Below are positions 1 through 64,000 of a stretch of 64,000 bases of DNA, in pieces. The notes under the pieces were generated by a model. That model ran no database searches. It was given only the letters and a program-made list of their open reading frames with translations, and had not been told where the DNA came from. How positions within the stretch are numbered: the first letter of the stretch is position 1; each line of letters opens with the position of its first letter. Source of the stretch: an uncultured Thermodesulfobacteriota bacterium (GTDB taxonomy: Bacteria; Desulfobacterota; B13-G15); the NCBI GenBank assembly GCA_964543765.1, contig CAZIZI010000005.1, positions 6,121-70,120 on the forward strand, given 5' to 3'. The translations under genes and the position numbers were made by a program.

Positions 1-453
1 GAGGTTAGGGAGCTCATGTCGGAGTTCGGCTTCCCAGGCATGAAAGTCTTACAGTTTGCCTTTGGTGATGATTTTCCTAAAAGTCCATATCTTCCTCATA
101 ACTTTACCCCCAATTGTTTCGCCTATACGGGTACTCATGATAATAATACGCTTCTCGGATGGTTCCGAGAAGAACTGAGTCCTGAAGCCAAAGAAAGGGT
201 TTTTAAATATCTCGGTAAGAGGCCCGATCCCAAGGATCTACCTTTGGAGATGATAAGGCTTCTTATGGCCTCAGTGGCCCAAGGGGTGATAGTGCCGATG
301 CAAGATATTTTGGGACTTCCTTCCTCGGCAAGGCTTAACGTGCCATCGAGCTCCAGGGGCAATTGGCGTTGGCGCCTTAAAGCTTCGGACTTAAGGCCTG
401 ACCTTATGGAAGTGCTTAGGGAGATGAGTTTTCTGTATGGCAGGGCTTTTTAA
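1..453 (+). CDS. malQ: 4-alpha-glucanotransferase (amylomaltase), C-terminal fragment; 5' end lies outside the window
   Basis: ORF runs off the window start. C-terminal motifs YTGTHDNNTLLGW and NVPSSSRGNWRWR are typical of GH77 MalQ. Confidence 0.75.
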   Translation, partial: EVRELMSEFGFPGMKVLQFAFGDDFPKSPYLPHNFTPNCFAYTGTHDNNTLLGWFREELSPEAKERVFKYLGKRPDPKDLPLEMIRLLMASVAQGVIVPMQDILGLPSSARLNVPSSSRGNWRWRLKASDLRPDLMEVLREMSFLYGRAF

Positions 454-459
454 ATTAAG

Positions 460-487
460 TTGACCTCCAACGAGGTTTTATTATAAA
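460..487 (+). promoter_or_regulatory. sigma70-like promoter (TTGACC, 16-nt spacer, TATAAA) upstream of the thiolase gene
   Basis: Consensus-like -35 at 460-465 and -10 at 482-487. AAGGAGG RBS at 508-514 precedes ATG 522. Confidence 0.45.
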
Positions 488-521
488 AAAAGCAAGAGTC
501 ATTTTGATAAGGAGGAAAAAT

Positions 522-1694
522 ATGGGAGGAAGGGTCGCAATCATAGGGGTAGGGCAAAGTGCTTTTGTGAGGGCTTACCCGGGCTCTTTGAGGGAACTTG
601 CCTTTGAGGCTTTTCGGGAGGCAATAGAGGATGCCAAAATAAGCCCGAAGGACATAGAAGCCTCTCTCATCTGTTCGGCGCCAGAATACGATCGTCAGAG
701 GTCACCGGCTGGGGTTATAGCCGAATACTTAGGGCTTATCCCGCAACCAACCTGTTATGTGGAGACCGTATGTTCTTCGTCAACAACTGGGGTGATTATG
801 GCTTATTCGATGATAAAATCCGGGCTTTATCGGACGGTGTGTGTTCTTGGGGTTCAGAAGATGTCCGAATTGAGCTCGATGGAAGTTCAAGAGAGGATGG
901 GAAGAGGAGCTGATATCCAATGGGAGTCACCTTTTGGGACCATGATGCCCGCCTATTATGCCCTTTATGCTCGGGCCTACATGGATAAGTGGGGGTTGAC
1001 CTCCGAGGACTTGGCCCAAGTTAGGATAAAGTCCTCTATTTACGGACAGATAAACGAGAAGGCCGTTTTTCGGAAAGCGGTGACCATGAATGATTTCCTG
1101 AATCCCGAAAGTAAATTCGCCGAACCCGTGGCTTCTCCATTGAGGGTGGGTGACTGCTGTGCTAATGCGGATGGTTCTTCCTGTATAATCTTGGCTTCGG
1201 AAGAAGTGGCTAAGGCAGTTTGCGAAAAGCCCGTGTGGATATTGGGAGTCGGTTCCGCTGCTGAGGCTGTGACAATGACCGGAAGACCTGACCTTACGCA
1301 AGGCCTAAGAGTAGCCCGGGTTGCTGCCGAAAAGGCCTATAGGATGGCGGGCATAACCCCGAAGGATGTAGATGTGGCTGAGGTTCACGATTGTTTTACC
1401 ATAGCGGAAATCATGGCCTATGAGAATTTGGGTTTTGCTAAACCGGGGGAGGGGAAAGAACTTATAAGGGCTAAAGAGACCTATAAGGAGGGTTCAATCC
1501 CGGTTAACGTAGATGGAGGGCTTCTTTCCAAAGGGCATCCGATAGGGGCAACGGGTGGCTCTCAGGTTCGTACGATCGTGCTTCAATTGAGAGGTGAGGC
1601 TGGTCCTATGCAGGTAAAGGACCCCGAAATCGGCTTGGTCCATAACATAGGGGGCGTTGGCCTTTATGGAAATGTGATCATAATGGGGAGGTAA
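522..1694 (+). CDS. thiolase-like protein (DUF35-partnered acetyl-CoA acetyltransferase / SCP-x type)
   Basis: Active-site Cys in ETVCSSSTTG and C-terminal GHPIGATG thiolase signature. The ORF track starts at TTG 504, but ATG 522 with a strong upstream RBS is the more likely start. Confidence 0.8.
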   Translation: MGGRVAIIGVGQSAFVRAYPGSLRELAFEAFREAIEDAKISPKDIEASLICSAPEYDRQRSPAGVIAEYLGLIPQPTCYVETVCSSSTTGVIMAYSMIKSGLYRTVCVLGVQKMSELSSMEVQERMGRGADIQWESPFGTMMPAYYALYARAYMDKWGLTSEDLAQVRIKSSIYGQINEKAVFRKAVTMNDFLNPESKFAEPVASPLRVGDCCANADGSSCIILASEEVAKAVCEKPVWILGVGSAAEAVTMTGRPDLTQGLRVARVAAEKAYRMAGITPKDVDVAEVHDCFTIAEIMAYENLGFAKPGEGKELIRAKETYKEGSIPVNVDGGLLSKGHPIGATGGSQVRTIVLQLRGEAGPMQVKDPEIGLVHNIGGVGLYGNVIIMGR

Positions 1695-1698
1695 GGCC

Positions 1699-2136
1699 AT
1701 GAAGGAAAAAAAGGAACAGGATACCCGTTTTGAGAAGTTTGGGGTTGTGAGTTTTACTGCTATAAGCAAAGTGAACGATTTTATCGATTACTTGGAAAAG
1801 GGCAAATTGGCGGGGACTCGTTGTAAGAAGTGCGGTAAGCTTTATTTCCCTCCTCGGGCGGACTGCTGCGAATGCTTATCGAGCGAGGTAGAGTGGTTTG
1901 AAGTAGAGGGTAAGGGCAAGCTTTTGAGCTTTACGCGCTTGACTTACGCCCCTGTGGGGTTTGAGAAGGTCTTGCCTTACACCTTGGGGCTTTTAGATTT
2001 TGGGCAATACAAGGTTTTCGGTTGGATCTCCAAGGATATCCCTGAAGAAGAGCTTAAGGTCGGTATGGAGATGGTCCCTGAAGTGATAAGGCTTGAAGGG
2101 GATAGATTGCTTTATCACTTCGTCAAGGCTTCATAG
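1699..2136 (+). CDS. DUF35 Zn-ribbon/OB-fold protein (thiolase partner)
   Basis: CKKCGK...CCEC zinc ribbon followed by an OB-fold region. Lies 5 nt downstream of the thiolase gene, the usual pairing. Confidence 0.75.
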   Translation: MKEKKEQDTRFEKFGVVSFTAISKVNDFIDYLEKGKLAGTRCKKCGKLYFPPRADCCECLSSEVEWFEVEGKGKLLSFTRLTYAPVGFEKVLPYTLGLLDFGQYKVFGWISKDIPEEELKVGMEMVPEVIRLEGDRLLYHFVKAS

Positions 2137-3044
2137 TAAAGGCGATGATGGAAAAGGCGAGACCTTATTTTTCCCTTTTTCATAAGCTTTTCGATCAATG
2201 GAAGGATTTCTCCTTCCTCAAAGCCCAGGCTTATCACGAGGTCTTCTAAGGTTTGAGGTCTTGTATCCAGTATCCTAAGGATCCTCTCCTCAAGGTCTTC
2301 ACGAGGGGAGGATCCTTTTTTTTGGTGAGAAGAGGAGATAAGAAAAGCCTTGGGTCCGAGTTCAGAGGCTATGGCTTTAAGCCTTTCTTCCGGTACCGGA
2401 TAGGCGTAATCTTCAGCTCCAGGCCTTGAGACGGTGTGAACGTGAACCAAATCAGGGTCTATTTGATAAATTACCTCATTCAACAACGCTATATCAGGCG
2501 GATTATCGTTTATGCCCCGACAAAGGAGTACCTCAAGCCATATCTTCCCCTTAAAGACCTTCCGAAAGTCCTTAAGGCCTTGAATAATATTTTCGAGCTT
2601 CAGGTCCGGGTGGGGTCTATTGAGGGTCTCAAAAACACTGGGGTTTGCCGTATCAAGGGAGGGTAAGATCACATCCGCAAGAAGAAGCGCCTCTTTTACC
2701 TCATCCATAAATAAAAGGGAGCTATTGGTTATGACCGCCAATGGATAAGGGCTCATTTCCCTTAATTCCTTAAGAAGATCACCTATTCTTGAATGTAAGG
2801 TGGGTTCGCCCGAACCGGAAACGCTTAGAAAATCAAGCCATTTCGGGGGATTCTTCAGGGCTTCTTCTACTTCTCGAAGTATTTCTTCTAAAGGGATGTA
2901 CTCCTCCCTTTTTATGGTCTTATTGGTGGTCCTTCCCACTTGGCAGTAGATACAATCGAAACTACAAGTCTTTTTGGGGACAAGATCGATCCCTAAACTT
3001 ATGCCGAGCCTTCGAGACATGACTGGACCATAAACGTATTTCAT
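2115..3044 (-). CDS. radical SAM protein (COG0731-like, YGPVxSRRLG family)
   Basis: N-terminal YGPVMSRRLGISLGI and CSFDCIYC (CxxxCxxC). Confidence 0.7.
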   Translation of the reverse strand: MKYVYGPVMSRRLGISLGIDLVPKKTCSFDCIYCQVGRTTNKTIKREEYIPLEEILREVEEALKNPPKWLDFLSVSGSGEPTLHSRIGDLLKELREMSPYPLAVITNSSLLFMDEVKEALLLADVILPSLDTANPSVFETLNRPHPDLKLENIIQGLKDFRKVFKGKIWLEVLLCRGINDNPPDIALLNEVIYQIDPDLVHVHTVSRPGAEDYAYPVPEERLKAIASELGPKAFLISSSHQKKGSSPREDLEERILRILDTRPQTLEDLVISLGFEEGEILPLIEKLMKKGKIRSRLFHHRLYYEALTK

Positions 3045-3061
3045 TCACTATCCCTCACCCT

Positions 3062-3619
3062 TTATCTTTCACCAAAAACTTCCTTATATAAGAACTCTCG
3101 AACTTCCTTTCTCTTCCTGGGTTCGGGGATTTCCTCAGGTAGGCCTAAAGGAATAATCACCACCACCTCCCTGTCCTCGGGAACTTTTAGGATCTCCTTT
3201 ACCCTTTTCGCGTCAAAGGCTCCTACAATAACCGTCCCCAATCCCTTTTCCCAAGCCGCAAGACAAAAATTTTGAACTGCAAGCCCCACGTCAAACATAA
3301 GCCAGTCACCTTTGTCAGTAGCGGGTTTTCCTTGAAAATACCCAGCCTTCCCCTTTTGTCCCAAAAACACCAGGACCCAGGGAGCCTTTTTGGTGGCTTC
3401 ATAAGCCGGATTGTGAGGATGGGAACTCAAAAGAGTTTGGGCCAAGCTTTCCTTCGTTTCAGGATTTCCTACAAGTATCACCTCCCAACATTGAGTGTTA
3501 GCCCACGAAGGGGCCCATTTTACGGCCTCAAGTAGCTCCAGGACCGTTTCTTCCGAGATTGGGTCACTTTTCATCTTCCTTATGGATCTTCTCCCCCTTA
3601 TGGCTTCCCAAACTTCCAT
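3062..3619 (-). CDS. nitroreductase family protein
   Basis: RRSIRKM...VLELLEAVKWAPSWANTQCW nitroreductase fold signature. Confidence 0.75.
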   Translation of the reverse strand: MEVWEAIRGRRSIRKMKSDPISEETVLELLEAVKWAPSWANTQCWEVILVGNPETKESLAQTLLSSHPHNPAYEATKKAPWVLVFLGQKGKAGYFQGKPATDKGDWLMFDVGLAVQNFCLAAWEKGLGTVIVGAFDAKRVKEILKVPEDREVVVIIPLGLPEEIPEPRKRKEVREFLYKEVFGER

Positions 3620-3620
3620 T

Positions 3621-4412
3621 CTATCCTCCTTTTAAAAGGATTCTGGCCTTGAGGGTTAAAGGATATCCGGGTTCTTGATTGAGCATTCGGAAGGATCTAT
3701 TCGCCAACCGTTTTAAGGAAGTGCGGAAGGTTTTGCTTCCCTCAAAATATAAGAACCCTCCTTCTTCTTTCGAGGCCAAAAGCAACTCGGGTTCAAATGG
3801 AATCGCCCCAAGGAGCTTAAGCTTTAAGCCCCTTGGTCTGTGCCACGATTCCTTGTTGAGAACTACCCCTATCGGTTTAATCCCTAATTGTCGGAAAAGG
3901 GTGTTAAGCCTTTTCACCTCAAAAACCGCTCCCCTAGAAGAGTCACTCACAAACAACACTTGAGCCTTTCCCTTGAGAAGTTCGCCCAATGTAAGATGCT
4001 CCTCTCCTATTCCAGGAGGCATATCGATTAACAAAAGCTCAAGATCCCCCCATTGGACTTTATTCAAAAAATGCTGTAAAACCCTGTGCCTTATGGGTCC
4101 CCTCCAGCTCACCGGAGTCCATCGTCGTTCCAAAAAGAGACCAAGCGACAAGACCTTTAAGCCTCTTACCTCCAAAGGTTCAATGTCTTCCTTCAAGGTC
4201 TCAATGCCCAAAGGAGGAATCCCCAGATAAAGGGGAATATCGGGTGAGGAGAGATTTGCATCTAAAATTCCAACCCTTTTTCCTTTCTCTAACCACCTCA
4301 GTGCCAAAAGAAGACTCAAGGTAGTTTTACCTACTCCTCCTTTACCTACAACCAAAAGATAATTCTTTATCTCCAATTCTATGCCTCCAAAAATCTTTTT
4401 GTTTCCCTTCAA
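3621..4412 (-). CDS. MinD/ParA/Mrp-superfamily P-loop ATPase
   Basis: Deviant Walker A VVGKGGVGKTT. No CxxC Fe-S carrier motif is seen. Confidence 0.65.
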   Translation of the reverse strand: MKGNKKIFGGIELEIKNYLLVVGKGGVGKTTLSLLLALRWLEKGKRVGILDANLSSPDIPLYLGIPPLGIETLKEDIEPLEVRGLKVLSLGLFLERRWTPVSWRGPIRHRVLQHFLNKVQWGDLELLLIDMPPGIGEEHLTLGELLKGKAQVLFVSDSSRGAVFEVKRLNTLFRQLGIKPIGVVLNKESWHRPRGLKLKLLGAIPFEPELLLASKEEGGFLYFEGSKTFRTSLKRLANRSFRMLNQEPGYPLTLKARILLKGG

Positions 4413-4414
4413 AC

Positions 4415-4873
4415 CTAAACTTGGGCCTCCTCCACCTCCTTTCGTTTTTCCTGTTGATAAGCTTTTACTTTCTCCCTTACTTGAGGATCGTAAAGCCCAA
4501 TGATCTTAGCTGCCGCTAAAGCTGCTTCTTCGGGTTCAAGAATCACCAAGGGGGCTACCCCGGAAGGCATCCTTAAGCTTGAGAAAATGTCAACCCCACC
4601 GAACTTATCACTGGGGACCGGACAGGCGATAACGGGTTTATAGGTTTGTGCATCCACAAGCCCACTTAAGGCATTGCTCCTTCCGGCTACAGTTATGAAA
4701 AGCTCCACCTCTTCTTCGAATTCCCTTACAAGTTGCAGGACCTTTTCTGGAGTCTTATGAGCCGAAGCAACCTTCATGATCACCTCAAGACCGAAAAGCT
4801 CAAGGTTTTTTTTTATCCTTTCACAATGCGAAAGATCCGATTTCGAACCCATAAAAATGGCGACCTTTCTCAT
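4415..4873 (-). CDS. purE: N5-carboxyaminoimidazole ribonucleotide mutase
   Basis: MGSKSD...SAHKTPEK...AGRSNALSGLVDAQTYKPVIACP, the PurE signature. Confidence 0.85.
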   Translation of the reverse strand: MRKVAIFMGSKSDLSHCERIKKNLELFGLEVIMKVASAHKTPEKVLQLVREFEEEVELFITVAGRSNALSGLVDAQTYKPVIACPVPSDKFGGVDIFSSLRMPSGVAPLVILEPEEAALAAAKIIGLYDPQVREKVKAYQQEKRKEVEEAQV

Positions 4874-5265
4874 ATCCCCAACCTCTTATCTATCGCATCC
4901 TTAATCCTCATGGAAGCTGCCTCATCGCCAAAAGTCCCAACCCTAATCCTGATGAGGGTGACCCTTTCCTCTAACTGTTTGGCCTTGATGCTTACCGGAG
5001 TTCCGGTTGCCGTTTTACCTTTAAGTGATCCCGAAAAGGTGTCTCGAGCTCTTTCGGTCACGGAAATTCCCATATCTTTTACTGCCTCTTCTGTGGCGTG
5101 CCAGACTTTTTCCAAGGGATAGGGATATTGAACTCGGAGTTCCCCACTTATGTATTTGTAAGTGACAACTCCTGCCGCCGCTCCCGCTCCTGCCGCTACA
5201 AGGTAAACACATCCGTAACAGCATAAAAGGGACAAAAGCAAAATTAAAGCTAATTTTTTCATCAA
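4870..5265 (-). CDS. small lipoprotein (DUF3568-like), function unknown
   Basis: Signal peptide with Cys-containing lipobox region (LLCCYGC). 131 aa. Confidence 0.45.
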   Translation of the reverse strand: MMKKLALILLLSLLCCYGCVYLVAAGAGAAAGVVTYKYISGELRVQYPYPLEKVWHATEEAVKDMGISVTERARDTFSGSLKGKTATGTPVSIKAKQLEERVTLIRIRVGTFGDEAASMRIKDAIDKRLGI

Positions 5266-5330
5266 ATACCTCCTTCCCGTATTTTAAGGATACCTTAACA
5301 TCCATACCCCTTATCTTTCAATAACAAAAA

Positions 5331-5960
5331 TCAATAAGCCATGATGATCACATCATAACCCAAAAGTCTCAATTTTTCGGCAAATGCGCGAGCTTCTCCT
5401 TCCTTTAGAAAATTCCCTATTCTAACTCGCCAATAAGTTCCGTTTTCCGTCTTAAAGGGCACTATGTAAGGGACAAAGCCTTGGGCTTTTAGCCTATCAT
5501 AAAGGACCTTGGCCTTTTTCTCTTCCGAAAATGCCCCTACTTGAAGGGTATAACCGAAGACCAGAGGCCCTTCCGGAAAACATATCACTTCCACCTTTAC
5601 CCGGGCCACTCCTTCTTCCACCATCCCCAGGGCTTTTGCTGCAGCATAAGACAAATCGATGATCCTTCCCTCCACCAAAGGCCCCCGGTCCTTTATCTTC
5701 ACCAGAACCGACCGGCCGTTCCCCAAATGGGTGACCATCACTAAGGTCCCAAGGGGAAGAAAATTATGAGCGGCACTTAACTCGTTCATGTCAAAGATCT
5801 CACCGCTTGAGGTCGCCCTTCCATGAAAGGCTTCCCCATACCAAGAGGCTAAGCCATACTGGACCTTCTGGATTTGAGGAGGCGGATATATGACCTTTGG
5901 GGCACAAGAGAAACAAAAGAGAAAAACCCAAAAGAGAAAAACCTTAAGAGAGAATCTCAA
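5331..5960 (-). CDS. rlpA: septal ring lytic transglycosylase RlpA (DPBB plus SPOR domains)
   Basis: ASWYGEAFHGRATSSGEIFD...RGPLVEGRIIDLS (DPBB) and a C-terminal SPOR-like domain. Signal peptide present. Confidence 0.8.
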   Translation of the reverse strand: MRFSLKVFLFWVFLFCFSCAPKVIYPPPQIQKVQYGLASWYGEAFHGRATSSGEIFDMNELSAAHNFLPLGTLVMVTHLGNGRSVLVKIKDRGPLVEGRIIDLSYAAAKALGMVEEGVARVKVEVICFPEGPLVFGYTLQVGAFSEEKKAKVLYDRLKAQGFVPYIVPFKTENGTYWRVRIGNFLKEGEARAFAEKLRLLGYDVIIMAY

Positions 5961-6948
5961 CCTTTAAATCTCCCCTGTTTATGGTTTCATCCTTCTGGAA
6001 AACCATCTCGGTCTTTTCAAATAAGGCTTTGAATCTTTTGAAAATCTCGCCTCTGTGGCCATAAAGAAGTGATTCATCCTTGGGGTTTATCCTCACCAAG
6101 GCCCTTTTGGGGTTATCCTGAAGGTAAAGCTTTAACTTATCCAACAAAAGGGCAGATCTCACCAGTTCGCCAAAAGCGGGATGATAGGGACCAACTACGA
6201 GGTTTCTTTCGAGTTCCTCTTCCCTTTGTAAGCCGATCCTTACCACTTGGATTTGAGCCCTTTGAAACTCGTAAAGGGCCTCTTTGGAAAGCTCCACGGC
6301 CTCCCAAAGCTCCAAAGGCTTATAAAGCCCCTCCCGATACCATTTTTCAAGTTCCGTACCTCTTAAGACAAGTGTTGGATAAATCCTGACAAAAGAAGGT
6401 CTCAATTGAATAACCCTTTTCACGGTTTCTTTGAAGGAATAAACCGTTTCTCCTGGAAGTCCTACCATTATCTGGATCCCCAGCTCAAAGCCCCACTCCT
6501 TAATTAGTTCAGAAGCTTTCATGACAGTTTCAACCCCATAGGGTCTTTTACTTAACTTCAACACCTCCGCATCCATAGATTGGACTCCCAATTCTATGGT
6601 CCTTACCTTTCCCCTTTTTAAGAGCTCGAGGATCCTTTCATCGATTAAATCAGGTCTTGTGGAAAGCCTGATAGAATTAATGAGACCCTTTTCAATAAAG
6701 GGATGGACCGAAAAAAGAAGCCTTTCCTGTAAAAAGAAGGGCAACCCCGTAAAGCTTCCACCGAAAAAGGCCACTTGAACTTCTTCCTTTTCTTTAAGTC
6801 TCTCTTTGAGCCATAATTCTATTTCTTCCCTTATCCTCTCAGGAGATGGAACTTGGGGGCTTTTTCCGACGGTTTTTTCCTGGTCACAATAAACACATCG
6901 GATCTTACAACCCAGATTAGGTATGAAGATGGGAATTACCCTTCTCAT
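5944..6948 (-). CDS. radical SAM protein (ELP3/TIGR01212-like, no GNAT domain)
   Basis: IFIPNLGCKIRCVYC contains a CxxxCxxC motif. Confidence 0.6.
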   Translation of the reverse strand: MRRVIPIFIPNLGCKIRCVYCDQEKTVGKSPQVPSPERIREEIELWLKERLKEKEEVQVAFFGGSFTGLPFFLQERLLFSVHPFIEKGLINSIRLSTRPDLIDERILELLKRGKVRTIELGVQSMDAEVLKLSKRPYGVETVMKASELIKEWGFELGIQIMVGLPGETVYSFKETVKRVIQLRPSFVRIYPTLVLRGTELEKWYREGLYKPLELWEAVELSKEALYEFQRAQIQVVRIGLQREEELERNLVVGPYHPAFGELVRSALLLDKLKLYLQDNPKRALVRINPKDESLLYGHRGEIFKRFKALFEKTEMVFQKDETINRGDLKVEILS

Positions 6949-7606
6949 TTAGCTTGGTTAAAGCCTCCTTAGCTGCTTTTTGTTCGGCTTCTTTTTTCGT
7001 TTTTCCTTCGCCTTTCCCCCAAATATGCCCCTTTATACGCACTACAGCCTCAAAGGTCTTTTGGTGATCAGGTCCCTTTTCGGATATGACCTTATAAACG
7101 GGCGTCTCCTTAAAGATTGCCTGGATTAACTCCTGAAGTTGAGTCTTATAATCGGTATGTTTAAGAGAGGGTTCTTTTATAAAATCCTCAAAAAGCCTTC
7201 TTATGATCTTCAAAGCTTCCTCTAAACCTCCATCAAGGTAAATGGCTCCAATTAAGGCCTCAAAGGCACTGGCCAAAACCGAAGGCTTCCCTCTTCCCCC
7301 ATCAAGCTCTTCCCCCTTTCCCAATCTCAAAAACTCAAAAAGCCCAAGTTTATGCGAGATCTCAAAGAGGGTCTCCTCTTTTACCAAATGGGCCCTTCTT
7401 TTGGAGAGTTCCCCCTCCTTGGCATAAGGAAAGGCCTCAAAGAGCAGATGAGTTATACAGACCCCAAGAACCGAATCCCCCAAAAATTCGAGCCTCTCGT
7501 TATGGGGAAAGCCGTAACTCGGATGAGTGAGAGCTTCCCTTAAGAGGGCCTTTTCCTTAAAACTATATCCGAGCCTTTCTTCTAGCTCCTTAAGCTTTTC
7601 GGCCAT
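6917..7606 (-). CDS. rnc: ribonuclease III
   Basis: ERLEFLGDSVLG signature and a C-terminal dsRBD. Confidence 0.9.
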   Translation of the reverse strand: MAEKLKELEERLGYSFKEKALLREALTHPSYGFPHNERLEFLGDSVLGVCITHLLFEAFPYAKEGELSKRRAHLVKEETLFEISHKLGLFEFLRLGKGEELDGGRGKPSVLASAFEALIGAIYLDGGLEEALKIIRRLFEDFIKEPSLKHTDYKTQLQELIQAIFKETPVYKVISEKGPDHQKTFEAVVRIKGHIWGKGEGKTKKEAEQKAAKEALTKLNEKGNSHLHT

Positions 7607-7715
7607 CCGAGTTTAAACTTATAAATTCCGTTACATTAAGTCAAACCGAAAGCCTATCCCCTCACGCTTTACCCTTTGCACTTTAAGTGTTATCTTCAAA
7701 CAAAAGGAGTTGTAA

Positions 7716-8792
7716 ATGAAGAGGGGCGAGGCCCTTTTACCTCTTCATTGGGGTGAGGCTCCCAGGTGGCTTTTCGAAAGGATGGTCAACTTAGGCAGGG
7801 GGATCCTTGAGGTTTTGGTGTTTGAATTTGGTCAAGAAGAGGTTTTGCGGAGGCTTTCGGATCCATTTTGGTTTCAGGCCTTGGGTTGTCTCTTAGGGTT
7901 CGACTGGCATTCAAGCGGATTGACAACGACCGTATGTGGAGCTTTGAAAGAGGCCTTAAAAGGCCGAGAGAAAGAGCTTAGGATTTTTGTAGCAGGTGGA
8001 AAAGGTAAAATGGCTCTTCGGACCCCTGAAGAGATCTCCAGTTATGGAGAAAGGTTTGGAATGGAAGTTAGTGATTTTATAAGGATCAGTCGTCTTGTGG
8101 CCAAGATCGATAATGCGGCTCTTCAGGACGGGTATCACCTTTATCATCACACCTTCTTCTTCACCTCCCAAGGCCACTGGTGTGTGATCCAGCAAGGGAT
8201 GAATCCCGATAATCACTATGCTCGAAGGTACCATTGGTCTTCAGATGAGTTGGAGGATTTTTGTTCCGATCCCCATAAGGCCATATGCTGTGACCAGAGG
8301 ACAAACGCCCTTAACTTGGTAGCTAAAGAAAGTGAAGGGGCAAGAAGGGCTATTGTTGAGATCTGTAACTCTCCTCCTTCTTCAGTTATGAAGGAATTAA
8401 GATCGCTAAAAACCTTGGTGCTTCCTGAGAGACATTATGTCTCTCTTGAAGATCTTTCCGAGGAAAGAATGCAGAAGATCCTTCTTAAGACTTGTGAAAC
8501 TCAACCACAAGGCTTTGAGGAGGTGCTTCTGGTTGAAGGCCTTGGTCCCAAAGCTTTGAGGGCCTTAAGCCTTCTTTCCGAACTTCTTTACGGTGAGCCC
8601 CCGTGTTTTAAGGACCCCGCTCGTTTTAGTTTTGCCCATGGTGGTAAAGATGGAAGGCCTTATCCCGTTAATCGAGTCCTTTACGATATGACCATCGAGG
8701 TCCTAAAGGATTGTCTTTCCCGGGCCAAAATTGGTGACACCGAGAAGCTTAAGGCTTTGAGGAGGCTTGATTCTTGGTATCTCAGATCGTAA
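7716..8792 (+). CDS. DUF763 domain protein (COG1415-like, mostly archaeal family)
   Basis: N-terminal HWGEAPRWLFERMVNLG motif that I recall for DUF763. 358 aa. Confidence 0.55.
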   Translation: MKRGEALLPLHWGEAPRWLFERMVNLGRGILEVLVFEFGQEEVLRRLSDPFWFQALGCLLGFDWHSSGLTTTVCGALKEALKGREKELRIFVAGGKGKMALRTPEEISSYGERFGMEVSDFIRISRLVAKIDNAALQDGYHLYHHTFFFTSQGHWCVIQQGMNPDNHYARRYHWSSDELEDFCSDPHKAICCDQRTNALNLVAKESEGARRAIVEICNSPPSSVMKELRSLKTLVLPERHYVSLEDLSEERMQKILLKTCETQPQGFEEVLLVEGLGPKALRALSLLSELLYGEPPCFKDPARFSFAHGGKDGRPYPVNRVLYDMTIEVLKDCLSRAKIGDTEKLKALRRLDSWYLRS

Positions 8793-8812
8793 GCGAACCC
8801 CTTTCTTGGAGA

Positions 8813-10066
8813 ATGCGTCCTTTGAGTTTTGATGAGTTCGTGGGACAGGAACATCTTTTAGGGGAAAAGGGGCCTTTGAGAAGGATGATAGAGTCCAAAA
8901 GGGTTATTTCGTTTTTGCTTTGGGGGCCTCCCGGCTGTGGGAAGACCACCTTGGGAGAACTTTTTGCCAAGGCCATAAGGGCCCATTTCGTTTACGGAAG
9001 TGCGGTACTTTGGGGTTTGAAAGAAGTAAGAGATGCAATAGTTGAGGCTCAAAAGCGATTAAGAGCCGGACAGAGGACCATACTTTTCCTTGACGAGATC
9101 CATCGGTTTAACCGGGCCCAGCAAGATGCCCTTCTCCCTTGGGTTGAAAAAGGTACCATTATCCTCATAGGTTCAACCATTAATAACCCCTCCTTTGGAA
9201 TTATTCCTTCGCTTTTATCGCGATTAAGGGTTTTTACCCTTCGAGCTTTAAGGGATGATGAGGTTCTTCTTATCTTAAAAAGGGCGCTTTCCGATCCTGA
9301 GAGGGGACTTGGGGCCTTTAAGATTGAACTTGAGGATGGGGTTTTGGAGCTTATTGCCTCTCTTTCTCAGGGTGATGCTCGTTGGGCTTTAAATACGCTG
9401 GAGATGGTTTTCATTTTGGCCGAAGAAAGAAACGGAAAAAAGTTTATAGGGAAAGAAATCGTTCTTCAATCAACTCAGAAACCCCTTCTTTACGATCGGG
9501 AAGGCGAGGAGCATTACAACCTGATAAGCGCCTATCAAAAGTCCATAAGGGGCAGTGATCCCGATGGGGCCATCTACTGGCTTGCGAGAATGCTCGAATC
9601 GGGAGAGGACCCCCTTTATATAGCGAGAAGGATGATCGTATGTGCTGCCGAGGACATAGGCTTGGCCGACCCGATGGCGCTCCTTGTCGCCGTAAGCGCC
9701 CTTCAAGCCTTTCAAATTTTGGGGCAGCCCGAAGGAGAGCTGGCCTTAGCTGAAGCGACCCTTTATCTGGCCACAGCCCCCAAATCCAATTCCGCCATGG
9801 TGGCTCTTGAGAAGGCTCGAGAAGAGGTGAAGGAAAAAGGGGCTATTCCGGTGCCTCTTCATTTGAGAAATGCCCCTACGAAGTTATTAAAGGAATTGGG
9901 CTATGGCAAAGATTACCTTTATCCCCATGATTACAAAGAAGGGTTTGTAGAACAAACATATCTGCCCGAAGGCCTTAAAGGAGGGTATTATCGACCTTCG
10001 GAAAGGGGCTATGAGAAGGAGATTTCTCAGAGGCTTTTAAAGTGGTGGAAGGACAGGTGGAAATGA
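8813..10066 (+). CDS. rarA: replication-associated recombination protein A (AAA+ ATPase RarA/MgsA)
   Basis: WGPPGCGKTTL Walker A, DEIHRFN sensor and MgsA C-terminal domain. Start trimmed to ATG 8813, inside the longer track ORF. Confidence 0.85.
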   Translation: MRPLSFDEFVGQEHLLGEKGPLRRMIESKRVISFLLWGPPGCGKTTLGELFAKAIRAHFVYGSAVLWGLKEVRDAIVEAQKRLRAGQRTILFLDEIHRFNRAQQDALLPWVEKGTIILIGSTINNPSFGIIPSLLSRLRVFTLRALRDDEVLLILKRALSDPERGLGAFKIELEDGVLELIASLSQGDARWALNTLEMVFILAEERNGKKFIGKEIVLQSTQKPLLYDREGEEHYNLISAYQKSIRGSDPDGAIYWLARMLESGEDPLYIARRMIVCAAEDIGLADPMALLVAVSALQAFQILGQPEGELALAEATLYLATAPKSNSAMVALEKAREEVKEKGAIPVPLHLRNAPTKLLKELGYGKDYLYPHDYKEGFVEQTYLPEGLKGGYYRPSERGYEKEISQRLLKWWKDRWK

Positions 10067-11334
10067 GATATTTCCTCTGTGATTTTCACGTTCATAGCTC
10101 CTTCAGTCGGGCCACAAGCCCTGAGATGAACCTAGAAGGTCTTGTTCGGTGGGGAAAGATTAAGGGTTTGAGTATTGTGGGAACGGGTGATTTTACCCAT
10201 CCTTCTTATTTTGCGGAGATTAAGGAAAAGCTTGAGGAAAGCGAACCAGGGATTTATCGTCTTAAAAAGGGAGAACGGTCGGTTGGGCTTATAATTACCG
10301 GAGAGGTTTGCAATATCTTTGATCAAGGTCCTAAGAAAAATCGCCGGGTTCACACTTTAATTTTCGTCCCCAATATTGAGACTGCTGAAAAGATAAATAA
10401 ACTTCTTTCCCATTACGGGGATCTTTCTCAGGACGGAAGGCCCACGTTCACCTTTCCGGTTAAGGACTTGGTGAAGATGGTGCTTGATTGTTCTGAGGAT
10501 TGTCTTATTGTTCCTGCTCATGCCTGGACTCCCTGGTTTTCGGTTTTTGGGGCCAATTCGGGGTTTGATTCGTTGGAAGAATGTTTTGAAGAAGAGGCGA
10601 AATACGTTTATGCCATTGAGACCGGGCTTTCCTCAAACCCTCAGATGAACTGGCGCATTTCAAATCTGGATAGAATTTCCATAATCTCCAACTCCGATGC
10701 CCATTCGCCAAGACATGTAGCTCGGGAGGCTACTGCCTTTTGTTGTGAGCTTTCCTATTACGAGATAGTTAGGGCGATAAAGGAAAAGGATCCGAAAGGG
10801 CTTGCCTTCACGGTCGAGTTTTTCCCTGAAGAAGGCAAATACCATTACGATGGTCATAGGATTTGTGGGGTTTTGTTCTCTCCCAAGGAGACAAAGGCTC
10901 ACAATTACTTATGCCCCAAATGCGGCAAACCTTTAACCGTTGGGGTTATGCACCGAGTGGAGGAGTTGGCCGATAGACCCGAGGGCTTCATTCCACCTGG
11001 GGCCATCCCTGCTATACATATCATTCCTCTTGAGGAGATAATCGCCGAAGCCTTAGGCGTTGGGAAGGGTTCTAAAGCCGTTGATCGGGAGTATTTCCGG
11101 TTGATAGAACAAGGAGAATCGGAATTTAAGGTCCTTCTTGAGCTTCCTCCTGAGGAGCTTCGAAGGATTGCGCCTCCAAAAATATATGAGGGGATCCTCC
11201 GAGTCCGTAAGGGTGAACTTGAGATTGTTCCGGGGTTCGATGGGGTTTATGGTAAAATAAAAATCTTTCCGGATTCTCGGGATGAGACTCCCAGGGACGA
11301 AAAGGTCCCAGAAACCCAGATGAAGCTTTTCTGA
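10063..11334 (+). CDS. endonuclease Q family protein (PHP domain plus Zn ribbon)
   Basis: DFHVHSSFSRA, GTGD, HTLIFVP, PAHAWTPW, NSDAHSP, CPKCGKP and C-terminal VPGFDGVYGKIKI follow the EndoQ motif order as I remember it. ATGA start/stop overlap with rarA. Confidence 0.7.
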   Translation: MRYFLCDFHVHSSFSRATSPEMNLEGLVRWGKIKGLSIVGTGDFTHPSYFAEIKEKLEESEPGIYRLKKGERSVGLIITGEVCNIFDQGPKKNRRVHTLIFVPNIETAEKINKLLSHYGDLSQDGRPTFTFPVKDLVKMVLDCSEDCLIVPAHAWTPWFSVFGANSGFDSLEECFEEEAKYVYAIETGLSSNPQMNWRISNLDRISIISNSDAHSPRHVAREATAFCCELSYYEIVRAIKEKDPKGLAFTVEFFPEEGKYHYDGHRICGVLFSPKETKAHNYLCPKCGKPLTVGVMHRVEELADRPEGFIPPGAIPAIHIIPLEEIIAEALGVGKGSKAVDREYFRLIEQGESEFKVLLELPPEELRRIAPPKIYEGILRVRKGELEIVPGFDGVYGKIKIFPDSRDETPRDEKVPETQMKLF

Positions 11335-12767
11335 TGCCCCAGCTCTCGGAAGAATTCTTGGTTTTTTTGGAAGACCTTTTGGGTGAGGAAAAGGGGGCCT
11401 TTCTTTCCACAATAGGCCTTAAATCACCTCCGTTTTTCAGAATAAATACCCTGAGGACCGATGACGAAAAGGCCTTAAAGCTTTTGGAGGAAGAGGGTTT
11501 TAAAGCCCTTCCTTTAGATGGCCTTCCTCATGCCTATTCGGTCTTAGAGGAACCATTTCCTTTGGGATGTAGCTTTTCCCACTACCTGGGTAACATTTAC
11601 CTTCAAGACCCAAGCTCCATGGTTCCTCCTTTGGTGCTTGAACCAAAAGAAGGGGAGCTTGTTGTTGATGTGGCTTCGGCTCCGGGGTCAAAAACCACCC
11701 AAATGGCCTCTCTTATGGGGAATAAGGGACTTATTCTGGCCAATGAGGTATCGGTTAAGCGATCCAAATCCCTTTCCTACAATTTGATGAAGCTCGGGGT
11801 GATAAATGCGGTAGTAACCCTTCTTGATGGGAATCGTTTGGGGAAGCTTTACTTTGAGACGTTTGATAAGGTGCTCTTGGATCCTCCTTGTAGTGCTCTG
11901 GGAACGCTTAAGACCTCAGTTGAACCCTTAAAATGGTGGAAGATGAAGCGATCGGAAAAGCTCTCCCATTTACAATGGAACCTTCTTGTAAGCGCCATTA
12001 AAGCCTTAAAACCGGGTGGGATTCTGGTTTATTCCACCTGTACGATTGTCCCCTTAGAAAACGAGGCCCTGATCTCACGAGCGGTAAAAGAATACGGGCT
12101 TGAGATCGAGGAGATAAGATGGAATGCCTTCAAGGCAAGAGCTGGTCTTAAGGAGTTTAGAGGTGAAAGATTCGTAGAGGGGATAGAACGCACAATAAGG
12201 ATTTATCAACATGAAGTACCAGGTGAAGGCTTTTTTATCGCCAAATTAAGAAAAGTCCGAGAAAATAAACCTCCTAAAGAACGACCCCCGTTGGAACCTT
12301 TGCCATTAGTTGACAGATGGGACAATAGGGTAAAGAGCTTTTTGGATGTTCTTACCGATCACTTTGGCCTCTCTCAGGATCTCTTTGAAGGGTTTTTGTT
12401 TGAAAGGGCTAAGGAACTTCGCATCTATCCCCTTGAGGCCAAAAACATGTCTTTTTATAAGTACAGTCATCGAGGCCTTCCTCTGGTTAAATTAGAGGGA
12501 AGCTTTCCCATTTTAACTACCTGGGGAGCCCAATTTTTAAGCAAATGGGCCACCAAAAACGTGATCGACCTAAAGGATCCTAAGGAGTTGCTCTTCTTTT
12601 TGAAACATAAACCCATTCCCCTTGAACCAAACCGGAAAGGTCAACAGATAGTGCTTTATAAAGGGCATCCAGTGGGATATGGGATAGCCTCCGGTGGTTA
12701 TTTAAAAAGCCGAGCCAAAGCCAGAAAGGAAGTCAGATGGCCTTTTTGCCTTTTTCCTCCTCCTTAA
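11334..12767 (+). CDS. NOL1/NOP2/Sun-family RNA m5C methyltransferase (RsmF-like, with C-terminal extension)
   Basis: DVASAPGSKTTQ (motif I), LLDPPCSALG (motif IV) and YSTCTIVPLENE. 1-nt TGATG overlap with the preceding gene. Confidence 0.75.
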   Translation: MPQLSEEFLVFLEDLLGEEKGAFLSTIGLKSPPFFRINTLRTDDEKALKLLEEEGFKALPLDGLPHAYSVLEEPFPLGCSFSHYLGNIYLQDPSSMVPPLVLEPKEGELVVDVASAPGSKTTQMASLMGNKGLILANEVSVKRSKSLSYNLMKLGVINAVVTLLDGNRLGKLYFETFDKVLLDPPCSALGTLKTSVEPLKWWKMKRSEKLSHLQWNLLVSAIKALKPGGILVYSTCTIVPLENEALISRAVKEYGLEIEEIRWNAFKARAGLKEFRGERFVEGIERTIRIYQHEVPGEGFFIAKLRKVRENKPPKERPPLEPLPLVDRWDNRVKSFLDVLTDHFGLSQDLFEGFLFERAKELRIYPLEAKNMSFYKYSHRGLPLVKLEGSFPILTTWGAQFLSKWATKNVIDLKDPKELLFFLKHKPIPLEPNRKGQQIVLYKGHPVGYGIASGGYLKSRAKARKEVRWPFCLFPPP

Positions 12768-12770
12768 GTT

Positions 12771-12799
12771 TTGACAATTTTTAAACTTTCTTATAGAGT
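12771..12799 (+). promoter_or_regulatory. sigma70-like promoter (TTGACA, 17-nt spacer, TAGAGT) ending 6 nt before the ATG, implying a leaderless or near-leaderless mRNA
   Basis: Near-consensus hexamers. No SD sequence is present before ATG 12806. Confidence 0.4.
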
Positions 12800-12805
12800 G
12801 CTTCT

Positions 12806-14827
12806 ATGGTGCGGTTGAAGGGGCTAGTGCTTCCTTTTTTAGCCTTTTTGATCCTTTTCTCCTTAAGACTTTATCAAGCCAATTTTATCTTCAAGGAAAA
12901 AGAGTTTTATTTTTGGGGCAAAAACATTCCCCTGCTTTCTTCTTCTGACGGTTATTACTTTTTGCGCCTTGCCCATCTTTTTAAAGAAGGTTCCTATAAA
13001 GGGAAAGCACCTGATCCCTTGAGGAATGCCCCTGATAATCAACTTAACCCTGATTCCGAAAGGGCCGTGAGGTTTCCCTCGATTCCTCCTCTTATTTCGG
13101 TTCTTTTGGCCTTTTTGTCTTATTTGACGGGGGTTTCTCCCGAGAGGGTTTTTGTGGTTTTTCCATTAATCCCCTTTTTGGGCTCTCTTTTAGCCTTTCC
13201 GCTTTATGGAATAGGGAAGAGGCTTTGGGGAGAGCTATGTGGTTTTGGTATGGCTTTAGGGGGTGGGTTATGTCTTGAGTACGTCATAAGGACCGACCTT
13301 TTGAGGATCGATACTGAAGCAATAGCTTTGGTGTTTTTCTTTGCGGTTATTTATTCCATGTTTTTGCTCCTTGAGGATTTCAATCTGAAAAACCTGATCT
13401 TGTTTAGCATTTTCGTTCATCTTTACCAGTGGTGGTACAGCCACCCAGGTTTACTCTTACCCCTTTTGGTGGCTTACGGTTTGACCTTTTTTTTGGTCGA
13501 AAAATTATCCCTTAAGGAATCGGCAAAAAGAACGCTTATTTTAGCCCTTTTTTCAAATCCCTTAATACTTTTCAACGGGATTTTTAACCTTTTGCAGATG
13601 ATAAGTGGCTATATACCTGGGCTTTTGCCCGAACAATTGGGCTTTATACCTCGTTCGGTTTTTGCTCGCTCAGTAAGCGAACTGCAAAGGCTTCCCATTA
13701 AGGTCGTTCTTTCCATGGTTTCAAGTCATTATGTGATTGGCTTCTTAGGTCTTTTTGGCTTTTTGGTTATTTTTCTTAAAACCAGAAGGCCCCTTTTGAT
13801 CTCCCCTCTTTTTATACTTGGCCTAATGAGCCTTTTTGGAGCGAGGCGTTTTATGATATGGCTTGGCCCCTTTGTAGGGCTTGGCCTTGGGGTTTTGCTT
13901 CAATATTGCTTTGAGGTCTTAAAGGGAAGGTTAAAATTTAATCCCGTACTCATAAAGGTGGCTTTATTGATCTTATTGCTTCTTTCAAGCGTTTCCCCTA
14001 AAAGTCTGACTTTTGTTCCCCTTTGCCCCTACGGGAGGCCCCTTTTGGAAGGAATAAAGGAGCTCGAAAGGATAACTCCGGAAGGAAGTTTCGTATGGTC
14101 CTGGTGGGATTACGGTTATGTTATCTCCCTTGTAGCCAAAAGGCCCGTTTATCATGATGGAGGAAGTTGGGGAGGGCCAAAGAGCATTCTTGTGGCAAGG
14201 TCATTGGCCTTAGATGATCCCGAAAAAGCCTATAACATCATTAACGGCACCACCTCCCTTGGAGAAGAGGGGATAAGGGAGCTTCTTGAAAAGGGGGAAA
14301 GTCCTTCTTCCATAATAAGCCAGATAGAGAACGGGCTTTACAATAAGGAGTTGAAAAGTAAGATTTACCTTCTTTTAACGGGTGATGACATAAGTAAATT
14401 TTTTTGGATCTCCTTTTTTGGAACTTGGGATCCCGAAAGGGAAAAGGCAGAACACCTTTTTTACTTTCCCCTTGGTTTATGCAAGATGAATGAGGAAAGG
14501 ATAAGGTGTCAAAATGGGATTTTTGAGCTTAAAAAAGGGATCTTACAATTAAGGGGAGGGGACGTTATAAAGGTAGGAAGGGTCAAGATGGTTGAACTAG
14601 ATGATAGGGATTTTCCTCAAAAAAGGGAAAACCTGAAAGAAGGGGATGGTTTTTTCCTTATTTTAGTGAAAAAGAAAGACCATCTTTTTGGATGGGTGGC
14701 TCATCCCAAGGTCCAAAGCACCATGTTTCAAAGGCTTTTCTTTGAGGAGGGTGAAGTCGGAAACTTCAAGCTCGTTTTTTCAAATTTCCCTTATCTTCGA
14801 GTTTTTGAGGTAACTGAAAGAAGATGA
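12806..14827 (+). CDS. oligosaccharyltransferase, PglB/STT3 family (N-glycosylation catalytic subunit)
   Basis: About 13 TM helices. SSDGYYFLRLA in the first external loop resembles PglB NDGYAFAEGARD. WWDYGY lies at 14102-14119, followed by HDGGSWGGPKS...SLALDDPEKA, which aligns to PglB VDGGKHLGKD...SLSKDEQAA. Confidence 0.75.
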   Translation: MVRLKGLVLPFLAFLILFSLRLYQANFIFKEKEFYFWGKNIPLLSSSDGYYFLRLAHLFKEGSYKGKAPDPLRNAPDNQLNPDSERAVRFPSIPPLISVLLAFLSYLTGVSPERVFVVFPLIPFLGSLLAFPLYGIGKRLWGELCGFGMALGGGLCLEYVIRTDLLRIDTEAIALVFFFAVIYSMFLLLEDFNLKNLILFSIFVHLYQWWYSHPGLLLPLLVAYGLTFFLVEKLSLKESAKRTLILALFSNPLILFNGIFNLLQMISGYIPGLLPEQLGFIPRSVFARSVSELQRLPIKVVLSMVSSHYVIGFLGLFGFLVIFLKTRRPLLISPLFILGLMSLFGARRFMIWLGPFVGLGLGVLLQYCFEVLKGRLKFNPVLIKVALLILLLLSSVSPKSLTFVPLCPYGRPLLEGIKELERITPEGSFVWSWWDYGYVISLVAKRPVYHDGGSWGGPKSILVARSLALDDPEKAYNIINGTTSLGEEGIRELLEKGESPSSIISQIENGLYNKELKSKIYLLLTGDDISKFFWISFFGTWDPEREKAEHLFYFPLGLCKMNEERIRCQNGIFELKKGILQLRGGDVIKVGRVKMVELDDRDFPQKRENLKEGDGFFLILVKKKDHLFGWVAHPKVQSTMFQRLFFEEGEVGNFKLVFSNFPYLRVFEVTERR

Positions 14828-15396
14828 GGGGTCTTTTAATAATTTTCTTAAGTGTTCTTTTTCTTTTCCCTTCTTTGGGCCTTTCACTTGAGGGAAAGGT
14901 CATAGAGGTTTTTGATGGTGATACCATATTGGTTTTAATTGATGGGCAAGAGGTAAAAGTGAGGCTTTATTGTATAGATGCCCCTGAGCTTTTACAACCC
15001 TATGGGAGAACTGCCAAGGATTTCTTATCGAGACTCCTTTTGGAGAAAAACGTTAAGGTAAAAGAGAGAGGAACTGACCAGTATGGGCGGGTTTTGGGAG
15101 AGGTATTTCTTGATGGGGAGATCTCGGTAAATGAGGAGCTCGTAAAAAGCGGGATGGCCTGGGTTTACAGAAAATACTGTAAGATCCCTTCCTATTTTAC
15201 CCTCGAAAAAACGGCAAGGGAAAATAGAGTTGGCTTATGGGAAGATGAAAGCCCCATTCCCCCCTGGGAATACCGTAAAAAAGAAAGGGAGAGAGGAATT
15301 GAGCTGGGGAATACGTATTTTCTTTTAGTCCTTTTACTTTTAGTGCTTTTTCTAAGCCTCAGTTGGAGAAGAAAAGGAAGAAGGAGAAAAAATTAG
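14824..15396 (+). CDS. SNase-like thermonuclease, secreted with a C-terminal membrane anchor
   Basis: VFDGDTILV...VRLYCIDAPE is the staphylococcal nuclease motif. N-terminal signal peptide; C-terminal hydrophobic segment plus RRKGRRRKN tail. ATGA overlap with the OST gene. Confidence 0.75.
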   Translation: MRGLLIIFLSVLFLFPSLGLSLEGKVIEVFDGDTILVLIDGQEVKVRLYCIDAPELLQPYGRTAKDFLSRLLLEKNVKVKERGTDQYGRVLGEVFLDGEISVNEELVKSGMAWVYRKYCKIPSYFTLEKTARENRVGLWEDESPIPPWEYRKKERERGIELGNTYFLLVLLLLVLFLSLSWRRKGRRRKN

Positions 15397-15397
15397 C

Positions 15398-15426
15398 TTG
15401 ACAAACACCTTTTTATGGCATTAAAT
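15398..15426 (+). promoter_or_regulatory. sigma70-like promoter (TTGACA, 17-nt spacer, TTAAAT) for the pilin genes
   Basis: -35 at 15398-15403 and -10 at 15421-15426. AAGGAGGTGGAGG RBS before ATG 15511. Confidence 0.45.
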
Positions 15427-15510
15427 GTATTAGATGAAACAAAGGGATTCTCCAGAAGTTTGAATTGAGTTAAAATTTTTAAAATTTTAAACCTTTAAAG
15501 GAGGTGGAGG

Positions 15511-16008
15511 ATGGAAGTTTTAAGTGTTTTAAAGAAAAGGGTGAAGGCGAAAAAGGGTTTCACGCTGATTGAGTTGATGATCGTTGTTGCCATTTTGGGC
15601 ATTTTGGCCGCCATAGCTATTCCCACCTATATGGATTATACGAAAAGGGCGAAGGTAAGTGAGGCAATAAGCTTGCTTTCGGGAATGGCGAATGCCATAG
15701 CGGAGTATCATACTTCATATGGAAGTATGCCAACTAGCATAGACGATATTGGAGGAGGAAAAACAAGTAGATATGTGACCAGTATGACGTGGGGAGGAAG
15801 AGAGACATACGGCAACAACACTTATTGTTCCATAAATGCAACCCTTGGCAACATTGGAACAGGAGTTGATAGTAAGACGCTTACCCTTTATGTGATTTAT
15901 AGGGCAAATAATGAGACTTATGATAAATGTTGGGAATGGAGCATTGAGGATAAATACGTTCCTACAAGCGTTCGAGAAAAGAGATTTAATACTCCTAACT
16001 GTCCATGA
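15511..16008 (+). CDS. type IV pilin (prepilin with class III signal)
   Basis: KKG|[22 protein letters not shown] has Gly-1, Phe+1 and Glu+5. Three N-x-S/T sequons lie in the C-terminal globular part. Confidence 0.85.
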
Positions 16009-16036
16009 TCTTAAAACTTCTTTCTTAAAATAACCC

Positions 16037-16070
16037 AAGGCCTGGGGCCTTTTGGTTCCAGGCCTTTTAA
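16037..16070 (+). terminator. intrinsic terminator-like hairpin between the two pilin genes
   Basis: AAGGCCTGG (16037-45) pairs with CCAGGCCTT (16058-66). TTTTAAAA follows and abuts ATG 16072. Confidence 0.45.
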
Positions 16071-16071
16071 A

Positions 16072-16509
16072 ATGAAGATGAAGAAGGGTTTGACTTTACT
16101 TGAAGTGATGATTGTGGTTGCCATAATTGGGATTTTGGCAGCGATTGCCATTCCTTCCTATACTAAGTATGTGAAAAGGGCAAAAAGAGCTGAAGCTTTT
16201 AATGCCTTAATGACCATTCATGCGGCTCAAGAGATGTATAAGGCAGAACATGGAGTTTATACCGATAATTGGTCAAAACTTCCTGGGTGTTCCCCGAATA
16301 TGGCCAAGGAGTATACGATTTACCTTAATTTTAGTGATGGCAATTACACCGCCACTGCGGTTCCCTATGGAAGACAAGCAGGGGACTACTGTTTTAGGAT
16401 TTCTTATAACGGAAGTAAGGAGTGTGCCGTTCATTTTCCCACGGGAAACTGTACAGGTGTTCAATGTTGCCAATCTTTCCAAGAGTGTTCCTGGGAAACC
16501 CTTCGTTAA
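16072..16509 (+). CDS. type IV pilin-like protein, Cys-rich, with 4 N-glycosylation sequons
   Basis: MKMKKG|[22 protein letters not shown] (Leu+1, Glu+5). Sequons are NFS, DGNYT, NGS and NCT; 9 Cys in the C-terminal 80 aa. No SD sequence is evident. Confidence 0.75.
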   Translation: MKMKKGLTLLEVMIVVAIIGILAAIAIPSYTKYVKRAKRAEAFNALMTIHAAQEMYKAEHGVYTDNWSKLPGCSPNMAKEYTIYLNFSDGNYTATAVPYGRQAGDYCFRISYNGSKECAVHFPTGNCTGVQCCQSFQECSWETLR

Positions 16510-16529
16510 GGGTTGCCTCCTTCTTTTTT
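16497..16529 (+). terminator. weak terminator-like hairpin overlapping the stop of the second pilin gene
   Basis: AACCCTT-cgtt-AAGGGTT stem-loop (16497-16514) with a T-run at 16521-16529. Stem is GC-poor. Confidence 0.3.
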
Positions 16530-16572
16530 AGGTGCTAACCTTACTTTAGGCTTTTTAAAAAAGAGGTGAGAA

Positions 16573-17907
16573 ATGGTCTTAAGAAATGGTTACCAGGAAA
16601 GGGTGAGAAGGATCTATCGCTTTATAAGCGAAAACTTTTACCTTAATCGACCTGATCTTGAGGTCAAGGGGGAAAAGTATAACTCGGCCCTTCTTTTTGG
16701 GATCTTAACAGCCCTTTATGGTGGAAAGGAGCTTATAATAGGGGAACCGGGTCTTGGTAAGACCACCTCGGCCGAATACATAAGTTGTCTCATTTACGGT
16801 ATACCCCTTGGCGTCATATGGGGAAGCGAGGTCTCGGGGCATCCCGAACAGACTGAAGAAAAGATCGTGGGAAGGCCAGATCTGGGAGCCCTAAACCAGG
16901 GAAAAGAGGTTGTTGTTTGGAGTAATTTTGTTCAGCTTCCGGTTAAAATCGTCGATGAGATAAATAGGCTCCCCGAAACCAAACAATCGATGATTCTTGA
17001 TGGAGTTGATAGGGGTAATTGGGAGTACCTTAACGAGATGATCATAAATGACGAATACGCCCTTTTTGCCACCGCCAACTATCAAGATCGAGGCACTAAC
17101 ACCATAATAGCGCCTTTAGTGGATAGGTTTGACGTGATGGTCGAATCAAGGCATCCAGGGCCCAATCTGGCCTTTTACATAGGAAGAAGATCAAGGTTTG
17201 ATAATCCTTTAAGACACCAGGAGTTTGAGGAAAGGTATCACAAGCTTTTAAGATCTCAGATCCCCTATAAGGAGAAGCTTCAAGGTCTTGAGGAACTTTC
17301 CGAGGTTTTTAGGGATTACCTGAAGGAGAAGGTGGGAATCGAGAGTCTGAGCAAAGAGGAGCGTTTTTCCATAAGGAAAGAGATGGCCCAAATGCCCCTT
17401 GACCTTGATGCCAATGCCTTTCTAAGGATGGTTCTTGCGGAACTTTCCTTCTGTCACCGTTATGGTCAGAAGAGAAGTGTTGAAGGATGCCCCGAGGGGT
17501 GCCATTATACGGGTTATCTCTGTTATCACGTTAAAAACTGCGCCTCAAACAGGCTTCCCATCTCGGTTATAGGGTATTCTCAAGCCTTGGCTTGGTTCCT
17601 TGAGGACGATGAGGTGGACCTTGAGCATGTAAGGACGGTTCTTCCTTTTACTTTGGCTCATAGAATCCAATGGCGCGACTCCTATATATCCAAAAAGGAA
17701 GGGGAGGGGAGAAATGATCCCCTTCAGATCTATCTGGCCAAAGAGGCTACCGAGGAGATCTTCCATCGTTATACTGAACAAAGGGATTATCTTCTTGATG
17801 CTTTGGCTATTGCCTCAAGGGCCTTTGAGGGAGAGGCGGTTGAACCCCTTGATGGGGATCATCCGATTTATGAGGAGATAAAAAAGGAGATAGCGAGTTT
17901 AAGATGA
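16573..17907 (+). CDS. MoxR-like AAA+ ATPase with a Cys/His-rich insertion
   Basis: GEPGLGKTT Walker A; KIVDEINRLPETKQSMILDGV Walker B/sensor as in the MoxR DEINRAxPxTQSALLEAM; ATANYQD...LVDRFD. CHRYG...CPEGCHYTGYLCYHVKNC at 17452-17541. Confidence 0.7.
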   Translation: MVLRNGYQERVRRIYRFISENFYLNRPDLEVKGEKYNSALLFGILTALYGGKELIIGEPGLGKTTSAEYISCLIYGIPLGVIWGSEVSGHPEQTEEKIVGRPDLGALNQGKEVVVWSNFVQLPVKIVDEINRLPETKQSMILDGVDRGNWEYLNEMIINDEYALFATANYQDRGTNTIIAPLVDRFDVMVESRHPGPNLAFYIGRRSRFDNPLRHQEFEERYHKLLRSQIPYKEKLQGLEELSEVFRDYLKEKVGIESLSKEERFSIRKEMAQMPLDLDANAFLRMVLAELSFCHRYGQKRSVEGCPEGCHYTGYLCYHVKNCASNRLPISVIGYSQALAWFLEDDEVDLEHVRTVLPFTLAHRIQWRDSYISKKEGEGRNDPLQIYLAKEATEEIFHRYTEQRDYLLDALAIASRAFEGEAVEPLDGDHPIYEEIKKEIASLR

Positions 17908-18608
17908 AGAATCCGTTTGAAGAGTTTCGCGGGCAGAGTACAAGGTCAAAGGGGAAAGAACTCCCCTTAGATAGGATCCTCAAAGCCAAAGAGGAGACCC
18001 TTAATCAAATCCTCAAAGGATACGAGAACCTTTTGAAAAACGAGGCAAAGGATCTGGTTTGGCTTATGCAATATAGTACGGTTATTAAGGCCTATAGCAT
18101 AGCGGAAGAGGCCATAAAGGGCATAAATTATGCGGCTGAGGACGTCGAGGAGTTTTGTTATGTGCTGGATAAGACCGATCAGGTCCCCTATTTGATCACT
18201 GGACCGGCAGGGGTTTATATCTCGGCCCTTTGCAATAACGCTCAAGAGGAGGAGATCGTTTTAAGGCTTCAGGATGTGGGTATAAAGATAAACCTTCTTG
18301 GTTACCGACTTCCCGAAGGAAAGAGGCTTATCATTGAAGGGAATGTAGGGGATTTTACGGGGATAAGCCTTGAAGGAGGTGAGCTTATAATTGAGGGAAG
18401 CGCCAAAAATTACACCGGGGCAGGGATGAAAAAGGGCAGGATCATAGTCAAGCAGAACGTGGGCTTTAACACGGGCCACGGGATGACCGGCGGTGAGATC
18501 CTTGTGGGTGGCCGGATCAAGGGGCTTGGAAAGGTGGTTGGAGGGAAGATTTACGAGAAAGGGCAGTTGATCTTTCCAAGCGATGACTATCGGCCATATT
18601 ATTTTTAA
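17904..18608 (+). CDS. GXGXG-motif beta-helix domain protein (glutamate synthase domain-3 / FwdC-like), unknown N-terminal domain
   Basis: C-terminal GNVGDFTGISLEGGELIIEGSAKNYTGAGMKKGRIIVKQNVGFNTGHGMTGGEILVGG shows repeated GxxGxxG. ATGA overlap with the ATPase gene. Confidence 0.6.
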   Translation: MKNPFEEFRGQSTRSKGKELPLDRILKAKEETLNQILKGYENLLKNEAKDLVWLMQYSTVIKAYSIAEEAIKGINYAAEDVEEFCYVLDKTDQVPYLITGPAGVYISALCNNAQEEEIVLRLQDVGIKINLLGYRLPEGKRLIIEGNVGDFTGISLEGGELIIEGSAKNYTGAGMKKGRIIVKQNVGFNTGHGMTGGEILVGGRIKGLGKVVGGKIYEKGQLIFPSDDYRPYYF

Positions 18609-18620
18609 ATTTAAAGAAGC

Positions 18621-20177
18621 ATGTTCGAGGAATTTTTGAGAAAGGTCTGGCCTAAGGTAAGGCGTAATCATTTATTTCCTCAGATACCTCCACCCCAACT
18701 TGTGGAATCCGATGAAGAGGTGGCTTTGGAGATTAAAAGCAAACAGATGACGATCAATGTGAATTACCTTCAAGTTTTGACCGAAAAGATGAACCCCGAG
18801 GATGCTTTGCAGGCCCTTCTTGATCACGGGATATCCCATTACATGTATTGTCCGTGGGACTTTAACACCCATCTGATGCTTTATTCCGAAGCAAAAAAGG
18901 TCTTGAGGGATAAAAGGCTTGCCCAAAAGGCCGCTTCCTACTTTATGGATGTAGTGGCCAATACCTATTGTGTGAAAGAACGTGAGACCAAGATCCCCGA
19001 GCTTTATAGGCATCTGCCGAAGGAAGGGATCCAGAGGATTTTAGCCCTCCTTTATCAGGTGATATGGGGTATAGACTTAGGAGCTCAAGGGGAAGAGGAG
19101 AGCATAAAAAGGCTTTCGCGGATCCCTTATCTGGAAAAGCGACTGTGGAAGGAGAGCATCAAGAAGTTTGCCAAAACGTTGGAGGAGTTTCTCCAGAAAG
19201 AGATGGAGAGCGAGCAAAAAAGCTCTAAAAAAGCCCAAAACCCTTTGGGTGAGCATTCCATTGAAAACTATACGCTTGAAGAAATCGATAAGGGGTTAAG
19301 GGACTTCGCCAGTTCTGTGGATGATATAACGGAGTTTAGGGAAACAGTTGAGGACTTAAAGGATGAGCTTGCGGCGATGGGTTATACCGTAGGGGGTATG
19401 GGGCGAGGGGCAGGTAATCCTATAGATGCGGATCTTCTTTATTACATGAAGCTTGCCGAGAATTACACGCTTCCCATTAAGAAACTGCCCATGGAGAAAA
19501 GCGGGGCCCTTCACCCTCATTCGCATTCTCCGTGGGAAGTAGGGAAGCCCGTTCAGGACATAGATCCCTGGACTAGCTTCGGTAAGATAATGCCCGGTTT
19601 AACTCAGACGTGGGTGAGACGCGAAGGCGAAGTCTTCGGCGAGATGGAGAAGATCCCGGATTGTCTTATAATCATAGATTCCTCGGGAAGCATGACCAAT
19701 CCTCGCGAAAGGCTTTCTTATGCGGTTTTGGGTGCGGCCTGTGCCTGTAACGCTTACCTGAAAAACGGCAAGAAGGTGGCGGTTTATAACTTCTCGGATG
19801 CCTTCAGGGGCAATAAGCTGATCCTTGATTTCTGTAAGGAAAAAGAGTCGATTTATTGGGCCATATGTAGATACTTTGGCGGAGGCACGGCCATTGATCT
19901 TAACGATGTGATGTATCTACTTAAGCAGGCGGAGAAACCCGATATCTTCATCATCACCGATATGCAGATAACCAATTTGGAAAAGCTGATCGACTTCTTT
20001 AACTCCATTGAAAATAGGGTCACAGCCGTTCACATAGGAGAGAACATTTACGCCACGAGATTCCGAGAAGGGTTAAAGCAGAAGAATAACGTCTCCCTTT
20101 TCTTGGTGAAGGATAAGGAGGATATCCCCAAGATAGTGCTGGGAAAAGTAAGAGAATATTTCACCTCCCCTTTTTAA
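18621..20177 (+). CDS. von Willebrand factor A (VWA) domain protein with a MIDAS motif; N-terminal 330 aa uncharacterised
   Basis: CLIIIDSSGSMTNP (DxSxS at 19677-19691) followed by a typical VWA fold. No signal peptide. Confidence 0.65.
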   Translation: MFEEFLRKVWPKVRRNHLFPQIPPPQLVESDEEVALEIKSKQMTINVNYLQVLTEKMNPEDALQALLDHGISHYMYCPWDFNTHLMLYSEAKKVLRDKRLAQKAASYFMDVVANTYCVKERETKIPELYRHLPKEGIQRILALLYQVIWGIDLGAQGEEESIKRLSRIPYLEKRLWKESIKKFAKTLEEFLQKEMESEQKSSKKAQNPLGEHSIENYTLEEIDKGLRDFASSVDDITEFRETVEDLKDELAAMGYTVGGMGRGAGNPIDADLLYYMKLAENYTLPIKKLPMEKSGALHPHSHSPWEVGKPVQDIDPWTSFGKIMPGLTQTWVRREGEVFGEMEKIPDCLIIIDSSGSMTNPRERLSYAVLGAACACNAYLKNGKKVAVYNFSDAFRGNKLILDFCKEKESIYWAICRYFGGGTAIDLNDVMYLLKQAEKPDIFIITDMQITNLEKLIDFFNSIENRVTAVHIGENIYATRFREGLKQKNNVSLFLVKDKEDIPKIVLGKVREYFTSPF

Positions 20178-20190
20178 ATCCCTTCAAAAG

Positions 20191-20219
20191 TTGACACCCA
20201 TCTGGATGAAGCTTATTTT
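20191..20219 (+). promoter_or_regulatory. sigma70-like promoter upstream of lon (TTGACA, 17-nt spacer, TATTTT)
   Basis: -35 at 20191-20196. GAGGTGGAGGGAG RBS before ATG 20257. Confidence 0.35.
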
Positions 20220-20256
20220 AAGACCTGAGAAAAATTAAAGGACGAGGTGGAGGGAG

Positions 20257-22614
20257 ATGCTGTTTATACCACGGGAAAAGCGGGAGAAGAGAAATATTCC
20301 GAAGTTTCTGCCCATACTTCCTCTGAGGGGAGCTGTGCTTTTTCCAGAACTGGTCCTGCCCATCATGGTAGGGCGTAAAAAGTCCATTAAGCTCATCGAC
20401 GATGCCATGGAGGGCGAAAGGATCATCGGGGTTTTAACCCAATATAACCCCGAAGACGAGGATCCAAATCCCCAAGAGCTTTATCAGGTAGGGGTGGCCG
20501 CTCACCTCTTAAGGGTGGTGAAGGAGTTGGATGGGACCCAAAGGGTCATAGTCCAAGGGCTTGAGAGGATTAGAGCGAAAAGGTTCCTTCAATCGGATCC
20601 TTACTTTGTGGCTGAAGTGGAAGTCTTGGAGGTTCCTCCTTATGTGAGTGGTTCCGACTTAGAGGTCGAAGCCTTGGTGAGGACCATAAGGTCGCTTTTC
20701 CAAAAGGCAGTAGAACTTGCTTCTTATCTGACCAATGAGCTCAAAAATGCGGTGATGAGCATCCGGGATCCCAATGTGGTGGCTGACTTAATTGCGGCCA
20801 ATTTAAATATAAAGGTCCAAGAGAAACAAGAGGTCCTTGAGACGGTTGACCTGAAGGAAAGGCTAAAAAAAGTTCACTTCCTTTTGGCCAGGGAGGTTCA
20901 GATCCTTGAGCTCGGCAATAAGATCCAATCCCAAGTGAAGGAAGACATAGACAGGGCCCAAAGGGAATACTACCTGAGGGAACAGCTGAAGGCCATAAAA
21001 AGGGAGCTTGGGGAGCTTGATGATCACGCCCAGGAGATAAAGCAGTTGAGGGAAAAAATAGAAGCAGCCCAGATGCCCGAAGAGGCTCGCAAGGCCGCCG
21101 AGAAAGAACTCGAAAGGCTTTCCAAGATGCCCCCCGCCTCAGCCGAATATACGGTGGCAAGGACCTATCTGGATTGGTTGATAGAACTTCCTTGGTCAAA
21201 GTCAACGGAAGATAACCTAGACATAGCTCATGCAAGACAGGTCCTTGATGAGGATCATTATGATCTTGAAAAGGTCAAGAAAAGGATCCTCGAGTACTTA
21301 GCCGTTAGGAAGCTAAAAAACGACATGAAAGGCCCTATACTTTGCTTCGTCGGCCCTCCGGGGGTGGGGAAAACCTCGTTGGGCAAATCCATCGCTAGGG
21401 CAATGGGAAGGAAATTCGTGAGGATTTCGCTTGGTGGCATTCGGGATGAAGCCGAGATAAGGGGTCATCGAAGGACTTATGTAGGGGCTTTGCCTGGTAA
21501 GATAATCCAAGGGATAAAACGAGCAGGGGTTAATAATCCTGTATTTATGCTCGATGAGGTGGACAAGATCGGCATAGACTTCCGAGGGGACCCGGCGGCT
21601 GCGCTTCTGGAGGTTTTAGATCCCGAACAGAACCACGCCTTCAGCGACCATTATATCGATGTTCCCTTTGACCTTTCTAAGGTGCTTTTCATAGCCACTG
21701 CCAATGTGCTTGATACGGTACCTCCTGCCCTTAGGGATCGAATGGAGGTTCTGGAGTTACCGGGTTATACGGACGATGAGAAACTTATGATAGCCAAAAA
21801 CCACCTTATTCCTCGTCAGCTCCAAGAGCATGGGTTAACCGAAGAGGATTTGGAGTTTGAGGACGATGCCATTATCACCATCATTAACTCCTATACTCGA
21901 GAAGCAGGCGTAAGGAACCTGGAAAGGGAGATAGCGGCCATATGTCGTCAGGTGGCAAAGGAAGTTGCCGAAGGTAAAAGGGAAAAGGTGATTGTAAGGA
22001 AGGATAATGTCTACAAATTCCTTGGGCCGGAGAAATTTTATCCTGAAGTGGCCGAAAGGATTACCACCCCAGGTATCGCTACCGGCTTAGCTTGGACCCC
22101 TACCGGTGGAGACATCATCTTTATCGAGGCCACCAGGATGAAAGGCAGAAAAGGCCTGATCCTCACCGGACACCTTGGGGAGGTGATGAAGGAATCGGCT
22201 CAAGCGGCTTTGAGCTATGTGCGGTCTAAGGCTAGGGACTTCGGCATACCCGAGGACTTTTTCTCCAAAAGCGATATCCACATACATGTCCCAGCCGGGG
22301 CTATTCCGAAAGACGGACCTTCGGCCGGGATCGCCATCTTCGTGGCCTTGGTTTCCCTTTTGACCAACAGACCCGTAAAAAGCGATGTGGCAATGACCGG
22401 AGAGATTACCTTGAGGGGACAGGTTCTACCTGTGGGAGGCATAAAGGAGAAGGTATTGGCTGGGAAAAGGGCGGGTATAAAGACCATCATCCTTCCGAAA
22501 CGCAATGAGAAAGACGTGGAGGAACTCCCCGATCACGTGAAACAGGGCTTAAAGTTTCACTTCATCCAAAGGGCGGAGGAAGCTTTGGATGTGGCGCTGG
22601 TGAAGGAGGAGTAA
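20257..22614 (+). CDS. lon: ATP-dependent protease La (Lon)
   Basis: LON N-terminal domain, GPPGVGKTSLGKSIA Walker A and proteolytic DGPSAGIA serine motif. 785 aa. Confidence 0.95.
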   Translation: MLFIPREKREKRNIPKFLPILPLRGAVLFPELVLPIMVGRKKSIKLIDDAMEGERIIGVLTQYNPEDEDPNPQELYQVGVAAHLLRVVKELDGTQRVIVQGLERIRAKRFLQSDPYFVAEVEVLEVPPYVSGSDLEVEALVRTIRSLFQKAVELASYLTNELKNAVMSIRDPNVVADLIAANLNIKVQEKQEVLETVDLKERLKKVHFLLAREVQILELGNKIQSQVKEDIDRAQREYYLREQLKAIKRELGELDDHAQEIKQLREKIEAAQMPEEARKAAEKELERLSKMPPASAEYTVARTYLDWLIELPWSKSTEDNLDIAHARQVLDEDHYDLEKVKKRILEYLAVRKLKNDMKGPILCFVGPPGVGKTSLGKSIARAMGRKFVRISLGGIRDEAEIRGHRRTYVGALPGKIIQGIKRAGVNNPVFMLDEVDKIGIDFRGDPAAALLEVLDPEQNHAFSDHYIDVPFDLSKVLFIATANVLDTVPPALRDRMEVLELPGYTDDEKLMIAKNHLIPRQLQEHGLTEEDLEFEDDAIITIINSYTREAGVRNLEREIAAICRQVAKEVAEGKREKVIVRKDNVYKFLGPEKFYPEVAERITTPGIATGLAWTPTGGDIIFIEATRMKGRKGLILTGHLGEVMKESAQAALSYVRSKARDFGIPEDFFSKSDIHIHVPAGAIPKDGPSAGIAIFVALVSLLTNRPVKSDVAMTGEITLRGQVLPVGGIKEKVLAGKRAGIKTIILPKRNEKDVEELPDHVKQGLKFHFIQRAEEALDVALVKEE

Positions 22615-23807
22615 TGAGGGTTTTGCTTTTCGCTGGGAAAGGAGGAGTTGGTAAGACCAGTATCGCTGCCTCTACCGGTCTTCTGGCCGCAGAGCGCGGA
22701 TATAAGACCATTGTAGTATCCCTGGATACGGCCCATAATCTTTCGGATGTCTTTGAAGTGGGAGAAAACCTCTTTGATGTTAAGGGGGAACCGGTTGAGA
22801 TTTTTCCCAATCTATGGATTCAGGAGATCAACATCCAGGAGGAGATAAGGCGCCATTGGAAAGAGGTTCACGGCTATATTACCGCTCTATTCAGGGCTTC
22901 GGGGGTAAAGGAGATACTGGCCGAGGAGCTTGCGGTTTTGCCGGGCATGGAGGAGGTGAGCGGGCTTCTTTATCTTAACACCTACGCCAAGAAGGGAAGT
23001 TTCGACGTGGTGATTCTTGATTGTGCTCCTACTGGTGAGGCCATAAGGTTTGTGAGTTTACCCACCATCTTCGAGTGGTATATGAAGAAGTTCTTTAACC
23101 TCGAAAGAAAGATCGCTAAAGTTATAGGGCCTTTTGTGGAAAAGTTTTACAATGTCCCCATGCCTGAAGAGAGTTGTTTTGATGCGGTAGAGGAACTCTT
23201 CATGAGGCTCGATGGGGTTGAGAAGCTTTTAAACGATGCGCGGATAACTTCCGTTAGGCTTGTCACCAATCCTGAAAAAATCGTGGTGAAGGAGACCCAA
23301 AGGGCCTTTCTTTACTTCACGCTCTATGGGTTATGTGTGGACGGTGTGGTGGTCAACAAGGTGTTTCCCAAGGAACTGGAGGGTGAGTTTATAAAGGGGT
23401 GGCAGCTCCTTCAGGATAGATACCTGGAGGAGATAGAGACCTACTTTGCCCCTCTTCCGGTCTTTAAGGTTCCCCTTTACGAGGATGAGGTGAGTGGGAT
23501 TGAACGCTTAAAGAGGCTCGGGAAAGACCTTTACGGGGAGAATGACCCGATTCAAGTCTTCCGAAGTGAATCTCCCTTCAATTTCTACAAGGAGGATGGA
23601 CTTTATAAACTTTCGTTGAAAATGCCCTTTGTCACCCGGGATAAGATTCATCTGAGTAAAAGAGGGGACGAGCTCATAATCGAAGTGGGTGTGTTCAAGA
23701 GACACGTGATACTCCCCAAAACGATAGCCTCTTTAAGCCCTCGTAAGGCAAGATTCGAAGGCGATAATTTGGTCATTTCCTTTGAGGAGGGCGAAAATGC
23801 AATATAA
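22614..23807 (+). CDS. ArsA/GET3-family ATPase with a C-terminal Hsp20/CS-like domain
   Basis: AGKGGVGKTS P-loop and DTAHNLSDVF GET3/ArsA signature. C-terminal beta-rich region resembles alpha-crystallin/CS. TAATG overlap with lon. Confidence 0.7.
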   Translation: MRVLLFAGKGGVGKTSIAASTGLLAAERGYKTIVVSLDTAHNLSDVFEVGENLFDVKGEPVEIFPNLWIQEINIQEEIRRHWKEVHGYITALFRASGVKEILAEELAVLPGMEEVSGLLYLNTYAKKGSFDVVILDCAPTGEAIRFVSLPTIFEWYMKKFFNLERKIAKVIGPFVEKFYNVPMPEESCFDAVEELFMRLDGVEKLLNDARITSVRLVTNPEKIVVKETQRAFLYFTLYGLCVDGVVVNKVFPKELEGEFIKGWQLLQDRYLEEIETYFAPLPVFKVPLYEDEVSGIERLKRLGKDLYGENDPIQVFRSESPFNFYKEDGLYKLSLKMPFVTRDKIHLSKRGDELIIEVGVFKRHVILPKTIASLSPRKARFEGDNLVISFEEGENAI

Positions 23808-23988
23808 ATGCCCAATGGCCCAACTGTTTGAGAGGATAGAAAGATTAAGGTCTCCACGTTCCCCTTTTTGGGAACATATGAGAAAGGCGAAAATAGAGGT
23901 TCTGGAAGCCCTTAAGAGCCTTCTCGAGGAGAAGATCTCCAAACTAAAAGAAGAAGGGGAAAAGCTGAAAAAAATAGAAGTGGAATAG
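23797..23988 (+). CDS. small hypothetical protein (63 aa, predicted coiled-coil)
   Basis: ATG at 23797 overlaps the arsA-like gene end by 11 nt. K/E-rich helical sequence. No family recognised. Confidence 0.3.
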   Translation: MQYKCPMAQLFERIERLRSPRSPFWEHMRKAKIEVLEALKSLLEEKISKLKEEGEKLKKIEVE

Positions 23989-23992
23989 GACC

Positions 23993-24712
23993 TTGAAAAA
24001 AGCGGTCATCATTCCCGCAAGGTACGCTTCTTCGCGTCTTCCAGGAAAGCCATTACGCCTTCTAAAAGGAAAACCCCTTGTTCAGTATGCTTATGAAATA
24101 GCCAAAAATACAAGCGCCCATATTGTGCTTGTGGCAACCGATGACAAGAGGATCCTCGAAGCCGTTAAGTCCTTTGGAGGCGAAGCGGTTCTAACATCTT
24201 CGGATCATCCTTCGGGAAGTGATCGGGTGGCAGAAGTAGTTAGAGGTATGGAAGTGGACGTGGTTGTGAATCTTCAGTGCGATGAGCCACTTCTTGACCC
24301 CCAATTGATAGATGCCCTATTTGAGGCCTTTAAAAACCAAAAAGTGGAGATAGCTACCCTAATAGGTCCCCTTTCCCACCAGGAGTGGATCGATCCGAAT
24401 GTGGTCAAGGTGGTGAGAGATAAAGAAGGATTTGCCCTTTACTTTTCCCGTGCCCCCATTCCTTATCCCCGAGACGGAGGGGAAGTAAAGGAAGGACTTT
24501 ACTGGCGACATATAGGCGTATACGCTTATAGGAAAGAAACACTTCTCAAGATAACTTCACTTCCTCCTTCACCTCTTGAACTTGAAGAAAAATTAGAGCA
24601 ATTAAGGTTTCTTGAAAACGGCTTCAAAATATTCACCGTTCCTTCCATTTACAGATCGCCCTCCGTGGATACGGAGGACGATCTGAGGAAGGTAATGGAG
24701 CTTTTGCCCTAA
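23993..24712 (+). CDS. kdsB: 3-deoxy-manno-octulosonate cytidylyltransferase (CMP-KDO synthetase)
   Basis: IIPARYASSRLPGKPL...VATDD...SGSDR...NLQCDEP motifs. Confidence 0.85.
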   Translation: MKKAVIIPARYASSRLPGKPLRLLKGKPLVQYAYEIAKNTSAHIVLVATDDKRILEAVKSFGGEAVLTSSDHPSGSDRVAEVVRGMEVDVVVNLQCDEPLLDPQLIDALFEAFKNQKVEIATLIGPLSHQEWIDPNVVKVVRDKEGFALYFSRAPIPYPRDGGEVKEGLYWRHIGVYAYRKETLLKITSLPPSPLELEEKLEQLRFLENGFKIFTVPSIYRSPSVDTEDDLRKVMELLP

Positions 24713-25494
24713 ACGCCGGTATACCCCAATCTCTGCGAAGCCTTAAGCCCCATTTCCTTGAGGAGGGGCACTATTTCGTTCTCTATCCTCTCATCGGAGA
24801 GTCTGAAACTTGGGGCTTGAAGGGATATCGCTGCAACGACCCTTTTTGTGTAATCCCTTACTGGCACCGCTACACACCTTACTCCCTCTTCGTACTCTTC
24901 ATTATCTATTGCATATCCCTTTTCTCTAATTTCCTCCAGATGTTTCAGGAAACTCTCCTTATTGGTTATCGTATTAGGAGTGAAGGCCTTTACGTTCTTC
25001 CAATCGATGAGCTTTTCCACCTCTGATTGGGACTTATAGGCCAATTGGACCTTTCCGGAAGCCGAAGCATAAGCAGGAATCCGCCACCCGGCCCTACAAG
25101 CCACTTTCACCACCTGATCCGCTTCTATGACGTCAAGATAAACTATCCATTGATCCCTTAGAACTGCAAGCCCAACGTTTTCGTTGGTTTTCTCCACAAT
25201 TTCCTCGAGGATCGGCCTTATTTGTTTTAAAAGATTACTCTGTTTTAAATAATTTTGAGCAAGTTCAACAATCTTAAGCCCCAAGCGATAGTTTTCGGTT
25301 TCCTTGTTTTGTTCCACGTAACCCCGAGTTTCAAGAGTGGCCAAAAGCCGGAAGACGTTGTTCTTATGAAGATTAAGCCTCCGGCTCAATTCGCTTACCC
25401 CAAGTTCATCCCCCTCTTTTCCAAGTTCCTCCAAAACGGCCAAAGCATGAGCCACGGACTTTATGGTATAACTTACTTTCTCACGTCTTCCCAT
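24709..25494 (-). CDS. IclR-family transcriptional regulator
   Basis: N-terminal wHTH (LGVSELSRRLNLHKNNVFRLLATL) and C-terminal IclR effector domain. Confidence 0.8.
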   Translation of the reverse strand: MGRREKVSYTIKSVAHALAVLEELGKEGDELGVSELSRRLNLHKNNVFRLLATLETRGYVEQNKETENYRLGLKIVELAQNYLKQSNLLKQIRPILEEIVEKTNENVGLAVLRDQWIVYLDVIEADQVVKVACRAGWRIPAYASASGKVQLAYKSQSEVEKLIDWKNVKAFTPNTITNKESFLKHLEEIREKGYAIDNEEYEEGVRCVAVPVRDYTKRVVAAISLQAPSFRLSDERIENEIVPLLKEMGLKASQRLGYTGV

Positions 25495-25736
25495 ATCTCC
25501 CTCCTATTAATATAACGTTATACACATTAATTAAAAATATTTATTGTATCCCACTACTTCAAGTAAAATCTTTAAAAAAATCGCCTAACATTGTTTACCA
25601 AGTTTAAAAACCAAACTCTTATTTTTTTGATAATACAAAACTTAATTTTGTGCAATAAGGAGTTTTACCTCTTGGCAAGGGGAAAAAAGTTGTGCTAAAA
25701 AGTAATGGGGTTTTTAAATAAGAATGGAGGGGGCGG
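25495..25736. promoter_or_regulatory. AT-rich divergent promoter region between the IclR gene and the radical SAM operon; perfect 12-bp palindrome TATAACGTTATA at 25511-25522
   Basis: 242-nt intergenic region at about 25% GC. The palindrome lies within an ATTAAT...ATTAAT context, directly upstream of the iclR start. Confidence 0.5.
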
Positions 25737-27164
25737 ATGGAAATTTTAGAGAAGATAAAGGATTATGCCTATCGGAAGGCCATTGAGCAGATCGTTTCGC
25801 TTTTGAGGAAGGTGGATGACCAGAAGATTTTGCAGATGCTTTCCATAGCCAAGATGTTAACCGGGGATCCTGAAGTAAAAAGAGCTATAGAGGGTATAAA
25901 AAAGTTTATTCAAAGCGATCATCCGGCCAAGCAGCTTATTTATCGCATAGTTAACTATCTCTCTTATGAAAACTGCGTGAAAATCTTTTGGACCCTTTTT
26001 AACAACGGTTGGTTTATAGGGGGTAAGAAGAGGGATGCCTTTGAGAAGGAGAACGGCTTCAGGCCTCCTTTTGTTCTTATCTTGAGCCCTACTATGAGGT
26101 GCAATCTGCGTTGTAAGGGTTGTTACACGCTCGGTTATGGCCGCCAGTATGAGCTTGAGTACGAACTGGTGGATAGGATCCTTCGGGAGTGTGAGGACTT
26201 AGGCATTTACTTTGTTACGATCCTTGGAGGAGAGCCCCTTTTGTATCCGCATTTGTTCAGAATGATGGAAGAACATTCAGACATATTTTTCCAGGTTTAT
26301 ACCAATGGGACCTTGGTTAACAAAGAGGTTGCCAAGAGGTTTTCCGAGCTTGGAAACGTGCTTGTGGTGATAAGTGTTGAAGGTGATGAAGAAGAGACGG
26401 ACAGTTGGCGAGGAAAGGGCGTTTACAAGAGGATCCTTCAGGCTTTTGATCACTTGAGGGATGAGAGGGTTCTAATCGGAACTTCTTCGACGGTGACGCG
26501 TTATAATGTGGAGAAGGTCTCCTCTTTCGAATGGGTTGATCAAATGATCGAGCTTGGGTCTTTCTTGCAGAATTATTTCCTATATATTCCCGTTAACGGG
26601 AAAGCTGATTTTAACCTTATGGTCACTCCTGAACAAAGGGATCTTTTGCGAAGAAGGGTGATTGCCATAAGGAACACGAGGCCGATTTTTATCATGGATT
26701 TCTGGAACGATGGTCCGTATGTTGGAGGGTGTATAGCTGCGGGTAGACGTTATTTTCACATTAATGCCAAAGGAGACGTTGAACCGTGTGTTTATACCCA
26801 TATTGCAGTAGATAACATCTGTAACACCACTATAGCTCAGGCTTTAAACAGCAAATTGTTCCGCGCCATAAGGGCAAGACAGCCTCATAATCCCAATCAT
26901 CTTAGGCCTTGTATGATCATAGATAACCCCCACATTTTGCGGGAGATCATAAAGGAAACTAGCCCTTATTTCACCCATCCAGGGGCGGAGGAGATTTATA
27001 CCGAAAAGGCACAGCTTATGGATGAGTATGCGGCCCAATGGGGTAAATATGCGGATAATATATGGGCTACTGAGTATAAGGATGGTAAGCGTATAGTCGA
27101 TTATCTGCCTGAAGGAGAAAACGTTCGTCCCTCTTTTTGTGCCCAAGTTGGCGCTATTCAGTGA
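25737..27164 (+). CDS. radical SAM protein with a C-terminal SPASM/twitch-like auxiliary cluster domain and an N-terminal helical extension of about 100 aa
   Basis: TMRCNLRCKGCY (CxxxCxxC); C-terminal GGCIAAGRRYFHINAKGDVEPC...C...C. Confidence 0.7.
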   Translation: MEILEKIKDYAYRKAIEQIVSLLRKVDDQKILQMLSIAKMLTGDPEVKRAIEGIKKFIQSDHPAKQLIYRIVNYLSYENCVKIFWTLFNNGWFIGGKKRDAFEKENGFRPPFVLILSPTMRCNLRCKGCYTLGYGRQYELEYELVDRILRECEDLGIYFVTILGGEPLLYPHLFRMMEEHSDIFFQVYTNGTLVNKEVAKRFSELGNVLVVISVEGDEEETDSWRGKGVYKRILQAFDHLRDERVLIGTSSTVTRYNVEKVSSFEWVDQMIELGSFLQNYFLYIPVNGKADFNLMVTPEQRDLLRRRVIAIRNTRPIFIMDFWNDGPYVGGCIAAGRRYFHINAKGDVEPCVYTHIAVDNICNTTIAQALNSKLFRAIRARQPHNPNHLRPCMIIDNPHILREIIKETSPYFTHPGAEEIYTEKAQLMDEYAAQWGKYADNIWATEYKDGKRIVDYLPEGENVRPSFCAQVGAIQ

Positions 27165-28570
27165 AAGTCCTCTTAATCCATCCTCACTCAAAGGCTTTGG
27201 GGTTCGGGGATATGATAAGGGCCGAACCCCTGGGTCTTGAATCGATTGCCGGTAATTTAAGAGGGCATTTGGTAAAGATACTTGACTTAAGGATAGAAGG
27301 AAGAAGAGGGCTTGAGAAGGCGCTTTCTTCTTTTAGGCCGGAGGTGGTGGGTATAAGTTGCCTTTGGACCTGTGATCACGTGAAGGTTCAGGAGTTAGCC
27401 CTTTTTATTAAAAAGAAATTACCCAAAAGTTTCCTCCTAATAGGAGGAATCCATGCTTCTCTTTGCTACGAGCAATTTAAAGAACCAATAGATGCTGTAA
27501 TCGTAGGGGAGGGGGAAGAGACCCTTAGGGAGCTTCTCGAGGCTATCGAATCGGGTAAGGACGGGCCTTTGCCCGGAGTATTTAGACCATCTGATCCAAA
27601 AAAATTCCGCTCAAGGAGATTCATAGAGAACCTCGACGGTTTACCTTTTCCCTTAAGGGTCAGATACAAAGGAGTAGGCTATCACCTTGGATTTCAACGG
27701 CCTTTAGGCCTTGTTGAAACATCAAGAGGGTGCCCATTTCGGTGTTCCTTTTGTGCAGTTTGGCCATTTTTCAATGGCACTTACAGGGAAAAAAGCCCCG
27801 AAAGGGTTGTAGAAGAGCTTTTAATCCTTAGCGATCCCTTCGTGCTCTTTGTGGATGATAATTTTTTGGCCGATCCTGAAAGGAGTATGGAGATCGCTTC
27901 TTTGATTAAAAGGAAAGGCCTTAAAAAGTATTATACCTTTCAAGCGAGAAGCGATTCTATTGTGAAGTATAAGGATCTGCTAAAACTGTGGAAGGAGATA
28001 GGACTTAAAGCGGTCTTTGTGGGATTTGAAGGCATAAGCGATGAGGAACTGTTAAGGCTTAATAAACGATTACGGGTTTCTACAAATGATCAAGCAATAA
28101 AGGTCCTCGAGGAACTTGGGATAGAACTTTGGGCCTCCTTTATAGTGGAGCCCTCTTTTAATCTTGAAGAATTTAAAAACCTTAGGACCTACGTAAAGTC
28201 TCGATCGATAAAAAACGCCTCTTTCTCGGTCCTAACCCCTCTTCCGGGCACAAGGCTTTTTGAAGAACTGAAGGATAAGATTATTTCGAATAATTACGAA
28301 CTGTTTGACATTGCCCATTCCGTATTGCCCACTGCCCTTCCCCTAGAGAAGTTTTACGAGGAGTTCTGTTTCCTTTATCAAGAGGTTTATTCGGCAGGAG
28401 AGTTGATAAAAGAGGGTTTTAGGGCGTGGATCCAAGGGTTTCCCCTCAAAGGGCTTTTAAAGATGCTCCTTTCAGCGAAAAGGCTTTCATCCCCTTCTTT
28501 TTACCTTAAGGCTTACGACCTTAATACTCTTCGATCACTATCTTTTCTTTCGCCAGATCGAGCCTCTTAA
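27161..28570 (+). CDS. B12-binding (cobalamin-dependent) radical SAM protein
   Basis: N-terminal VKVLLIHP B12-binding domain; SRGCPFRCSFCAV radical SAM motif. GTGA start/stop overlap with the upstream rSAM gene; the track ORF starts earlier, in the overlap. Confidence 0.7.
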   Translation: MKVLLIHPHSKALGFGDMIRAEPLGLESIAGNLRGHLVKILDLRIEGRRGLEKALSSFRPEVVGISCLWTCDHVKVQELALFIKKKLPKSFLLIGGIHASLCYEQFKEPIDAVIVGEGEETLRELLEAIESGKDGPLPGVFRPSDPKKFRSRRFIENLDGLPFPLRVRYKGVGYHLGFQRPLGLVETSRGCPFRCSFCAVWPFFNGTYREKSPERVVEELLILSDPFVLFVDDNFLADPERSMEIASLIKRKGLKKYYTFQARSDSIVKYKDLLKLWKEIGLKAVFVGFEGISDEELLRLNKRLRVSTNDQAIKVLEELGIELWASFIVEPSFNLEEFKNLRTYVKSRSIKNASFSVLTPLPGTRLFEELKDKIISNNYELFDIAHSVLPTALPLEKFYEEFCFLYQEVYSAGELIKEGFRAWIQGFPLKGLLKMLLSAKRLSSPSFYLKAYDLNTLRSLSFLSPDRAS

Positions 28571-28709
28571 AGCGCCCTTTTACGGTTCTTTGTTCGCCGA
28601 AAATATTGACCATAAAGATCTTCCCATTTTCGGGTTTTATCAAGTAAACGGATTCAAGTACCAGTTCTTCCTTTCCGTCCTTTTCAACGTAAACGTTTGC
28701 TTCACACAT
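28521..28709 (-). CDS. CooT-family nickel-binding protein
   Basis: 62 aa starting MC (Cys2 is the Ni ligand). MCEANVYVEKDGKEEL...DLAKEKIVIEE parallels R. rubrum CooT MCMAKVVLTKADG...DLRSGVISLIEE. Confidence 0.6.
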   Translation of the reverse strand: MCEANVYVEKDGKEELVLESVYLIKPENGKIFMVNIFGEQRTVKGRFKRLDLAKEKIVIEEY

Positions 28710-29127
28710 TTACGATCTCCTTGAGCATTTGTAATAACTCTTCCACATAATGTGGAAGAGGTTCTTTTCTCAATCCCACAAGGAATACCTTTTCTTGGGT
28801 TAATGGAAGCAACAACTTAATGGCCCCGCAGGAGGCTATAGCCTCGGCCATCCTTGGGGTCACTTCCCCTAACATGGAATTGGCAAGTACTATGCTTAAA
28901 GGGCCTATTACTATGTCGGCCTCTTTCACCGTATGAATGATCGCATTCTCTCCCGTTGCTCCCTTGTTAGCCCTGGCTTTCATCATGGCCATTGTGGCGA
29001 CCGCGTTTGTACCAAGAGCCACTATCTCTATCTTTTCTTCAAAATTTTCCCTTAACTTCTTCACGATAAGACTTCCTATCCCTCCTCCCTGGCCATCGAT
29101 TACGCAGATCCTTGGCCTTTCCTTCAC
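28702..29127 (-). CDS. DUF3842-like protein, commonly adjacent to cooT
   Basis: 141 aa; ICVIDGQGGGIGS N-terminal motif. Family assignment is from memory. Confidence 0.45.
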   Translation of the reverse strand: MKERPRICVIDGQGGGIGSLIVKKLRENFEEKIEIVALGTNAVATMAMMKARANKGATGENAIIHTVKEADIVIGPLSIVLANSMLGEVTPRMAEAIASCGAIKLLLPLTQEKVFLVGLRKEPLPHYVEELLQMLKEIVNV

Positions 29128-29128
29128 C

Positions 29129-29803
29129 TCACGACCTCCTTTTTTGAATCACACCTCTCATGGGCACGAAAACCACCCCTCCAAGGTCTTCCACTTCAAA
29201 CTCTTTTCCCTTCTTCTTTACCAGGATTAGGTCTTGATGATAAGGCATTTCCCCTAAGGGGAGGACCATTCTTCCTCCATCTTTCAGTTGATCGATTAAT
29301 GGTTCAGGTATCCGAGGGGCAGCACAAGTTATAATTATCCGATCAAAGGGGGCCTCTTCGGGTAACCCGAAGAACCCATCCCCTATCTTTATGTGGATGT
29401 TATTGTAACCCAGTTCTTCCAACAACTTCCTAGCCCTTTCAGCCAGACTTTTTTCAAGCTCTATTGAGAAGACCTCCTTGGCCAACTCCCCTAAAATGGC
29501 CGCTTGATAGCCGGATCCAGTCCCTACCTCAAGCACCTTTTCGTCGCCTTTTAAATCCAAAGCTTGAGTCATCAAGGCGATTATATAAGGTTGAGAAATT
29601 GTCTGACCTTCTCCTATTGGGAGGGGACGATCTTCGTATGAGAACTCTCGGTATTCTAAAGGCACAAACAAATGCCTTGGTACTTTCCTCATCGCTTCAA
29701 GGACCCTCGGGTCTTTTATACCACGGGCCTCGATTTGATACCTTACCATGGCCTCTCTTTCTTCACGAAATTGGTCATTTTTAGGGTCAAACCTTAAAGG
29801 CAT
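29129..29803 (-). CDS. pcm: protein-L-isoaspartate O-methyltransferase
   Basis: TISQPYIIALM and LEVGTGSGYQAAIL SAM-binding motifs. Confidence 0.85.
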   Translation of the reverse strand: MPLRFDPKNDQFREEREAMVRYQIEARGIKDPRVLEAMRKVPRHLFVPLEYREFSYEDRPLPIGEGQTISQPYIIALMTQALDLKGDEKVLEVGTGSGYQAAILGELAKEVFSIELEKSLAERARKLLEELGYNNIHIKIGDGFFGLPEEAPFDRIIITCAAPRIPEPLIDQLKDGGRMVLPLGEMPYHQDLILVKKKGKEFEVEDLGGVVFVPMRGVIQKRRS

Positions 29804-30546
29804 TCTTTCCTTCCGTTCGTTTTTGGTAATAGATACTCCAAATTCACATTTGATAAAGCATGAAAGGCGTTACCTTTAGTGGAAGGATCCTTTTTGAAGA
29901 TTTGATTAAGCCACTCTTTAATTTGAGCTCTCTTCGTACGGCCTCGGGTAGGGCAAGGATCAGGGATCACGGGAAGACGGTACAATCGAGAGAAGACTTC
30001 AATTTTTTCCTCATCCACCAGGCACAAAGGCCTTATAATGGTGAGCTTTCCTTTGAATAATTCCTGCTTTGGGACCATGGTGCTTATCTCACCAGAATAA
30101 AGTACATTGAGGAAGAAAGTTACCAACAAATCGTCCTTATTATGTCCCAAGGCGATTTTGTTGCAACCCAACTCCGAAGCAGTTTCAAAAAGGACTTTTC
30201 GTCTCATCCGGGAACATAAAAAACAAGGAGTTTCGTTTGAACTGGAATTGTGGCTTTTAGGGCCGATTTGTGTCCTTTTGATAAGTAATTTTAAGCCTAA
30301 GGACTCCACGAAAGCTTTAAGTTCCTCCTCAGGAAATGGGCCGAAACCGAGGTCCACTAATAAGGTAAAGAGTTCGTATTTTATAGGCACCATCTTTTCT
30401 CTTTCGGCTAAAATTTTTAACATGGTCAAGCTGTCCTTCCCTCCGGAAACCCCTACCAAGACCCTATCTCCATCTTGAAGCAGGCCATATTCACAGATGG
30501 CTTTACCCACAAGCCTTCTCACTCTTTTCTCTATAAGGTTCTTCAT
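29794..30546 (-). CDS. ttcA: tRNA 2-thiocytidine(32) synthetase TtcA (PP-loop ATPase)
   Basis: VGVSGGKDS PP-loop, CxxC motifs and a GHNKDD-type motif. Confidence 0.8.
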   Translation of the reverse strand: MKNLIEKRVRRLVGKAICEYGLLQDGDRVLVGVSGGKDSLTMLKILAEREKMVPIKYELFTLLVDLGFGPFPEEELKAFVESLGLKLLIKRTQIGPKSHNSSSNETPCFLCSRMRRKVLFETASELGCNKIALGHNKDDLLVTFFLNVLYSGEISTMVPKQELFKGKLTIIRPLCLVDEEKIEVFSRLYRLPVIPDPCPTRGRTKRAQIKEWLNQIFKKDPSTKGNAFHALSNVNLEYLLPKTNGRKECL

Positions 30547-31210
30547 CTTTCTTTAGCCCCTTTAAAGGACACACCTCACATTTAGGAATTGGTCTGCAAT
30601 AATTTTTTCCTAATGCCACCAAAAGGGCATGATATTCCTTGAAAAGTTCCACGTCATGAGGCAAAGCGTCCATAAAAAGGCGCTGAAGGTTATGATAATT
30701 GGCTCTCTCTTCCACAAGTCCATGTCTCGAAAGAATTCTCCTCGTGTAAGCATCTACTACAAAGATGGCCTTATCGCAGGCGTAAAGCAAGATGCTATCG
30801 CATGTCTCAGGTCCGATCCCATTTATGGATAAGAGCTTAGGCCTCAATTCTTCGAGCGTTAACTCCTTCATCCGATCAATACTCCCTGAGAATTCCTGGA
30901 TTAAAAACAGGCTTGCTTCTTTTAACCTTTTGGCCTTCTGTTTGAAGAATCCAGCAGGCTTTATGAGTTCCTGAAGCTTTTCTTCGGAAAGTGAGGCTAT
31001 CACAAAAGGATGAAGCGCTCCACACTTCTTGAGGTTTTCGATGGCCTTTTCGACGTTTTTCCAAGCGGTATTTTGAGTCAAAATGGCTCCCACAAATACC
31101 TCAAAAGGACTCTCCGCAGGCCACCACCGTTGAGGGCCAAAACGTTCGAAAAGCCTCTGAAAGACCTCCTCAAGAATCACTTTAAGGTTCACGCTTTTTA
31201 AAACTACCAT
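30503..31210 (-). CDS. HhH-GPD superfamily DNA glycosylase (EndoIII/MagIII-like)
   Basis: LLSINGIGPETCDSILLYA helix-hairpin-helix with a GPD region and a C-terminal Cys cluster CRPIPKCEVCP. Confidence 0.65.
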   Translation of the reverse strand: MVVLKSVNLKVILEEVFQRLFERFGPQRWWPAESPFEVFVGAILTQNTAWKNVEKAIENLKKCGALHPFVIASLSEEKLQELIKPAGFFKQKAKRLKEASLFLIQEFSGSIDRMKELTLEELRPKLLSINGIGPETCDSILLYACDKAIFVVDAYTRRILSRHGLVEERANYHNLQRLFMDALPHDVELFKEYHALLVALGKNYCRPIPKCEVCPLKGLKKDEEPYREKSEKACG

Positions 31211-31272
31211 AAGGGAGGGTGATTTTTCTATCCGACAAAAAGGATTAAGATAAGGACCAAGGAGGAAACGAA

Positions 31273-33288
31273 ATGGTTCATTTAAGCTTTTGTAGGCTTT
31301 GTGATGGTAGATGTGGCCTAAAGGTCGAAGTTGAAGGTGGAAAGGTCAAAGGGGTTAAGCCTGATCCTCAAGCCCCTTTTGGAAGGGGAGGGGCTTGTAA
31401 AAAGGCGAAGGCTTGGCCTTGGATCAATAATCATCCTAATAGGCTAAAAAAGCCCTTAGTTAGAAAAGGCGAAAGAGGCGAAGGTAAATGGAGTGAGGCT
31501 TCGTGGGGAGAAGCCCTTGATTTAATCGTCGAAAAACTCCTAGATCTTAAAAATCGTTTTGGTCCACAAAGTATAAGCCTTTGCGTGGGGCATCCCAAAG
31601 GGCTTGAAGGAGCTATGAGTCAAAGGTTTGCCCGAGCTTTTGGGACGCCGAATGTGGTAAGTTCAAGTCACATATGTCATTTTCCTGGGGATACGGCCTC
31701 AAGGTTGGTATTAGGAGGAATCCTCATAGTTGATCCCCAAGGGCTTCCAAAGACCATTGTGTTTTGGGGTAACAACTTTTTGGAGACAAGATATGGGTCT
31801 TTAAGTTATCCGCAACTTACTAAAGCCCTCAAAGAAGGGGCTAAACTTGTGGTCATCGATCCACGGGAAAATGGCCTTTCAAAGAGGGCAGATCTTTGGA
31901 TAAGGGTCAGGCCCGGTGGCGATTGGGCTCTTGTTTTGGGGGTTCTTAAAGTAATTGTGGAAGAGAAGCTTTATGATGAAAATTTTGTTCGTTTGTGGAC
32001 AAACGGCTTTGATGAACTCCGAGCCTTTCTCGAAGCGAAGACTTATGAGGAACTTTGCCAGCTGAGTTGGGTTCAAGAAGAGGAGATGAGGACCTTAGGA
32101 AGGCTCTGCGCTCAAAGCCCTACAGTCATTCAGTGGGGAAACGCTTTGGATCATACCCCTTCAAGCTTATCCCTCTTTCAGGCCCTGGTGGTCCTTAAGG
32201 TCATCTTGGGTAACATAGACCAAAAAGGTGGAGAGTTCGTAACCTGGGAGAAACCGCCCTTAAAGCCTTTTAGCGAATTTGCGCTTTTGGACTTAAAACT
32301 TCCCCCTAAGGTCGACAGTGAGTTTTACTTATTGAGAAGAAACATCGCAAGACAGTCCTTCCTTAAAGCCGTCCTTCAAGAAGATCCTTACCCTATCAAG
32401 GGGGCTCTTATATTTGGCTCAAACCCCCTTTTGACTTATCCTGATGCTAAAAGGGCGAAATTGGCTTTGGAAAAGCTCCAATTCCTGGTAGTGGCTGATT
32501 TGTTTCTGACGCCTTCGGCTGCCTTGGCGGATGTGGTTTTGCCCGTTACGGCCAATTTTGAGTTCGAAGAAATAGCCCCTTATCCCCCTTATGATGGGTA
32601 CAGTTTGGCTTATCCCAAATTGGTTGAACCTCAAGGGGAGGCTTGGCCTGATTACAAAATATTGAACGAGCTTGGGAAAAGGTTAAACCCGCAGATGTTT
32701 TTTGAGAATGAGAGAGCCCTTTTAAATCACTTGCTTGAACCGAGTGGGTTGACCTTTGAAGAGTTCGTAAAAATAAGGGGATTTCAAATAAAAGTGGAAG
32801 AAAAAGGTTATGAAAAGAGAGGTTTTGCCACCGCTTCAGGCAAAGCCGAAATAAGCCCTAAAAATTGGTCCTTTTTTGAACCCTTATTTCCTTCCGAAGG
32901 TTTTCCGCTACTTATGACAAGCAAAAAAGAATTTCCTTATCTTCACTCGGAAGGAAGACAGACAAAGCCCCTGCGAGAGCTTTCCCCTTGGCCTGAAGTG
33001 GAAATCCATCCCGAGACCGCAAGAAGCCTTGATCTTAAAGAGGGCGAATGGGTTTGGGTGGAGACGCCCCAAGGACGGATAAAGCAGAAATTGCGTTTTA
33101 ATAATTCCCTTGACCCTAGGGTCATTTACGTGGCTTATGGATGGTGGTTTCCCGAAAGGAGCGAGACCGAACTTTACGGTTGGGATGAGTCAAACCTCAA
33201 TTGCCTTACCTCTTCGAGCCCCCCTTACGAACCCACTTTGGGGTCGCTTACTTTGAGGGGAATTCCTTGTAAGGTCTATAAGGCCTGA
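31273..33288 (+). CDS. molybdopterin-dependent oxidoreductase catalytic subunit (Fdh/DMSOR superfamily), orphan
   Basis: N-terminal CRLCDGRCG 4Fe-4S motif, MopB domains and a C-terminal MoCo-binding beta-barrel. No twin-arginine signal; no adjacent Fe-S or membrane partner. Confidence 0.7.
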   Translation: MVHLSFCRLCDGRCGLKVEVEGGKVKGVKPDPQAPFGRGGACKKAKAWPWINNHPNRLKKPLVRKGERGEGKWSEASWGEALDLIVEKLLDLKNRFGPQSISLCVGHPKGLEGAMSQRFARAFGTPNVVSSSHICHFPGDTASRLVLGGILIVDPQGLPKTIVFWGNNFLETRYGSLSYPQLTKALKEGAKLVVIDPRENGLSKRADLWIRVRPGGDWALVLGVLKVIVEEKLYDENFVRLWTNGFDELRAFLEAKTYEELCQLSWVQEEEMRTLGRLCAQSPTVIQWGNALDHTPSSLSLFQALVVLKVILGNIDQKGGEFVTWEKPPLKPFSEFALLDLKLPPKVDSEFYLLRRNIARQSFLKAVLQEDPYPIKGALIFGSNPLLTYPDAKRAKLALEKLQFLVVADLFLTPSAALADVVLPVTANFEFEEIAPYPPYDGYSLAYPKLVEPQGEAWPDYKILNELGKRLNPQMFFENERALLNHLLEPSGLTFEEFVKIRGFQIKVEEKGYEKRGFATASGKAEISPKNWSFFEPLFPSEGFPLLMTSKKEFPYLHSEGRQTKPLRELSPWPEVEIHPETARSLDLKEGEWVWVETPQGRIKQKLRFNNSLDPRVIYVAYGWWFPERSETELYGWDESNLNCLTSSSPPYEPTLGSLTLRGIPCKVYKA

Positions 33289-33290
33289 GG

Positions 33291-33318
33291 TTGACTTTTG
33301 GGGATTTAGGGTTATAGT
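33291..33318 (+). promoter_or_regulatory. sigma70-like promoter (TTGACT, 16-nt spacer, TATAGT) ending 7 nt before the ATG, candidate leaderless transcript
   Basis: Near-perfect consensus; only AAAAAAA lies between the -10 element and ATG 33326. Confidence 0.45.
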
Positions 33319-33325
33319 AAAAAAA

Positions 33326-33781
33326 ATGGCCGTTGTTGATGAAATCAAGCAACAGATGACAAAGGCCTTAAAGGAAGGCCAAAGAGAGAGGGTTTCTATT
33401 TTAAGATTTGCTCTTTCGGTCCTTTATAACAAGGAGAAGGAACTCGGAAGGCCGTTAAAGGATGAAGAGGCTTACAGTGTAATTCGGGGCTTAATAAAAA
33501 AGGGGAAAGAAGCAGCTGAGCAGTTTCGGCAAGGTAAAAGGGAGGATCTGGCTCAAAAGGAAGAGGAGGAGATCAGGATTCTGGAGGCCTTTTTGCCCAA
33601 GCCCTTAAGCGAAGAGGAGCTGGAGAGGATGATCCTTGAGGCTGTAAAGGAAGTGGGGGCAAAAGGGCCTAAGGATCACGGGAAAATCATGAAGCTTATG
33701 GTAGCTCGTGTTGCGGGGAGAATAGAAAGCGAGGTTTTAAACCATAAGGTTCGAAAGATTTTAGAAAGCCTTTCATCTTAA
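33326..33781 (+). CDS. GatB/YqeY domain protein
   Basis: About 150 aa with the typical YqeY layout (ALKxGxxxRxxxLRxxLSxL). Confidence 0.7.
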   Translation: MAVVDEIKQQMTKALKEGQRERVSILRFALSVLYNKEKELGRPLKDEEAYSVIRGLIKKGKEAAEQFRQGKREDLAQKEEEEIRILEAFLPKPLSEEELERMILEAVKEVGAKGPKDHGKIMKLMVARVAGRIESEVLNHKVRKILESLSS

Positions 33782-33792
33782 AGCCTTGTCCA

Positions 33793-36117
33793 ATGGACGA
33801 AAAGACCCTTCAAGTCCTCCAATATGATGAGGTGTTAAGGATTTTGCAATCCCTGGTGACAAGTCCTCTTGGGCAGGAGGCAGTCCAAGAGCTTAAGCCC
33901 TCGGACGATCCCCGATTGATAGAAGAGCTTTTAGAAGAGACTTCCGAGATGAAGGCCTTCATTGAAGAAAAGGGAGGTCTTCCCCTGGGATTTCCCGACA
34001 TCGGTTCGATCCTTCTTAAGGCCCAAAGAGGGTCGATCCTTGAGGGAAACGAACTAAGGCTTGTTTCAGAATCCATAAAGGCCTCCCGATCCCTCAAAGA
34101 GGCTTTTTCAAAGCTTGATCATAGGTTTAACAAACTCAAATTCCTTTCAGAGCGTTTGAAAGTTTCCCTTGTGGTGGAAAAAGAGATAGATAAGGCCATA
34201 AATTCAAAAGGAGAGATAAGGGATGATGCTTCAGAGGCTTTGGTTGAGATTCGTTCTAGGATCTCGAAGGCTCGGAAAAAACTTCTCGATGGCCTTAAGA
34301 TCTGGGTTGAAAAGGGGATAAGGGAAGGGGTTTTGGGATCCGATATTATAACCGAGAGAAACGGACGGTATGTGGTGCTTTTGCGTTCATCCCATAGGGG
34401 AAAAGCCAAAGGTATAGTTCATGGGGTATCCGGTTCAGGAGCAAGCCTTTATTTTGAGCCTTTTGAGATTGTGGAATTTAACAACGAACTGGAGATTTTG
34501 AAGCAACAGGAAGAGGAGGAGATAGAGAGGATTTTGCGAAGGTTAAGTCTTTTAGTGGGAGAACACGCTAAAGCTTTGGAGGAGGATCTTCAGGTTCAGA
34601 AGAAGATAGATCTCCTTTACGGAAAGGCTCGGCTTTCCATTTTACTTAAAGGCATAAAGCCGGAGATAAATCCTAAAGGAGGAGTGAGGCTTCTGGGGGC
34701 AAGACATCCCCTTTTGGAGCTAAGAGGGAAGAAAGTAGTTCCAGTGGACCTTTTACTCGAGCCTACACGGAAGATTCTCATTTTGAGTGGAGCTAACGCC
34801 GGTGGTAAAACGGTGGCCTTGAAGACCCTTGGGTTATTGACCTTGATGGTCCAATCGGGGGTACTTATCCCGGTTAAGGAAGGGAGTTACATTCCAATTT
34901 TCAAAAAGGTTTTCGCTTATATAGGTGATGAACAAGACCTATCGCAGGATTTAAGCACCTTTTCCTCTTTTCTCAATTGGTTAAAGGGAGTTCTTCCCGA
35001 GACAGATGCTGAAACCCTTTTACTTATTGACGAGATGGGTTCAGGAACGGATCAAGCGGAGGGTCCATCATTTTCCATGGCCATTTTGGACGAAATAAGG
35101 CGGAAAGGAGGGTATGCCCTTGTTACGACCCATCTTGACCCTCTGAAGGCTTACGGTTTTGTGACCCCAGGGGTGAGAAACGCCTCTGTTGGTTTTGATG
35201 AAAAAAACCTTACTCCCACCTATCAGATCCTTTACGATACCGTAGGACGTAGCTTTACTTTTTCCATTGCTCGAAAGTGGGATCTGCCCACAAAGTTATT
35301 GGAAGATGCAGAATTTTACAAAAAGAATCTCGAAGGGTGGGGTAAGGGGATTTTGGAGGAGCTAAGCCGTTTAAAAGAGCAATTTTCCCTTGAGCTTCAA
35401 AAGGCAGAAGAGCTTCGGGAGGAACTGGAAAAGGAGAAGATGAATTTAAAGGAGCTGTGGGGGTTTTTGAAGGCTCAAAGAAGGGAGATTTTAAGAAGGG
35501 TGGAAGAACGGGGTAGAAGGCTTCTTTTTGAGCTTGAAGAAAAGATCAAGGAGATGAGAAAGGAGTTGGAAACAGCTGATAAGAAAAAGGTCTTTGAGCT
35601 TTCTCAGGAGTTGAAAAAACTGAAAGAGAAAACGACGCAGCTTGCTCCCAAGGAGGCTTTAAGAAAGAGGGATTTCCCCCAAGATTTAAAAGAGGGCGAT
35701 TGGGCCTTGATAAAAAGCCTTGGGGCGAAAGGGCAGGTTTTAAAAATAAATGGGGAAAGTGCGGAACTCATAGTGGGGGGAATGAGGGTTAAGGCCTCTT
35801 TAGAAGATCTTTTACGAATGAAGGTGGAAGAGGAGGTTAAGCTGGAGGGGGTTTCAATTGAAGCTCAGACTTATGGAATTCCTGAGATTAACGTAAGGGG
35901 CTTGAGGGTGGAAGAAGCCTTAAAGAAAGTGGAGAAGCTTCTTGATGAGGCCCTTATAAGGGGGTGGGATCATATCGAGATAATCCATGGGATAGGAACT
36001 GGTGCCTTAAGGCGGGCCATAAGGGATTACTTCAGGGGTATGCCTTTTGTTAAGGCTATAAAGTCTGCTCCTCGGGAAAAGGGCGGAGAAGGTGTGACGA
36101 TTGTGGAGTTGAGATGA
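33793..36117 (+). CDS. mutS2: endonuclease MutS2 (MutS domain plus Smr)
   Basis: SGANAGGKTVALKTLG Walker A, DEMGSGTD and C-terminal Smr domain (IIHGIGTGALRRAI). Confidence 0.9.
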   Translation: MDEKTLQVLQYDEVLRILQSLVTSPLGQEAVQELKPSDDPRLIEELLEETSEMKAFIEEKGGLPLGFPDIGSILLKAQRGSILEGNELRLVSESIKASRSLKEAFSKLDHRFNKLKFLSERLKVSLVVEKEIDKAINSKGEIRDDASEALVEIRSRISKARKKLLDGLKIWVEKGIREGVLGSDIITERNGRYVVLLRSSHRGKAKGIVHGVSGSGASLYFEPFEIVEFNNELEILKQQEEEEIERILRRLSLLVGEHAKALEEDLQVQKKIDLLYGKARLSILLKGIKPEINPKGGVRLLGARHPLLELRGKKVVPVDLLLEPTRKILILSGANAGGKTVALKTLGLLTLMVQSGVLIPVKEGSYIPIFKKVFAYIGDEQDLSQDLSTFSSFLNWLKGVLPETDAETLLLIDEMGSGTDQAEGPSFSMAILDEIRRKGGYALVTTHLDPLKAYGFVTPGVRNASVGFDEKNLTPTYQILYDTVGRSFTFSIARKWDLPTKLLEDAEFYKKNLEGWGKGILEELSRLKEQFSLELQKAEELREELEKEKMNLKELWGFLKAQRREILRRVEERGRRLLFELEEKIKEMRKELETADKKKVFELSQELKKLKEKTTQLAPKEALRKRDFPQDLKEGDWALIKSLGAKGQVLKINGESAELIVGGMRVKASLEDLLRMKVEEEVKLEGVSIEAQTYGIPEINVRGLRVEEALKKVEKLLDEALIRGWDHIEIIHGIGTGALRRAIRDYFRGMPFVKAIKSAPREKGGEGVTIVELR

Positions 36118-37829
36118 TAAAGCGGGAGATAATCGAAAAGGTCAGGGAAAGGGCGGATATAGTGGAGGTCATTTCCAGTTATATTCCCCTCAAACCCGCA
36201 GGTAAAAATTACCGGGCCCTCTGCCCCTTTCACAAAGAGAAGACGCCTTCCTTTATGGTCAGCCCGGAGAAAGGGCTTTTCCATTGTTTCGGTTGTGGGG
36301 CCGGAGGGAATGTCTTCACCTTTTTAATGCGATACGAAGGGATAAGTTTTTATGAGGCCGTTAAAAGCTTAGCCGAGCGGTATGGAATCCCTATAGAGGA
36401 AGTAGAAGGGGTTGAGGGAAAATTGGAACCCTATTTTGAGATTAACCGAGTGGCCAATGAGATATTCAGGATGAAATTGCTTCATCCCCGAGAGGGAAAA
36501 ATTGCAAGAGATTACCTGTTGAGAAGGGGTGTTCTTCCTAACACGTGGGAACTTTACGGTCTTGGGTATGCTCCTGATCAATGGGATCTTTTAAGCAGAT
36601 TTTTCGAACAAAAAGGAAAGGATCTCCTTTTAGTGGAAGAATTGGGATTGATCATAAGAGGAACCAAAACTTATTACGACCGTTTTAGAAATAGGATAAT
36701 TTTCCCTATCGAAGACACAAGGAGCAGGATCCTCGGTTTTGGGGGAAGGATCCTCGGGGAAGGAGAACCCAAGTACCTTAATTCACCCGATTCTCCTATC
36801 TTCAAGAAAGGGGAGTGCCTATATGGTTTGAAACAAGCCAGAGATCACATCATCGCAAAAGGGGAGGCAGTTATAGTAGAGGGGTACTTTGACGTGATTT
36901 CCTTGGCTCAGAGCGGTCTGAGAAACGTGGTATCCCCTCTGGGAACCGCTCTCACGGAACCCCAACTTCGGATGTTAAAGCCCTTGGTGAAGAAAGTCCT
37001 TTTGCTTTTTGATGGCGATCAGGCTGGAAGAAAGGCGGCGATGAGGGGGGTTGAGCTTTTGGTCCAAGAGGGGATGGAAGGCGATATAGTGATTCTTCCC
37101 GAAAATGAGGATCCCGATACTTTCATCAAAAGCCATTCGGTGGAGGATTTGTTAAGGTTAAGAAAAGGCGGGCTTGAATTTTATTGCGAACAGGTAATAA
37201 ATAATTACGAAATTAAAAAGCCAGAGGGCAAATTTAAAGCGGCTCAAGCCTTTTTGGAATTTTTAAACAAGGTTGAAGATCCATTGAAGAGAAAGATTTA
37301 CGGAGAATATATTTCTTCCCTTTTGGGAATCGAACCAGATCTGCTTTTAGTGAGGTTGAAAACTAGTATGAACCGAAATTCGGAAAGAAGAAGGGGGTTC
37401 CTTTCCGCCGAAGAGGTTATTGTGGCTTTGGCCATGCAGTACGAAGAGGTCCTTAAGTGGCTTGAAGAGGAGGACATCTTGGAGGAGTTTTCATCTGAGA
37501 TTTTAAGGGATATTTTAAAAGAAGCCATCGAGGCGAAAAAAAGAGGAGGAGACCCCTCAGTGGAAATACCTGTTATGCTTCAAGAAAGAGCGGTGGGAGG
37601 TGGCATTTTTTCCTTTCTCCTGAGTGAAGGGCCTGAGGATCCTCAAAAAATTTTCCGGGATTGCGTTAAGCGCATAAGGCTTAGGGCCTTGAGGAAAAGG
37701 AGAGAGCGTCTTTTGGAGGAGATAGTGGAAGCGGAAAGAAGAGGCGACGAGGAAAAGCTTAAGATGCTCCTTTTGGAGCAACAGGCCTTTCTCAAACAAG
37801 AGCGGGCCCTTCTTGAAAGTTTGAAATAA
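36114..37829 (+). CDS. dnaG: DNA primase
   Basis: Zinc ribbon CPFHKEKTPSF...HCFGCGAGGNVFTF and TOPRIM domain (EGYFDVISL). ATGA overlap with mutS2. Confidence 0.9.
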   Translation: MIKREIIEKVRERADIVEVISSYIPLKPAGKNYRALCPFHKEKTPSFMVSPEKGLFHCFGCGAGGNVFTFLMRYEGISFYEAVKSLAERYGIPIEEVEGVEGKLEPYFEINRVANEIFRMKLLHPREGKIARDYLLRRGVLPNTWELYGLGYAPDQWDLLSRFFEQKGKDLLLVEELGLIIRGTKTYYDRFRNRIIFPIEDTRSRILGFGGRILGEGEPKYLNSPDSPIFKKGECLYGLKQARDHIIAKGEAVIVEGYFDVISLAQSGLRNVVSPLGTALTEPQLRMLKPLVKKVLLLFDGDQAGRKAAMRGVELLVQEGMEGDIVILPENEDPDTFIKSHSVEDLLRLRKGGLEFYCEQVINNYEIKKPEGKFKAAQAFLEFLNKVEDPLKRKIYGEYISSLLGIEPDLLLVRLKTSMNRNSERRRGFLSAEEVIVALAMQYEEVLKWLEEEDILEEFSSEILRDILKEAIEAKKRGGDPSVEIPVMLQERAVGGGIFSFLLSEGPEDPQKIFRDCVKRIRLRALRKRRERLLEEIVEAERRGDEEKLKMLLLEQQAFLKQERALLESLK

Positions 37830-37853
37830 ATCCATAGGAGGAGGCTGGGATAA

Positions 37854-39464
37854 ATGGTAGACGAAGAATATACGGTGGAGAAGAAAATAGACAGCCTTGA
37901 AGATGTGCTTTCGGCACTTGAAGAGGTGGATGTGCTTGAGGAAAGGTTTATCGAGACCAAACAATCCTTAGAAGAGCCTCTCACGGGTCATTTAGAAGAA
38001 ACGGAATTTGTCCATTCAAGTGACCCTCTAAGGCTTTACCTTAAAGAGATGGGCAAGGTCTCCCTTTTGACGCGGGAAGGAGAGGTGATGCTTGCCAAGC
38101 AGATTGAGGAGGGTAAAAGGGAGATCTTGCGGGTTATCTTGAATTGTCCTTTGACCGTTGATGAGGTCCTCAAACTGGGGGATGCGTTGAGAGAGAACCG
38201 GATGAGTGTAAAGGATATTTCAAACGCTCTGGATGAAGATGACTTCACTGAGGAAGAGGAGGTTTATAAGGAAAGGATCCTGAAGATCATTGATAAGATA
38301 AAGGAACTTAAGGAAGAAATAGCACACCTTCGGGCTCAAAGTGAAATTCCACAAGAGGAGCTGAAGAGAAAAGAAGAAGAAATGGTCTCACTTTTGTCAC
38401 AGGTAAACCTCAAGGAATCACAGATTCAAGCAATGGTAGGCAAACTAAGGGAACTCTTGGATAAGATCGAACAGATGGAGGCCGAGATAGAAAAGATAAG
38501 CGAAAGGTTAGGCACCAATCCCCAAGAGCTTGAGGCTTTTTTTACCTTCATAAAAAAACACCCGGCTAAAAAGAAAGCCCTTTTCCTCGACCGGAACTTA
38601 AATGAGGAGGAATTTTTACAATTAGAAAAGACATATAAACTGCTTTCGGCACGTATCGAGAAGTTTTTGTCTCAACATTTCATCACCGCTGAAGAACTGA
38701 GAAAGGCCATAGAAAACATAGAAAAAGGAGAAAAGAAAGCGAAAGAAGCAAAGGATCAACTTATTAAGGCTAATTTGAGATTAGTGGTGAGTATTGCTAA
38801 GAAGTACATTAATAGGGGGCTCGGGTTTTTGGATCTGATTCAAGAAGGTAATATCGGACTTATGAAAGCAGTTGATAAATTCGAATATAGCCGCGGTTAC
38901 AAGTTTTCCACCTATGCCACCTGGTGGATCCGACAGGCTATAACGAGAGCCATCGCCGATCAGGCTCGTACAATAAGGATTCCGGTTCACATGATAGAAA
39001 CGATAAATAAACTGGTAAGAACCACAAGACAATTGGTTCAGGAACTTGGAAGAGAACCTACGCCAGAGGAGATAGCCTCCAAAATGGAGATTCCCGTGGA
39101 GAAGGTGATTAGGATATTAAAGATCGCGAAAGAACCCATATCGCTTGAGACCCCATTAGGAGACGATGAAGATACCCGTTTAAGAGATTTCATCGAGGAT
39201 AAGAAGACCCTTGGTCCGCTTGATGCGGTTATTTACAAGAGCATGAGCGAACAGATTAGGCAAGTCCTTTCCACCTTGACCGAAAGGGAAGAGAAGGTTT
39301 TGAGGATGAGGTTTGGCATAGAGGAAAAGTACGACCATACCCTTGAAGAGGTAGGGAAGGTATTTAAGGTAACCAGGGAAAGGATAAGACAGATAGAGGC
39401 CAAAGCCTTAAAGAAACTTCGTCACCCTTCGCGGGCTAAAAAGCTTAAGAGTTTTTTGGAATAA
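37854..39464 (+). CDS. rpoD: RNA polymerase sigma factor RpoD (sigma-70)
   Basis: Region 2 [54 protein letters not shown], and a region 4 HTH. Confidence 0.95.
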
Positions 39465-40710
39465 TTTCTTTAAGCTTTTCTACAGCTTCGGAGAGGGGTA
39501 TCTCCTGTTGAGTTCCTTTTTTCATATCTCTAAGGATGAGCTTTCCTTGTTTAAGCTCATCCTCACCTAAGATCAACACAAATGGTATGGATAATTTATC
39601 GGCCCGCCTTAACTGAGCCTTTAAACTCTTATCTTCGTACTCCATCCAAACCGATATGTCTTCTTTTTTTAATTTCCATCCTAAATGAAAGGCGACTTTT
39701 CTTGGTTCCTCTCCAAGTGAAGCGACGAAAAGCTTTACTGGGGAGTCAAGCTCTTTGCGAGGGACAAGAAGAAGCAATCTCTCCATCCCTATGGCAAAAC
39801 CTATTCCCGGTATGTCCGGCCCACCGAGCTCCTTTACCAAGCCGTCGTATCTTCCACCTGCTGCTACCGCATTTTGTGCTCCAAGTCCCTGGGCGATGAC
39901 CTCAAATACAGTTCGGGTGTAATAATCAAGACCTCTGACCAAAAACCGATTTACCTGATAAGGGACTTTTATCTCTTCCAATAATTCCATCACCTTCTCA
40001 AAGTGAGATTTACAACTTTCGCAAAGAAAACCTTCAAGGATTGGGGCTTCCTTTAGAAGCTCTTTGCAAGTCTGAACCTTACAATCGAAAACCCTTAAAG
40101 GGTTAAGCTCCATACGCCTTTGACAATCGGGACAAAGTTTATCCTCATTTTGCCGGAGGAATTTTTGTACTTCTTCTTTAAAGGGAACCCTACACCCCGG
40201 ACAACCCAAACTATTCAATTCTAACCTGAGATCTTCAAGTCCCACTCTCTTTAACAATTCCATCAATAGCCCGATTATTTCCGCATCCACCATCGGATGA
40301 TCAGGGCCTAAGACTTCGGCGTCTATCTGATGGAATTGCCTAAGTCTTCCCTTTTGTGGTCTTTCATAGCGGAACATGGGGCCTATAAAATAAAGCCTTG
40401 CTTCCGGATCTTTTGCCCACAACCGATTCTCCACGTAAGCCCTTACAATGGAAGCAGTAGCTTCAGGCCTTAAAGTCACCCATTGGCCGCTTTTGTCTTG
40501 AAAGGTGTACATTTCCTTTTGAACCACATCAGTGCTTTCTCCGATGCTCCTTACAAAAAGCTCGGTCCTTTCAAGCGTGGGGATCCTTATTTCTTGAAAC
40601 CCAAAACCTTCAAGCGTTCTTCTGGCTTCTTCCTCTATGAAGCGCCAAGTTGGGGTCTCTTCGGGAAGGATGTCCGAAAAACCTCTTATGGCTTTTATTT
40701 CCTTCTCCAT
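39445..40710 (-). CDS. hisS: histidine--tRNA ligase
   Basis: Class II aaRS motifs ([33 protein letters not shown]). Confidence 0.9.
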
Positions 40711-40721
40711 TTTTACCTATT

Positions 40722-41738
40722 TTACCCATAAAGGGTTTTTTTTAAAAACTCCCAAAAGGCCTCCTCCATTTCCATGTTCAATTTTACCCTATAAACCGGA
40801 ACCTCTAAGGGAGGGAACTTCACGAAATCCTTCTCGGTTGTGACTATTGCCTCTACGCCTTTCAATTCCCTTTCTATTTCCTCTTTACTCCACTTGTGAT
40901 GATCTTGTCGGATCAAGGTCTTATAGACGGAGAGTCCTTCGGTCTCCAAAAAATTTAACAACCGATAAGGGTTTCCTATTCCCAAACACAAAAGAAGCCT
41001 TTTCCCTTTCAATTGAGAGAAGGGAATGAGACTTTCCCCTTCCAGAAGTCCCTCATAAAGGGGGTTGGCCAGAAAAATGGGCTTCCCAAAGGCTTTGAGC
41101 CTTTCCAAAAGTTTAAAGCCTTTCTCGGAGCCTTCCCAGTAAGTTAGAAGGAGTAAATGGGCCCTTTTTATCGAAGAAAGGCCCTCTCTAAAGGGACCAG
41201 AGGGAAGAAGCCTTATTTTAGTTATCTCCATGTCAGAAGGGATGCAAAGGATCTCCAAATCCTTTTTAAGCTTAAGGTATTGAAACCCATCATCAAGAAC
41301 TACTGCTTGAAGTCCATGAAGCTCACACAAAAGCTTCCCCAATTTAAACCTGTCTATCCCTACTGCCTGTGGTATATGGGGGAGGCTTTTGGCTAATAAG
41401 TAAGGCTCATCTCCTATGAGCTCCGGTCCCAAAAGAAGGTTTTTCCCCTCTGAGACGATTGTACCCCTTTTGGCCATTTTGCCCTTATAACCCCGGCTTA
41501 AAATCCCCACCTTTACGCCTTTTTCTTTTAACCATTGGGCCATTTTCATCACCACTGGCGTTTTTCCACTTCCCCCTACCGTAAGATTACCTACCGATAT
41601 GACCTTTGTCGGGAGTTCTTTCGGTTTTAAAAGATCGAGTTTATAAAGGAAGCTTCTTCCTTTTAATGCGAGAAGGTAAAGGTAAGAAAGAGGAAGAAGC
41701 ACGTCACTTAAAAAAGGATATTCCCAAGGTGGTTTCAT
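40722..41738 (-). CDS. lpxK: tetraacyldisaccharide 4'-kinase
   Basis: VISVGNLTVGGSGKTP P-loop typical of LpxK. Confidence 0.85.
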   Translation of the reverse strand: MKPPWEYPFLSDVLLPLSYLYLLALKGRSFLYKLDLLKPKELPTKVISVGNLTVGGSGKTPVVMKMAQWLKEKGVKVGILSRGYKGKMAKRGTIVSEGKNLLLGPELIGDEPYLLAKSLPHIPQAVGIDRFKLGKLLCELHGLQAVVLDDGFQYLKLKKDLEILCIPSDMEITKIRLLPSGPFREGLSSIKRAHLLLLTYWEGSEKGFKLLERLKAFGKPIFLANPLYEGLLEGESLIPFSQLKGKRLLLCLGIGNPYRLLNFLETEGLSVYKTLIRQDHHKWSKEEIERELKGVEAIVTTEKDFVKFPPLEVPVYRVKLNMEMEEAFWEFLKKTLYG

Positions 41739-42937
41739 TTAATAAAAATCCCCGCTATTGCTTCTACTGTTTCCTTTAGGGCTCTTCTGCCCTCTTTAAA
41801 AAGGAGTTCCGCTCTTTTGGCCCTTTCACGTGAAGAAGCGGGATCCTTCAAAAGTGAGACTAAAACTTCCCCAAGTTCCTTCGGGTCTTTTACTTGATGA
41901 GCTGCACCGATGGCCTTAAGCCTCTCAGAAAGTTCTTTAAAATTCTGAACAAAAGGCCCATAAACGGTAGGAACCCCCCAGACTAAGGGTTCAAGCAGAT
42001 TGTGACCCCCGATTTTTTTCACAAATGTACCTCCCACCACCGCCACATCCCCAAGGCCATAGAATTTCCAAAGTTCCCCTACCGTATCAAGGACCATCAC
42101 TTCCCAACCGGTTTGTTGCTGGGTTCTTAAACTTGCCTGGAAGCCATAATTTTCAGCTAACTCTTTCATCTCATGGGCCCTTTCTATATGTCGAGGGGCG
42201 ATGATCAATTTAAGAACCGGAAATTCCCCTTTGAGATCCTTAAAAAGACGAAAAAGCAAATCCTCCTCTCCCTTATGGGTACTTCCGGCCACGATCATCT
42301 TATGCCCTTTTAATTCAAGTTCCCTCTTGAGGTCTTCGATTATTCCTTCAAGGGGCTCAAAGGGCTTAAGAAATTTAAGATCACCTGTGACCCTTATCTT
42401 ATCCTCGGAGACCCCAAGCCTTAAAAAACGCTCCCCATCCTCTTCAGACCTTACTAGTAAAAGCGTAAACGCCTCAAAGGCCTTTTTGAAGAAAAACTTA
42501 AAAGGATAAAACCTTCGGAAAGACCGTGCGGAAAGCCTTCCATTAAAAAGTATTACGGGAACCCCTCTTTTCTTTGCCTCTTTTAAAACAGACGGCCAGA
42601 TCTCAGTTTCGCTAACCAGCAGTCCCCGAGGTTTTACTACGTCAAAGAACCTTTGAACCGGGGGGCCAAAGGGTATGGGGAATGGAAGGACTTGATCGAC
42701 TTTACCTTCACCTATTTGTAAGCCCTGAGGGGTCATGGAGGTGAGGAGGAAAGGCAAATTTATAAGAGGCTTGAGCTCTTTTAAAAGCAATAATGTAAGC
42801 CTTACTTCTCCTACCGAAGCTCCATGGGCCCACAAAAAAGGGGCCTTTGAGAGGATATTCCCTTTTAGCCTATGATCCCATAATCCGAGTCTTTCCTTAA
42901 ATCTGTAACTTAAGACTTTAAGAGGCCTTAAAATCAC
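41735..42937 (-). CDS. waaA: 3-deoxy-D-manno-octulosonic acid (Kdo) transferase
   Basis: LWAHGASVGEV...TSMTPQG parallels E. coli WaaA HSVSVGE...TTMTPTG. Confidence 0.85.
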   Translation of the reverse strand: MILRPLKVLSYRFKERLGLWDHRLKGNILSKAPFLWAHGASVGEVRLTLLLLKELKPLINLPFLLTSMTPQGLQIGEGKVDQVLPFPIPFGPPVQRFFDVVKPRGLLVSETEIWPSVLKEAKKRGVPVILFNGRLSARSFRRFYPFKFFFKKAFEAFTLLLVRSEEDGERFLRLGVSEDKIRVTGDLKFLKPFEPLEGIIEDLKRELELKGHKMIVAGSTHKGEEDLLFRLFKDLKGEFPVLKLIIAPRHIERAHEMKELAENYGFQASLRTQQQTGWEVMVLDTVGELWKFYGLGDVAVVGGTFVKKIGGHNLLEPLVWGVPTVYGPFVQNFKELSERLKAIGAAHQVKDPKELGEVLVSLLKDPASSRERAKRAELLFKEGRRALKETVEAIAGIFIK

Positions 42938-44682
42938 ATTCCTTCCAAAAAGGGATGACTTTGAAGTTCATAAAGGCGCCTATATTCTTCGTTTCTTGCC
43001 ATAAGCTCTTCATGGGTGCCTTCATCGATGGTCCTTCCTTCTGAAAGAAGCAGGATCCTCGAGGCGTTTCTTATAGTGGAAAGCCGATGGGAGATTATGA
43101 TGACGGTTCTTGATTCCATTAACCTTTCGAGCGCTTCTTGAATCTCCTTTTCGGATTCGGCGTCAACCGAAGAGGTGGCCTCATCGAGAATGAGTATAGG
43201 CGCATTTTTAACCAAGGCCCTTGCGATGGTGATCCTCTGTCGTTGCCCTCCAGAAAGTTTCACGCCTTGTTCTCCAATCACGGTATCATAACCGTTGGGT
43301 AGTTCCATGATAAATTGATGGGCATTAGCTGCCTTTGAGGCCTCTATGATCTCCTCATCACTCACATCAGGCCTTCCATAGGCTATGTTGTTTTTGACCG
43401 TATCGTTAAACAGTATTATTTCCTGCGTCACTATGGCGATCTGATTGCGTAACGACTTAAGGGTAACTTTTCTTATGTCAATCCCATCTATATAAATTGC
43501 CCCTTCAGTTACATCGTAAAACCTCAAAAGCAAATTGACCAACGTGGTTTTTCCCGCTCCTGAAGCCCCTACTATGGCTACCTTTTCCCCCTTTTTTATC
43601 CTAAAGCTTACATTTCTCAATACCCAGTCACCATCATAGCGAAAGGACACTCTGTCAAAGACAATTTCGTTTTGGAAAGGCGGAAGATCTATTGCATCAG
43701 GGGCCTCTTTTACTTCAGGTTTTTCCTCGAAAAGTTCAAAGACCCTTTTTGCAGCAGCAAGCCCCTCTTGTATCTGAGCGTTAACCTTACTTAGCCCCCT
43801 CAAAGGGTCATAGAGCATGGCCAGAGCCGTCATAAAGGAGAAAAATTCCCCGGGAGTCATCCTGCCCTTTATGACGCTTAACCCACCCAGGAAGATAAAA
43901 CCGGCTATTCCCAAATAACCGAGCGCTTCTATAAGAGGGGTGGATAGAGCCCTTACCCTCAGCCTTTTCATGATATATCGGAAGTATTGATCATTGGCCT
44001 TTTTGAAGCGCTCGATTTCGTAATCCTCCATGCAGAAGGCCTTTACGATTCTTTGTCCCACTATGGTTTCTTGAAGGAAAGCGCTTAAAAATCCCATGCT
44101 TTCCAAGGATTTCCGGCTCGTCCTTCTCATCCTTTTACTTAAATCAACGAAAATCCACCCTATGAAAGGGAAAAGCGAAAGGGCCAAAAGGCCCATCCAA
44201 AAATCCCGATATAGAACCACTCCTATAAGGCCCACCGCAGTGAAAGTATCTTTTATAAAACTTGTAACCGCATAAGAGACGGCCCCTTGCATAGTGTTAA
44301 CGTCATTGGTCAAACGGGACATCAAACTACCGGTGGGATTTCGATGGAAATAAGAAATGGAGAGCATTTGAAGGTGTTGGTAGAGTTTAGCTCTGATATC
44401 GGCTACAACCCTTTGTCCCACGTAGTTCATAAGGTAACTTTGGTAATAATCCAAAAACCCTTTGATGATTCCTAAACCCAAAACAGTTGGAGGGAGTATC
44501 TTTAACATAAAAAGGTCTTTTTTGATGAATATGTCATCAAGCACATTCTTGGTGAGAAATGCCAAAAGGGCCGTGATAGCGGAAACACCTACCATGGCCA
44601 ATCCAGCTACAAGGAGGCGTTTCCAATAAGGTTTAACGAAACCTAAAAGCCTTTTGTATAGGACGAAAGACGTATGTTTCAT
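42934..44682 (-). CDS. msbA: lipid A export ABC transporter (fused permease/ATPase)
   Basis: 6-TM domain plus NBD (GASGAGKTT, LSGGQRQRITIARAL). Lies within the lipid A cluster. Confidence 0.85.
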   Translation of the reverse strand: MKHTSFVLYKRLLGFVKPYWKRLLVAGLAMVGVSAITALLAFLTKNVLDDIFIKKDLFMLKILPPTVLGLGIIKGFLDYYQSYLMNYVGQRVVADIRAKLYQHLQMLSISYFHRNPTGSLMSRLTNDVNTMQGAVSYAVTSFIKDTFTAVGLIGVVLYRDFWMGLLALSLFPFIGWIFVDLSKRMRRTSRKSLESMGFLSAFLQETIVGQRIVKAFCMEDYEIERFKKANDQYFRYIMKRLRVRALSTPLIEALGYLGIAGFIFLGGLSVIKGRMTPGEFFSFMTALAMLYDPLRGLSKVNAQIQEGLAAAKRVFELFEEKPEVKEAPDAIDLPPFQNEIVFDRVSFRYDGDWVLRNVSFRIKKGEKVAIVGASGAGKTTLVNLLLRFYDVTEGAIYIDGIDIRKVTLKSLRNQIAIVTQEIILFNDTVKNNIAYGRPDVSDEEIIEASKAANAHQFIMELPNGYDTVIGEQGVKLSGGQRQRITIARALVKNAPILILDEATSSVDAESEKEIQEALERLMESRTVIIISHRLSTIRNASRILLLSEGRTIDEGTHEELMARNEEYRRLYELQSHPFLEGM

Positions 44683-45797
44683 CTCATCAACTCTAAAGCT
44701 ATCTGTGCAACCCTTTCAGGTGCACCCCTTGGTAAAAGCTCCCTCAAGCGTTCCGAAACAAATTCCATCTCTCCTTTTTTATTTTCGTCCAAAAGCAAAT
44801 TTTTGGCTACTTCGGCTAACTGGGAAGGAGTCGCTTCTCTTTGGATCAGTTCGGGAAAGACCAACTTTCCCAAAAGGAGATTTGGCAAAGCTATAAAGGG
44901 AACCTTTACCAAGGCCTTAGCAAAAAAATAAGAAAGCGGATTTACCTTGTAAATTACCACCATTCTCTTTCCCATAAGGGCTCCTTGTAAAGTGACGGTA
45001 CCAGAAGCTGCTATCACAAGATCAGATGCAGCCATAACCCGAAGAGGGTCGTTCTTTATGATCTTTATTCCCTCTTTTATTTCAAAAAAATCGTCGCTTA
45101 AACCAGGTACAAGGGCTAAAAGCGCTTTGAGGTTTGAAAATTCCCTTTTTAAAAGCTTAACCGTTTCAACCATTACCTTCAGGTGCCTCTTAACCTCTCC
45201 CTTTCTTGAGCCTGGGAAAAGCCCGATGACCTTTTCCTCGGACGTGATTCCTAAAGAGATTCTGGCTTCTTCGGCTGAAGGGGCCTTTTCGATTATTTCC
45301 CTTTGAGGATGTCCCACAAAATGAGCTTCTATGCCGTACTTTTTAAAGAATTCGTCTTCAAAAGGCAAAATCACCGCAAGACGATCCACATACCCCTTTA
45401 ACTTTTTGGCTCTACTTGGCCACCAGGCCCAGATTTGGGGACTAACATAATAAAGTATGGGGATCCCCCATTTCTTTAATTTTTTGGCCAAATGGAGGTT
45501 AAAACCTGGGAAATCTATCAGAATAGAGAGGTTAACTTGAAGGGTTTTTATTTCTTTCTCTATTAACCTTAAGGCCCTCCACAATTTTGGTATTTTCGGA
45601 AAGACCTCAAATAATCCCACCACTGAAAGCTCTTCCATTCTGCATAGGCTTCTTAAACCAGCCTTCCTTAATTCGGGGCCTCCTATTCCAAAGAAATCAA
45701 ATTCGGGGTGTTTTTCCTTAAGGAAGAATACCAGTTGGGCACCGTAAAGATCGCCTGAGGCTTCACCAGCCACGATCAATATGTGTTTTTTCTTCAT
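44679..45797 (-). CDS. lpxB: lipid-A-disaccharide synthase
   Basis: ILIVAGEASGDLYGAQL N-terminal signature. Confidence 0.9.
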   Translation of the reverse strand: MKKKHILIVAGEASGDLYGAQLVFFLKEKHPEFDFFGIGGPELRKAGLRSLCRMEELSVVGLFEVFPKIPKLWRALRLIEKEIKTLQVNLSILIDFPGFNLHLAKKLKKWGIPILYYVSPQIWAWWPSRAKKLKGYVDRLAVILPFEDEFFKKYGIEAHFVGHPQREIIEKAPSAEEARISLGITSEEKVIGLFPGSRKGEVKRHLKVMVETVKLLKREFSNLKALLALVPGLSDDFFEIKEGIKIIKNDPLRVMAASDLVIAASGTVTLQGALMGKRMVVIYKVNPLSYFFAKALVKVPFIALPNLLLGKLVFPELIQREATPSQLAEVAKNLLLDENKKGEMEFVSERLRELLPRGAPERVAQIALELMR

Positions 45798-46699
45798 CCA
45801 GATAAGGCAAGCTTAGAAATCTCTAAAGCCAATTGAAGGGCCTTAAGGCCTTCTTTGGCAGTAACAGGAGGTGATGATCCCTCTTGGATGCTTCTCACAA
45901 ACGCCTCTATTTCCTCTTTTAATGCATCCTTTTTTTTACCCCCTTTTTTGATAAGTCCATTCTCTTTAAAAACGAAGCTATGGTTTAAAAGATCCAAAGT
46001 TAACTCACCTTGTTCCTTTATAAAATGGATGTTCCTCACTTTTTGTTGAGCTACCCTGCTTGAGGAAAGCCTTATCTCCACCCCTTCTTCCGTTTCGATG
46101 ATCGCCTGGGCTTCGTCAATAAAAGGAGTTTTCACCCTTTTACCCCATGCCTTAAGTCTTTTAGGCTTTACTCCCACTAGATACTCCAAAAGATCAAGAT
46201 CATGGATCATTAGGTCCAATATCACATCTATGTCGAAATTCCTCTCTGTCCAAGGCGAATGCCTTATCACCTCCACCCTTTTTATGTCCTTTAAGAAGTC
46301 CCAAATGCCTTCCAATGCCCCATTGAACCTTTCAAGATGACCTATTTGTAGTATCAAATTACGGCTTTTTGAGATCTCCTCAAGATGCAGGGCCTCTTCA
46401 AGATTTGAAGTCATGGGTTTCTCTAAAAGTACATGCGTCCCATTGAGGAGGAAATCCTTGGCTATTTTATAGTGAACGGAAGTGGGAGTGGCAATACTTA
46501 CGGCCTCCACCTCCCCCAAAAGTTCTCGGTAATCAAAAAATGGCCTACTTCCTACCTTCCGAGCCACCTCTTGGGCCCTTTCGGGCAAAATATCCACAAC
46601 TCCTACCAGCTCCACTTGGGGCATGGAAGCAAACTTTTGAGCATGAAGTTCTCCCCATCTTCCTACCCCAATTACCGCTATCTTTAGCTTTTCCTTCAT
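45794..46699 (-). CDS. Gfo/Idh/MocA-family NAD-dependent oxidoreductase (candidate UDP-GlcNAc 3-dehydrogenase GnnA)
   Basis: KIAVIGVGRWG Rossmann motif and EKP motif. Embedded between lpxB and fabZ-lpxA. Confidence 0.6.
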   Translation of the reverse strand: MKEKLKIAVIGVGRWGELHAQKFASMPQVELVGVVDILPERAQEVARKVGSRPFFDYRELLGEVEAVSIATPTSVHYKIAKDFLLNGTHVLLEKPMTSNLEEALHLEEISKSRNLILQIGHLERFNGALEGIWDFLKDIKRVEVIRHSPWTERNFDIDVILDLMIHDLDLLEYLVGVKPKRLKAWGKRVKTPFIDEAQAIIETEEGVEIRLSSSRVAQQKVRNIHFIKEQGELTLDLLNHSFVFKENGLIKKGGKKKDALKEEIEAFVRSIQEGSSPPVTAKEGLKALQLALEISKLALSG

Positions 46700-47916
46700 C
46701 GAGTAATTCCCCTTTTGCTACCTTCGAGAAACTCCACCAGATCCTTAACCTCAGGATAGGTGAAAAGCTCGCTATTTTTGATTTCCTCTATACACCCTTT
46801 TAAAGGCTTTGAAGAACGGAAAAGTATCTTATAGGCTTTTCGAAGGGCCCTTATGACCTCATCGGAAAAGCCGTTCCTTTTGAGATTGGTCACGTTAATA
46901 CCATATAATTTAGCCCTTATGCCTGAAGCTGTAACATAAGGAGGTATGTCCTTGGGTACTGCTGTGGCACCCCCTATGAAGGCGAATTTCCCTATTCTCA
47001 CGAATTGATGTACCGCTGCCACCCCTCCTATTATAGCATGATCCCCCACCGTTACATGACCTGCAAGTTGCGCTGCGTTTGCCATTATGACGAAATCGCC
47101 AAGTTGGCAGTCATGAGCCACATGGGCATAGGCCATGATGAAGTTATTATTCCCTACTTTTGTTAAACCGCCTCCAAAACTTGTACCTCGATGAATGGTC
47201 ACAAACTCCCGAATCACCGAATTGTCACCGATTATGACACTGGTCTTTTCACCTTGATAACGGATGTGTTGAGGAGGTGTACCTATGGATGCATGGTGGA
47301 AAATCTGACAATTTTTACCTATGACAGTTCCTTGATCTATTACCACATGGGATCCAATCCAAGTGTTCTCACCGATTTTAACGTCTTCTCCAATAATGGA
47401 ATAGGGTCCTATCTCAACCCCTTCGGCTAATTCACAGGAGGGATGAACTATTGCGGTAGGGTGTATTTGGGGGGATTTGGATTTATTTTCTCGAATCATA
47501 GCCATTATCTCGGCCTCAGCCACAATTTGTCCATTTGCCTTGGCTTTTCCTCGGAAAACCCATATGTTCCCCCTTCTTTTCACCGTCTCCATTTCCAAAA
47601 GCAACTGATCACCGGGTAAAACCGGCCTTCTGAATTTGGCTTCCCTTAGGGCCATGAGGTAAACCCCCTTGCCCTCGGCCTCCTCTCCCATGGCCTTATA
47701 CGCCAAAATCCCCGCTGTTTGAGCCATGGCTTCGATTATCAACATACCGGGCATCAATGGGTCACCCGGAAAATGGCCCGGGAAAAAGGCCTCGTTGTAA
47801 GTGATGCTTTTCAACCCCACAATTCTACGGGGAACTTCTATCTCAATCACTCGATCTACAAGCAGAAAGGGAAAGGCATGAGGTAAAATTTGCATGATCT
47901 CTTTAATGTCCATCAT
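46696..47916 (-). CDS. lpxA: fused 3-hydroxyacyl-ACP dehydratase FabZ / UDP-GlcNAc O-acyltransferase LpxA
   Basis: Residues 1-145 form a FabZ hot-dog fold (LPHAFPFLLVDRV, HFPGDPLMPG). Residues 150-406 show LpxA hexapeptide repeats and its C-terminal helical domain. Confidence 0.85.
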   Translation of the reverse strand: MMDIKEIMQILPHAFPFLLVDRVIEIEVPRRIVGLKSITYNEAFFPGHFPGDPLMPGMLIIEAMAQTAGILAYKAMGEEAEGKGVYLMALREAKFRRPVLPGDQLLLEMETVKRRGNIWVFRGKAKANGQIVAEAEIMAMIRENKSKSPQIHPTAIVHPSCELAEGVEIGPYSIIGEDVKIGENTWIGSHVVIDQGTVIGKNCQIFHHASIGTPPQHIRYQGEKTSVIIGDNSVIREFVTIHRGTSFGGGLTKVGNNNFIMAYAHVAHDCQLGDFVIMANAAQLAGHVTVGDHAIIGGVAAVHQFVRIGKFAFIGGATAVPKDIPPYVTASGIRAKLYGINVTNLKRNGFSDEVIRALRKAYKILFRSSKPLKGCIEEIKNSELFTYPEVKDLVEFLEGSKRGITR

Positions 47917-48953
47917 CTGGATTCCCCTTTTAATTTTTCTTCAATAAGGCTTATTCTTTCCTCAAGCTCTTTTAGGGATTTCCTCAACTCTGGAAGCTTA
48001 ACCAATTCAGCTGCCACCCTCATCCATCTCCCATGCGGCATCTGAGGCACACCGCCCACCTTTTCGTTGGGTTCCACATCCCTGAATATCCCCGCTTTGC
48101 CCGATACCTTGACTTCATCCCCAATTTTAACGTGATCCGATATTCCCACCTGACCCCCTATAATGACACCCCTCCCAATGACCGTACTTCCTCCTATTCC
48201 AACTTGAGCCACAATGAGGCAATTCTCCCCTATGGAGACGTTATGCCCTACTTGGACGAGATTATCTATTTTGGTTCCTCTTCCTATTTTGGTCCAACCA
48301 AAGGTGGCCCTGTCTATTGTACAGTTGGCCCCAATCTCCACATTATCCTCGATCTTAACCCCCCCTATTTGAGGGATTTTAAAGACGGCATCTCCCTCTT
48401 TAAGATACCCAAACCCATCAGAACCTATGACAGTTCCCGCGTGAATTATAACCCTTTTGCCTATGATTGTTCCTTCGTAAAGGACAACGTTAGGATAAAG
48501 GATGCTCTCTTCTCCGATTTTTACCCTTGAACCCACATAAACACCCGGATAAAGGATGACTCGATTGCCAATCTCCGCTTCATCCCCTACGTAAACAAAT
48601 GGACCTATATAAACGTCTTGGCCAATCTTAGCCGAAGGACTGATCCAACAATGGGGGGAGATGGAAGGGGAAGGAAGCTTTGTAGGATAAAACTTTTCCA
48701 TAAGCTTCACGATTCCCAAGTAAGGATTGGGAAGGATTATCAAAGGTATAGGCGAGTCCACTTCTTTAAAAACTATAGCCGCCGAAGCCCGGGTGGAAAA
48801 AAGGAACTTCAAGTACTTTTCTGAGCCCACAAACGTCAAATCGCCTTCCTCAGCTTCCTCAATACCCTTAATGCCCCTCACCTTAATTGAAGGGTCCCCA
48901 ATTAACCTCCCTCCCAAAATCTGGGCGATCTCCCCTAAGGTCAGTTCCCTCAT
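47913..48953 (-). CDS. lpxD: UDP-3-O-acylglucosamine N-acyltransferase
   Basis: LpxD N-terminal domain plus left-handed beta-helix hexapeptide repeats. Confidence 0.9.
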   Translation of the reverse strand: MRELTLGEIAQILGGRLIGDPSIKVRGIKGIEEAEEGDLTFVGSEKYLKFLFSTRASAAIVFKEVDSPIPLIILPNPYLGIVKLMEKFYPTKLPSPSISPHCWISPSAKIGQDVYIGPFVYVGDEAEIGNRVILYPGVYVGSRVKIGEESILYPNVVLYEGTIIGKRVIIHAGTVIGSDGFGYLKEGDAVFKIPQIGGVKIEDNVEIGANCTIDRATFGWTKIGRGTKIDNLVQVGHNVSIGENCLIVAQVGIGGSTVIGRGVIIGGQVGISDHVKIGDEVKVSGKAGIFRDVEPNEKVGGVPQMPHGRWMRVAAELVKLPELRKSLKELEERISLIEEKLKGESR

Positions 48954-49471
48954 GGCTTCTTGGCGTCAAGGGCCTTTATGACTTCATTGGTCAAATCGAT
49001 CTCCGGAGGAGCATAAAGGATGAAGCTTCTTTGCTTTTCCAATATGAGGGTATAGCCCTTACTTTTGCCGATATTTGCTATTATACCCTCTATTTCCTTT
49101 AGTATTTCAGCCACTGCTTTACGTTCCATTTCTTGAAGTTCTTGTTGCGAATCGCTAACAAACTGTTCAAGTTGCCTTCTTTTTTGATCGAATTGCTTTT
49201 GTTTTTCCTTTAAAACAGTTTCACTCATCAAAGAACCTTTCTTTTCTATTTCGTCCCTTAAAACGTTTAATTCTTGTTGCATCTGTTGAAATTGCCGATC
49301 AAGTTCTTTGCCTCTCGCTTCTATTTTCGCCTTTGCTTCTTGCCCCTTTTTGGATTCACTTAACACCCGTTGTACATCCACATAACCGATTTTAAGCTGT
49401 TGAGCGAAACTCAGAGAACATAGAGATAAAACGGAGAAAGCCACTACCCATTTTACCAATCTCATTTCCAT
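48950..49471 (-). CDS. skp: periplasmic chaperone Skp (OmpH)
   Basis: Signal peptide, KIGYVDVQRVL and long coiled-coil region. Positioned between bamA and lpxD. Confidence 0.85.
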   Translation of the reverse strand: MEMRLVKWVVAFSVLSLCSLSFAQQLKIGYVDVQRVLSESKKGQEAKAKIEARGKELDRQFQQMQQELNVLRDEIEKKGSLMSETVLKEKQKQFDQKRRQLEQFVSDSQQELQEMERKAVAEILKEIEGIIANIGKSKGYTLILEKQRSFILYAPPEIDLTNEVIKALDAKKP

Positions 49472-49501
49472 CCTCCTTTTAGGATTTGTTTTTTTCCAAT
49501 T

Positions 49502-51748
49502 TTAGTACATTATACCCACTGCGAAATCCCATACCCCCCTCTTCTCCCCCTTTTTGGGGAAGAGATTATATCCCCAGTCTATCCTTATTGGCCCTAAAGG
49601 TGAATACCATCTTATTCCCGCTCCTACCGCGTGCTTTAAAGGTGTAATGTCCTTCCATTCGTCAAATCCCTTACCCACATCGTAAAACAAGGCGAGCTTG
49701 AGTCCAAGCTCTTTGCTTAAGGGATAAAGGAATTCGAAGTTAAACACCACCATCTTTAAAGCCCCTATAGGTTCCTTATTCTCATCCACTGGTCCTGCCA
49801 TGCCGTACTCGAAGCCTCTTATAGTCCTTAAACCTCCCACGTAAAACTTTTCGCCAAGGGGTATCTTTTTTCCCCCGTACTCCTCTATGATCCCGAGTTT
49901 ACTCCGGAAGTTAAAGACTAAGTCTCCTTTTATGGGTTTGAAATAACTTATTGAAAGACTCGCCCTAAGAAAATCCACATCACCCCCAAGAAACCTTCCC
50001 GCGTTGGTTAAGGTGAAATCGTTGTCCCATCCTAGGGTAGGACTGAAAGGATCATCTAATGTCCAGTAGCTAAAACTCAAGGTGGCTTTACTTGTGGTGC
50101 TTACTCCTTGGTAGGATTTAATGTACTCCGAAGCATCTTCGCTTACGTTGAAGACCTTTTGTCTTTCATAACGGTAAGAAAGGCTAACGCTTAAGCGATC
50201 CGTTAACTCCTTGCCAATTACTACGTCTCCTCCCCTTATACGATAATCATAAGTGGTATACTTATAAGTTTCATTGAAGAGGTCGAAACCTATTGAATAA
50301 GAGGAATCCAAAAACCTTGGGTCACTAAAGCCGAGGGAAAATTCGTTCATCTTCCCTCCGAGGGTGGCCTTTAAGTAGCCTCGATAGGCCCTTCCAAAGA
50401 GGTTCTTTTCGGATACTGAGATCATTCCCACCAAACCGTGGACCGAGCTATAACCGCCTCCGAATTGAAAGGCACCTGTTGGCATCTCTTCTACCTTCAC
50501 ATCCAAATCAAGCACATTGGGCCTTGCCCCTGGTACGGGATTAAAAGTCACTTCTTTAAATATGCCTAATCTTTTGATCCTCTTTTGGCTCTCCCTCATT
50601 TTAACGGCGCTATAGGTCTCACCTTCTGAAAGCTTTATCTCCCGCCTTATGACCTTGTCGTGGGTTTTGGTGTTTCCATGGATGTGGACGCGGCCAAGGT
50701 ATACCTTTTCTCCTGGTTCTACTTGGAAAACCACTTTTACGAGGCCTTTCTCTGGTTCCCGAAAACTAAGAGGCCGAACCTCTACAAAGGCATACCCTTT
50801 ATCCGCATAATAATCCACTAATTTTGAAACATCCCTTTCCACCTGGGAGATGCGATAAACCTTATTTGGTTTGGTCTCGAGCTTGACCTTCTTGAGGATT
50901 TTTTCCTTAGTCTCAATGAGTTCACCTTGAAGGTCTACAGTTCCCACCTTATAAGGGATTCCTTCCTCGATTTTTATTTCGATAAAAAGGTACTTACCAT
51001 CTCGTGAGGAGTTTATTTTGGGTTCATCGATTTTGACATCAAGGTACCCATTGTCCTGATAAAAATACCTTATACGTTGAAGGTCAACTTGTAAGATCTC
51101 TTTATTAAAAGTTCCCGATTTGGTTAACCAGCTTAGCCAATCCTTCTCCTTGGTTTGCATCAATTTTTTTAGGGTTCGAGAGCTAAAACTCCTGTTTCCC
51201 ACAAACCTTATCTCCCTTATAGCCCCCTTGGGCCCCTCATATATGTCTATGAAGACCCTTACTTCGTTATCGGGAAGTTCTTCCACTTCACTCTCAATGG
51301 AGGCCGTATAAAACCCCTTAGAAGCGTAAAGATTTTTCAAAGCCTCTTCGGTTTCTCGGAGCAACTCTTCTTCGAAAAACTCGCCTTTTTTTATCCTTGA
51401 AACCCCTTCGATCTCTTCCCGTTTCAACCTTTGGTAACCTGAGATGATTAAATCTTTGACCTTTGGCTTTTCTTGAACGATATAAGTTAAAATCACCCCG
51501 TCTTCTTTTTCCTCCAAATGGACCCTTATGTCGCGAAAATATCCGAGTGCGTAAAGAGCCTTTACGTCGTCAGAGACCACCTCTTTATCGAACGGTTCAT
51601 TTTCTTTGCTTTTTATCGTCCTTAGGATTACTTCCTTTTCTATTTTCACATTCCCCACAATTCTTATTTCCTTTATTGGCTTTTCACAAAGGCCCAAAGT
51701 CGGAAGAAGCGTCATAAGAAGGATTAACCAGGCCATTTTATTTACCAT
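49502..51748 (-). CDS. bamA: outer membrane protein assembly factor BamA
   Basis: 748 aa with signal peptide, POTRA repeats, C-terminal beta-barrel and terminal aromatic residue. Confidence 0.9.
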   Translation of the reverse strand: MVNKMAWLILLMTLLPTLGLCEKPIKEIRIVGNVKIEKEVILRTIKSKENEPFDKEVVSDDVKALYALGYFRDIRVHLEEKEDGVILTYIVQEKPKVKDLIISGYQRLKREEIEGVSRIKKGEFFEEELLRETEEALKNLYASKGFYTASIESEVEELPDNEVRVFIDIYEGPKGAIREIRFVGNRSFSSRTLKKLMQTKEKDWLSWLTKSGTFNKEILQVDLQRIRYFYQDNGYLDVKIDEPKINSSRDGKYLFIEIKIEEGIPYKVGTVDLQGELIETKEKILKKVKLETKPNKVYRISQVERDVSKLVDYYADKGYAFVEVRPLSFREPEKGLVKVVFQVEPGEKVYLGRVHIHGNTKTHDKVIRREIKLSEGETYSAVKMRESQKRIKRLGIFKEVTFNPVPGARPNVLDLDVKVEEMPTGAFQFGGGYSSVHGLVGMISVSEKNLFGRAYRGYLKATLGGKMNEFSLGFSDPRFLDSSYSIGFDLFNETYKYTTYDYRIRGGDVVIGKELTDRLSVSLSYRYERQKVFNVSEDASEYIKSYQGVSTTSKATLSFSYWTLDDPFSPTLGWDNDFTLTNAGRFLGGDVDFLRASLSISYFKPIKGDLVFNFRSKLGIIEEYGGKKIPLGEKFYVGGLRTIRGFEYGMAGPVDENKEPIGALKMVVFNFEFLYPLSKELGLKLALFYDVGKGFDEWKDITPLKHAVGAGIRWYSPLGPIRIDWGYNLFPKKGEKRGVWDFAVGIMY

Positions 51749-51760
51749 TTTTAACCTCCT

Positions 51761-52450
51761 TTAGCTCCTTTCCTCCTTGATTAACAGACCATCAGCCATA
51801 TAAAGCCTTCTGGGAAAGAAGAAAGCCAATTCCAAATTGTGAGTCACTACTACCACCGTTGTCCCGTAAGAGCGATTAAAGTCCTGTAAGATCGCTATTA
51901 GTTTTTTGCCCGTTTTGGAATCCAAATTTCCCGTGGGTTCATCGGCAAGAACTATCTTAGGGTTCATCACTAAGGCTCGAGCTAAAGCCACTCTTTGTTG
52001 TTCCCCTCCGGAGAGCTCTCCAGGTCGGTGTTTAAGCCTAGAGCCTAAATCCAGTCTTTCCAAAATTTCTTTAGCCCGTTTAACAGATTCTTGGTAAGAA
52101 AGACCCGCCAAAAGACAGGGGACCATCACGTTTTCTAAAGCGTTGAGGTCAGGAAGAAGGTAATGAAATTGAAAGAGAAACCCCATTTCCTTGTTTCTCA
52201 ATGAAGAGAGTTCCTCCTCCCTTAAATCCTCTACAGCTCGTCCTCGGTACTTAACGGATCCAGAGGTGGGCCTTTCCAAAGTCCCGAGAATATGTAAAAG
52301 CGTGCTTTTCCCCGCCCCTGAGGCTCCCAGTATGGCTATCATCTCGCCTTCTTTTATACTCAGATCGATCCCCTTAAGGGCCCATATCTCTTCAGATCCA
52401 AGTCGGAATACCTTCGTAACGCGAGATGCTATAAGTAACTCCTCACTCAT
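51761..52450 (-). CDS. lolD: lipoprotein-releasing ABC transporter ATP-binding protein
   Basis: [25 protein letters not shown]; paired with an FtsX-type permease gene. Confidence 0.8.
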
Positions 52451-53675
52451 ACCTTAAGACCTCTACTGGATCTAGATTTGATGCTTTCCAAGCTGGGTAA
52501 AGCGATGAGAGAAGGCTTAATGAAAGGGCCAAGATCACAATAGCTACTGTATCCGTTAAATCCAGCTTTGATGGGACTTCCGTGATGTAATAGACATCTG
52601 GAGGCAGGAATTTAAGTCCGAATAAAGTTTCAAGCATATTGGCGATTCTCGAAATATTTAAAGACAGAATAATACCACCAAGGGTTCCGATAAAGGTTCC
52701 TATGGTGCCTATCAAAAGGCCTTGATAGAGGAATATCTTCAGGATGGTCTTCTTTTGAGCTCCCATCGACCTTAGGATGGCTATTTCTCGTCTTCTCTCC
52801 ATAACACTCATCATAAGGACGCCAATTATGTTGAAGGCTCCGACCGCCACAATTAGCGAGAGCAGGATAAACATCACCCTTCTTTCCATCCTTAAAGCGT
52901 AAAACAAGTTCTTGTTCATCTCCATCCAATCCCGGGTGAAAAAGAAACCTCCCAAAAGCCTTTGGATCTGTTTTGACACCCTATGGGCTTGATAAATATC
53001 CTTCACCCTTATGGCAAGATGGGTGACCTTATTATTCAAAGAGAGAAAACTTTGAACATCCTCAAGGGGAGCTAAGATTAAAGCCACATCGTAATCGTAC
53101 ATACCTGCTTGAAAGATGCCGCTTATTACTACGTCTTTTACTCTCGGGATCATGCCAAAAGGATGAAACCTTCCCGAAGGTGAGACTAACCTCAACCGAT
53201 CCCCAACCCTTACGCCCAGAATTTTTGAAAGCTCAACTCCTACCCAAACTTCACCGCTTTTTAAGTTCCTTTCGCCATCCAAAAGTTTTTCCTGAAGATA
53301 TGAAAGTTCCGGGGCCTCACGGGTTATCCCTCTTAAAACCGCACCGGAACTCGCGTAGTCCGAACTTACTATAATTTGGGTCAAAACCATGGGGCTTAAA
53401 GAACTTATTTCTTTTAAACCCTTGAGCTTTTTGCTCGCTTCCTCAGGTAAAAAGGGGCCTTGGTGATTTAATACTAACACATGGGCCGAAAGGGCCAAGA
53501 TTTTCTCCTTTATTGCCTCTTGGAAGCCGTTCATAACCGATAAGACTACTATGAGGGCTATTACGCCAAGACTCACCCCTAACAGGCATATGAAGGTTGC
53601 TATTGATATGAAACGTTCCCTTTTTTTCGACTTCAGATGCCTCAGTGACAAAAAAAGCTCGAAAGAAGGCCTCAA
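52443..53675 (-). CDS. lolC: lipoprotein-releasing system permease (LolC/LolE, FtsX family)
   Basis: 410 aa, 4 TM helices with a large periplasmic loop and FtsX C-terminal domain. Confidence 0.75.
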   Translation of the reverse strand: MRPSFELFLSLRHLKSKKRERFISIATFICLLGVSLGVIALIVVLSVMNGFQEAIKEKILALSAHVLVLNHQGPFLPEEASKKLKGLKEISSLSPMVLTQIIVSSDYASSGAVLRGITREAPELSYLQEKLLDGERNLKSGEVWVGVELSKILGVRVGDRLRLVSPSGRFHPFGMIPRVKDVVISGIFQAGMYDYDVALILAPLEDVQSFLSLNNKVTHLAIRVKDIYQAHRVSKQIQRLLGGFFFTRDWMEMNKNLFYALRMERRVMFILLSLIVAVGAFNIIGVLMMSVMERRREIAILRSMGAQKKTILKIFLYQGLLIGTIGTFIGTLGGIILSLNISRIANMLETLFGLKFLPPDVYYITEVPSKLDLTDTVAIVILALSLSLLSSLYPAWKASNLDPVEVLRYE

Positions 53676-55144
53676 GGTTTTTTCCTCATGTGGGGAAAGA
53701 GAATTACATCCCTTATAGAGGGAGAATCGGTAAAAAGCATGACCAAACGATCGATGCCTATTCCTTCGCCAGCTGTGGGAGGAAGCCCATATTCCAAGGC
53801 CAAAAGGAAATCCTCATCTATCAACCCCTCCCATTCCTCCAAGTTCCTCTTTTTCAACTGTTCTATAAACCTTTGCCTTTGGTCTTCGGGATCGTTCAAT
53901 TCGGTAAAACCGTTGGCTATCTCCTTTCCTAAGATGAAAAGCTCAAACCTCTCTACGAACCTTGGGTCATCGGTCTTTCTCCTGGCAAGTGGGGAAACTT
54001 CAACGGGATAATCGATTATGAAGGTGGGTTGGATCAAATGAGGTTGAACCAATTCTTCGAAAAGCAGATTGATCAACTCCCCGTGGGACTCATCGCCCTC
54101 TAATTTTAGTCCTAAACCCTTACAAGTCTCCAAAGCCTTGAGAGGGTCTCTTACCTCTTCATCTAAGCCCCTTTGAATTAAGGCTTGGACCATGGGGATC
54201 TTGGGCCAGGGTGGAGTGAGGTCAATTTCGATTCCCTGATAACTTATTTTGAGGGATCCGTTTGTCTTTTGGGCTATTTCACAGAACAATTCTTCCGTAA
54301 GATGCATTAAATCTTCATAATTGCTGTAAGCCTGGTAAAACTCGATCATCGTGAACTCGGGGTTATGAAGGCTTGAAACCCCTTCGTTCCGAAAGTTTTT
54401 CCCTATCTCAAAGACCTTTTCAAACCCTCCAACTACAAGCCTTTTAAGATAAAGTTCTGGTGCGATCCTCAAATAGAGCTCCATTTCCAGGACATTATGA
54501 TAGGTCTTAAAGGGTTTGGCCCGGGCTCCTCCGGGTATAGTTTGAAGGATAGGAGTTTCTACCTCGAGGAAGCCCCTTTTTATGAAAAATTCCCTTATCA
54601 TTTGGATGATAAGGGTACGCTTTCGAAAGGTCTCCCTTACGTGAGGATTTACGATTAGATCAAGGTATCTTTGACGATAACGGATCTCCACATCCTTTAA
54701 AGCATGCCATTTTTCGGGTAAGGGCCTTAGTGACTTACACAGAAGTTTAAACCAATGGACCTCCAGGGTTAACTCACCTGTTCGAGTCTTAAAGGGTTTG
54801 CCTCGGACGGCTATTATGTCTCCTATATCGAGCTTTTTGAAGAACTTTAGGACCTCTTCACCAAGGGTGTTTTTCCCAAGATAGATTTGGATGCGCCCTT
54901 CTTGGTCCTGAATATGAGAAAAAACAGCTCCTCCAAAATCCCTTATGCTCATTATCCTTCCGGCAATTAGATATTCTTCCTTTAAGTCTTGAAGTTCCGA
55001 TGTCGATAAATGGCCGTAGCGATCTTTAAGGTCTTTGGAACTACAATCGACTTTGAACCCTCTCGGATAAAGCTCTATACCCTCTTCTTTTAGCCTCTGC
55101 GCTTTTTCCTTCCTCTGTTTTAAAAGCTGGCTCTCCTCCATCAT
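53672..55144 (-). CDS. lysS: lysine--tRNA ligase (class II)
   Basis: N-terminal OB-fold followed by a class II catalytic core. Confidence 0.9.
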   Translation of the reverse strand: MMEESQLLKQRKEKAQRLKEEGIELYPRGFKVDCSSKDLKDRYGHLSTSELQDLKEEYLIAGRIMSIRDFGGAVFSHIQDQEGRIQIYLGKNTLGEEVLKFFKKLDIGDIIAVRGKPFKTRTGELTLEVHWFKLLCKSLRPLPEKWHALKDVEIRYRQRYLDLIVNPHVRETFRKRTLIIQMIREFFIKRGFLEVETPILQTIPGGARAKPFKTYHNVLEMELYLRIAPELYLKRLVVGGFEKVFEIGKNFRNEGVSSLHNPEFTMIEFYQAYSNYEDLMHLTEELFCEIAQKTNGSLKISYQGIEIDLTPPWPKIPMVQALIQRGLDEEVRDPLKALETCKGLGLKLEGDESHGELINLLFEELVQPHLIQPTFIIDYPVEVSPLARRKTDDPRFVERFELFILGKEIANGFTELNDPEDQRQRFIEQLKKRNLEEWEGLIDEDFLLALEYGLPPTAGEGIGIDRLVMLFTDSPSIRDVILFPHMRKKP

Positions 55145-55177
55145 AGACCCTAAAACTAACCCATTTTTGTGAGGTTA

Positions 55178-55501
55178 TCAACCTTCTTTAGTGAGTTCTT
55201 CTTCGAGCCATTTTATATAGGAGGGGTTTCCCATCAAGATAGGAAGGGCGATGATCTCGGGTACTTCGTAGGAATGTTCTTTAATCAGCAAGGCCTCAAC
55301 TTCTTTATATAACTCGGAGGAGGTCTTCATTAAGCATAGCCATTCTTCTGATTCTTCCTCTTTTCCTTTCCAAAGGTAAACGCTCTTGATGGGACCTACG
55401 ATTTGGATACAAGCGCAAAGCCTTTTTTGAAGGAGGAGTCTAGATATCCTTTCAGCTTCTTCCCTTTTTCCAAAGGTGCAAAGAACCACAAGATGTGTCA
55501 T
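55178..55501 (-). CDS. cutA: divalent-cation tolerance protein CutA
   Basis: 107 aa with CutA1 family motifs (VVLCTFGKREEAERIS...ELLSSAI-like). Confidence 0.75.
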   Translation of the reverse strand: MTHLVVLCTFGKREEAERISRLLLQKRLCACIQIVGPIKSVYLWKGKEEESEEWLCLMKTSSELYKEVEALLIKEHSYEVPEIIALPILMGNPSYIKWLEEELTKEG

Positions 55502-56283
55502 CTTGTTACCTCCTTTATGAAGTTTACAAGAATCTTAAGTTTCTCAATCATCCCCTCTTCAGTTTCGGGCAACTCTTTTGGGGTAATTTCGACAGTGATA
55601 AGTTCACGGTAATTTAAATGTTTTAAAAGATTGAGAAACCTCATCATGGGTAAATTCCCTTTACCTGGAAATAGATGTTGATCGGGAAATTTAAAGTCGC
55701 TCAGGTGGATGTTTTTAACGAGCCCTTCTTCGTAAAGGGAAAGGAAGAAAGGTATAAGATTGCTGTTTCTTGTTGCCATATGGGTTATATCGAGGGTTAA
55801 AGCGAGGCCTTTTTTCTTAGCGAATGCCTTTAAGCTCAAAGGATCGTTCCAGAAATAACCGGAAAATTTACTTTTTGGGTTTTCAACTGGCATTATCTCA
55901 ATAGAAAGATCCACCAAGCCTCCTGTTTCTTCCTTAAAATTTTTCACCCGGAACATCCACAACCAGAACAGGAACTCGAAATTTAACCAATTGGGAGGAT
56001 GAAAAGTTACAACCGAAGCCCCAAGAACCCTTGCCCACGTGATGGCTTTTTTAAAAGAGGAGACTTTTCCCCACCACCCACTAAACCTAAAAAAGGGCAC
56101 ATGAATTCCCTTAACGGGTAGGATTTCCCACGAAAGCCTTAATGCTTCTTCCAAATCATAAGGTTTAGATATGCGGGGACAGATGAGTATTTCCAGACCT
56201 TCAAACCCAGCTTCTTTTGCTATGTGAAAGATTTTGGCCAAGTGGAGTTTAAACAAACTGCCTGTTGAAAGACAAATTTTCAT
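55498..56283 (-). CDS. sugar phosphate isomerase/epimerase (xylose isomerase-like TIM barrel)
   Basis: AP-endonuclease-2/TIM-barrel pattern, 261 aa. Confidence 0.55.
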   Translation of the reverse strand: MKICLSTGSLFKLHLAKIFHIAKEAGFEGLEILICPRISKPYDLEEALRLSWEILPVKGIHVPFFRFSGWWGKVSSFKKAITWARVLGASVVTFHPPNWLNFEFLFWLWMFRVKNFKEETGGLVDLSIEIMPVENPKSKFSGYFWNDPLSLKAFAKKKGLALTLDITHMATRNSNLIPFFLSLYEEGLVKNIHLSDFKFPDQHLFPGKGNLPMMRFLNLLKHLNYRELITVEITPKELPETEEGMIEKLKILVNFIKEVTR

Positions 56284-56354
56284 CCTTGTAATTTCGTCTT
56301 TAATTCTATAAAAATTGATCTAATAAAAAAACACCTAAAAGGAGGATTCTGGGA

Positions 56355-57512
56355 ATGGAATATGCTGACCGCATCAAAGCCATTCCTCCTTATCTTTTTG
56401 CGGAGTTGGACAAAAGAAAGCAACAATTAAAACAAAAGGGCTTAGATCTCATCGACTTAAGTATCGGTGATCCCGATTTGGAAACCCCTCAACCTATTGT
56501 CCAAAAAATGTATGAGGAATTACAAAACCCCATAAATCATCATTACCCCGATTATGAAGGGCTTTTTGAATTCCGCGAAGCCGTGGCATTGTGGTATGAA
56601 AGACGTTTTGGAGTGAGCCTTGATCCTTCGCGGGAAGTCATGGCCCTTATTGGTTCGAAGGAAGGAATTGCTCATTTTCCCCTTGCCTTCGTCAATCCGG
56701 GGGATTATGTGCTCGTTCCCGATCCTGGATACCCCGTTTACCGAGCTTCAACCATCTTGGCGGGGGGCATTCCTTATTTTATGCCTTTAAAGGAAGAAAA
56801 CTTTTTTTTACCCGATCTGAGGGACATTCCAAGTGAAATAGCCAAAAGGGCTAAACTGATGTTCCTCAATTACCCGAATAACCCCACCGGGGCAACGGCT
56901 ACAAGGAAGTTCTTTCGTGAGGTCGTGGCCTTTGCCGAAGATTATGGGCTTATCGTAGCCCATGACTTGGCTTACAGTGAACTTTACTTCGATGAGCCAC
57001 CGACAAGCTTTTTGGCCGTAGAGGGAGCCAAAGAGATCGGAATCGAATTCCATTCGCTTTCCAAGACCTTTCGCATGACGGGATGGAGAATCGGGTTTGC
57101 GGTAGGCAATGCTCATTTGATCCAAGGGCTTGGAAAGGTTAAGACCAATGTGGACTCGGGGGTCTTTTGTGCCATTCAAAGGACCGCCATTTGGGCCCTC
57201 CAGGGCAATGTGGATGAGGAAGTTCAAAAATGGCAGATGATCTTAAAGAGAAGAAGGGATTTGATGGTAAATGGCCTCAAAGAATTGGGATTTAGCCCCT
57301 TTGTCCCTCAAGCCACCTTTTACCTATGGCTTAAGGTTCCCGAAGGTTATACTTCGGTTTCTTTTGCTAATAAACTTTTAGAGGTTGGCATTGTAGTTAC
57401 TCCTGGAAGTGGTTTCGGTCAAAACGGTGAAGGCTATATAAGAATAGCCCTCACGGTTTCAGAAGATCGCTTAAAGGAAGCCTTAAACCGGTTGAAGAAC
57501 TTAAGATCTTGA
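56355..57512 (+). CDS. class I/II PLP-dependent aminotransferase (LL-diaminopimelate aminotransferase-like)
   Basis: N-terminal RIKAIPPYLFAELD typical of DapL; NPTG motif; SKT PLP-lysine region. Confidence 0.65.
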   Translation: MEYADRIKAIPPYLFAELDKRKQQLKQKGLDLIDLSIGDPDLETPQPIVQKMYEELQNPINHHYPDYEGLFEFREAVALWYERRFGVSLDPSREVMALIGSKEGIAHFPLAFVNPGDYVLVPDPGYPVYRASTILAGGIPYFMPLKEENFFLPDLRDIPSEIAKRAKLMFLNYPNNPTGATATRKFFREVVAFAEDYGLIVAHDLAYSELYFDEPPTSFLAVEGAKEIGIEFHSLSKTFRMTGWRIGFAVGNAHLIQGLGKVKTNVDSGVFCAIQRTAIWALQGNVDEEVQKWQMILKRRRDLMVNGLKELGFSPFVPQATFYLWLKVPEGYTSVSFANKLLEVGIVVTPGSGFGQNGEGYIRIALTVSEDRLKEALNRLKNLRS

Positions 57513-57722
57513 CCATTCAAGTTCCATCTCACCCTTAAGCCTTTCGAGAAAATCTAAGAAGTCTTTTTCAAGCTCTTCTGGCACGTAAACTTCTAAAATC
57601 CCCTCTTTGGGGTCAATTGTTCGAGAAATGCCTAACCCCTCGTAAGATTCGAGCAGGAAGTTGAAGAAAGCTATTTTCTTTTTGGGTACCTTTACCATGA
57701 AGGTTTTAGTGTTACGGAACAT
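57501..57722 (-). CDS. DUF4911-like small protein
   Basis: 73 aa; FNFLLESYEGLGISRTIDPKEG resembles the DUF4911 pattern as I recall it. Confidence 0.45.
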   Translation of the reverse strand: MFRNTKTFMVKVPKKKIAFFNFLLESYEGLGISRTIDPKEGILEVYVPEELEKDFLDFLERLKGEMELEWSRS

Positions 57723-57758
57723 GAAAAAATGATATAAAACTCCTGAAAACTACAAAAG

Positions 57759-58283
57759 ATGAGAAAGGGGAAGGTCGTCCTTATTACTGGAGGGGTAAGA
57801 AGTGGGAAAAACCGCTTTGCCCAACAATTGGCCCTCAAATGGCCTCCTCCGGTTATTTACGTGGCTACGGCTTCAGCTGAAGATGAGGAGATGGAAATAA
57901 GGATAAAAAAACATCAACAATCAAGGCCAAAGGACTGGAGAACCGTAGAGGAGAAAAGTGACCTTATAGGGGTTCTCGGTTCCCTTAAAGAGGTCTCAAC
58001 GGTGATTGTAGACTGTCTGACCTTATGGATTTCGAATTTGATCTTTCTGGGCTTAAACGATGAAGAGATACTCGCAAGAGCTCAGGAGCTTAAAGAGTCT
58101 CTTTCCGTTTCGGATCATCGGGTGATTCTCATCACCAATGAGGTAGGGTGGGGGATAGTTCCGGCTTCAAAGCTCGGTAGACGCTTTCGCGATCTTCAGG
58201 GGATGGTGAACCAGATAATGGCCGAGGGTGCCGATGAGGTCTATCTTATGGTCTCTGGCCTCCCTTTAAGGATAAAACCATGA
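57759..58283 (+). CDS. cobU: adenosylcobinamide kinase / adenosylcobinamide-phosphate guanylyltransferase
   Basis: VLITGGVRSGKNRFAQ P-loop; 174 aa. Confidence 0.85.
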   Translation: MRKGKVVLITGGVRSGKNRFAQQLALKWPPPVIYVATASAEDEEMEIRIKKHQQSRPKDWRTVEEKSDLIGVLGSLKEVSTVIVDCLTLWISNLIFLGLNDEEILARAQELKESLSVSDHRVILITNEVGWGIVPASKLGRRFRDLQGMVNQIMAEGADEVYLMVSGLPLRIKP

Positions 58284-58984
58284 AAGCCCTCTTTACAGCT
58301 TTAAGCTTCCTCACGATCTTTCCATTTCCGCCCTTAGGGGATTTTAAAAAGGCTCCCGGCTTCTTCCCTTTGGTGGGCCTTTTTTTAGGAGCTGTATTGT
58401 GGGGTATTTCGATCCTCGTAGGGAAATTGCCCTCTTATCTTGTGGCTTTTCTCATAGTTCTCTCCTTGATCATTTTGACAAGGGGGCTTCATCTTGATGG
58501 CCTTTCCGATGCGTGTGACGCCTTAATGGGAGGGTTTACCCGAGAGGAGGTTTTAAGGATAATGCGGGATCCGCATACCGGTGCCTTTGGGGTAATGTCC
58601 ATTCAGACCGTAATAGCGGGAAAGGTCCTTTTTTTAATACCCCTTCTTCCTCAGAAAGGGGTTCTTTTTTTGTTTCCCATGTGGGGAAGAACGGGGGTGC
58701 TTTTACCCATGCTTTTTCTTCCTTATTTGAGAGAACAAGGAAAGGTAAGCCCCTTTTATCCTCCAAAAAGGGGGATGACGGTTTTTGGGTTAGTTTTAAG
58801 CGGTTCGGTGAGTTTTTTCCTTTTAGGAATTCGGGGGCTCCTTGGGTTCGGAATTTCTCTCCTATATGGCTTTATGGTTTCCTTTTATTACCGAAGAAGA
58901 CTCGGAGGTTATACGGGGGATCTTCTGGGGGCTTTAATCGAAACCACGGAGTTGGTGGGGCTTTTATGTCTGAACTTTTTTTGA
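58280..58984 (+). CDS. cobS: adenosylcobinamide-GDP ribazoletransferase (cobalamin synthase)
   Basis: Polytopic membrane protein with LSFLTIFPFP N-terminus. ATGA overlap with cobU. Confidence 0.85.
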   Translation: MKALFTALSFLTIFPFPPLGDFKKAPGFFPLVGLFLGAVLWGISILVGKLPSYLVAFLIVLSLIILTRGLHLDGLSDACDALMGGFTREEVLRIMRDPHTGAFGVMSIQTVIAGKVLFLIPLLPQKGVLFLFPMWGRTGVLLPMLFLPYLREQGKVSPFYPPKRGMTVFGLVLSGSVSFFLLGIRGLLGFGISLLYGFMVSFYYRRRLGGYTGDLLGALIETTELVGLLCLNFF

Positions 58985-60018
58985 AAGGCCATGGTGGGAA
59001 AGTCTTTTTGGCCTCGGAATTAACGGGACGGCCTCCTTGGGATCTTCTCGATTTTTCTTCCAATATAAATTGCTTCTTTGACCTCAAAAGGGTAAAGGAG
59101 ATCCTTATGGAAAATATCGACCTTCTCGCCTTTTACCCGGATCTTAACAGGGCTAAGCGAAGTCTCTCCAATTTTTTAAACCTTCCCAAAGAGAACCTAT
59201 TTTTGGGAAACGGCTCAGCGGAGCTGATTTTCCTGACCTTGCGGGTCTTAAAGCCTAAAAAGGTTCTTCTTCCAGTTCCTACATTTTCGGAATACGAAAG
59301 GGCAGCGATCGGTGTAGGGGCTCAAATTAAGTTCTTGGTTCTTGAAGAACAAAATGGTTTCCATATCCCAGAAGAGAGACTTATTAACTCCTTTAAGGAG
59401 GCGGATCTCTTAATTCTTTGTAATCCCAATAACCCCACTGGAAATCTTCTTAATGAGGAAATCCTCAAAGAATGTGCTCGTATTTCAAAAGGATGGCTTT
59501 TAATCGATGAAGCCTTTTTGGAGTTCGTACCGTTCGAAAAAAAACCAGACCTAACGGAAGAGATTTTCAAAAATAAGGTGATTCTCCTTCGTTCCCTTAC
59601 CAAAGTCTTTTCAATACCGGGAATAAGGGTAGGGTATTTGATCGGACCAAGCTTTTTTATAGAAAAGCTCAAAGAATTAGCCCCTCCTTGGGGCATAAAT
59701 GTGATGGCTCAGATAGTGTTTGAGCATCTTGAAACCTTATATTCCCTTTTTCTTAAGGGTTTTGAAGAGTTTTTAAAAGAAAAGGAAATTTTTCAAAAAG
59801 AGCTTTCTCAATTTTTTAAAGTTTTTCCCTCTCAAGCCAATTTCTTCATGTTTAAAGCTCCTAAAGAAGACCTTTTTCAAAGACTCCTTGAGAAAGGTTT
59901 TATAATAAGGGATCTTCAGGAACTTAGAGGGCTTGGGCCCGGCTTTTATAGGGTTTGTGTGAGGCGATCGGAAGAAAATAAGAAACTTATTCAAACCTTA
60001 AAGGAGGTTTTGGGATGA
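58966..60018 (+). CDS. cobD: threonine-phosphate decarboxylase (class I/II aminotransferase fold)
   Basis: HGG...LLDFSSNIN N-terminus as in Salmonella CobD; NPNNPTG; SLTKVFSIPGIRVGY. Start trimmed to ATG 58966. Confidence 0.75.
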   Translation: MSELFLKGHGGKVFLASELTGRPPWDLLDFSSNINCFFDLKRVKEILMENIDLLAFYPDLNRAKRSLSNFLNLPKENLFLGNGSAELIFLTLRVLKPKKVLLPVPTFSEYERAAIGVGAQIKFLVLEEQNGFHIPEERLINSFKEADLLILCNPNNPTGNLLNEEILKECARISKGWLLIDEAFLEFVPFEKKPDLTEEIFKNKVILLRSLTKVFSIPGIRVGYLIGPSFFIEKLKELAPPWGINVMAQIVFEHLETLYSLFLKGFEEFLKEKEIFQKELSQFFKVFPSQANFFMFKAPKEDLFQRLLEKGFIIRDLQELRGLGPGFYRVCVRRSEENKKLIQTLKEVLG

Positions 60019-61082
60019 ACCTTAGGGAGATACTCTCGGGAATTTCGCCTTTTGACCAAGAGGCCCACGAAAAAGCAAAAAGACGAACCGAAGACCTCCT
60101 GATGCCTTATCTTGCCTTGGGAAGGCTTCATGAGATCTCCTGGCAAGTTGCGGGGATAACGGGGAGATTTCCCGAAGGTCTTCCTCACAAGGCCATTATG
60201 GTCGGTGCGGGTGATCATGGGGTAGTGGAAGAAGGGGTAAGTCTCTTTCCGCAGGAGGTGACAAGGCAGATGATCTTTTCCTTTCTCAAAGGATGGGCAG
60301 CTATTAACGTATTGGCCGATCACGTGGGAGCGAGAGTCATAGTGGTTGACTTCGGTATAAAAGGACCGCTTGATCCCGTATGGCTTGAGGCGAAAGACCG
60401 CTTTTACCCCATGAAAGTAAGAGAAGGGACAAACAACATCACCAAAGGCCCTGCAATGAGTCCAGATGAGGCCGAGAAGACCATCCTAAGGGGTTTTGAG
60501 GTCTTCCAAAAAGAGTTCGAAAAAGGACTTGATATGATTGGTACAGGTGATATGGGGATAGGTAATACCACTGCAAGTGCCTGTGTCATATGTGCCATAA
60601 CCGGGTTTGATCCAGAGGAGATCGTGGGAAGAGGGACCGGCTTAAGTGATGAGGCCTTAAAAAGAAAAATTCAAGTGGTTCAAAGGGCCCTTGAAATAAA
60701 CAAACCCGATCCCGAGGACCCGATCGATGTGCTCCATAAGGTCGGAGGACTCGAGATAGGGGGCCTTACGGGTTGGATTCTCGGCGGGGCCAGGGCAAGG
60801 ATTCCGGTCGTAATTGACGGTTTCATATCCACGGCTTCGGCACTTTTGGCAGCAAAAATGGAACCTAAGGTAAAAGATTACCTTATAGCTGGACACCTTT
60901 CGGCCGAAAGGGGGCATAAAAAAGCCCTTGAATACCTCGGTTTAAAACCACTTCTGGACCTTCAAATGAGACTCGGAGAAGGCACTGGAGCCTGTTTGGC
61001 TTTTGAAATTGTTGAGGCGGCGGTCAAGATACTTTCAAAGATGCCAAGCTTTGAGGAGGCAGGGGTAAGTAGGGCAAAATAG
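60015..61082 (+). CDS. cobT: nicotinate-nucleotide--dimethylbenzimidazole phosphoribosyltransferase
   Basis: GTGDMGIGNTTASA signature. ATGA overlap with cobD. Confidence 0.85.
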   Translation: MNLREILSGISPFDQEAHEKAKRRTEDLLMPYLALGRLHEISWQVAGITGRFPEGLPHKAIMVGAGDHGVVEEGVSLFPQEVTRQMIFSFLKGWAAINVLADHVGARVIVVDFGIKGPLDPVWLEAKDRFYPMKVREGTNNITKGPAMSPDEAEKTILRGFEVFQKEFEKGLDMIGTGDMGIGNTTASACVICAITGFDPEEIVGRGTGLSDEALKRKIQVVQRALEINKPDPEDPIDVLHKVGGLEIGGLTGWILGGARARIPVVIDGFISTASALLAAKMEPKVKDYLIAGHLSAERGHKKALEYLGLKPLLDLQMRLGEGTGACLAFEIVEAAVKILSKMPSFEEAGVSRAK

Positions 61083-62009
61083 AAGCAGGAATAAGATTCC
61101 TATTGCTAAAAACAAAAGGCTTGTCCCATAACATAGCCTTACGGCTTTAGGGATATCCTCAAGGGTGGGGCTTCTGCCTTCTCCGATAAGGGGGAGATTT
61201 TGAAGTTGACCCATATACCTGGTTGGACCTCCTAATTTTAGGTTCAAGGCTCCAGCAAAAGCCGATTCGGGATAACCCGAGTTAGGGCTTTTTGTTTTAC
61301 CATGGTCCCTTATCATGGTAAAAAGGGCATTTTTTGCGTCCATCTTCAACAAAAGGGCTGCCAGAGGGGCTAAAAGGCCGGTGATTCTCGCCGGGATGAA
61401 GTTAAAGAGGTCATCCATTAAGGCAGAAAAACGACCAAAAAGTATATATTGACTCGATTTGTAACCTACCATGGAATCAAGGGTGTTTACAGCTTTGAAG
61501 GCCATCGCTAAAGGAGTTCCTCCCAAAAAGGTATAAAACAAAGGAGAGATAACCCCATCGGTTGTATTCTCCGCCACCGATTCTATAACCCCTCGGGCTA
61601 TATCTTCCTCAGAAAGATCTTGGGTATCCCTGGAAACCATAAAGGAAAGTCTTTTTCTTGATCCTTCAAGATCCCCACTTTTTAGAGCCAAAAACACCCT
61701 TAGAGCATGATCTTTCAAGTCCTTAAGTGAAATGGTGGTCCACAAAAGAAAAACCTCAACCACTCTCCCAACCCAAACCGAAAGACCATAAGCCAACTCC
61801 AGAACCAAAATGCTTATTCCAAAACTCAACCCCACCACTATAAACCATAAAACCACCCCTCCCCAAAAAGGAGGAAATATATTTCTCAAAATTCCTTCCA
61901 AACTCCTTATCAACCACCCCATCCCCTTTACCGGATGAGGAACCCCCCTGGGATCTCCTAAAACCAGATCCAATCCTACTGCAAAAAGGACCAACAAGGC
62001 TCCTTCCAT
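61035..62009 (-). CDS. cbiB: adenosylcobinamide-phosphate synthase (CbiB/CobD)
   Basis: Membrane protein with LDLVLGDPRGVPHPVKGMGWLI. Start placed at internal Met (MEGALLVL); the track ORF extends 33 codons further upstream. Confidence 0.75.
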   Translation of the reverse strand: MEGALLVLFAVGLDLVLGDPRGVPHPVKGMGWLIRSLEGILRNIFPPFWGGVVLWFIVVGLSFGISILVLELAYGLSVWVGRVVEVFLLWTTISLKDLKDHALRVFLALKSGDLEGSRKRLSFMVSRDTQDLSEEDIARGVIESVAENTTDGVISPLFYTFLGGTPLAMAFKAVNTLDSMVGYKSSQYILFGRFSALMDDLFNFIPARITGLLAPLAALLLKMDAKNALFTMIRDHGKTKSPNSGYPESAFAGALNLKLGGPTRYMGQLQNLPLIGEGRSPTLEDIPKAVRLCYGTSLLFLAIGILFLLLFCPTYPCLLKAWHL

Positions 62010-62059
62010 TTTTATTACCCTAAGTTTGACAAACGTGATTTTTTTGATAAATTCTAAAC

Positions 62060-62641
62060 ATGATGCGCCTTGGGATAAAATTAAATAATATCCTTTTATC
62101 CTCAGCATTAAAAGAGTTTATCAAGTCCTTTCTACCCTCCGAGGTTTCAATCGTTGAATTTTCTCAAGAAACTCCTTTGGAGGAGGTTGATCTTTTAATT
62201 TTGGATTACAAAACTCTTTTATCAATTGCTCGGTTTCCCGAGACGAAGGTTTTGCTTTTGGACACGGGTTTAAGCACTTCGGAAAAAAGGACGGCTTTTT
62301 TGCTCTATAATGTCAATGGGATCCTTCAATTGGATGCTTCTCCTGAGTTGTTATTAAAAGCCATTGAGAAACTCACAAGCGGTGAGCTATGGATGGATCA
62401 AGGAACCCTTAGGGAGATCGTGAATTACTCAAAGAACGGACGTGCGGTTTCTGTTTCCTTAACTCCTAGGGAAAAGGAGGTTTTAAGCTTGATATGTAAG
62501 GGGTATTCCAATAAAGAAATAGCCAAGAAGCTTTCCATAAGCCTTTCTACTGTTAAGAACATCCTTCGGAGTCTTTATCGCAAGTTGAACGTCTCAACTC
62601 GTTCAAGCTTACAGGCCCTTTTTATAGAAGGGGAGCCTTAA
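62060..62641 (+). CDS. LuxR/FixJ-family regulator with a degenerate receiver-like N-terminal domain (CsgD-like)
   Basis: C-terminal LTPREKEVLSLICKGYSNKEIAKKLSISLSTVKNIL HTH. The N-terminal domain lacks the canonical acidic pocket. Confidence 0.65.
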   Translation: MMRLGIKLNNILLSSALKEFIKSFLPSEVSIVEFSQETPLEEVDLLILDYKTLLSIARFPETKVLLLDTGLSTSEKRTAFLLYNVNGILQLDASPELLLKAIEKLTSGELWMDQGTLREIVNYSKNGRAVSVSLTPREKEVLSLICKGYSNKEIAKKLSISLSTVKNILRSLYRKLNVSTRSSLQALFIEGEP

Positions 62642-63555
62642 GACTCCTCTTTAAACTCATCCTTTCGTTCCCTAAGTTTCTTTAAGGCTTCTTCCTTTTC
62701 CCTTTCGTACTTTTCTATTATCCCTTTGAAAGCCTCAGGATCAGCGGGTTTCCACATCCCGATTTTAACCCCTTCGATTATTAGATCGTACACGGCCTTT
62801 TCTATCGCTTCCTGAAGGGCCATCTCCACGGGTTCATTTGCCGCAAACCCCGCTTCTGCTTCGAGCAGATGATTTAACCTTACGAACCGGAAGAACCCAG
62901 CCGAAAGCTGTTGAGATAAAACGACCTTGGTGGCCTGCACAGTTTTTAAAACGGCCCCGTTTTTAACCGAGACGGCTCTTACGTAAACGGTGATCCTATC
63001 GACCCGGTATTGAGCAGAACCGCCAGCTACAAAGTACCTGGCCCCTATACCTCCTGATACTATGTTTGTGTCATATCCTATAACACCACCTTCTAATAAG
63101 ACCCCAGCGTAAATCAGGGGCTGAAGGATCTGGCTTATGGCGCTTTTCAAATTTTCATCGGCATACTGACTCCCCATTTGTTGGATGATTTTCCGTTCCT
63201 GAAGCAGATTGCTTAAGCTCTCCCTTTCCACCGGGATGAACCAACCGCTGTCCTCAAGGGCTTTAATAAGGATAGAAGTAGCCCCTTGAGTCACCGCTGT
63301 GGAGAAGTTGGTGGAGGTGGTGGGGGGTTTGTACTGGCCCGTTTGATCCCGGAACTTATAAACCGCTACTGGTACCCTCTTTTCGGGTCTTGGCAATGAG
63401 ACAAGATCCTTATGGATGCTCGTTATGTATTCGGGGCCGCTTATGGCCTTCTCATAAAAGGGGTAGTGTAAAGGACCAGCGCATCCTAAAATAAGAAGTA
63501 TCCCTCCTAAAAAGACGTATTTTTCTTTAATTCCCTTCATGGTCTCCCCTCTCAA
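62638..63555 (-). CDS. csgG: curli production assembly/transport lipoprotein CsgG family
   Basis: Lipobox LILGCAG, PVAVYKFRDQTGQ and GGVIGYDTNIVSGGIGARYF match CsgG signature regions. Confidence 0.75.
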   Translation of the reverse strand: MRGETMKGIKEKYVFLGGILLILGCAGPLHYPFYEKAISGPEYITSIHKDLVSLPRPEKRVPVAVYKFRDQTGQYKPPTTSTNFSTAVTQGATSILIKALEDSGWFIPVERESLSNLLQERKIIQQMGSQYADENLKSAISQILQPLIYAGVLLEGGVIGYDTNIVSGGIGARYFVAGGSAQYRVDRITVYVRAVSVKNGAVLKTVQATKVVLSQQLSAGFFRFVRLNHLLEAEAGFAANEPVEMALQEAIEKAVYDLIIEGVKIGMWKPADPEAFKGIIEKYEREKEEALKKLRERKDEFKEES

Positions 63556-63983
63556 AGGTATTTTGGCATTTCAAGGCGTGTGCTTTCGCCTGTGGAAAGA
63601 TCATATATCTCAAAAATGTAATTATCCCCTGTTGGATCAAAAGTTATCCGAAAGTTCCCAATGGTATAAGTGGCTGGTTCCTCTGGCAATTGATTATTCT
63701 CCCCGAAGATTTGATCGAGCATGATGTCGGCCATTCGGTATATGAGTTGGTTGGTGAAACTTTCGGAGAATCTCTCAAGTAATGATTTGGGTTTGTAAAA
63801 TGAGGTCGATTTTTCTTTGAAGGTATTTTGTAGCTGGGCTTCTTGTAAAAGAAAACTTCCATAAAGGGGATCACCGCCAAAAGAAGGATTAAGGAACTTA
63901 AAGGTAAGTTCCGATGAAAAGCTCCGAAAACTCAAAATAAGGGAGACCAAAAACAAAAAAACAATCAATTTTACATATTTCAT
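63552..63983 (-). CDS. csgF: curli assembly protein CsgF family
   Basis: LTFKFLNPSFGGDPLYGSFLLQEAQLQN closely parallels E. coli CsgF [27 protein letters not shown]. Signal peptide present. Confidence 0.7.
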   Translation of the reverse strand: MKYVKLIVFLFLVSLILSFRSFSSELTFKFLNPSFGGDPLYGSFLLQEAQLQNTFKEKSTSFYKPKSLLERFSESFTNQLIYRMADIMLDQIFGENNQLPEEPATYTIGNFRITFDPTGDNYIFEIYDLSTGESTRLEMPKYL

Positions 63984-64000
63984 TTTAACTTCCTCCTTTC

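Follow-up and report, generated by a model that had tools for sequence, protein, structure and literature searches.

Endonuclease Q (EndoQ) was first found in Thermococcales, and the authors of studies on it have proposed that it arose in archaea and passed from them to bacteria (PMC4357722, PMC4858679, PMC5961232). The enzyme cleaves AP sites (PMC4357722), archaeal EndoQ binds PCNA via a C-terminal PIP box, and a β-clamp motif in bacterial EndoQ has already been noted (PMC4858679). The roles of the metal-ligand and lesion-pocket residues of the Pyrococcus furiosus enzyme (PfuEndoQ) have been described, as has its zinc site, which is of the C4 type (PMC5961232). Known systems of alternative excision repair that is initiated by EndoQ and stimulated by a sliding clamp include the EndoQs of P. 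furiosus and T. kodakarensis with PCNA, and those of Bacillus pumilus and B. subtilis. Here we describe an EndoQ homologue of an uncultured Thermodesulfobacteriota bacterium, encoded in a window of 64,000 nucleotides (the whole stretch of DNA that was analysed) within a vertically inherited, lineage-specific operon that also carries genes for a DUF763 protein, RarA and an RsmF-like methyltransferase. This arrangement is not described in PMC5961232, PMC4357722 or PMC4858679.

Compared to the known enzymes, the window EndoQ has the same three-domain layout and aligns end to end with PfuEndoQ (E 5e-50 against PDB 5zb8/7k30, aligned over residues 7-402). Ten active-site and lesion-pocket residues of PfuEndoQ were checked in 89 bacterial homologues. 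The equivalents of nine (H8, H10, E76, H84, H139, T142, E167, G169 and D193) are invariant wherever aligned, those of H8 and H10 being found in 88 of the 89 with one gapped, and the exception is N191, whose equivalent is kept in 87. The window EndoQ keeps all metal, lesion-pocket and zinc-site positions, and it shares with the known systems a clamp-interaction-type peptide at the extreme C-terminus. It differs from the archaeal enzymes in two features. First, its zinc site reads H-C-C-C, not C4 as in PfuEndoQ. Second, its C-terminal peptide (QMKLF) belongs to the β-clamp type of bacteria and is not a PIP box. Because Qxx[LM]F-type ends are also found in 83 of the 89 bacterial homologues, a connection of the window EndoQ to the replication clamp is plausible.

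The ORF listing places all four genes of the operon co-directionally on the plus strand (Table 1; the EndoQ frame opens at 10042 or 10063), and their identities as DUF763, RarA, EndoQ and a Sun-family m5C RNA methyltransferase, as given by the first-pass annotation, were upheld by profile and homology searches. Read directly from the sequence, all three junctions overlap. Two of them had been reported as start/stop overlaps, and both read as stated: in ATGA at 10063-10066, the TGA of RarA is overlapped by the ATG of EndoQ, and in TGATG at 11332-11336, the TGA of EndoQ and the ATG of the RsmF-like gene overlap by one base. The third junction, which had not been spelled out, is a 19-nt overlap across the DUF763 stop (8790-8792), counted from the RarA TTG at 8774. 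This TTG is most likely the RarA start, since a perfect AGGAGG Shine-Dalgarno sequence (8760-8765) lies 8 nt ahead of it and the N-terminal PLSWRMRP is retained, which would be lost with the ATG at 8814. A GGAG lies 6 nt ahead of the DUF763 ATG. Upstream of the operon and divergent from it is rnc (7606-6917, by Pfam and NCBIfam matches); the intergenic region between them is presumed to be the operon promoter region, and a promoter scan over 7400-15600 called no consensus sigma-70 site in it. Downstream, the gap to the next ORF (STT3/PglB-like) is 38 nt and holds a predicted sigma-70-like site, which probably marks the 3' boundary of the operon.

Table 1. Features of the operon and its borders (positions in the window)
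Feature	Position	Strand	Evidence or remarks
Divergent intergenic region, 109 bp	7607..7715		between rnc (minus strand) and DUF763
DUF763 protein, 358 aa, operon gene 1	7716..8792	+	PF05559, E 6e-134
HhH-like motif of DUF763, GLGPKALRAL, residues ~267-292	8514..8591	+	G275, G277, R282 invariant
Invariant loop of DUF763, F-x-H-G-G-K-D-G-x-P-x-P-V, residues 306-318	8631..8669	+	predicted flexible
RarA/MgsA AAA+ ATPase, 430 aa from TTG 8774	8774..10066	+	MgsA_C E 5e-71, AAA_assoc_2, AAA, RuvB_N
RarA Walker A, GPPGCGKT	8924-8947	+	sequence
EndoQ homologue, 423 aa from ATG	10063..11334	+	PHP, Zn-binding and C-terminal helical domains; TIGR00375
EndoQ Zn-binding site, H265, C268, C284, C287	10855..10923	+	H/C/C/C in 89/89 bacterial homologues
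QMKLF, C-terminal pentapeptide of EndoQ, β-sliding-clamp-binding-type motif	11317..11331	+	sequence; binding predicted
RsmF-like NOL1/NOP2/Sun RNA m5C methyltransferase, 477 aa	11334..12767	+	Methyltr_RsmB-F E 1e-44, Methyltr_RsmF_N, Methyltranf_PUA
Sigma-70-like site, TTGACA-17-TAGAGT	12771..12799	+	10/12 matches, best within 7400-15600

Like the known RarA/MgsA systems (E. coli RarA, yeast Mgs1 and human WRNIP1), the window RarA possesses the full set of AAA, AAA_assoc_2 and MgsA_C domains with a Walker A motif, and it also matches the PRK13341/RarA models. It is not usual for rarA to be reported in one operon with a lesion endonuclease. The window gene, in contrast, overlaps both DUF763 and endoQ, a placement that is confined to one sub-clade. 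The fourth protein has the RsmF N-terminal domain, the RsmB/F core and the PUA-like C-terminal domain of RsmF, the 16S rRNA m5C1407 methyltransferase, and its NOL1-NOP2-Sun relatives. It exceeds the cutoff of TIGR00446 (241 bits against 210) and falls below the RsmF equivalog cutoffs (227 versus 588 bits), so its RNA target is uncertain; nothing found for this enzyme ties it to the methylation or deamination of cytosine in DNA. Its gene and EndoQ are linked in the five closest genomes alone (the window and L002-L005), and the gene is probably a passenger of the operon.

The DUF763 protein matches PF05559 over the full length of the profile (positions 3-319 of 319), and no NCBIfam model matched it. 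The family comprises 3705 clusters at 50% identity; of the best 150, nearly all are of typical length and consist of this one domain. Bacterial and archaeal members share about 50% identity, and the mean column identity is 60% in an alignment of bacteria with DPANN or other archaea, in which D63, K96, K130, D132, H144, H145, R170, R171, H173, H187, K311 and D312 are invariant. The AF2 model (pLDDT 83.6, pTM 0.80) predicts an α/β fold with a four-stranded sheet, on which a cluster of invariant His, Arg, Lys, Asp and Gln residues sits. Judged by this conservation, the protein resembles a strongly constrained enzyme. A Foldseek search of the model against the PDB gave no fold match, HhH-GPD and other glycosylase folds included, sequence and profile searches of the PDB gave none either, and no fold or profile similarity to DNA enzymes was found.

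Compared to HhH-motif repair enzymes, such as the EndoIII/HhH-GPD glycosylases and Pol β-type dRP lyases, DUF763 has an HhH-like hairpin (G-h-G-P-K-x-h-R) after a helix, but its predicted architecture is α/β with no fold-level likeness and the resemblance is limited to this one motif. By hhalign, residues 253-282 align to the HhH of E. coli EndoIII with a pairwise E of 0.0034 and a probability of 9.6%. A precomputed PF00633 HHH match exists in two archaeal homologues, and the window protein itself gave no Pfam HHH or HhH-GPD match. In the loop that follows, G309, G310, K311, D312 and P315 are invariant across bacteria and archaea, and the pLDDT of residues 307-320 is below 50.

The same gene order is seen elsewhere: related Thermodesulfobacteriota and 'Deltaproteobacteria' genomes also carry DUF763-RarA-EndoQ(-RsmF). 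Among 80 species-representative DUF763 loci, 13 have DUF763-RarA, with EndoQ next in 8 and RsmF in 4, and 67 have neither RarA nor EndoQ. On the side of EndoQ, DUF763 lies directly upstream in all three homologues that were looked up individually, in three different flank contexts, and just upstream in about 20 of 80 metagenomic loci, while 34 of the 45 EndoQ loci having at least 2.5 kb of upstream sequence have no DUF763.

In the EndoQ tree, loci with DUF763-EndoQ form the sister clade of those with DUF763-RarA-EndoQ, and the Omnitrophota locus L067, in which DUF763 and EndoQ are juxtaposed, is far away. Since the L067 DUF763 has its nearest relatives among DUF763s not linked to EndoQ, this juxtaposition arose independently. 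The adjacency is essentially one EndoQ clade plus one independent case, so that many of the counted loci owe it to common descent; inside the DUF763-EndoQ clade, six loci have the same flanks without DUF763 (L088, L089, L095-L097 and L102). The conserved core of the operon is the DUF763 and EndoQ pair. RarA was placed between the two in one sub-clade and is not a general partner, and RsmF was added at the end in the closest relatives alone.

The neighbours of DUF763 elsewhere are heterogeneous. It is flanked by radical-SAM+HHH_8 (SplB-like) and Fpg genes in 6-7 Anaerolineales species, an SPL-family gene is near it in L081, a family-B polymerase adjoins it or lies within 2 kb in L069, L165, L174, L055 and L057, and MazG and DinB_2 also adjoin it in some loci. 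Other tight neighbours are Dtd, a PP-loop ATPase, QueH, macro domain, spermidine-synthase-like, ornithine carbamoyltransferase, enolase and GGDEF genes. DUF763 is also present in Sulfolobus, Pyrobaculum, Thermoplasma, Xanthomonas and rhizobia, the rhizobial copies standing alone in uninformative surroundings. An EndoQ-like protein is reported to be absent from Thermoproteales and Thermoplasmatales (PMC4357722), so the link between DUF763 and EndoQ is not obligate.

The best explanation of the operon as a whole, to which we give an even chance, is a clade-inherited unit in which EndoQ is clamp-tethered, RarA is fork-associated, DUF763 takes part in lesion processing and RsmF is a passenger. Tethered to the β clamp, EndoQ would nick DNA immediately 5' of dU, dI, dX or AP sites, as the bacterial counterpart of the PCNA-stimulated archaeal enzyme. 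RarA would act as a clamp-loader-like AAA+ ATPase at stalled forks and gaps, and its co-expression would allow lesions at or behind the fork to be handled in a replication-associated context, whereas the translationally coupled RsmF-like gene would have a role in rRNA or tRNA. To judge by its HhH-like motif, the invariant cluster on its β-sheet and a fold without a PDB match, DUF763 is an enzyme that most likely binds DNA and works in the lesion-processing route of EndoQ. It may act before the nick, making or recognising the EndoQ substrate, or after it, trimming the 5' lesion end or passing it to polymerase and ligase; as it is also found without EndoQ, it is no indispensable subunit of that enzyme. 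The earlier suggestion that DUF763 acts in replication-coupled repair of deaminated bases is strengthened by the recurring EndoQ pairing and the clamp-type motif, and weakened by the sub-clade insertion of RarA, the RNA specificity of the m5C methyltransferase, the varied neighbours of DUF763 and its presence in EndoQ-free lineages. The recurring pairing provides a testable lead for DUF763 in DNA repair.

The operon could instead be a mixed housekeeping unit, co-transcribed only for genome compaction, in which DUF763 is unrelated to EndoQ or DNA repair and serves, for example, tRNA/rRNA or nucleotide metabolism, the EndoQ adjacency being synteny inherited in one clade. Tight coupling (gaps of -4 to +18 nt) of DUF763 to Dtd in three WOR-3 loci, to a ThiI/tRNA-methyltransferase-like PP-loop ATPase in two, to QueH in one and to an EF-Tu-domain-2-like ORF in at least five would fit this, as would the RNA m5C methyltransferase in the window operon, TruA and rnc as divergent neighbours, the unlinked majority of DUF763 and EndoQ loci and the existence of DUF763 in EndoQ-free lineages. 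We regard it as a serious possibility but a doubtful one, because the pair was juxtaposed independently in L067 and persists while both flanks change, genes of repair or replication turn up beside DUF763 in unrelated lineages (Fpg together with SplB-like radical SAM, PolB in at least three lineages, and MazG), and DUF763 carries an HhH-like motif. That motif raises the further idea of DUF763 as a new enzyme of the DNA glycosylase or AP-lyase type, which would make the AP sites that EndoQ cleaves (PMC4357722); its HhH would lead into a Gly/Pro loop and a conserved Asp, the layout of HhH-GPD enzymes. By eye, GLGPKALRAL...YG-x-x-P-x-F-x-D-P, with G275, G277, D300 and P301 invariant, is HhH-GPD-like, residues 253-282 fall on the EndoIII HhH, and DUF763 has Fpg and EndoQ among its neighbours. 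This idea is improbable, however, as the low-probability hhalign match stops short of the GPD segment, neither Foldseek nor Pfam detected the expected domains, and the predicted α/β fold with its four-stranded sheet differs from the all-α HhH-GPD.

A role of EndoQ and DUF763 in restricting uracil-, hypoxanthine-containing or otherwise modified foreign DNA, such as that of phages, is brought to mind by L081 and L082, where the pair adjoins restriction-modification genes (RE_EcoO109I and N6_N4_Mtase) and an NTP_transf_2/HEPN pair. It is hardly credible, since PADLOC gave no match for DUF763 or EndoQ, the window and most other loci are flanked by housekeeping genes (rnc, Obg, GT9 and RsmF), and the clamp-binding-type motif and known repair biochemistry fit genome maintenance. 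Recent horizontal acquisition of the block from archaea, which the first-pass annotation had entertained, is not supported and is very unlikely. The proposed archaeal origin of EndoQ, the unusually high identity between bacterial and archaeal DUF763 and the mostly archaeal distribution of DUF763 in complete genomes as of 2005 would favour it. The label "predominantly archaeal" is not supported, as DUF763 is abundant across many bacterial phyla, and neither EndoQ nor RarA lies near DUF763 in 8 archaeal loci. The bacterial EndoQs carry the H-C-C-C zinc site and β-clamp-type ends, not their archaeal counterparts, and RarA and RsmF are ordinary bacterial genes. The composition is native, with an operon GC of 0.45-0.48 where the window averages 0.447±0.025 and with GC3 and codon-usage distance of the operon genes at or below the window mean, and the closest DUF763 and EndoQ homologues are bacterial, with 55-95% identity and conserved bacterial synteny.

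DUF763 and EndoQ form the conserved core of a four-gene operon on the plus strand of the window, with RarA and an RsmF-like methyltransferase as the other members. The open reading frames (ORFs), the domain matches, and the ATGA and TGATG junctions confirmed the four co-directional, overlapping genes described in the first-pass annotation. The most plausible start of RarA is TTG 8774, as an AGGAGG sequence (8760–8765) is found 8 nt upstream. This start overlaps DUF763 by 19 nt and retains an N-terminal segment, PLSWRMRP, which we take to be that of E. coli RarA. On its 5′ side the operon is bordered by rnc, which is divergent, and by 109 bp of intergenic sequence; on its 3′ side there is a 38-nt gap. 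Scans for terminator-like and promoter-like sites within it gave counts only at chance frequency. The sigma-70-like site that ranks best in the region (TTGACA-17-TAGAGT, 12771–12799) precedes an STT3/PglB-like oligosaccharyltransferase ORF (12806–14827) directly 3′ of the operon. The −10 element of this site ends 6 nt before the ATG of that ORF, which suggests a very short leader. The stop of the same ORF is overlapped by the start of another (14824–15396) with a staphylococcal-nuclease domain.

Features of the operon and of related loci (L numbers denote fetched genomic or metagenomic loci that carry DUF763 or EndoQ)
Feature	Location	Strand	Remarks
DUF763	7716–8792	+	358 aa; full-length PF05559 match
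RarA/MgsA	8774–10066	+	430 aa from TTG; MgsA_C, AAA_assoc_2, AAA, and RuvB_N matches
EndoQ	10063–11334	+	423 aa from ATG; TIGR00375 and PfuEndoQ alignment
RsmF-like methyltransferase	11334–12767	+	477 aa; NOL1/NOP2/Sun RNA m5C family
RarA/EndoQ junction	ATGA 10063–10066	+	read from sequence
EndoQ/RsmF junction	TGATG 11332–11336	+	read from sequence
SplB-like/DUF763/Fpg loci	L029, L032, L035, L040, L042, L052: about 6000–9500 in each
PolB–DUF763 stretches	L069: about 2400–6393; L165: 559–6041; L174: 1–2690; L055: 2113–6667
Gene order	L081		SPL, NTP_transf_2, HEPN, DUF763, EndoQ, DUF72
Gene order	L083		GT9, 85-aa ORF, DUF763, RarA, 159-aa ORF, EndoQ
Gene order	L084		GT9, EF-Tu-D2-like 85-aa ORF, DUF763, EndoQ

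EndoQ cuts the phosphodiester bond directly 5′ of dU, dI, dX, or AP sites, as established for the enzymes of Pfu, Tko, and Bacillus (PMC4357722, PMC5961232). Homologues of Bacillus and Desulfovibrio, and the activity of the Bacillus enzyme, have been reported previously (PMC5961232, PMC4357722). The window EndoQ matched TIGR00375 among the NCBIfam profiles and nothing in the local Pfam copy, and the PfuEndoQ structures (5zb8, 7k30–33) align with its residues 7–402 (E 5e-50), an alignment that covers the C-terminal helical domain. In PfuEndoQ, the two-metal site is composed of His8, His10, Glu76, His84, His139, and Asp193; the lesion pocket lies next to it, and the Zn site is of the C4 type (PMC5961232). 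This PHP-domain metal site is kept in the window protein as H9, H11, E81, H97, H153, and D212, all identical to Pfu, and all six positions are invariant where aligned in 89 bacterial homologues taken from the fetched loci (H8/H10 in 88/89, with one gapped). The lesion pocket is also kept (H153, T156, E186, G188, N210, and D212, equivalent to Pfu His139, Thr142, Glu167, Gly169, Asn191, and Asp193), and Thr is found at the position matching Pfu L168. Of the ten metal and pocket positions compared, nine show no variation across the 89 homologues where aligned; the equivalent of N191 is present in 87 of them.

The Zn-site ligands of the window EndoQ are H265, C268, C284, and C287 (10855–10923). 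In contrast to the C4 site of the P. furiosus enzyme, this H-C-C-C set, with His at the first position, is found in 89/89 bacterial homologues. It is a variant set of Zn ligands rather than a loss, and the first-ligand His is a clade signature that sets these bacterial EndoQs apart from the archaeal prototype. The last five residues, QMKLF, have the form of a bacterial β-clamp-binding motif, and a Qxx[LM]F-type C-terminal pentapeptide follows a variable charged linker in 83/89 homologues. In archaea, EndoQ binds PCNA via a PIP box at its C-terminus, and PCNA stimulates the enzyme; the same study remarked on β-clamp motifs in bacterial homologues (PMC4858679); this aspect is therefore already known. 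Collectively, the window EndoQ is predicted to be catalytically intact and to carry a clamp-binding-type tail.

RarA is canonical as far as its sequence features indicate: PF00004, PF16193, and PF12002 were all matched over their full lengths (MgsA_C E 5e-71), and the translation contains the Walker A motif GPPGCGKT and the sequence DEIHR. For the RsmF-like protein, only membership at the level of the family is proposed. Its core matched PF01189 at 152.8 bits (cutoff 27), the protein scored 241 bits against TIGR00446 (cutoff 210), and its translation shows the DPPCS and TCT Cys motifs. The scores for the RsmF-type N- and C-terminal domains (PF17125 and the PUA-like PF13636) were slightly under their own cutoffs. 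The protein fell below the RsmF equivalog for 16S rRNA C1407 (PRK11933, 227.5 bits versus a cutoff of 588) and below the Thermus RsmF model (189.6 versus 690).

Conservation of the arrangement was assessed in a DUF763-centred sample of 80 species-representative genomes, with neighbours found by tblastn. RarA comes after DUF763 in 13 loci (L001–L008, L011, L012, L016, and L066), so that the gene order is not unique to this genome. All 13 are from Thermodesulfobacteriota or "Deltaproteobacteria" MAGs, and EndoQ lies downstream in 8 and RsmF in 4. The nearest DUF763 locus (L001), 95% identical, is from an uncultured Thermodesulfobacteriota MAG, and an EndoQ protein identical to that of the window is on record in a 76-kb contig (homologue P0121). 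In an Omnitrophota locus (L067), DUF763 is followed by EndoQ without RarA. Three EndoQ homologues of 62–68% identity, looked up singly, all have DUF763 directly upstream, in three contexts. Among 80 metagenomic EndoQ loci, which are without taxonomy, DUF763 is directly upstream in about 17–18 and separated from EndoQ by RarA in a further 2–3; where at least 2.5 kb of upstream sequence is available, the count is 11/45. ORFs in the fetched loci were called by a longest-ORF heuristic, and small gaps and overlaps there are approximate.

In an unbootstrapped neighbor-joining tree of EndoQ, the DUF763–EndoQ and DUF763–RarA–EndoQ arrangements form two sister clades, scattered members of which keep the flanks while DUF763 is absent. 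Shared ancestry accounts for much of the raw DUF763–EndoQ count. The EndoQ of L067 is placed on a distant branch and its DUF763 is nearest to those unlinked to EndoQ; therefore, the adjacency arose at least twice. It has been maintained while the flanks turned over, RarA being an insertion in a sub-clade and RsmF a still younger addition. An ORF of 155–167 aa, with a hydrophobic N-terminal segment and without a Pfam match, lies between rarA and endoQ in the sister lineages L002, L003, L008, L016, L066, L083, and L085–L087; in the window and in L005 it is missing and rarA abuts endoQ. Searches of the window for this ~160-aa spacer gene, for an 85-aa EF-Tu-D2-like gene, and for a 204-aa downstream gene found none of them.

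DUF763 of the window matched PF05559 at 446.7 bits (cutoff 35.5; E 6e-134; profile positions 3–319/319), and NCBIfam holds no model for it. Searches with a bacterial or an archaeal query each gave at least 8000 matches, and an exhaustive profile search (E ≤ 1e-3) yielded 3705 clusters at 50% identity. Among the best 150 of these clusters, nearly all representatives are about 350–440 aa or shorter fragments, and no domain fusion is evident, with one possible exception of 444 aa (P0482) that has a ~170-aa N-terminal extension. Named matches include Nitrospirota, Chloroflexota, Omnitrophota, Aminicenantes, KSB1, WOR-3, Aquificota, and Acidobacteriota in bacteria, and DPANN, Altiarchaeales, Methanosarcinales, and Nitrososphaerota in archaea. 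The description of DUF763 as predominantly archaeal is thus outdated. It can be traced to the 2005 domain census, which listed DUF763 in many cultured archaea, together with rhizobia and Xanthomonas. That census was the sole mention of DUF763, PF05559, COG1415, or IPR008482 in the literature searched, which held no functional study.

Across 40 bacterial and archaeal sequences, the mean column identity is 60%, and bacterial and archaeal proteins are about 50% identical. Among the invariant residues are C58, D63, S66-S67-G68, K78, G94-G95-K96-G97, K130, D132, Q137, Y143-H144-H145, Q159-Q160-G161, R170-R171-Y172-H173-W174, H187, G275, G277, R282, D300-P301, and G309-G310-K311-D312. The AF2 model, which is confident (pLDDT 83.6, pTM 0.80), has a helical N-terminal part, a four-stranded sheet bearing most of the invariant His, Arg, and Gln residues, a helix-hairpin-helix (HhH)-like hairpin at 267–292, and an invariant loop (306–318) at low confidence. 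Foldseek found nothing similar in the PDB (best E 0.88) or among viral models, and single-sequence and profile searches of PDB sequences gave chance-level matches only; by all three routes, the PDB contains no solved or similar DUF763 structure. A 2H-phosphoesterase reading, considered by eye from H-x-S/T motifs at H65-S-S and H144-H-T, was rejected, as Foldseek found no 2H fold.

Outside the EndoQ clade, the neighbourhoods of DUF763 are heterogeneous. In 6–7 species of Anaerolineales, a three-gene arrangement is conserved in which a radical-SAM+HHH_8 (SplB-like) gene, with HHH_8 at the C-terminal end of its product, is upstream of DUF763 and Fpg is downstream. A family-B DNA polymerase (PolB) adjoins DUF763 or lies within 2 kb of it in three archaeal loci (L069, L165, and L174) and in L055/L057; the MAGs concerned are Aenigmarchaeota-like, Methanosarcinales, or labelled Clostridia. 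In L069, DUF763 overlaps at its stop with a THEP1-type NTPase gene (PF03266). Further DNA-related neighbours are MazG, DinB_2, and DUF429. Other neighbours are not DNA-related, including Dtd (overlapping, in WOR-3), a PP-loop ATPase, QueH, a macro domain with methylglyoxal synthase, spermidine-synthase-like proteins, ornithine carbamoyltransferase, enolase, and GGDEF proteins, as well as TruA, ProB, and Obg in Thermodesulfovibrio. A rhizobial megaplasmid copy occurs in 230 plasmid records, and in the three rhizobial loci inspected DUF763 is a lone gene surrounded by genes for transport and metabolism, a setting that is uninformative.

Taken together, the operon may encode one lesion-processing route of clamp-tethered EndoQ, RarA, and DUF763, a reading to which we give an even chance. 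EndoQ, tethered to the β-clamp, would nick 5′ of dU, dI, or AP sites, and RarA, an ATPase that resembles clamp loaders and acts at stalled forks and gaps, would tie this nicking to replication-associated DNA in this lineage. DUF763 would be a DNA-binding enzyme of the EndoQ route, acting before or after the nick, and RsmF would be a passenger. A broader proposal, which we consider speculative and rather unlikely, is that DUF763 is a DNA-repair enzyme that has so far gone unrecognised, is conserved near-universally, and has a fold absent from the PDB; it would target deaminated or abasic lesions in association with replication. Its partners would be β-clamp-bound EndoQ in bacteria (with RarA in this lineage) and uracil/hypoxanthine-sensing PolB in archaea; it might, for instance, take away the 5′ lesion nucleotide that remains after EndoQ cleavage, or generate or mark the EndoQ substrate. 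Both PolB and EndoQ deal with uracil and hypoxanthine (PMC5045986), and the convergence of the bacterial EndoQ and archaeal PolB linkages is noteworthy for this reason. This convergence is suggestive and circumstantial.

That DUF763 is unrelated to EndoQ or DNA repair is a doubtful explanation that nevertheless has to be taken seriously. Neither EndoQ nor RarA was found near DUF763 in eight archaeal loci. The 2005 census lists DUF763 in Sulfolobus, Pyrobaculum, and Thermoplasma, and Thermoproteales and Thermoplasmatales have no EndoQ-like protein (PMC4357722); DUF763 therefore cannot depend on EndoQ. On the other side, its links with Fpg, SplB-like genes, and PolB in other lineages point toward repair too. 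A more specific suggestion, that DUF763 is a new glycosylase, is improbable. Two archaeal homologues carry a precomputed PF00633 match, and hhalign, run with an approximate EndoIII sequence, aligned DUF763 residues 253–282 with the E. coli EndoIII HhH at 9.6% probability and a pairwise E of 0.0034. A Pfam search with the C-terminal 115 residues of the window protein (E ≤ 10) found DUF763 alone and no HHH family; the HhH evidence is weak, although consistent. Membership in the HhH-GPD glycosylases, which combine an all-α two-domain fold with an HhH, a Gly/Pro loop, and a catalytic Asp, was rejected: PF00730 gave no Pfam match, Foldseek found no glycosylase, and hhalign covered the HhH segment only.

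An import of the operon from archaea, as the first-pass annotation had suggested, is very improbable. The GC content of the four genes (0.45–0.48) and their codon-usage distance (0.63–0.82) compare with 0.447±0.025 and 0.85±0.18 for 53 long ORFs of the window, and GC, GC3, and codon-usage distance of all four are inside the spread of those ORFs. These measures gave no compositional sign of recent transfer, and recent horizontal transfer was rejected on this basis; furthermore, the archaeal DUF763 loci with EndoQ or RarA nearby number 0/8. An assignment of the operon to a defence system is hardly credible, as PADLOC has no family matching DUF763 or EndoQ and its matches to RarA and RsmF are generic AAA and methyltransferase ones.

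RarA, RsmF, and EndoQ, together with the bacterial homologues of EndoQ and the clamp motifs in them, all belong to known kinds, and we rate the locus as a probable EndoQ-based alternative excision repair system with extra partners. The literature searched did not contain the recurrent DUF763–EndoQ pairing, the insertion of RarA between the two, or DUF763 as an ultra-conserved, structurally unmatched protein often beside repair and replication genes. In bacteria, the steps that come after EndoQ has nicked the DNA are poorly defined, and a conserved, partly independent link of DUF763 to a clamp-tethered lesion endonuclease provides a concrete hypothesis. If the DUF763 link fails, the locus is a bacterial EndoQ operon as the EndoQ literature already anticipates.

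Several minor observations were made in the fetched loci. A stand-alone 85-aa EF-Tu-domain-2-like ORF (PF03144) occurs at L093:995–1252, L041:3535–3792, L084:4181–4438, and in ~40 other loci. It is at most four ORFs upstream of bacterial EndoQ in 24/45 loci with enough upstream sequence, and these loci span the two deep branches of the EndoQ tree. What fills the slot between this ORF and EndoQ varies: DUF763, a radical-SAM gene, an MgtC-like gene, an unknown 320-aa protein, or a permease. In L041 and L050, the 85-aa ORF adjoins DUF763, with no EndoQ within the fetched sequence. In a Woesearchaeota chromosome (L168:4019–6101), the end of a LAGLIDADG-type homing-endonuclease-like ORF (340 aa) falls 40 nt within the annotated DUF763 start, and an EF-Tu-D2-like 83-aa ORF lies 2.5 kb upstream on the opposite strand. 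In L081/L082:1–7251 (GCA_900174565.1 and a near-identical contig), DUF763–EndoQ is just 3′ of an RE_EcoO109I/N6_N4_Mtase pair, with an SPL-family radical-SAM gene and an NTP_transf_2/HEPN pair also upstream; this defence-island-like context is peculiar to these loci.

Follow-up and report, generated by a model that had tools for sequence, protein, structure and literature searches.

Background

Pilin-specific oligosaccharyltransferases (OTases), TfpO and PglS, have been described (PMC6385209), and PglL-type OTase genes mostly adjoin genes for candidate target proteins (PMC3643930). In archaea, AglB N-glycosylates type IV pilins as well as archaellins (PMC4390842, PMC11239922). Distant bacterial PglBs from the same broad lineages as the oligosaccharyltransferase (OST) analysed below include those of Desulfovibrio, which have a relaxed sequon preference; some deltaproteobacterial and Aquificae homologues have no R331-type determinant and tolerate sequons in which position −2 is not acidic (PMC4894442). 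That study also covers a Hydrogenivirga homologue, and the word pilin is absent from its text.

The locus described here resembles Pseudomonas TfpO/PilO and Acinetobacter PglS–ComP in that an OTase gene adjoins its presumed target pilin of the PilE/ComP class. However, its enzyme is a GT-C/STT3 N-OST rather than a Wzy_C-family O-OTase, and glycans are predicted to be attached to several N-x-S/T Asn residues of each pilin, not to a single Ser. With archaeal AglB systems it shares an STT3-family OST and filament subunits carrying multiple surface N-x-S/T sequons, but the host is a diderm, the OST is nearer PglB and the pilins are of the bacterial T4a type. A literature search found no paper describing the pilin-adjacent OST arrangement, nor one describing N-glycosylation of these pilins.

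Organization of the locus

We analysed a 64-kb stretch of DNA (the window), whose ORFs include genes for LpxB, LpxD, LpxK, KdtA, BamA and Skp, identifying the host as a diderm bacterium. The host is described as a hot-spring bacterium. Seven tightly packed ORFs occupy the + strand at 12806–20177, and their coordinates and family assignments bear out the gene families listed in the initial annotation. The co-directional run, which had been taken to comprise these seven genes, is wider and extends over ~7716–24712. The features are as follows.

12771..12799, + strand, predicted sigma-70-like promoter, TTGACA-17-TAGAGT (consensus scan, 10/12 matches), just 5' of the OST start codon
12806..14827, + strand, PglB-type N-oligosaccharyltransferase, STT3 family, GT-C, 673 aa (Pfam, alignment, AF2)
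14824..15396, + strand, SNase-family nuclease with predicted signal peptide and C-terminal membrane anchor (PF00565, 95 bits)
15398..15426, + strand, promoter-like TTGACA-17-TTAAAT, read by eye, directly 3' of the SNase stop and 5' of Pil1; weak evidence, since it failed the scan's stricter −10 rule
15511..16008, + strand, Pil1, type IVa major-type prepilin (Pfam Pilin and N_methyl)
16037..16066, + strand, 13-bp GC-rich hairpin followed by UUAAA, terminator- or attenuator-like, 3' of Pil1
16072..16509, + strand, Pil2, ComP/PilE-class type IV prepilin (Pfam ComP_DUS, 62 bits, and N_methyl)
16573..17907, + strand, MoxR/ChlI-like AAA+ ATPase (AAA_5 and AAA_lid_2)
17904..18608, + strand, GXGXG beta-helix protein, FwdC-like (PF01493, NCBIfam)
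18621..20177, + strand, VWA-domain protein with MIDAS motif DSSGS (VWA_2)

The interval is probably made up of two unrelated neighbours: a pilin glycosylation locus (module A, 12806–16509), comprising the OST, the membrane-anchored SNase and the two type IV pilins, and a housekeeping-like AAA+/GXGXG/VWA triad (module B, 16573–20177). Module A is fast-evolving and low in GC3, whereas module B is slow-evolving and very widespread. Against the homologous locus L002, identity is 52, 51 and 56% for the OST, Pil1 and Pil2, compared with 77–84% for the triad and 91% for Lon, and GC3 steps from 0.40–0.435 to 0.48–0.565 between the modules. The hairpin 3' of Pil1 and the wider distribution of the triad likewise speak for separate modules. 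Evolutionary rate and GC3 are shared by the OST and the pilins.

The AAA+/GXGXG/VWA triad

Within module B, the AAA+ ATPase has the Walker A motif GEPGLGKT, and its stop codon is overlapped by the start of the GXGXG gene, whose product scores 26 bits against PF01493, under the Pfam cut-off, and 46 bits against the FwdC-like NCBIfam model. The AAA+ and VWA proteins each gave zero NCBIfam matches and zero PDB sequence matches. MoxR–VWA pairs are known maturation chaperones, and module B is like such pairs (CbbQ/CbbO, NorQ/NorD, RavA/ViaA) in having adjacent AAA_5/AAA_lid_2 and VWA proteins, but unlike them in the GXGXG beta-helix protein that lies between the two.

This chaperone activity would suit the initial framing of the seven genes as a single functional unit, if the triad were to chaperone a glycosylated filament or assist in its assembly; the tight same-strand packing and the position of the triad 3' of the pilins in every query-clade member with a long enough contig would suit it too. 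The distribution of the triad nevertheless largely refutes a seven-gene unit, which we regard as barely credible. VWA homologues number at least 960 at 55–96% identity, against 9 from the OST search; L027 keeps triad–Lon–KdsB synteny without OST or pilins, in L028 and L029, likewise without either, the triad lies in unrelated surroundings, and it is absent from all other pilin-linked OST loci. The triad also evolves far more slowly, its AAA+ protein being 84–99% identical over loci where the OST is 52–91%; GC3 is 0.557 in the VWA gene and 0.40 in the pilin genes, and the same-strand run reaches well past the seven genes. We consider module B a housekeeping-like system, syntenic by descent.

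The oligosaccharyltransferase

The OST exceeds the Pfam cut-offs for both STT3 and STT3-PglB_core, and among PDB sequences it matches C. lari PglB best. The AF2 model (pLDDT 86.9) has PglB (5OGL, TM 0.77) as its best PDB fold match and is nearer to it than to AglB (TM 0.57); this and the diderm host support the initial reading of an N-OST in a bacterium. Residues D48, D169/E171, E292 (in SVSE) and R348 align with D56, D154/D156, E319 and R375 of C. lari PglB, and WWDYG at 431–435 aligns with its WWDYG. The enzyme is thus like Campylobacter PglB a single-subunit STT3-family protein with a PglB-like fold, the catalytic D/D/E residues, an R375 equivalent and WWDYG. It is unlike it in its 17–18% identity, in a DxxK motif, which presumably sits where PglB has its MxxI motif, and in a locus without a pgl glycan-assembly cluster. 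To our knowledge, Campylobacter pgl loci do not have pilin genes as neighbours. Since Met occupies the position of C. lari R331 and only 1/8 pilin sequons has D/E at −2, the enzyme probably has no Campylobacter-type requirement for an acidic residue there.

A score of 74 bits on the PglB equivalog model, whose cut-off is 1300 bits, and the low identity to PglB leave some room for an STT3 homologue that does not N-glycosylate protein in vivo, instead hydrolysing lipid-linked glycans to free oligosaccharides, whose release is a known side activity of PglB, or using a non-protein acceptor. We judge this very improbable: the acceptor-peptide-binding WWDYG, the D/D/E triad, the R375 equivalent and DxxK are conserved or invariant across the OST family, which argues for a peptide Asn as acceptor.

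Sequon-rich pilins

Pil1 has a 16-aa leader (G|FTLIELMIV), a hypervariable globular domain and 3 sequons (N102, N109, N134). The globular domain is 58% identical to that of L033, against 91% for the OST and 98–99% for the triad. The sequon before YDKCW persists as NET, NGT or NES in 7/7 orthologues, and close strains have between 1 and 8 sequons, with a single site in L030. The hairpin 3' of Pil1 (−24.9 kcal/mol, z = −4.0; 0/200 shuffles equally stable) has equivalents of other sequence 3' of Pil1 in L001, L030, L033 and L035; in L018 and L019 such a hairpin lies 3' of the first pilin.

Pil2 has a 6-aa leader (G|LTLLEVMIV) and 5 sequons (N66, N86, N91, N113, N126); the initial counts of 3 and 4 were thus right for Pil1 and one short for Pil2. 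Its AF2 model (pLDDT 93.6) is a classic pilin fold in which the sequon Asn sites are distributed over the alpha-beta loop, strand ends, a turn and the C-terminal loop. From its own composition, Pil2 would be expected to have 0.93 sequons rather than 5 (P<0.0005). Five occur in 0/143 related pilins, and orthologues have 3–4 (P = 0.002–0.02) at conserved positions. Among 60 window ORFs, the two pilins rank first and second in sequon density (3.05 and 1.78 per 100 aa; overall density, 0.29). Density is 3.20 per 100 aa in pilins adjacent to an OST and 1.09 in the 135 pilins used as controls, all of them Pil2-like (Mann–Whitney P = 8e-7), and the high density in Aquificota pilins is accounted for by their N/S/T-rich composition.

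Recurrence of the OST–pilin pair

The synteny search proposed initially yielded a split outcome: OST–pilin–pilin is kept among relatives, and neither the SNase nor the triad is tied to it. The trio persists in every assessable clade member, down to 45–53% OST identity, while upstream neighbours change. L002 and L005 (52–53% OST identity) retain it with other upstream genes and without the SNase, as does L117, of the ~45%-identity P0007 lineage. Moreover, type IV pilin genes adjoin the OST in three non-sister OST lineages with differing gene orders, on a rough NJ tree and a small lineage count. Aquificota loci L019, L113 and L114 read PilS–PilR–pilin–pilin–OST, with an overlap between the pilin stop and the OST start, and in cultured Persephonella atlantica, also Aquificota (L112), OST–pilin–pilin adjoins a minor-pilin operon. 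A Nitrospira-labelled MAG (L018) has pilin–pilin–OST–epimerase–rSAM–GT2–GT2, a locus that includes glycan genes, and in a gammaproteobacterial MAG (L024) the OST adjoins a minor-pilin operon. Adjacency in 3–4 lineages contrasts with 0.41/21 expected at a background of 2 pilin-motif ORFs per 513 kb (P = 0.008–0.0008). In a small prospective test (n = 3), the sequon-rich Pil2 homologue P0208 lay 3' of an OST, whereas P0207 (0 sequons) and P0206, homologues without enrichment, lay 5' of genes for a Wzy_C+TPR protein, a candidate O-transferase, and an ArnC-like GT2; in these homologous pilin clusters a Wzy_C-family gene would take the OTase role, as in TfpO and PglS.

Across the OST superfamily, most lineages, including the three largest clusters (Caldimicrobium among these), have no pilin neighbour. 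The family is therefore not pilin-dedicated, and this OST might act as a general N-glycosylation enzyme of the periplasm whose place beside the pilins is inherited synteny, the pilins perhaps being unmodified or O-glycosylated. In keeping with this, some related OSTs sit in housekeeping or pgl-like contexts (L041 lies with PglE/PglC/PglF-like genes), the 3 Pil1 sequons do not exceed composition-based expectation (P=0.27), and no lipid-linked-oligosaccharide, flippase, prepilin peptidase or pilus assembly genes were found within the window. C. jejuni PglB is itself general (PMC4894442). We nonetheless think a general enzyme unlikely, because the adjacency is repeated in non-sister lineages with varied gene orders and, in some, start/stop overlaps with a pilin; because Pil2 sequons exceed expectation at conserved positions; because homologues without enrichment pair with the Wzy_C-type candidate instead; and because the OST and pilins have rate and GC3 in common. 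Synteny, recurrence, sequon enrichment and conserved sequon positions together uphold the proposed genetic tie between an OST and sequon-bearing type IV pilins in a bacterium.

A nuclease in the closest subclade

The SNase gene shares 4 nt with the end of the OST gene, at the OST stop codon. The catalytic residues of the nuclease align with those of S. aureus nuclease (thermonuclease), and it contains 0 sequons. Read by eye, its sequence begins with a signal-like segment, and a C-terminal hydrophobic helix precedes RRKGRRRKN. It is confined to the closest subclade, where OST identity is 82% or higher, and is missing from L002, L005 and every other pilin-linked OST locus, and is therefore a recent add-on. 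In this subclade, a periplasm-facing, membrane-anchored nuclease would have been inserted in translational coupling to the OST, where it may process DNA during pilus-mediated uptake or scavenge eDNA.

Membrane nucleases process incoming DNA in Gram-positive competence, and module A might analogously be a DNA-uptake apparatus in which Pil2 is a ComP-like DNA-binding pilin, the SNase trims incoming periplasmic DNA and the OST decorates the filament. The ComP_DUS match of Pil2, the ComP structures among its fold neighbours, and a nuclease with intact active site, secretion signal and anchor, coupled to the OST directly 5' of the pilins, are consistent with such a role. But ComP_DUS is a broad pilin family, PilE rather than ComP is the best structural match (TM scores ~0.5), the SNase is missing from the other pilin-linked OST loci, and comEA, comEC and pilus retraction genes were not found among the scanned window ORFs. 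We hold a competence role to be rather improbable; it would supplement pilin glycosylation, not exclude it.

Discussion

From gene context and sequons we infer that the OST would N-glycosylate Pil1 and Pil2. The PglB-type OST would reside in the inner membrane with its active site toward the periplasm, and each prepilin would insert its N-terminal helix into the same membrane, the loops and turns of its periplasmic globular domain exposing N-x-S/T sequons. Genes beyond the window would supply a lipid-linked glycan, which the OST would move en bloc onto the sequon Asn, and the glycosylated pilins would then build a type IV filament whose surface is covered in glycan.

The recurrence of the OST/sequon-rich pilin pairing in unrelated thermophiles suggests bacterial pili with an archaeal-type sugar coat. 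Likely benefits of such a coat would be stability and solubility at high temperature and a shield against proteases and pilus-specific phages, with which the rapid turnover of Pil1 sequons among close strains would fit.

Gene content and organisation of the locus

The initial annotation had described seven open reading frames on the plus strand. All were found where it had placed them, and profile searches bore out the family of each:

Genes of the locus
12806-14827, plus strand: OST, an oligosaccharyltransferase with STT3 plus STT3/PglB/AglB core domains
14824-15396, plus strand: SNase, a staphylococcal-type nuclease (95 bits)
15511-16008, plus strand: Pil1, a pilin with Pilin plus N_methyl domains
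16072-16509, plus strand: Pil2, a pilin with ComP_DUS plus N_methyl domains
16573-17907, plus strand: AAA+, with AAA_5/AAA_lid_2 domains
17904-18608, plus strand: GXGXG, under the Pfam cut-off and FwdC-like in NCBIfam
18621-20177, plus strand: VWA protein, with a VWA_2 domain

The tightly packed same-strand run is not limited to these seven genes but reaches from about 7716 to 24712. The window also encodes LpxK, KdtA, an MsbA-like protein, LpxB, LpxD, Skp and BamA, and these lipopolysaccharide and outer-membrane biogenesis genes identify the host as a diderm bacterium. Among genome records the closest is that of an uncultured Thermodesulfobacteriota MAG, whose OST is 90% identical, and a hot-spring-type metagenome contig (L032) is 100% identical across OST. 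Within the lpx cluster, a single 406-residue open reading frame on the minus strand (46696-47916) joins a FabA/FabZ-like dehydratase domain to a complete LpxA (Hexapep plus Acetyltransf_11) and appears to be a fabZ-lpxA gene fusion.

We asked whether the seven genes form one unit, as the same reading had proposed. A seven-gene operon is ruled out by gene distribution, evolutionary rate, GC3 and a hairpin downstream of Pil1. At least 960 proteins are homologous to VWA at 55-96% identity, against nine recovered in the search with OST. In L027 (CP070817) the order AAA-GXGXG-VWA-Lon-KdsB-IclR-radical SAM is kept, with neither OST nor pilins upstream, and in two further loci (L028 and L029) the AAA+/GXGXG/VWA triad is present in an unrelated context. 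Between the window and the related locus L002, identity is 52% for OST, 51% for Pil1 and 56% for Pil2, and 84% for AAA+, 84% for GXGXG, 77% for VWA and 91% for Lon. GC3 is 0.40-0.435 in OST, SNase, Pil1 and Pil2 and 0.48-0.565 in the triad, Lon and ArsA. The hairpin is a GC-rich stem of 13 bp (−24.9 kcal/mol, z = −4); equivalent hairpins of different sequence lie 3′ of Pil1 in L001, L030, L033 and L035 and 3′ of the first pilin in L018 and L019, which is consistent with an attenuator behind a strongly expressed major pilin. No other structured RNAs or tRNAs were found in the window.

The triad is thus not a core part of the OST-pilin system and is probably a separate, housekeeping-like one. 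AAA+ scores 26 bits for AAA_lid_2 and 24 bits for AAA_5 and carries, as read from the sequence, Walker A GEPGLGKT and VDE; the VWA protein carries the MIDAS motif DSSGS and scores 27 bits for VWA_2, right at the cut-off. Neither AAA+ nor the VWA protein had an NCBIfam match or a PDB sequence match. The three genes are very strongly conserved and have the look of an uncharacterised MoxR-type system, widespread in Desulfobacterota/Thermodesulfobacteriota, to which a beta-helix subunit is added.

The nuclease is not a core component either. Only loci whose OST is at least 82% identical have it; L002 and L005 do not. SNase (PF00565) has an intact active site by alignment: its DGDT, VRL, IDAPE and YGR align to S. 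aureus thermonuclease, so that the calcium-binding and catalytic residues of the family (D21, R35, D40, E43 and R87) are present. Its start overlaps the OST stop and it contains no sequon (N-x-S/T).

OST is a distant structural relative of PglB

OST exceeds the Pfam cut-offs for PF02516 (39 bits, cut-off 24.5) and PF21436 (37 bits, cut-off 23). Judged from its sequence it is a distant homologue rather than an orthologue of PglB, since it scores 74 bits against the equivalog model for Campylobacter PglB (NCBIfam NF050801), where the cut-off is 1300, and is 17-18% identical to PglB. All catalytic positions are kept on alignment to C. lari PglB: D48 corresponds to D56, D169/E171 to D154/D156, E292 (within SVSE) to E319 and R348 to R375, with WWDYG at 431-435. 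Across 12 aligned sequences at 20-52% identity, D48, D169, E292, R348 and W433-W434-D435 do not vary.

An AlphaFold2 model of OST (pLDDT 86.9) predicts a multi-helix GT-C membrane domain together with a periplasmic domain, the nearest fold being PglB. Foldseek matched the model to PglB 5OGL with E = 1.6e-24 and a TM score of 0.77, against about 0.6 for yeast and human STT3 and 0.57 for AglB; the NCBIfam archaeal STT3 model scores OST at 17 bits. Because the match to PglB clearly beats those to eukaryotic STT3 and AglB, 'PglB-type' is correct as a structural class.

In C. lari PglB, R331 reads the acidic −2 residue of the extended bacterial sequon (PMC4894442), and Ollis et al. note that other determinants exist besides it (PMC4894442). 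The aligned residue in OST is Met, and only one of the eight sequons on the two pilins (DGNYT) has Asp or Glu at −2. The specificity of OST is likely relaxed, to plain N-x-S/T. No glycan-assembly (pgl-like) genes were found among the scanned window open reading frames; related OSTs in L041 (PglE/C/F-like) and L018 (an epimerase and two GT2 genes) do have such neighbours.

OST has a sequon of its own in its periplasmic domain, at N480 (IINGT; window 14243-14251), which may be a self-glycosylation site; N477 and N480 are both invariant in a 10-sequence alignment of the family. The best sigma-70-like match of the region, TTGACA-17-TAGAGT (window 12771-12806), stops just 7 nt 5′ of the OST ATG and would imply a leaderless or very-short-leader mRNA. 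Elsewhere in the family, a metagenomic protein of 1065 residues (P0172) combines an STT3/PglB core domain with pentapeptide repeats in one chain, a pentapeptide-repeat protein gene adjoins OST in Persephonella (L112:3739-4368), and Desulfobaculum sp. SPO524 has three tandem OST paralogues on one strand (L022:6552-13986).

The pilins are rich in sequons

Both pilins have a short basic leader, Gly at −1, Glu at +5 and a hydrophobic N-terminal helix (...KAKKG/FTLIELMIV in Pil1, PF07963 38 bits; MKMKKG/LTLLEVMIV in Pil2, PF07963 32 bits). The AlphaFold2 model of Pil2 (pLDDT 93.6) has a helix at 9-60 and four strands at 81-121, a pilin fold in which a long alpha-1 packs on a four-stranded antiparallel sheet. 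Its PDB neighbours are Neisseria PilE, ComP, PilX and PilV; the fold search does not pick out ComP, and the reading of Pil2 as a specific ComP-type DNA receptor was rejected on that ground. Prepilin peptidase and assembly genes (PilB/C/D/M-Q) were not found among the scanned window open reading frames.

Three and four sequons had been counted on the two pilins; three holds for Pil1 (N102, N109 and N134), but Pil2 has five (N66, N86, N91, N113 and N126). Sequon densities of 3.05 (Pil2) and 1.78 (Pil1) per 100 residues are the top two among 60 window open reading frames, for which the overall value is 0.29. Shuffling of the globular part of Pil2 gives an expectation of 0.93, and six Pil2 orthologues carry 3-4 sequons each (P = 0.002-0.02) at conserved alignment positions. 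By comparison, 143 of the closest Pil2-like pilins in a library of 1.84 billion proteins average 1.13 sequons (expected 0.99; maximum 4), none having five. In the Pil2 model the sequon asparagines are predicted to occupy the alpha-beta loop, the ends of strands, a turn and the C-terminal loop.

Pil1 is more variable, with 1-8 sites between close strains and significant enrichment in L002 and L033 only. Nothing at the locus evolves as fast as its globular domain, which is 58% identical in L033 against 89-99% for the neighbours. One site, before YDKCW, is kept in all seven orthologues as NET, NGT or NES. Across several lineages, 12 OST-adjacent pilins average 3.20 sequons per 100 residues compared with 1.09 in 135 controls (Mann-Whitney P = 8e-7), these 12 being not fully independent and the density in the Aquificota pilins being explained by N/S/T-rich composition.

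The OST-pilin association recurs across lineages

The claim that a bacterial N-OST is genetically tied to sequon-bearing type IV pilins is supported by adjacency that is both conserved and recurring, together with the enrichment and conservation of sequons. Every assessable locus of the query clade has OST-(SNase)-Pil1-Pil2, with differing genes upstream: RsmF in the window, HisH/HisA in L002 and L005, and an inserted FAD/FeS oxidoreductase in L030 and L031. One gene separates OST from Pil1 in the window, and the two are directly adjacent in L002 and L005. In L117 the C-terminus of an OST is followed by two pilins, which brings in the lineage of P0007, at about 45% identity. The inserted gene in L030/L031 (1037-4090; 1.6-Mb contigs from close relatives, OST 83% identical to that of the window) encodes a 1017-residue FAD-binding/FeS/CCG oxidoreductase on the opposite strand between RsmF and OST, so that the upstream boundary of the OST-pilin block is plastic. 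The locus is present on the 1.6-Mb contigs Ga0527077_0006 and Ga0453288_0005, whose OST likewise has 83% identity.

The OSTs of 111 loci, drawn from GTDB genomes and JGI metagenomes, were sorted into 21 clusters at ≥40% identity. Most clusters, the three largest included, have no pilin neighbour; true type IV pilin adjacency occurs in four (the query clade, L018, L019 and L024). Searching with a profile built on the OSTs of L018 and L019 brought in three further loci.

Pilin-linked OST loci outside the query clade
L018, Nitrospira-labelled MAG: divergent PilS/PilR-like pair, pilin, pilin, OST, epimerase, B12-radical SAM, two GT2 genes
L019, Aquificales: PilS, PilR, pilin, pilin, OST
L024, gammaproteobacterial MAG: OST beside a ComP/PilE-FimT-PilW-PilX minor-pilin operon
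L112, cultured Persephonella atlantica (GCA_016617615.1; JAACYA010000001.1:952924-966360): OST-pilin-pilin, next to a divergent minor-pilin operon
L113 and L114: PilS-PilR-pilin-pilin-OST, the OST start overlapping the pilin stop

Counted at distances above 3 kb from any OST, pilin-motif open reading frames number 2 in 513 kb. At this background, chance would place a pilin within 2.5 kb of OST in 0.41 of the 21 lineages; 3-4 such lineages were observed (P = 0.008-0.0008). Pilin-motif matches in L080 and L045 were false positives (a non-coding frame and a membrane protein) and were left uncounted, as was L089, where a GspG pseudopilin lies on the opposite strand beyond a transposase-like open reading frame. 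The context of the Caldimicrobium locus (L009) was judged from the N-termini of its open reading frames only.

In a rough neighbour-joining tree the pilin-linked OST lineages are not mutual sisters. A single mobile pilin-OST cassette with conserved pilins does not account for the recurrence, since OST-adjacent pilins of different phyla have only the N-terminal helix in common. A link to the B12-radical SAM genes found near OST in L018 and at window 27137-28570 was likewise rejected, their similarity being at family level only (29% identity). Since the Aquificota loci have PilS/PilR, we also sought a sigma-54 promoter upstream of the pilins; no match lay near them, and matches across the window did not exceed chance.

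In L049, the sister of the query clade in the same rough tree, a pilin and a PilB-type ATPase lie no more than 5 kb from OST. There (L049:254-8939) the PilB-type ATPase lies alongside an OST 33% identical to that of the window, which is flanked by three secreted paralogues with a common N-terminus (VQVLIYKDPGYQGDWA) and C-type lectin or DUF2341 domains; these may be another substrate set. The contig of L041, from a hot-spring metagenome, has a bacillosamine-type pgl-like locus (L041:1290-7896): an OST with 33% identity is directly preceded by a PglE-like gene (DegT), a PglC-like gene (Bac_transf) and a PglF-like gene (Polysacc_synt_2).

A candidate O-glycosylation cassette at some Pil2-like loci

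Three Pil2 homologues served as a small prospective test of sequon number against neighbouring genes. P0208, which sits 3′ of the OST in L117, has three sequons against 0.55 expected, whereas P0207 has none and P0206 two (1.10 expected). The last two come from loci without an STT3 gene (L115:3492-7848 and L118:225-5598), where a trio of pilins precedes two genes, one for a membrane protein with Wzy_C and TPR domains and one for a GT2 polyprenyl-phosphate glycosyltransferase resembling ArnC.

The O-OTases PglL, TfpO and PglS belong to the Wzy_C superfamily. Some of these enzymes are pilin-specific (PMC6385209), and PglL-type genes are reported to lie mostly beside those of candidate target proteins (PMC3643930). 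L115 and L118 hold a candidate pilin O-glycosylation cassette where the clade of the window has an N-OST. From these three cases, with the Wzy_C proteins as candidate O-OTases, it looks as if enzymes for N-linked and O-linked pilin glycosylation have been exchanged at homologous loci.

Discussion

O-glycosylation of bacterial type IV pilins is known, and N-glycosylation of pilins and archaellins counts as an archaeal trait. The system described here resembles three known ones in part. With Campylobacter PglB it has the enzyme class in common, but differs in context and sequon determinant. It follows the genetic logic of the pilin-specific O-OTases TfpO and PglS, an OTase gene adjoining a pilin, but differs in family and linkage: the TfpO-PilA and PglS-ComP pairs use a Wzy_C (O-antigen ligase-like) enzyme, which holds the equivalent place in L115 and L118, whereas the window enzyme belongs to the STT3 family. 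With archaeal AglB-glycosylated pilins and archaellins it has chemistry and substrate class in common, but differs in domain of life and OST subtype. Deltaproteobacterial and Aquificae homologues of PglB were already known by 2015 (PMC4894442). The literature searched, in which subscription journals are thinly covered, neither connects them with type IV pilins nor describes bacterial type IV pilins N-glycosylated by a PglB-type enzyme.

Pilin-linked N-glycosylation is at this point predicted, not demonstrated. In the mechanism we propose, OST would attach a lipid-linked glycan, made by genes outside the window, at plain N-x-S/T in the globular domains that Pil1 and Pil2 expose to the periplasm; it would do so before the pilins assemble, and the resulting type IV filament would carry a glycan coat. 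Pil1 sequons come and go quickly, which may reflect selection on the filament surface by phage, protease or heat, and SNase would be a recent add-on with candidate roles in DNA uptake or use of extracellular DNA. More broadly, we suggest tentatively, and with slightly more doubt than conviction, that several deep-branching, mostly thermophilic lineages (Thermodesulfobacteriota, Aquificota and a Nitrospira-labelled MAG) build multiply Asn-glycosylated type IV pili with a PglB-type OST that is pilin-linked, dedicated and independent of an acidic −2 residue, and that N-OST and Wzy_C-type O-OTase replaced one another at homologous pilin loci. Such pili would be the bacterial equivalent of the archaeal pili and archaella that AglB glycosylates.

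Setting the MoxR/GXGXG/VWA triad and the nuclease outside the system core removes a false lead, and the link can be put to a direct test in a cultured organism, Persephonella atlantica, whose genome has OST-pilin-pilin. OSTs with relaxed sequons have been sought for glycoengineering, as in work on Desulfovibrio PglB (PMC4894442), and these lineages, if the proposal is right, would be a source of thermostable OSTs, probably with relaxed sequon requirements. A pilin-linked bacterial N-OST would break the dichotomy between O-linked bacterial and N-linked archaeal pilin glycosylation and add a new class of natural PglB substrates, and it would mean that N- and O-linked solutions can swap at one pilin locus.

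Follow-up and report, generated by a model that had tools for sequence, protein, structure and literature searches.

The DNA analysed here, a stretch of 64,000 nucleotides (hereafter the window), carries an ORF at 12806..14827 (673 aa) whose product is a member of the STT3/GT66 family. We propose that it is an active single-subunit oligosaccharyltransferase (OST) with a GT-C fold, made from a leaderless mRNA, and that type IV pilins encoded downstream are its possible substrates. Sequence comparison and structure modelling give this reading as a whole a probability of about 0.7. The source organism, known from metagenomes only, is an uncultured, probably hyperthermophilic member of the Thermodesulfobacteriota, and the composition of its proteome points to growth at temperatures near 90 °C. 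Genes and motifs described below are on the plus strand unless otherwise stated.

The ORF encodes an STT3-family protein with a PglB-like fold

The ORF was present as originally predicted, and its product matched PF02516 (STT3 N-terminal membrane domain; E=9.4e-10) and PF21436 (STT3/PglB/AglB core; E=5.8e-9), with scores of 39 and 37 bits, respectively, above the gathering scores of 24.5 and 23. An AlphaFold (AF2) model of the protein had a pLDDT of 95.1 and a pTM of 0.92, with confidence dipping only at residues 271-280, within the loop before the EL5 motif SVSELQ. The modelled protein has the features of a GT-C fold: several helices make up an N-terminal membrane domain, the EL1 and EL5 loops are long, and a C-terminal extracytoplasmic domain, predicted to be periplasmic, begins at about residue 400. 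Profile matches and model confirm in silico that the ORF is an intact gene for a bona fide STT3-family catalytic subunit, as had been proposed.

In a Foldseek search with the model, the top match was ClPglB (PDB 5ogl; TM 0.79/0.75), followed by eukaryotic STT3 (0.58-0.65) and AfAglB (0.55-0.58), whereas ArnT and other GT-C folds reached only 0.33-0.46. The family profile aligned with ClPglB over its full length (E=3.6e-89), and a single-sequence search of the PDB also found PglB as the best match (E=1e-12). However, the score against the NCBIfam PglB equivalog NF050801 was 74.3 bits, with a cutoff of 1300. Scores against archaeal models were likewise far below threshold (TIGR04154 archaeo_STT3, 17.2 bits against 450; PF22627 AglB_core-like, 15.9 against 27), placing the protein outside AglB. 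An archaeal affinity, considered on account of profile-search matches of ~900 aa, two of which carry a JGI annotation as Stt3, was ruled out by the family profile and the fold, both of which favour PglB. By sequence and model, the OST is thus PglB-like in fold and family relationship, yet it is not a PglB orthologue, because it has a DK motif, SVSE-x-Q and Met304 in place of R331 (see below). The original prediction had also aligned the segment after WWDYG with Campylobacter PglB. This held for the profile and the fold, but the single sequence of this segment favours STT3A (E=6e-10, vs 0.035 for the C. jejuni PglB C-terminal domain).

Catalytic residues are conserved and peptide-recognition motifs are of eukaryotic or archaeal type

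Alignment with ClPglB recovered all catalytic Asp and Glu residues of EL1 and EL5. Asp48 in EL1 (12947..12949), the Asp of SSSDGYYF already singled out by the original prediction, corresponds to ClPglB D56 and is invariant among 137 family members; D169-T-E171 (13310..13318) corresponds to the metal-binding D154-x-D156, and E292, within SVSELQ of EL5 (residues 289-294; 13670..13687), to E319. Throughout the 137 relatives, the EL1 Asp, the D-x-E and the EL5 Glu are invariant or nearly so. Arg348 (13847..13849), the equivalent of ClPglB R375, is invariant in the family. Motif search and alignments located WWDYGY at residues 433-438 (WWDYG at 433-437; 14102..14119), the predicted position, matching WWD457-459 of ClPglB.

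Under a published definition, SVSELQ is a eukaryote-type SVXE motif with Gln at +2 (PMC12229607). At the start of a predicted helix (528-539), DDISKFFWI (residues 527-535; 14384..14410) contains D528-xx-K531-xxx-I535, a canonical DK motif, which has been defined as DXXKXXX(M/I) (PMC3703281). It aligns directly with DDINKFLWM of STT3A, and through the family profile D528, K531 and I535 fall on ClPglB M569, I572 and V576. An MI motif (MXXIXXX(I/V/W)) was thereby ruled out, the OST having Asp and Lys at the Met and Ile positions. The choice between MI and DK, which the original prediction had left to be scored, thus had a clear outcome. With WWDYG, the DK motif shows, at the sequence level, that the Ser/Thr pocket is of the Lys type.

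In ClPglB, R331 is the residue that reads the acidic −2 position of D/E-X-N-X-S/T. The OST has no equivalent of this Arg: Met304 (13715..13717) occupies the position in two independent ungapped alignments, and the column is mostly hydrophobic in the family, with Arg in 9 of 137 members. Judged from these alignments, the peptide-recognition motifs of the OST are eukaryote/archaeon-type: DK replaces MI, SVSE replaces TIXE, and R331 is missing. The OST itself contains a conserved NGT sequon (N480); it was dropped as a candidate self-glycosylation site because it is inside a predicted helix (472-495) and is not kept across the wider family.

The OST belongs to a large bacterial STT3 family

An exhaustive homologue search with the OST gave 1337 matches, 144 of them at E<=1e-30. 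The tiny family that a word-indexed search had returned (9, then 20 matches) proved to be a word-filter artefact. Sequence relationships place the OST in an uncharacterised bacterial STT3 family, mostly from thermophiles (Thermodesulfobacteriota, Desulfurella and Aquificota). Lys occupies the second signature position of the DK/MI motif in 76 of 137 members. The complete D-xx-K-xxx-I occurs in 8/137, all from the query's own clade; outside it, the family mostly has a hybrid M/L-xx-K. The published rule that all PglB have the MI motif thus fails for a large uncharacterised PglB-related family, and the Lys-type pocket in most of its members has a bearing on the evolution of the Ser/Thr pocket between bacteria, archaea and eukaryotes.

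A conserved promoter points to a leaderless mRNA

Upstream of the OST gene we found, as predicted, the near-consensus promoter TTGACA-N17-TAGAGT-N6-ATG, with a −35 element at 12771..12776 and a −10 element at 12794..12799 that ends 6 nt before the ATG at 12806. The site scored 10/12 and tied for best in a 12-kb scan; however, the promoter-like sites in the scanned region (18, vs 13.9 ± 4.3 after shuffling) were not above expectation, so this site on its own is weak evidence. The promoter is convincing through its conservation in orthologous loci (given L numbers here). The −35 TTGACA lies inside TTTGACAA, the sole invariant block in eight aligned orthologous upstream regions, and further upstream the sequences are unrelated, conservation ending abruptly. 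The −10 TAGAGT is kept in L001, L003 and L010 and is TAAAGT in L008. From the −10 to the start there are 6-7 nt in the window and in these four loci, and 9 nt after an extended −10 in L002, L004 and L005. Upstream neighbours of the gene vary among three contexts: RsmF, a minus-strand FAD oxidoreductase and a divergent hisH.

No GGAGG-like Shine-Dalgarno (SD) sequence was found in the 30 nt upstream of the OST, in agreement with the original prediction; about half of 60 window ORFs carry one. An in-frame TAG (12794-12796), within the −10 element and 3 codons 5′ of the start, rules out for the window the N-terminal extension of public annotations (701-718 aa), which in the orthologues amounts to translation through the conserved promoter. 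Changes in codons 3-7 are synonymous only (window, L001 and L003), supporting codon 1 as the start. This pattern makes it unlikely that translation starts instead at GTG 12827 (codon 8), which follows an SD-like GAAGGGG; the conserved N-terminal Arg/Lys and the ~52 % clade, which has no such alternative, also speak against it. At the putative leaderless start, four orthologous loci have GTG; AUG is usually the most efficient codon for leaderless initiation.

In silico, the promoter was shown to be of the sigma70 type, with transcription predicted to start on the start codon or within about 3 nt of it, and we infer an mRNA that is leaderless and translated without an SD. It is unlikely, in our judgement, that the mRNA instead has a leader, being transcribed from further upstream by read-through of an rsmF-like operon or starting some nucleotides earlier; initiation would then be SD-independent and S1-dependent on an A/U-rich leader, and TTGACA would belong to a minor promoter or have some other role. 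Such a leader would fit the 38-nt gap between the upstream stop (12767) and the ATG, in which no terminator is predicted, the A/T-rich 30 nt upstream of the OST, the ~45 % of window ORFs that also have no obvious SD (by crude start calls), and the four GTG starts. However, in L002, L004, L005 and L012 the divergent hisH means that transcription must begin within a 62-68-nt gap; in the first three of these there is an invariant TTGACA and an extended −10 (TGnGATATT) 33 nt from the ATG, while no TTGACA was found upstream of the OST in L012. Furthermore, the upstream gene of L008 is on the opposite strand, conservation halts upstream of TTTGACAA, and a second gene in the window (62060) has the same promoter-to-ATG geometry. 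Leaderless translation, proposed originally, is thus strengthened in silico by conservation across orthologous loci, although not proven. The second gene just mentioned reads TTGACA-N16-TAAATT-N6-ATG. In the window, read-through from the rsmF-like gene could also yield a leadered OST mRNA.

Sequon-rich type IV pilin genes lie downstream of the OST gene

The OST stop overlaps the start (ATGA) of a gene for a staphylococcal-nuclease-like protein (14824..15396) with a hydrophobic N-terminal segment, signal-peptide-like by appearance. Because of the overlap, the two genes are probably co-transcribed. The nuclease gene is kept in orthologous loci of 82-100 % identity and is missing from the ~52 % group. 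A promoter-like site separate from that of the OST, TTGACA-N17-TTAAAT (15398..15426), precedes the gene of a type IVa major pilin (PilA-like; 15511..16008) with a strong SD, which matched PF07963 and PF00114 and has the leader site KKG↓FTLIE and three N-X-T sequons (N102, N109 and N134). A G+C-rich hairpin without assigned strand (AAGGCC-TGG-GGCCTT then TTTT; 16037..16051), likely an attenuating terminator, separates it from the gene of a ComP-like minor type IV pilin (16072..16509; 145 aa), which matched PF07963 and PF16732 (ComP_DUS; E=8e-17) and has KKG↓LTLLE and five N-X-S/T sequons. Both pilins possess a prepilin leader ending in Gly, an N-methylation motif with Glu5 and a globular domain. 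No RNA family was detected in an Rfam scan of the whole window at gathering thresholds. These adjacent sequon-rich pilin genes, missed by the original prediction, are the most interesting part of the gene context.

Gene context was further read from the orthologous loci. The order OST-(SNase)-pilin-pilin was found in every locus reaching past the OST stop (the window, L002, L003, L004, L008/9 and L010); one pilin was recovered in L001 and L013, L005 has a short unannotated ORF, and L011, at a contig end, is without the OST.

The ComP-like and the major pilin have 3.45 and 1.82 sequons per 100 aa, respectively, the top two of 60 ORFs and 7-13 times the window background of 0.255. Composition-preserving shuffles gave P=0.0002-0.003 for several pilin orthologues, while the window's own major pilin was not significant (P=0.27). 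With counts that are phylogenetically non-independent across pilins, 22 clade pilins average 3.59 sequons, vs 1.28 in 98 other T4a pilins (p=3e-9). Moreover, N-x-S/T outnumbers the reverse S/T-x-N by 79 to 31 in the clade pilins, in contrast to 125 vs 132 in controls, and Thr occupies +2 in 65 clade sequons vs Ser in 14 (4.6:1), although Thr and Ser are about equally common overall. Counted as alignment columns, forward sequons exceed reverse ones by 24 to 13, which is marginal as a test of direction (p=0.05), and 21 of the 24 columns have a Thr majority. The ComP-like pilins showed no such asymmetry between forward and reverse motifs (15 vs 12). Of the 22 clade pilins, 18 retain the N134-E-T/S sequon. 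Asp or Glu at −2 occurs in only 3 of 79 clade sequons, a scarcity that matches the missing R331 of the OST.

Proposed function and alternative explanations

We propose an inner-membrane OST whose active site faces the periplasm, where a preassembled, presumably undecaprenyl-PP-linked glycan would pass from its lipid carrier to Asn. The OST would accept plain N-X-S/T sequons and would not depend on an acidic −2 residue, and its leaderless, SD-free mRNA would be shared with the overlapping nuclease gene. Glycans may be added to the periplasmic globular domains of the pilins before these assemble into pili, comparable to the action of AglB on archaeal pilins and archaellins. No pgl-type glycosyltransferase or flippase was found in the 64-kb window, as had been predicted, nor was a pgl cluster (PglA/C/H/I/J, PglK) found there or within ±10 kb of the orthologous loci. 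The only candidates in the window are the lipid-A genes LpxB, KdtA and MsbA and a KdsB-like cytidylyltransferase, and the genes for glycan assembly would lie elsewhere in the genome.

From the sequence evidence, N-glycosylation of the pilins is plausible, albeit unproven, and we give about even odds that the two downstream pilins are major substrates of the OST. More tentative, at somewhat less than even odds, is the full proposal that a thermophilic Thermodesulfobacteriota lineage N-glycosylates PilA-like and ComP-like pilins at multiple N-X-T sites through a dedicated, co-localised PglB-fold OST with eukaryotic-STT3 recognition elements (SVSE-x-Q, WWDYG, DDIxKFxWI and no −2-reading Arg). The OST could instead serve general periplasmic N-glycosylation with many substrates, or chiefly release free oligosaccharides, as Campylobacter PglB also does; the pilin adjacency would then be inherited synteny and the sequons would reflect Asn/Ser/Thr-rich surface loops. 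We regard this as rather doubtful. Downstream synteny runs >10 kb through AAA, VWA and housekeeping genes (Lon, ArsA and KdsB-like), so the pilins and the OST do not form a module by themselves; the pilin gene is equipped with a promoter, an SD and a terminator of its own, no pilin gene adjoins the Desulfurella homologue, and the shuffle result for the window's major pilin points the same way. However, three independent rearrangements put the upstream limit of synteny right at the OST gene, with OST and pilins staying together, and even a 45 %-identity orthologue has a different pilin-like gene next downstream. The directional N-x-S/T excess and the Thr preference of the clade pilins, both absent from control pilins, and the retention of N134-E-T/S also speak against it. 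As an observation on the locus, pilin adjacency within a longer syntenic block could be inherited gene order and not functional coupling.

It is very improbable that the protein is an STT3-fold glycosyltransferase whose protein N-glycosylation activity has been lost or changed, for example to a lipid or polysaccharide acceptor as in the GT-C enzyme ArnT. Consistent with such a change are the score far under the PglB equivalog cutoff, an immediate family with no characterised member and the lack of lipid-linked oligosaccharide (LLO) genes nearby in the 64-kb window. However, residues for the metal, the acceptor Asn and the +2 Ser/Thr are all conserved (D48, DxE, E292, WWD, K531 and I535), the Ser/Thr pocket is specific to sequon recognition, and ArnT and other GT-C folds fit far worse. 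An active OST with the pilins among its possible substrates is the reading we prefer.

Implications

In the literature searched, bacterial pilin glycosylation was found only as O-linked. If our proposal is true, Bacteria would, within that literature, have their first case of OST-dependent N-linked pilin glycosylation, a counterpart of the archaeal AglB system, and N-glycosylated filaments would include bacterial type IV pili as well as archaeal pili. Such modification could be relevant to how well the filament withstands high temperature and, in view of the ComP-like pilin and the adjoining nuclease, to DNA uptake. The conserved, putatively leaderless promoter makes this gene, whose product is a polytopic membrane protein of a deep-branching thermophile, a clean case on which to test leaderless expression.

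Bacterial N-OSTs are glycoengineering workhorses, limited mainly in that Campylobacter PglB requires D/E-X-N-X-S/T. Desulfovibrio enzymes whose motifs are partly eukaryote-like brought the recent advances (PMC4894442, PMC12229607). On sequence, the OST goes further than these: it has the architecture of PglB, the complete set of eukaryotic motifs and no −2-reading Arg. These features, and an organism predicted to grow near 90 °C, make it a candidate robust single-subunit OST for plain N-X-S/T, which, if true, would be naturally thermostable with eukaryote-like sequon specificity.

Comparison with known oligosaccharyltransferases

PglB of C. lari and C. jejuni (PDB 3rce, 5ogl, 6gxc), the best structural and best PDB sequence match, is likewise single-subunit and has the same size and architecture, with a multi-helix membrane domain and a periplasmic domain. 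D56, D154/D156, E319, R375 and WWD of ClPglB are common to both proteins. However, the OST is only ~18 % identical, has DK for MI (D528/K531 vs M569/I572), SVSE for TIME/TIXE, Met304 for R331 and DGGS for DGGK, and is not surrounded by a pgl cluster, and its candidate substrates are without D/E at −2.

The Desulfovibrio enzymes DgPglB and DmPglB have relaxed N-X-S/T specificity (PMC4894442, PMC12229607), and the native D. gigas site, TANGT, has no acidic residue at −2. Like the OST, they are single-subunit enzymes of bacteria once classed as Deltaproteobacteria, and their EL5 has a eukaryote-like SV(I)E motif with Gln at +2; a relaxed or absent −2 rule was experimentally shown for them and is predicted for the OST. 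They carry WWDWG, DGGR, 'NL' for DK/MI and a retained R331-equivalent Arg (PMC12229607), whereas the OST, compared with them by published description, has WWDYG, DGGS, canonical DK and Met at R331. Uncharacterised STT3 domain-containing proteins of Desulfurella acetivorans (DESACE_03105), Desulfurobacterium and Aquificaceae are 25-35 % identical over the full length (~660-700 aa) and share the invariant catalytic residues, but DESACE_03105, unlike the OST, has no pilin neighbours.

With eukaryotic STT3A and STT3B, the OST shares near-identical SVSE-x-Q, WWDYGY and DDI-x-KF-x-W-(I/M) motifs and a Lys-type Ser/Thr pocket, and STT3A is the best PDB match of its isolated C-terminal domain. However, fold similarity to them is lower, the family profile prefers PglB by ~70 orders of magnitude, and the OST is bacterial and single-subunit with a presumably undecaprenyl-linked donor. 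AglB is described as N-glycosylating archaeal type IV pilins and archaellins at multiple N-X-S/T sites in the globular domain (PMC5131992). The proposed bacterial system would resemble it in having an STT3-family OST with a DK-type pocket acting on pilin-like subunits, but in a diderm bacterium with a lipid-A pathway, on T4a/ComP-type bacterial pilins and with a PglB fold.

An STT3-type catalytic subunit on a PglB scaffold

The 673-codon forward-strand ORF at 12806..14827, here termed OST, matched the Pfam models of the STT3 N-terminal region (PF02516, E=9.4e-10) and the STT3/PglB/AglB core (PF21436, E=5.8e-9), both above the gathering score. Its closest solved relative by sequence was C. lari PglB (ClPglB; E=1e-12), and the family profile matched ClPglB with E=3.6e-89 over residues 12-711, compared with 2.8e-17 for STT3B. 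An AlphaFold2 model, computed from an input alignment of 62 sequences, reached a mean pLDDT of 95.1 and a pTM of 0.92, with a sole dip in confidence at residues 271-280, the loop before the EL5 motif SVSELQ (289-294). When this model was searched against the PDB with Foldseek, the top three hits were the C. lari PglB structures that cover the full length (query TM 0.76-0.79), while eukaryotic STT3 gave 0.58-0.65 and A. fulgidus AglB 0.55-0.58; the GT-C enzymes DPY19, ArnT and Emb ranked far lower than PglB, STT3 and AglB.

Profile and single-sequence alignments equated OST D48, D169/E171, E292, R348 and WWD 433-435 with ClPglB D56, D154/D156, E319, R375 and WWD 457-459, respectively, and across 137 relatives these OST residues show little or no variation. 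The original prediction had placed the WWDYGY motif (residues 433-438) at 14102-14119 (+) and the first-loop Asp48 of SSSDGYYF at 12947-12949 (+), in exact agreement with the sequence. Because the STT3 HMM matches are significant and the catalytic residues are present, including the acidic residues of EL1 and EL5, OST is, as had been claimed, a bona fide STT3-family catalytic subunit, with predicted activity and specificity. An NGT sequon in its periplasmic domain (residues 480-482; 14243-14251) is kept in all 8 members of the clade of close orthologues and not in the wider family; self-glycosylation there is unlikely, since NGT lies inside a predicted helix (472-495).

Promoter and translation start of OST

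A near-consensus promoter ending 6 nt before the ATG had been described, and the layout TTGACA-N17-TAGAGT-N6-ATG was indeed found, with the -35 hexamer at 12771-12776 (+) and the -10 hexamer at 12794-12799 (+). As also stated, no GGAGG-like Shine-Dalgarno (SD) element lies upstream of OST; such elements precede about half of the 60 window ORFs. An in-frame TAG within the -10 box, three codons upstream of the ATG, bars any N-terminal extension of the window protein. In the public versions of 701-718 aa, a 1-nt shift abolishes this TAG and the frame reads through the promoter. Such extensions of 28-45 residues, seen in the public orthologue calls of loci L003 (10001-10135), L008 (4207-4296) and L010 (4213-4296), are probably mis-annotations caused by the missing SD at the true start.

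Among eight orthologous loci, TTTGACAA is the sole invariant upstream block, and the sequence farther upstream is unrelated. The arrangement TTGACA-N17-TAGAGT-N6/7 before ATG or GTG is shared by the window, L001, L003, L008 (with TAAAGT) and L010, and L002, L004 and L005 carry TTGACA-N18-GATATT with a preceding extended -10 TG, followed by N9-ATG. The upstream neighbour varies between loci, being a co-directional rsmF, a minus-strand FAD/Fe-S oxidoreductase or a divergent hisH separated by a 62-68-nt gap; wherever this neighbour runs in the opposite direction, the start of transcription has to fall within the short region upstream of OST. Between the window, L001 and L003, changes in codons 3-7 are mostly synonymous (CGG/CGT, AAG/AAA, CTA/TTA/TTG), which supports codon 1 and disfavours a start at the GTG of codon 8.

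Together, the TAG block, the invariant block, the promoter geometry, the varied neighbours and the synonymous codons argue for a transcript that is leaderless or has a leader of at most 3 nt, as had been suggested, with a probability of about 0.65-0.7 for this predicted 5' end. Against it, GTG would be the start codon in four orthologues, no TTGACA precedes the OST of L012 (48 % identity), and in the window read-through from rsmF may produce OST mRNA.

TTGACA is enriched in the intergenic 3.3 % of the window (4 of 17 occurrences, all facing the downstream gene). At a 193-aa LuxR/GerE-type regulator, CsgD-like by position (62026-62641, +), TTGACA (62026-62031)-N16-TAAATT-N6-ATG (62060) repeats the OST layout and no SD was found at the start, making this gene a second leaderless candidate. 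It adjoins the minus-strand curli-secretion genes CsgG (PF03783, E=5e-63) and CsgF (PF10614, E=6e-37) at 62638-63983, a curli-type machinery (type VIII secretion) in a probable hyperthermophilic Thermodesulfobacteriota.

OST lies next to sequon-rich type IV pilin genes

The OST stop overlaps (ATGA) the start of a staphylococcal-nuclease homologue (SNase; 14824-15396, +), which has a hydrophobic N-terminal segment that is signal-peptide-like by appearance, a C-terminal hydrophobic segment and a basic tail. Next come a PilA-like major pilin (15511-16008, +), which has a separate promoter-like site (TTGACA-N17-TTAAAT), a strong SD and a hairpin after it, and a minor, ComP-like pilin (16072-16509, +; PF16732, E=8e-17). 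This minor pilin is of the DNA-uptake-sequence receptor family, and the three genes (14824-16509) look like a DNA-uptake/competence pilus module.

The order OST-(SNase)-pilin-pilin was found at every orthologous locus that extends past the OST stop: L003, L008/L009 (on the 1.6-Mb contig Ga0527077_0006), L010, and L004 and L002, the last two without the nuclease, which is missing from the loci at ~52 % identity. L001 shows one pilin before its contig ends, L005 has nothing beyond OST but an unannotated ORF of 60 aa before the contig stops, and L011 starts inside the block, with SNase and both pilins present and OST cut off; in L013, a different pilin-like gene follows an OST of 45 % identity. 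Adjacency alone is not decisive, because the syntenic block also includes the AAA, VWA, Lon, ArsA and KdsB-like genes that follow. Notably, all three rearrangements break exactly upstream of OST, and the gene is linked in the genome to sequon-rich type IV pilins. After the pilins comes a trio whose synteny holds at every orthologous locus (16573-20177, +): a MoxR-like AAA ATPase (AAA_5/AAA_lid_2), a protein of 234 aa that weakly matches GXGXG and a 518-aa protein with a VWA domain.

Among the 60 ORFs, N-X-S/T is densest in the two pilins (3.45 and 1.82 per 100 aa, versus 0.255 for the rest), and SNase contains no sequon. In a composition-preserving shuffle test of the globular parts, the excess was significant for the ComP-like pilins of the window (P=0.0003) and L003 (0.003) and for the major pilins of L001 (0.0016) and L004 (0.0002), and not for the major pilin of the window (P=0.27). 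Sequons average 3.59 in the clade's 22 major pilins, compared with 1.28 in 98 further T4a pilins of comparable length from the same search (Mann-Whitney p=3e-9). Forward N-x-S/T outnumbers reversed S/T-x-N in the clade pilins (79 vs 31, p=3e-6) and not in the controls (125 vs 132), and the +2 position is Thr in 65 cases and Ser in 14 despite equal overall Ser and Thr content. With alignment columns as the unit, which lessens phylogenetic inflation, the asymmetry is 24 vs 13 columns (p=0.05), with Thr in the majority in 21 of the 24. ComP-like pilins showed no such asymmetry (15 vs 12). The N134-E-T/S sequon is kept in 18 of the 22 clade pilins, and the others are gained and lost in variable loops. 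Asp or Glu at -2 occurs in only 3 of the 79 sequons, a scarcity that fits an OST without an equivalent of R331, the ClPglB arginine reading the acidic residue at this position. In the literature searched, bacterial pilin glycosylation is reported only as O-linked, and N-linked glycosylation of pilins or archaellins is reported only in archaea. Overall, it is a tentative proposal, with chances slightly short of even, that OST N-glycosylates these pilins.

Host and glycan pathway

The nearest genomes are MAGs of uncultured Thermodesulfobacteriota. In the window proteins the IVYWREL fraction is 0.457, corresponding by the Zeldovich relation to an optimal growth temperature of ~93 °C, a rough estimate that supports the thermophile originally predicted; the host is probably a hyperthermophile. 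The complete lipid-A cluster in the window (BamA, Skp, LpxD, FabZ-LpxA, LpxB, MsbA, KdtA, LpxK) makes it a diderm with LPS. Within this cluster, a FabZ-like (FabA domain) and an LpxA moiety (hexapeptide and Acetyltransf_11) are apparently fused in one 406-aa ORF (46696-47916, -), in the order BamA-Skp-LpxD-[FabZ-LpxA]-GFO oxidoreductase-LpxB-MsbA-KdtA-LpxK. Long intergenic gaps (57513-57758, 58284-58680) border the cobalamin-related genes CobU, CobT (DBI_PRT) and CobD at 57513-58680, and neither a cobalamin riboswitch nor any other Rfam family reached its gathering score anywhere in the window.

Pfam searches of essentially all 60 ORFs revealed no pgl-type glycosyltransferase, initiating transferase or dedicated flippase in the 64-kb window, nor were pgl-type genes found within +/-10 kb of the orthologues examined. 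The earlier observation that no pgl genes lie nearby therefore extends to the orthologues' flanks, and the inference that the lipid-linked oligosaccharide pathway is encoded elsewhere in the genome stands. L006 (2092-4818) is the only locus examined with glycosyltransferases beside an OST relative: GT9 (heptosyltransferase-like) and GT4 genes lie upstream of the distant relative P0009 (24 % identity).

OST family and peptide-recognition motifs

A word-indexed search returned only nine OST relatives, at 91, 82, ~52, 48, 45, 26 and 24 % identity; the impression of a tiny, rare family was misleading, as an exhaustive search of 1.84 billion representatives yielded 1337 homologues (144 at E<=1e-30), mostly of 640-720 aa with 25-35 % identity over the full length. 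Named members carry the label "STT3 domain-containing protein" or "hypothetical"; they come from Desulfurella acetivorans (DESACE_03105), Desulfurobacterium, Aquificaceae and a Phycisphaerae MAG. The close orthologues bear the automatic JGI label dolichyl-diphosphooligosaccharide--protein glycosyltransferase. PglB homologues were noted earlier in Deltaproteobacteria and Aquificae (PMC4894442). OST is thus not categorically new, belonging to a known superfamily and to an uncharacterised bacterial family already in databases; the original prediction was right in both its observation and its core interpretation. OST is not a PglB orthologue by model scores: it reached 74 bits with the NCBIfam PglB equivalog (cutoff 1300) and 17 with the archaeo_STT3 model (cutoff 450).

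The original prediction had left the choice between the MI and DK motifs to alignment, and OST carries DK. Searched alone, the C-terminal domain best matched mammalian STT3A in the PDB (E=6e-10), compared with only E=0.035 for the C. jejuni PglB C-terminal domain. HMMER aligned TGDDISKFFWI of OST with SSDDINKFLWM of STT3A, the eukaryotic DK motif, and the family profile placed the same residues on ClPglB M569, I572 and V576, the MI positions. A canonical DK motif, D528-xx-K531-xxx-I535, is thus recognized at the start of a predicted helix (528-539). Of the 137 aligned relatives, 76 have Lys at the second signature position (MxxK 48, LxxK 14, DxxK 8, ExxK 4, other 2), with the full DxxKxxxI limited to the query's own clade. 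Since Lys is so frequent there, the published rule of an Ile-type pocket in all PglB-type enzymes (PMC3703281) does not extend to the OST family.

The EL5 motif of OST is SVSELQ; SVXE with Gln at +2 is the eukaryote-type form and TIXE the bacterial/archaeal one (PMC12229607). The DGGK of Campylobacter PglB is replaced by DGGS. OST differs from Campylobacter PglB in having DK instead of MI, SVSELQ in EL5, DGGS instead of DGGK and no R331 equivalent, Met304 standing at that position. Judged from its motifs, it is a distinct variant that combines a predicted PglB fold with the complete eukaryote-type set (SVSE-x-Q, WWDYG, DK) and lacks the -2-reading arginine. Desulfovibrio PglBs of relaxed specificity carry SVIE, WWDWG, DGGR and "NL" for DK/MI, and keep the Arg (PMC12229607); compared by these published motifs, OST, on its PglB scaffold, resembles the eukaryotic motif set more closely than these enzymes do.
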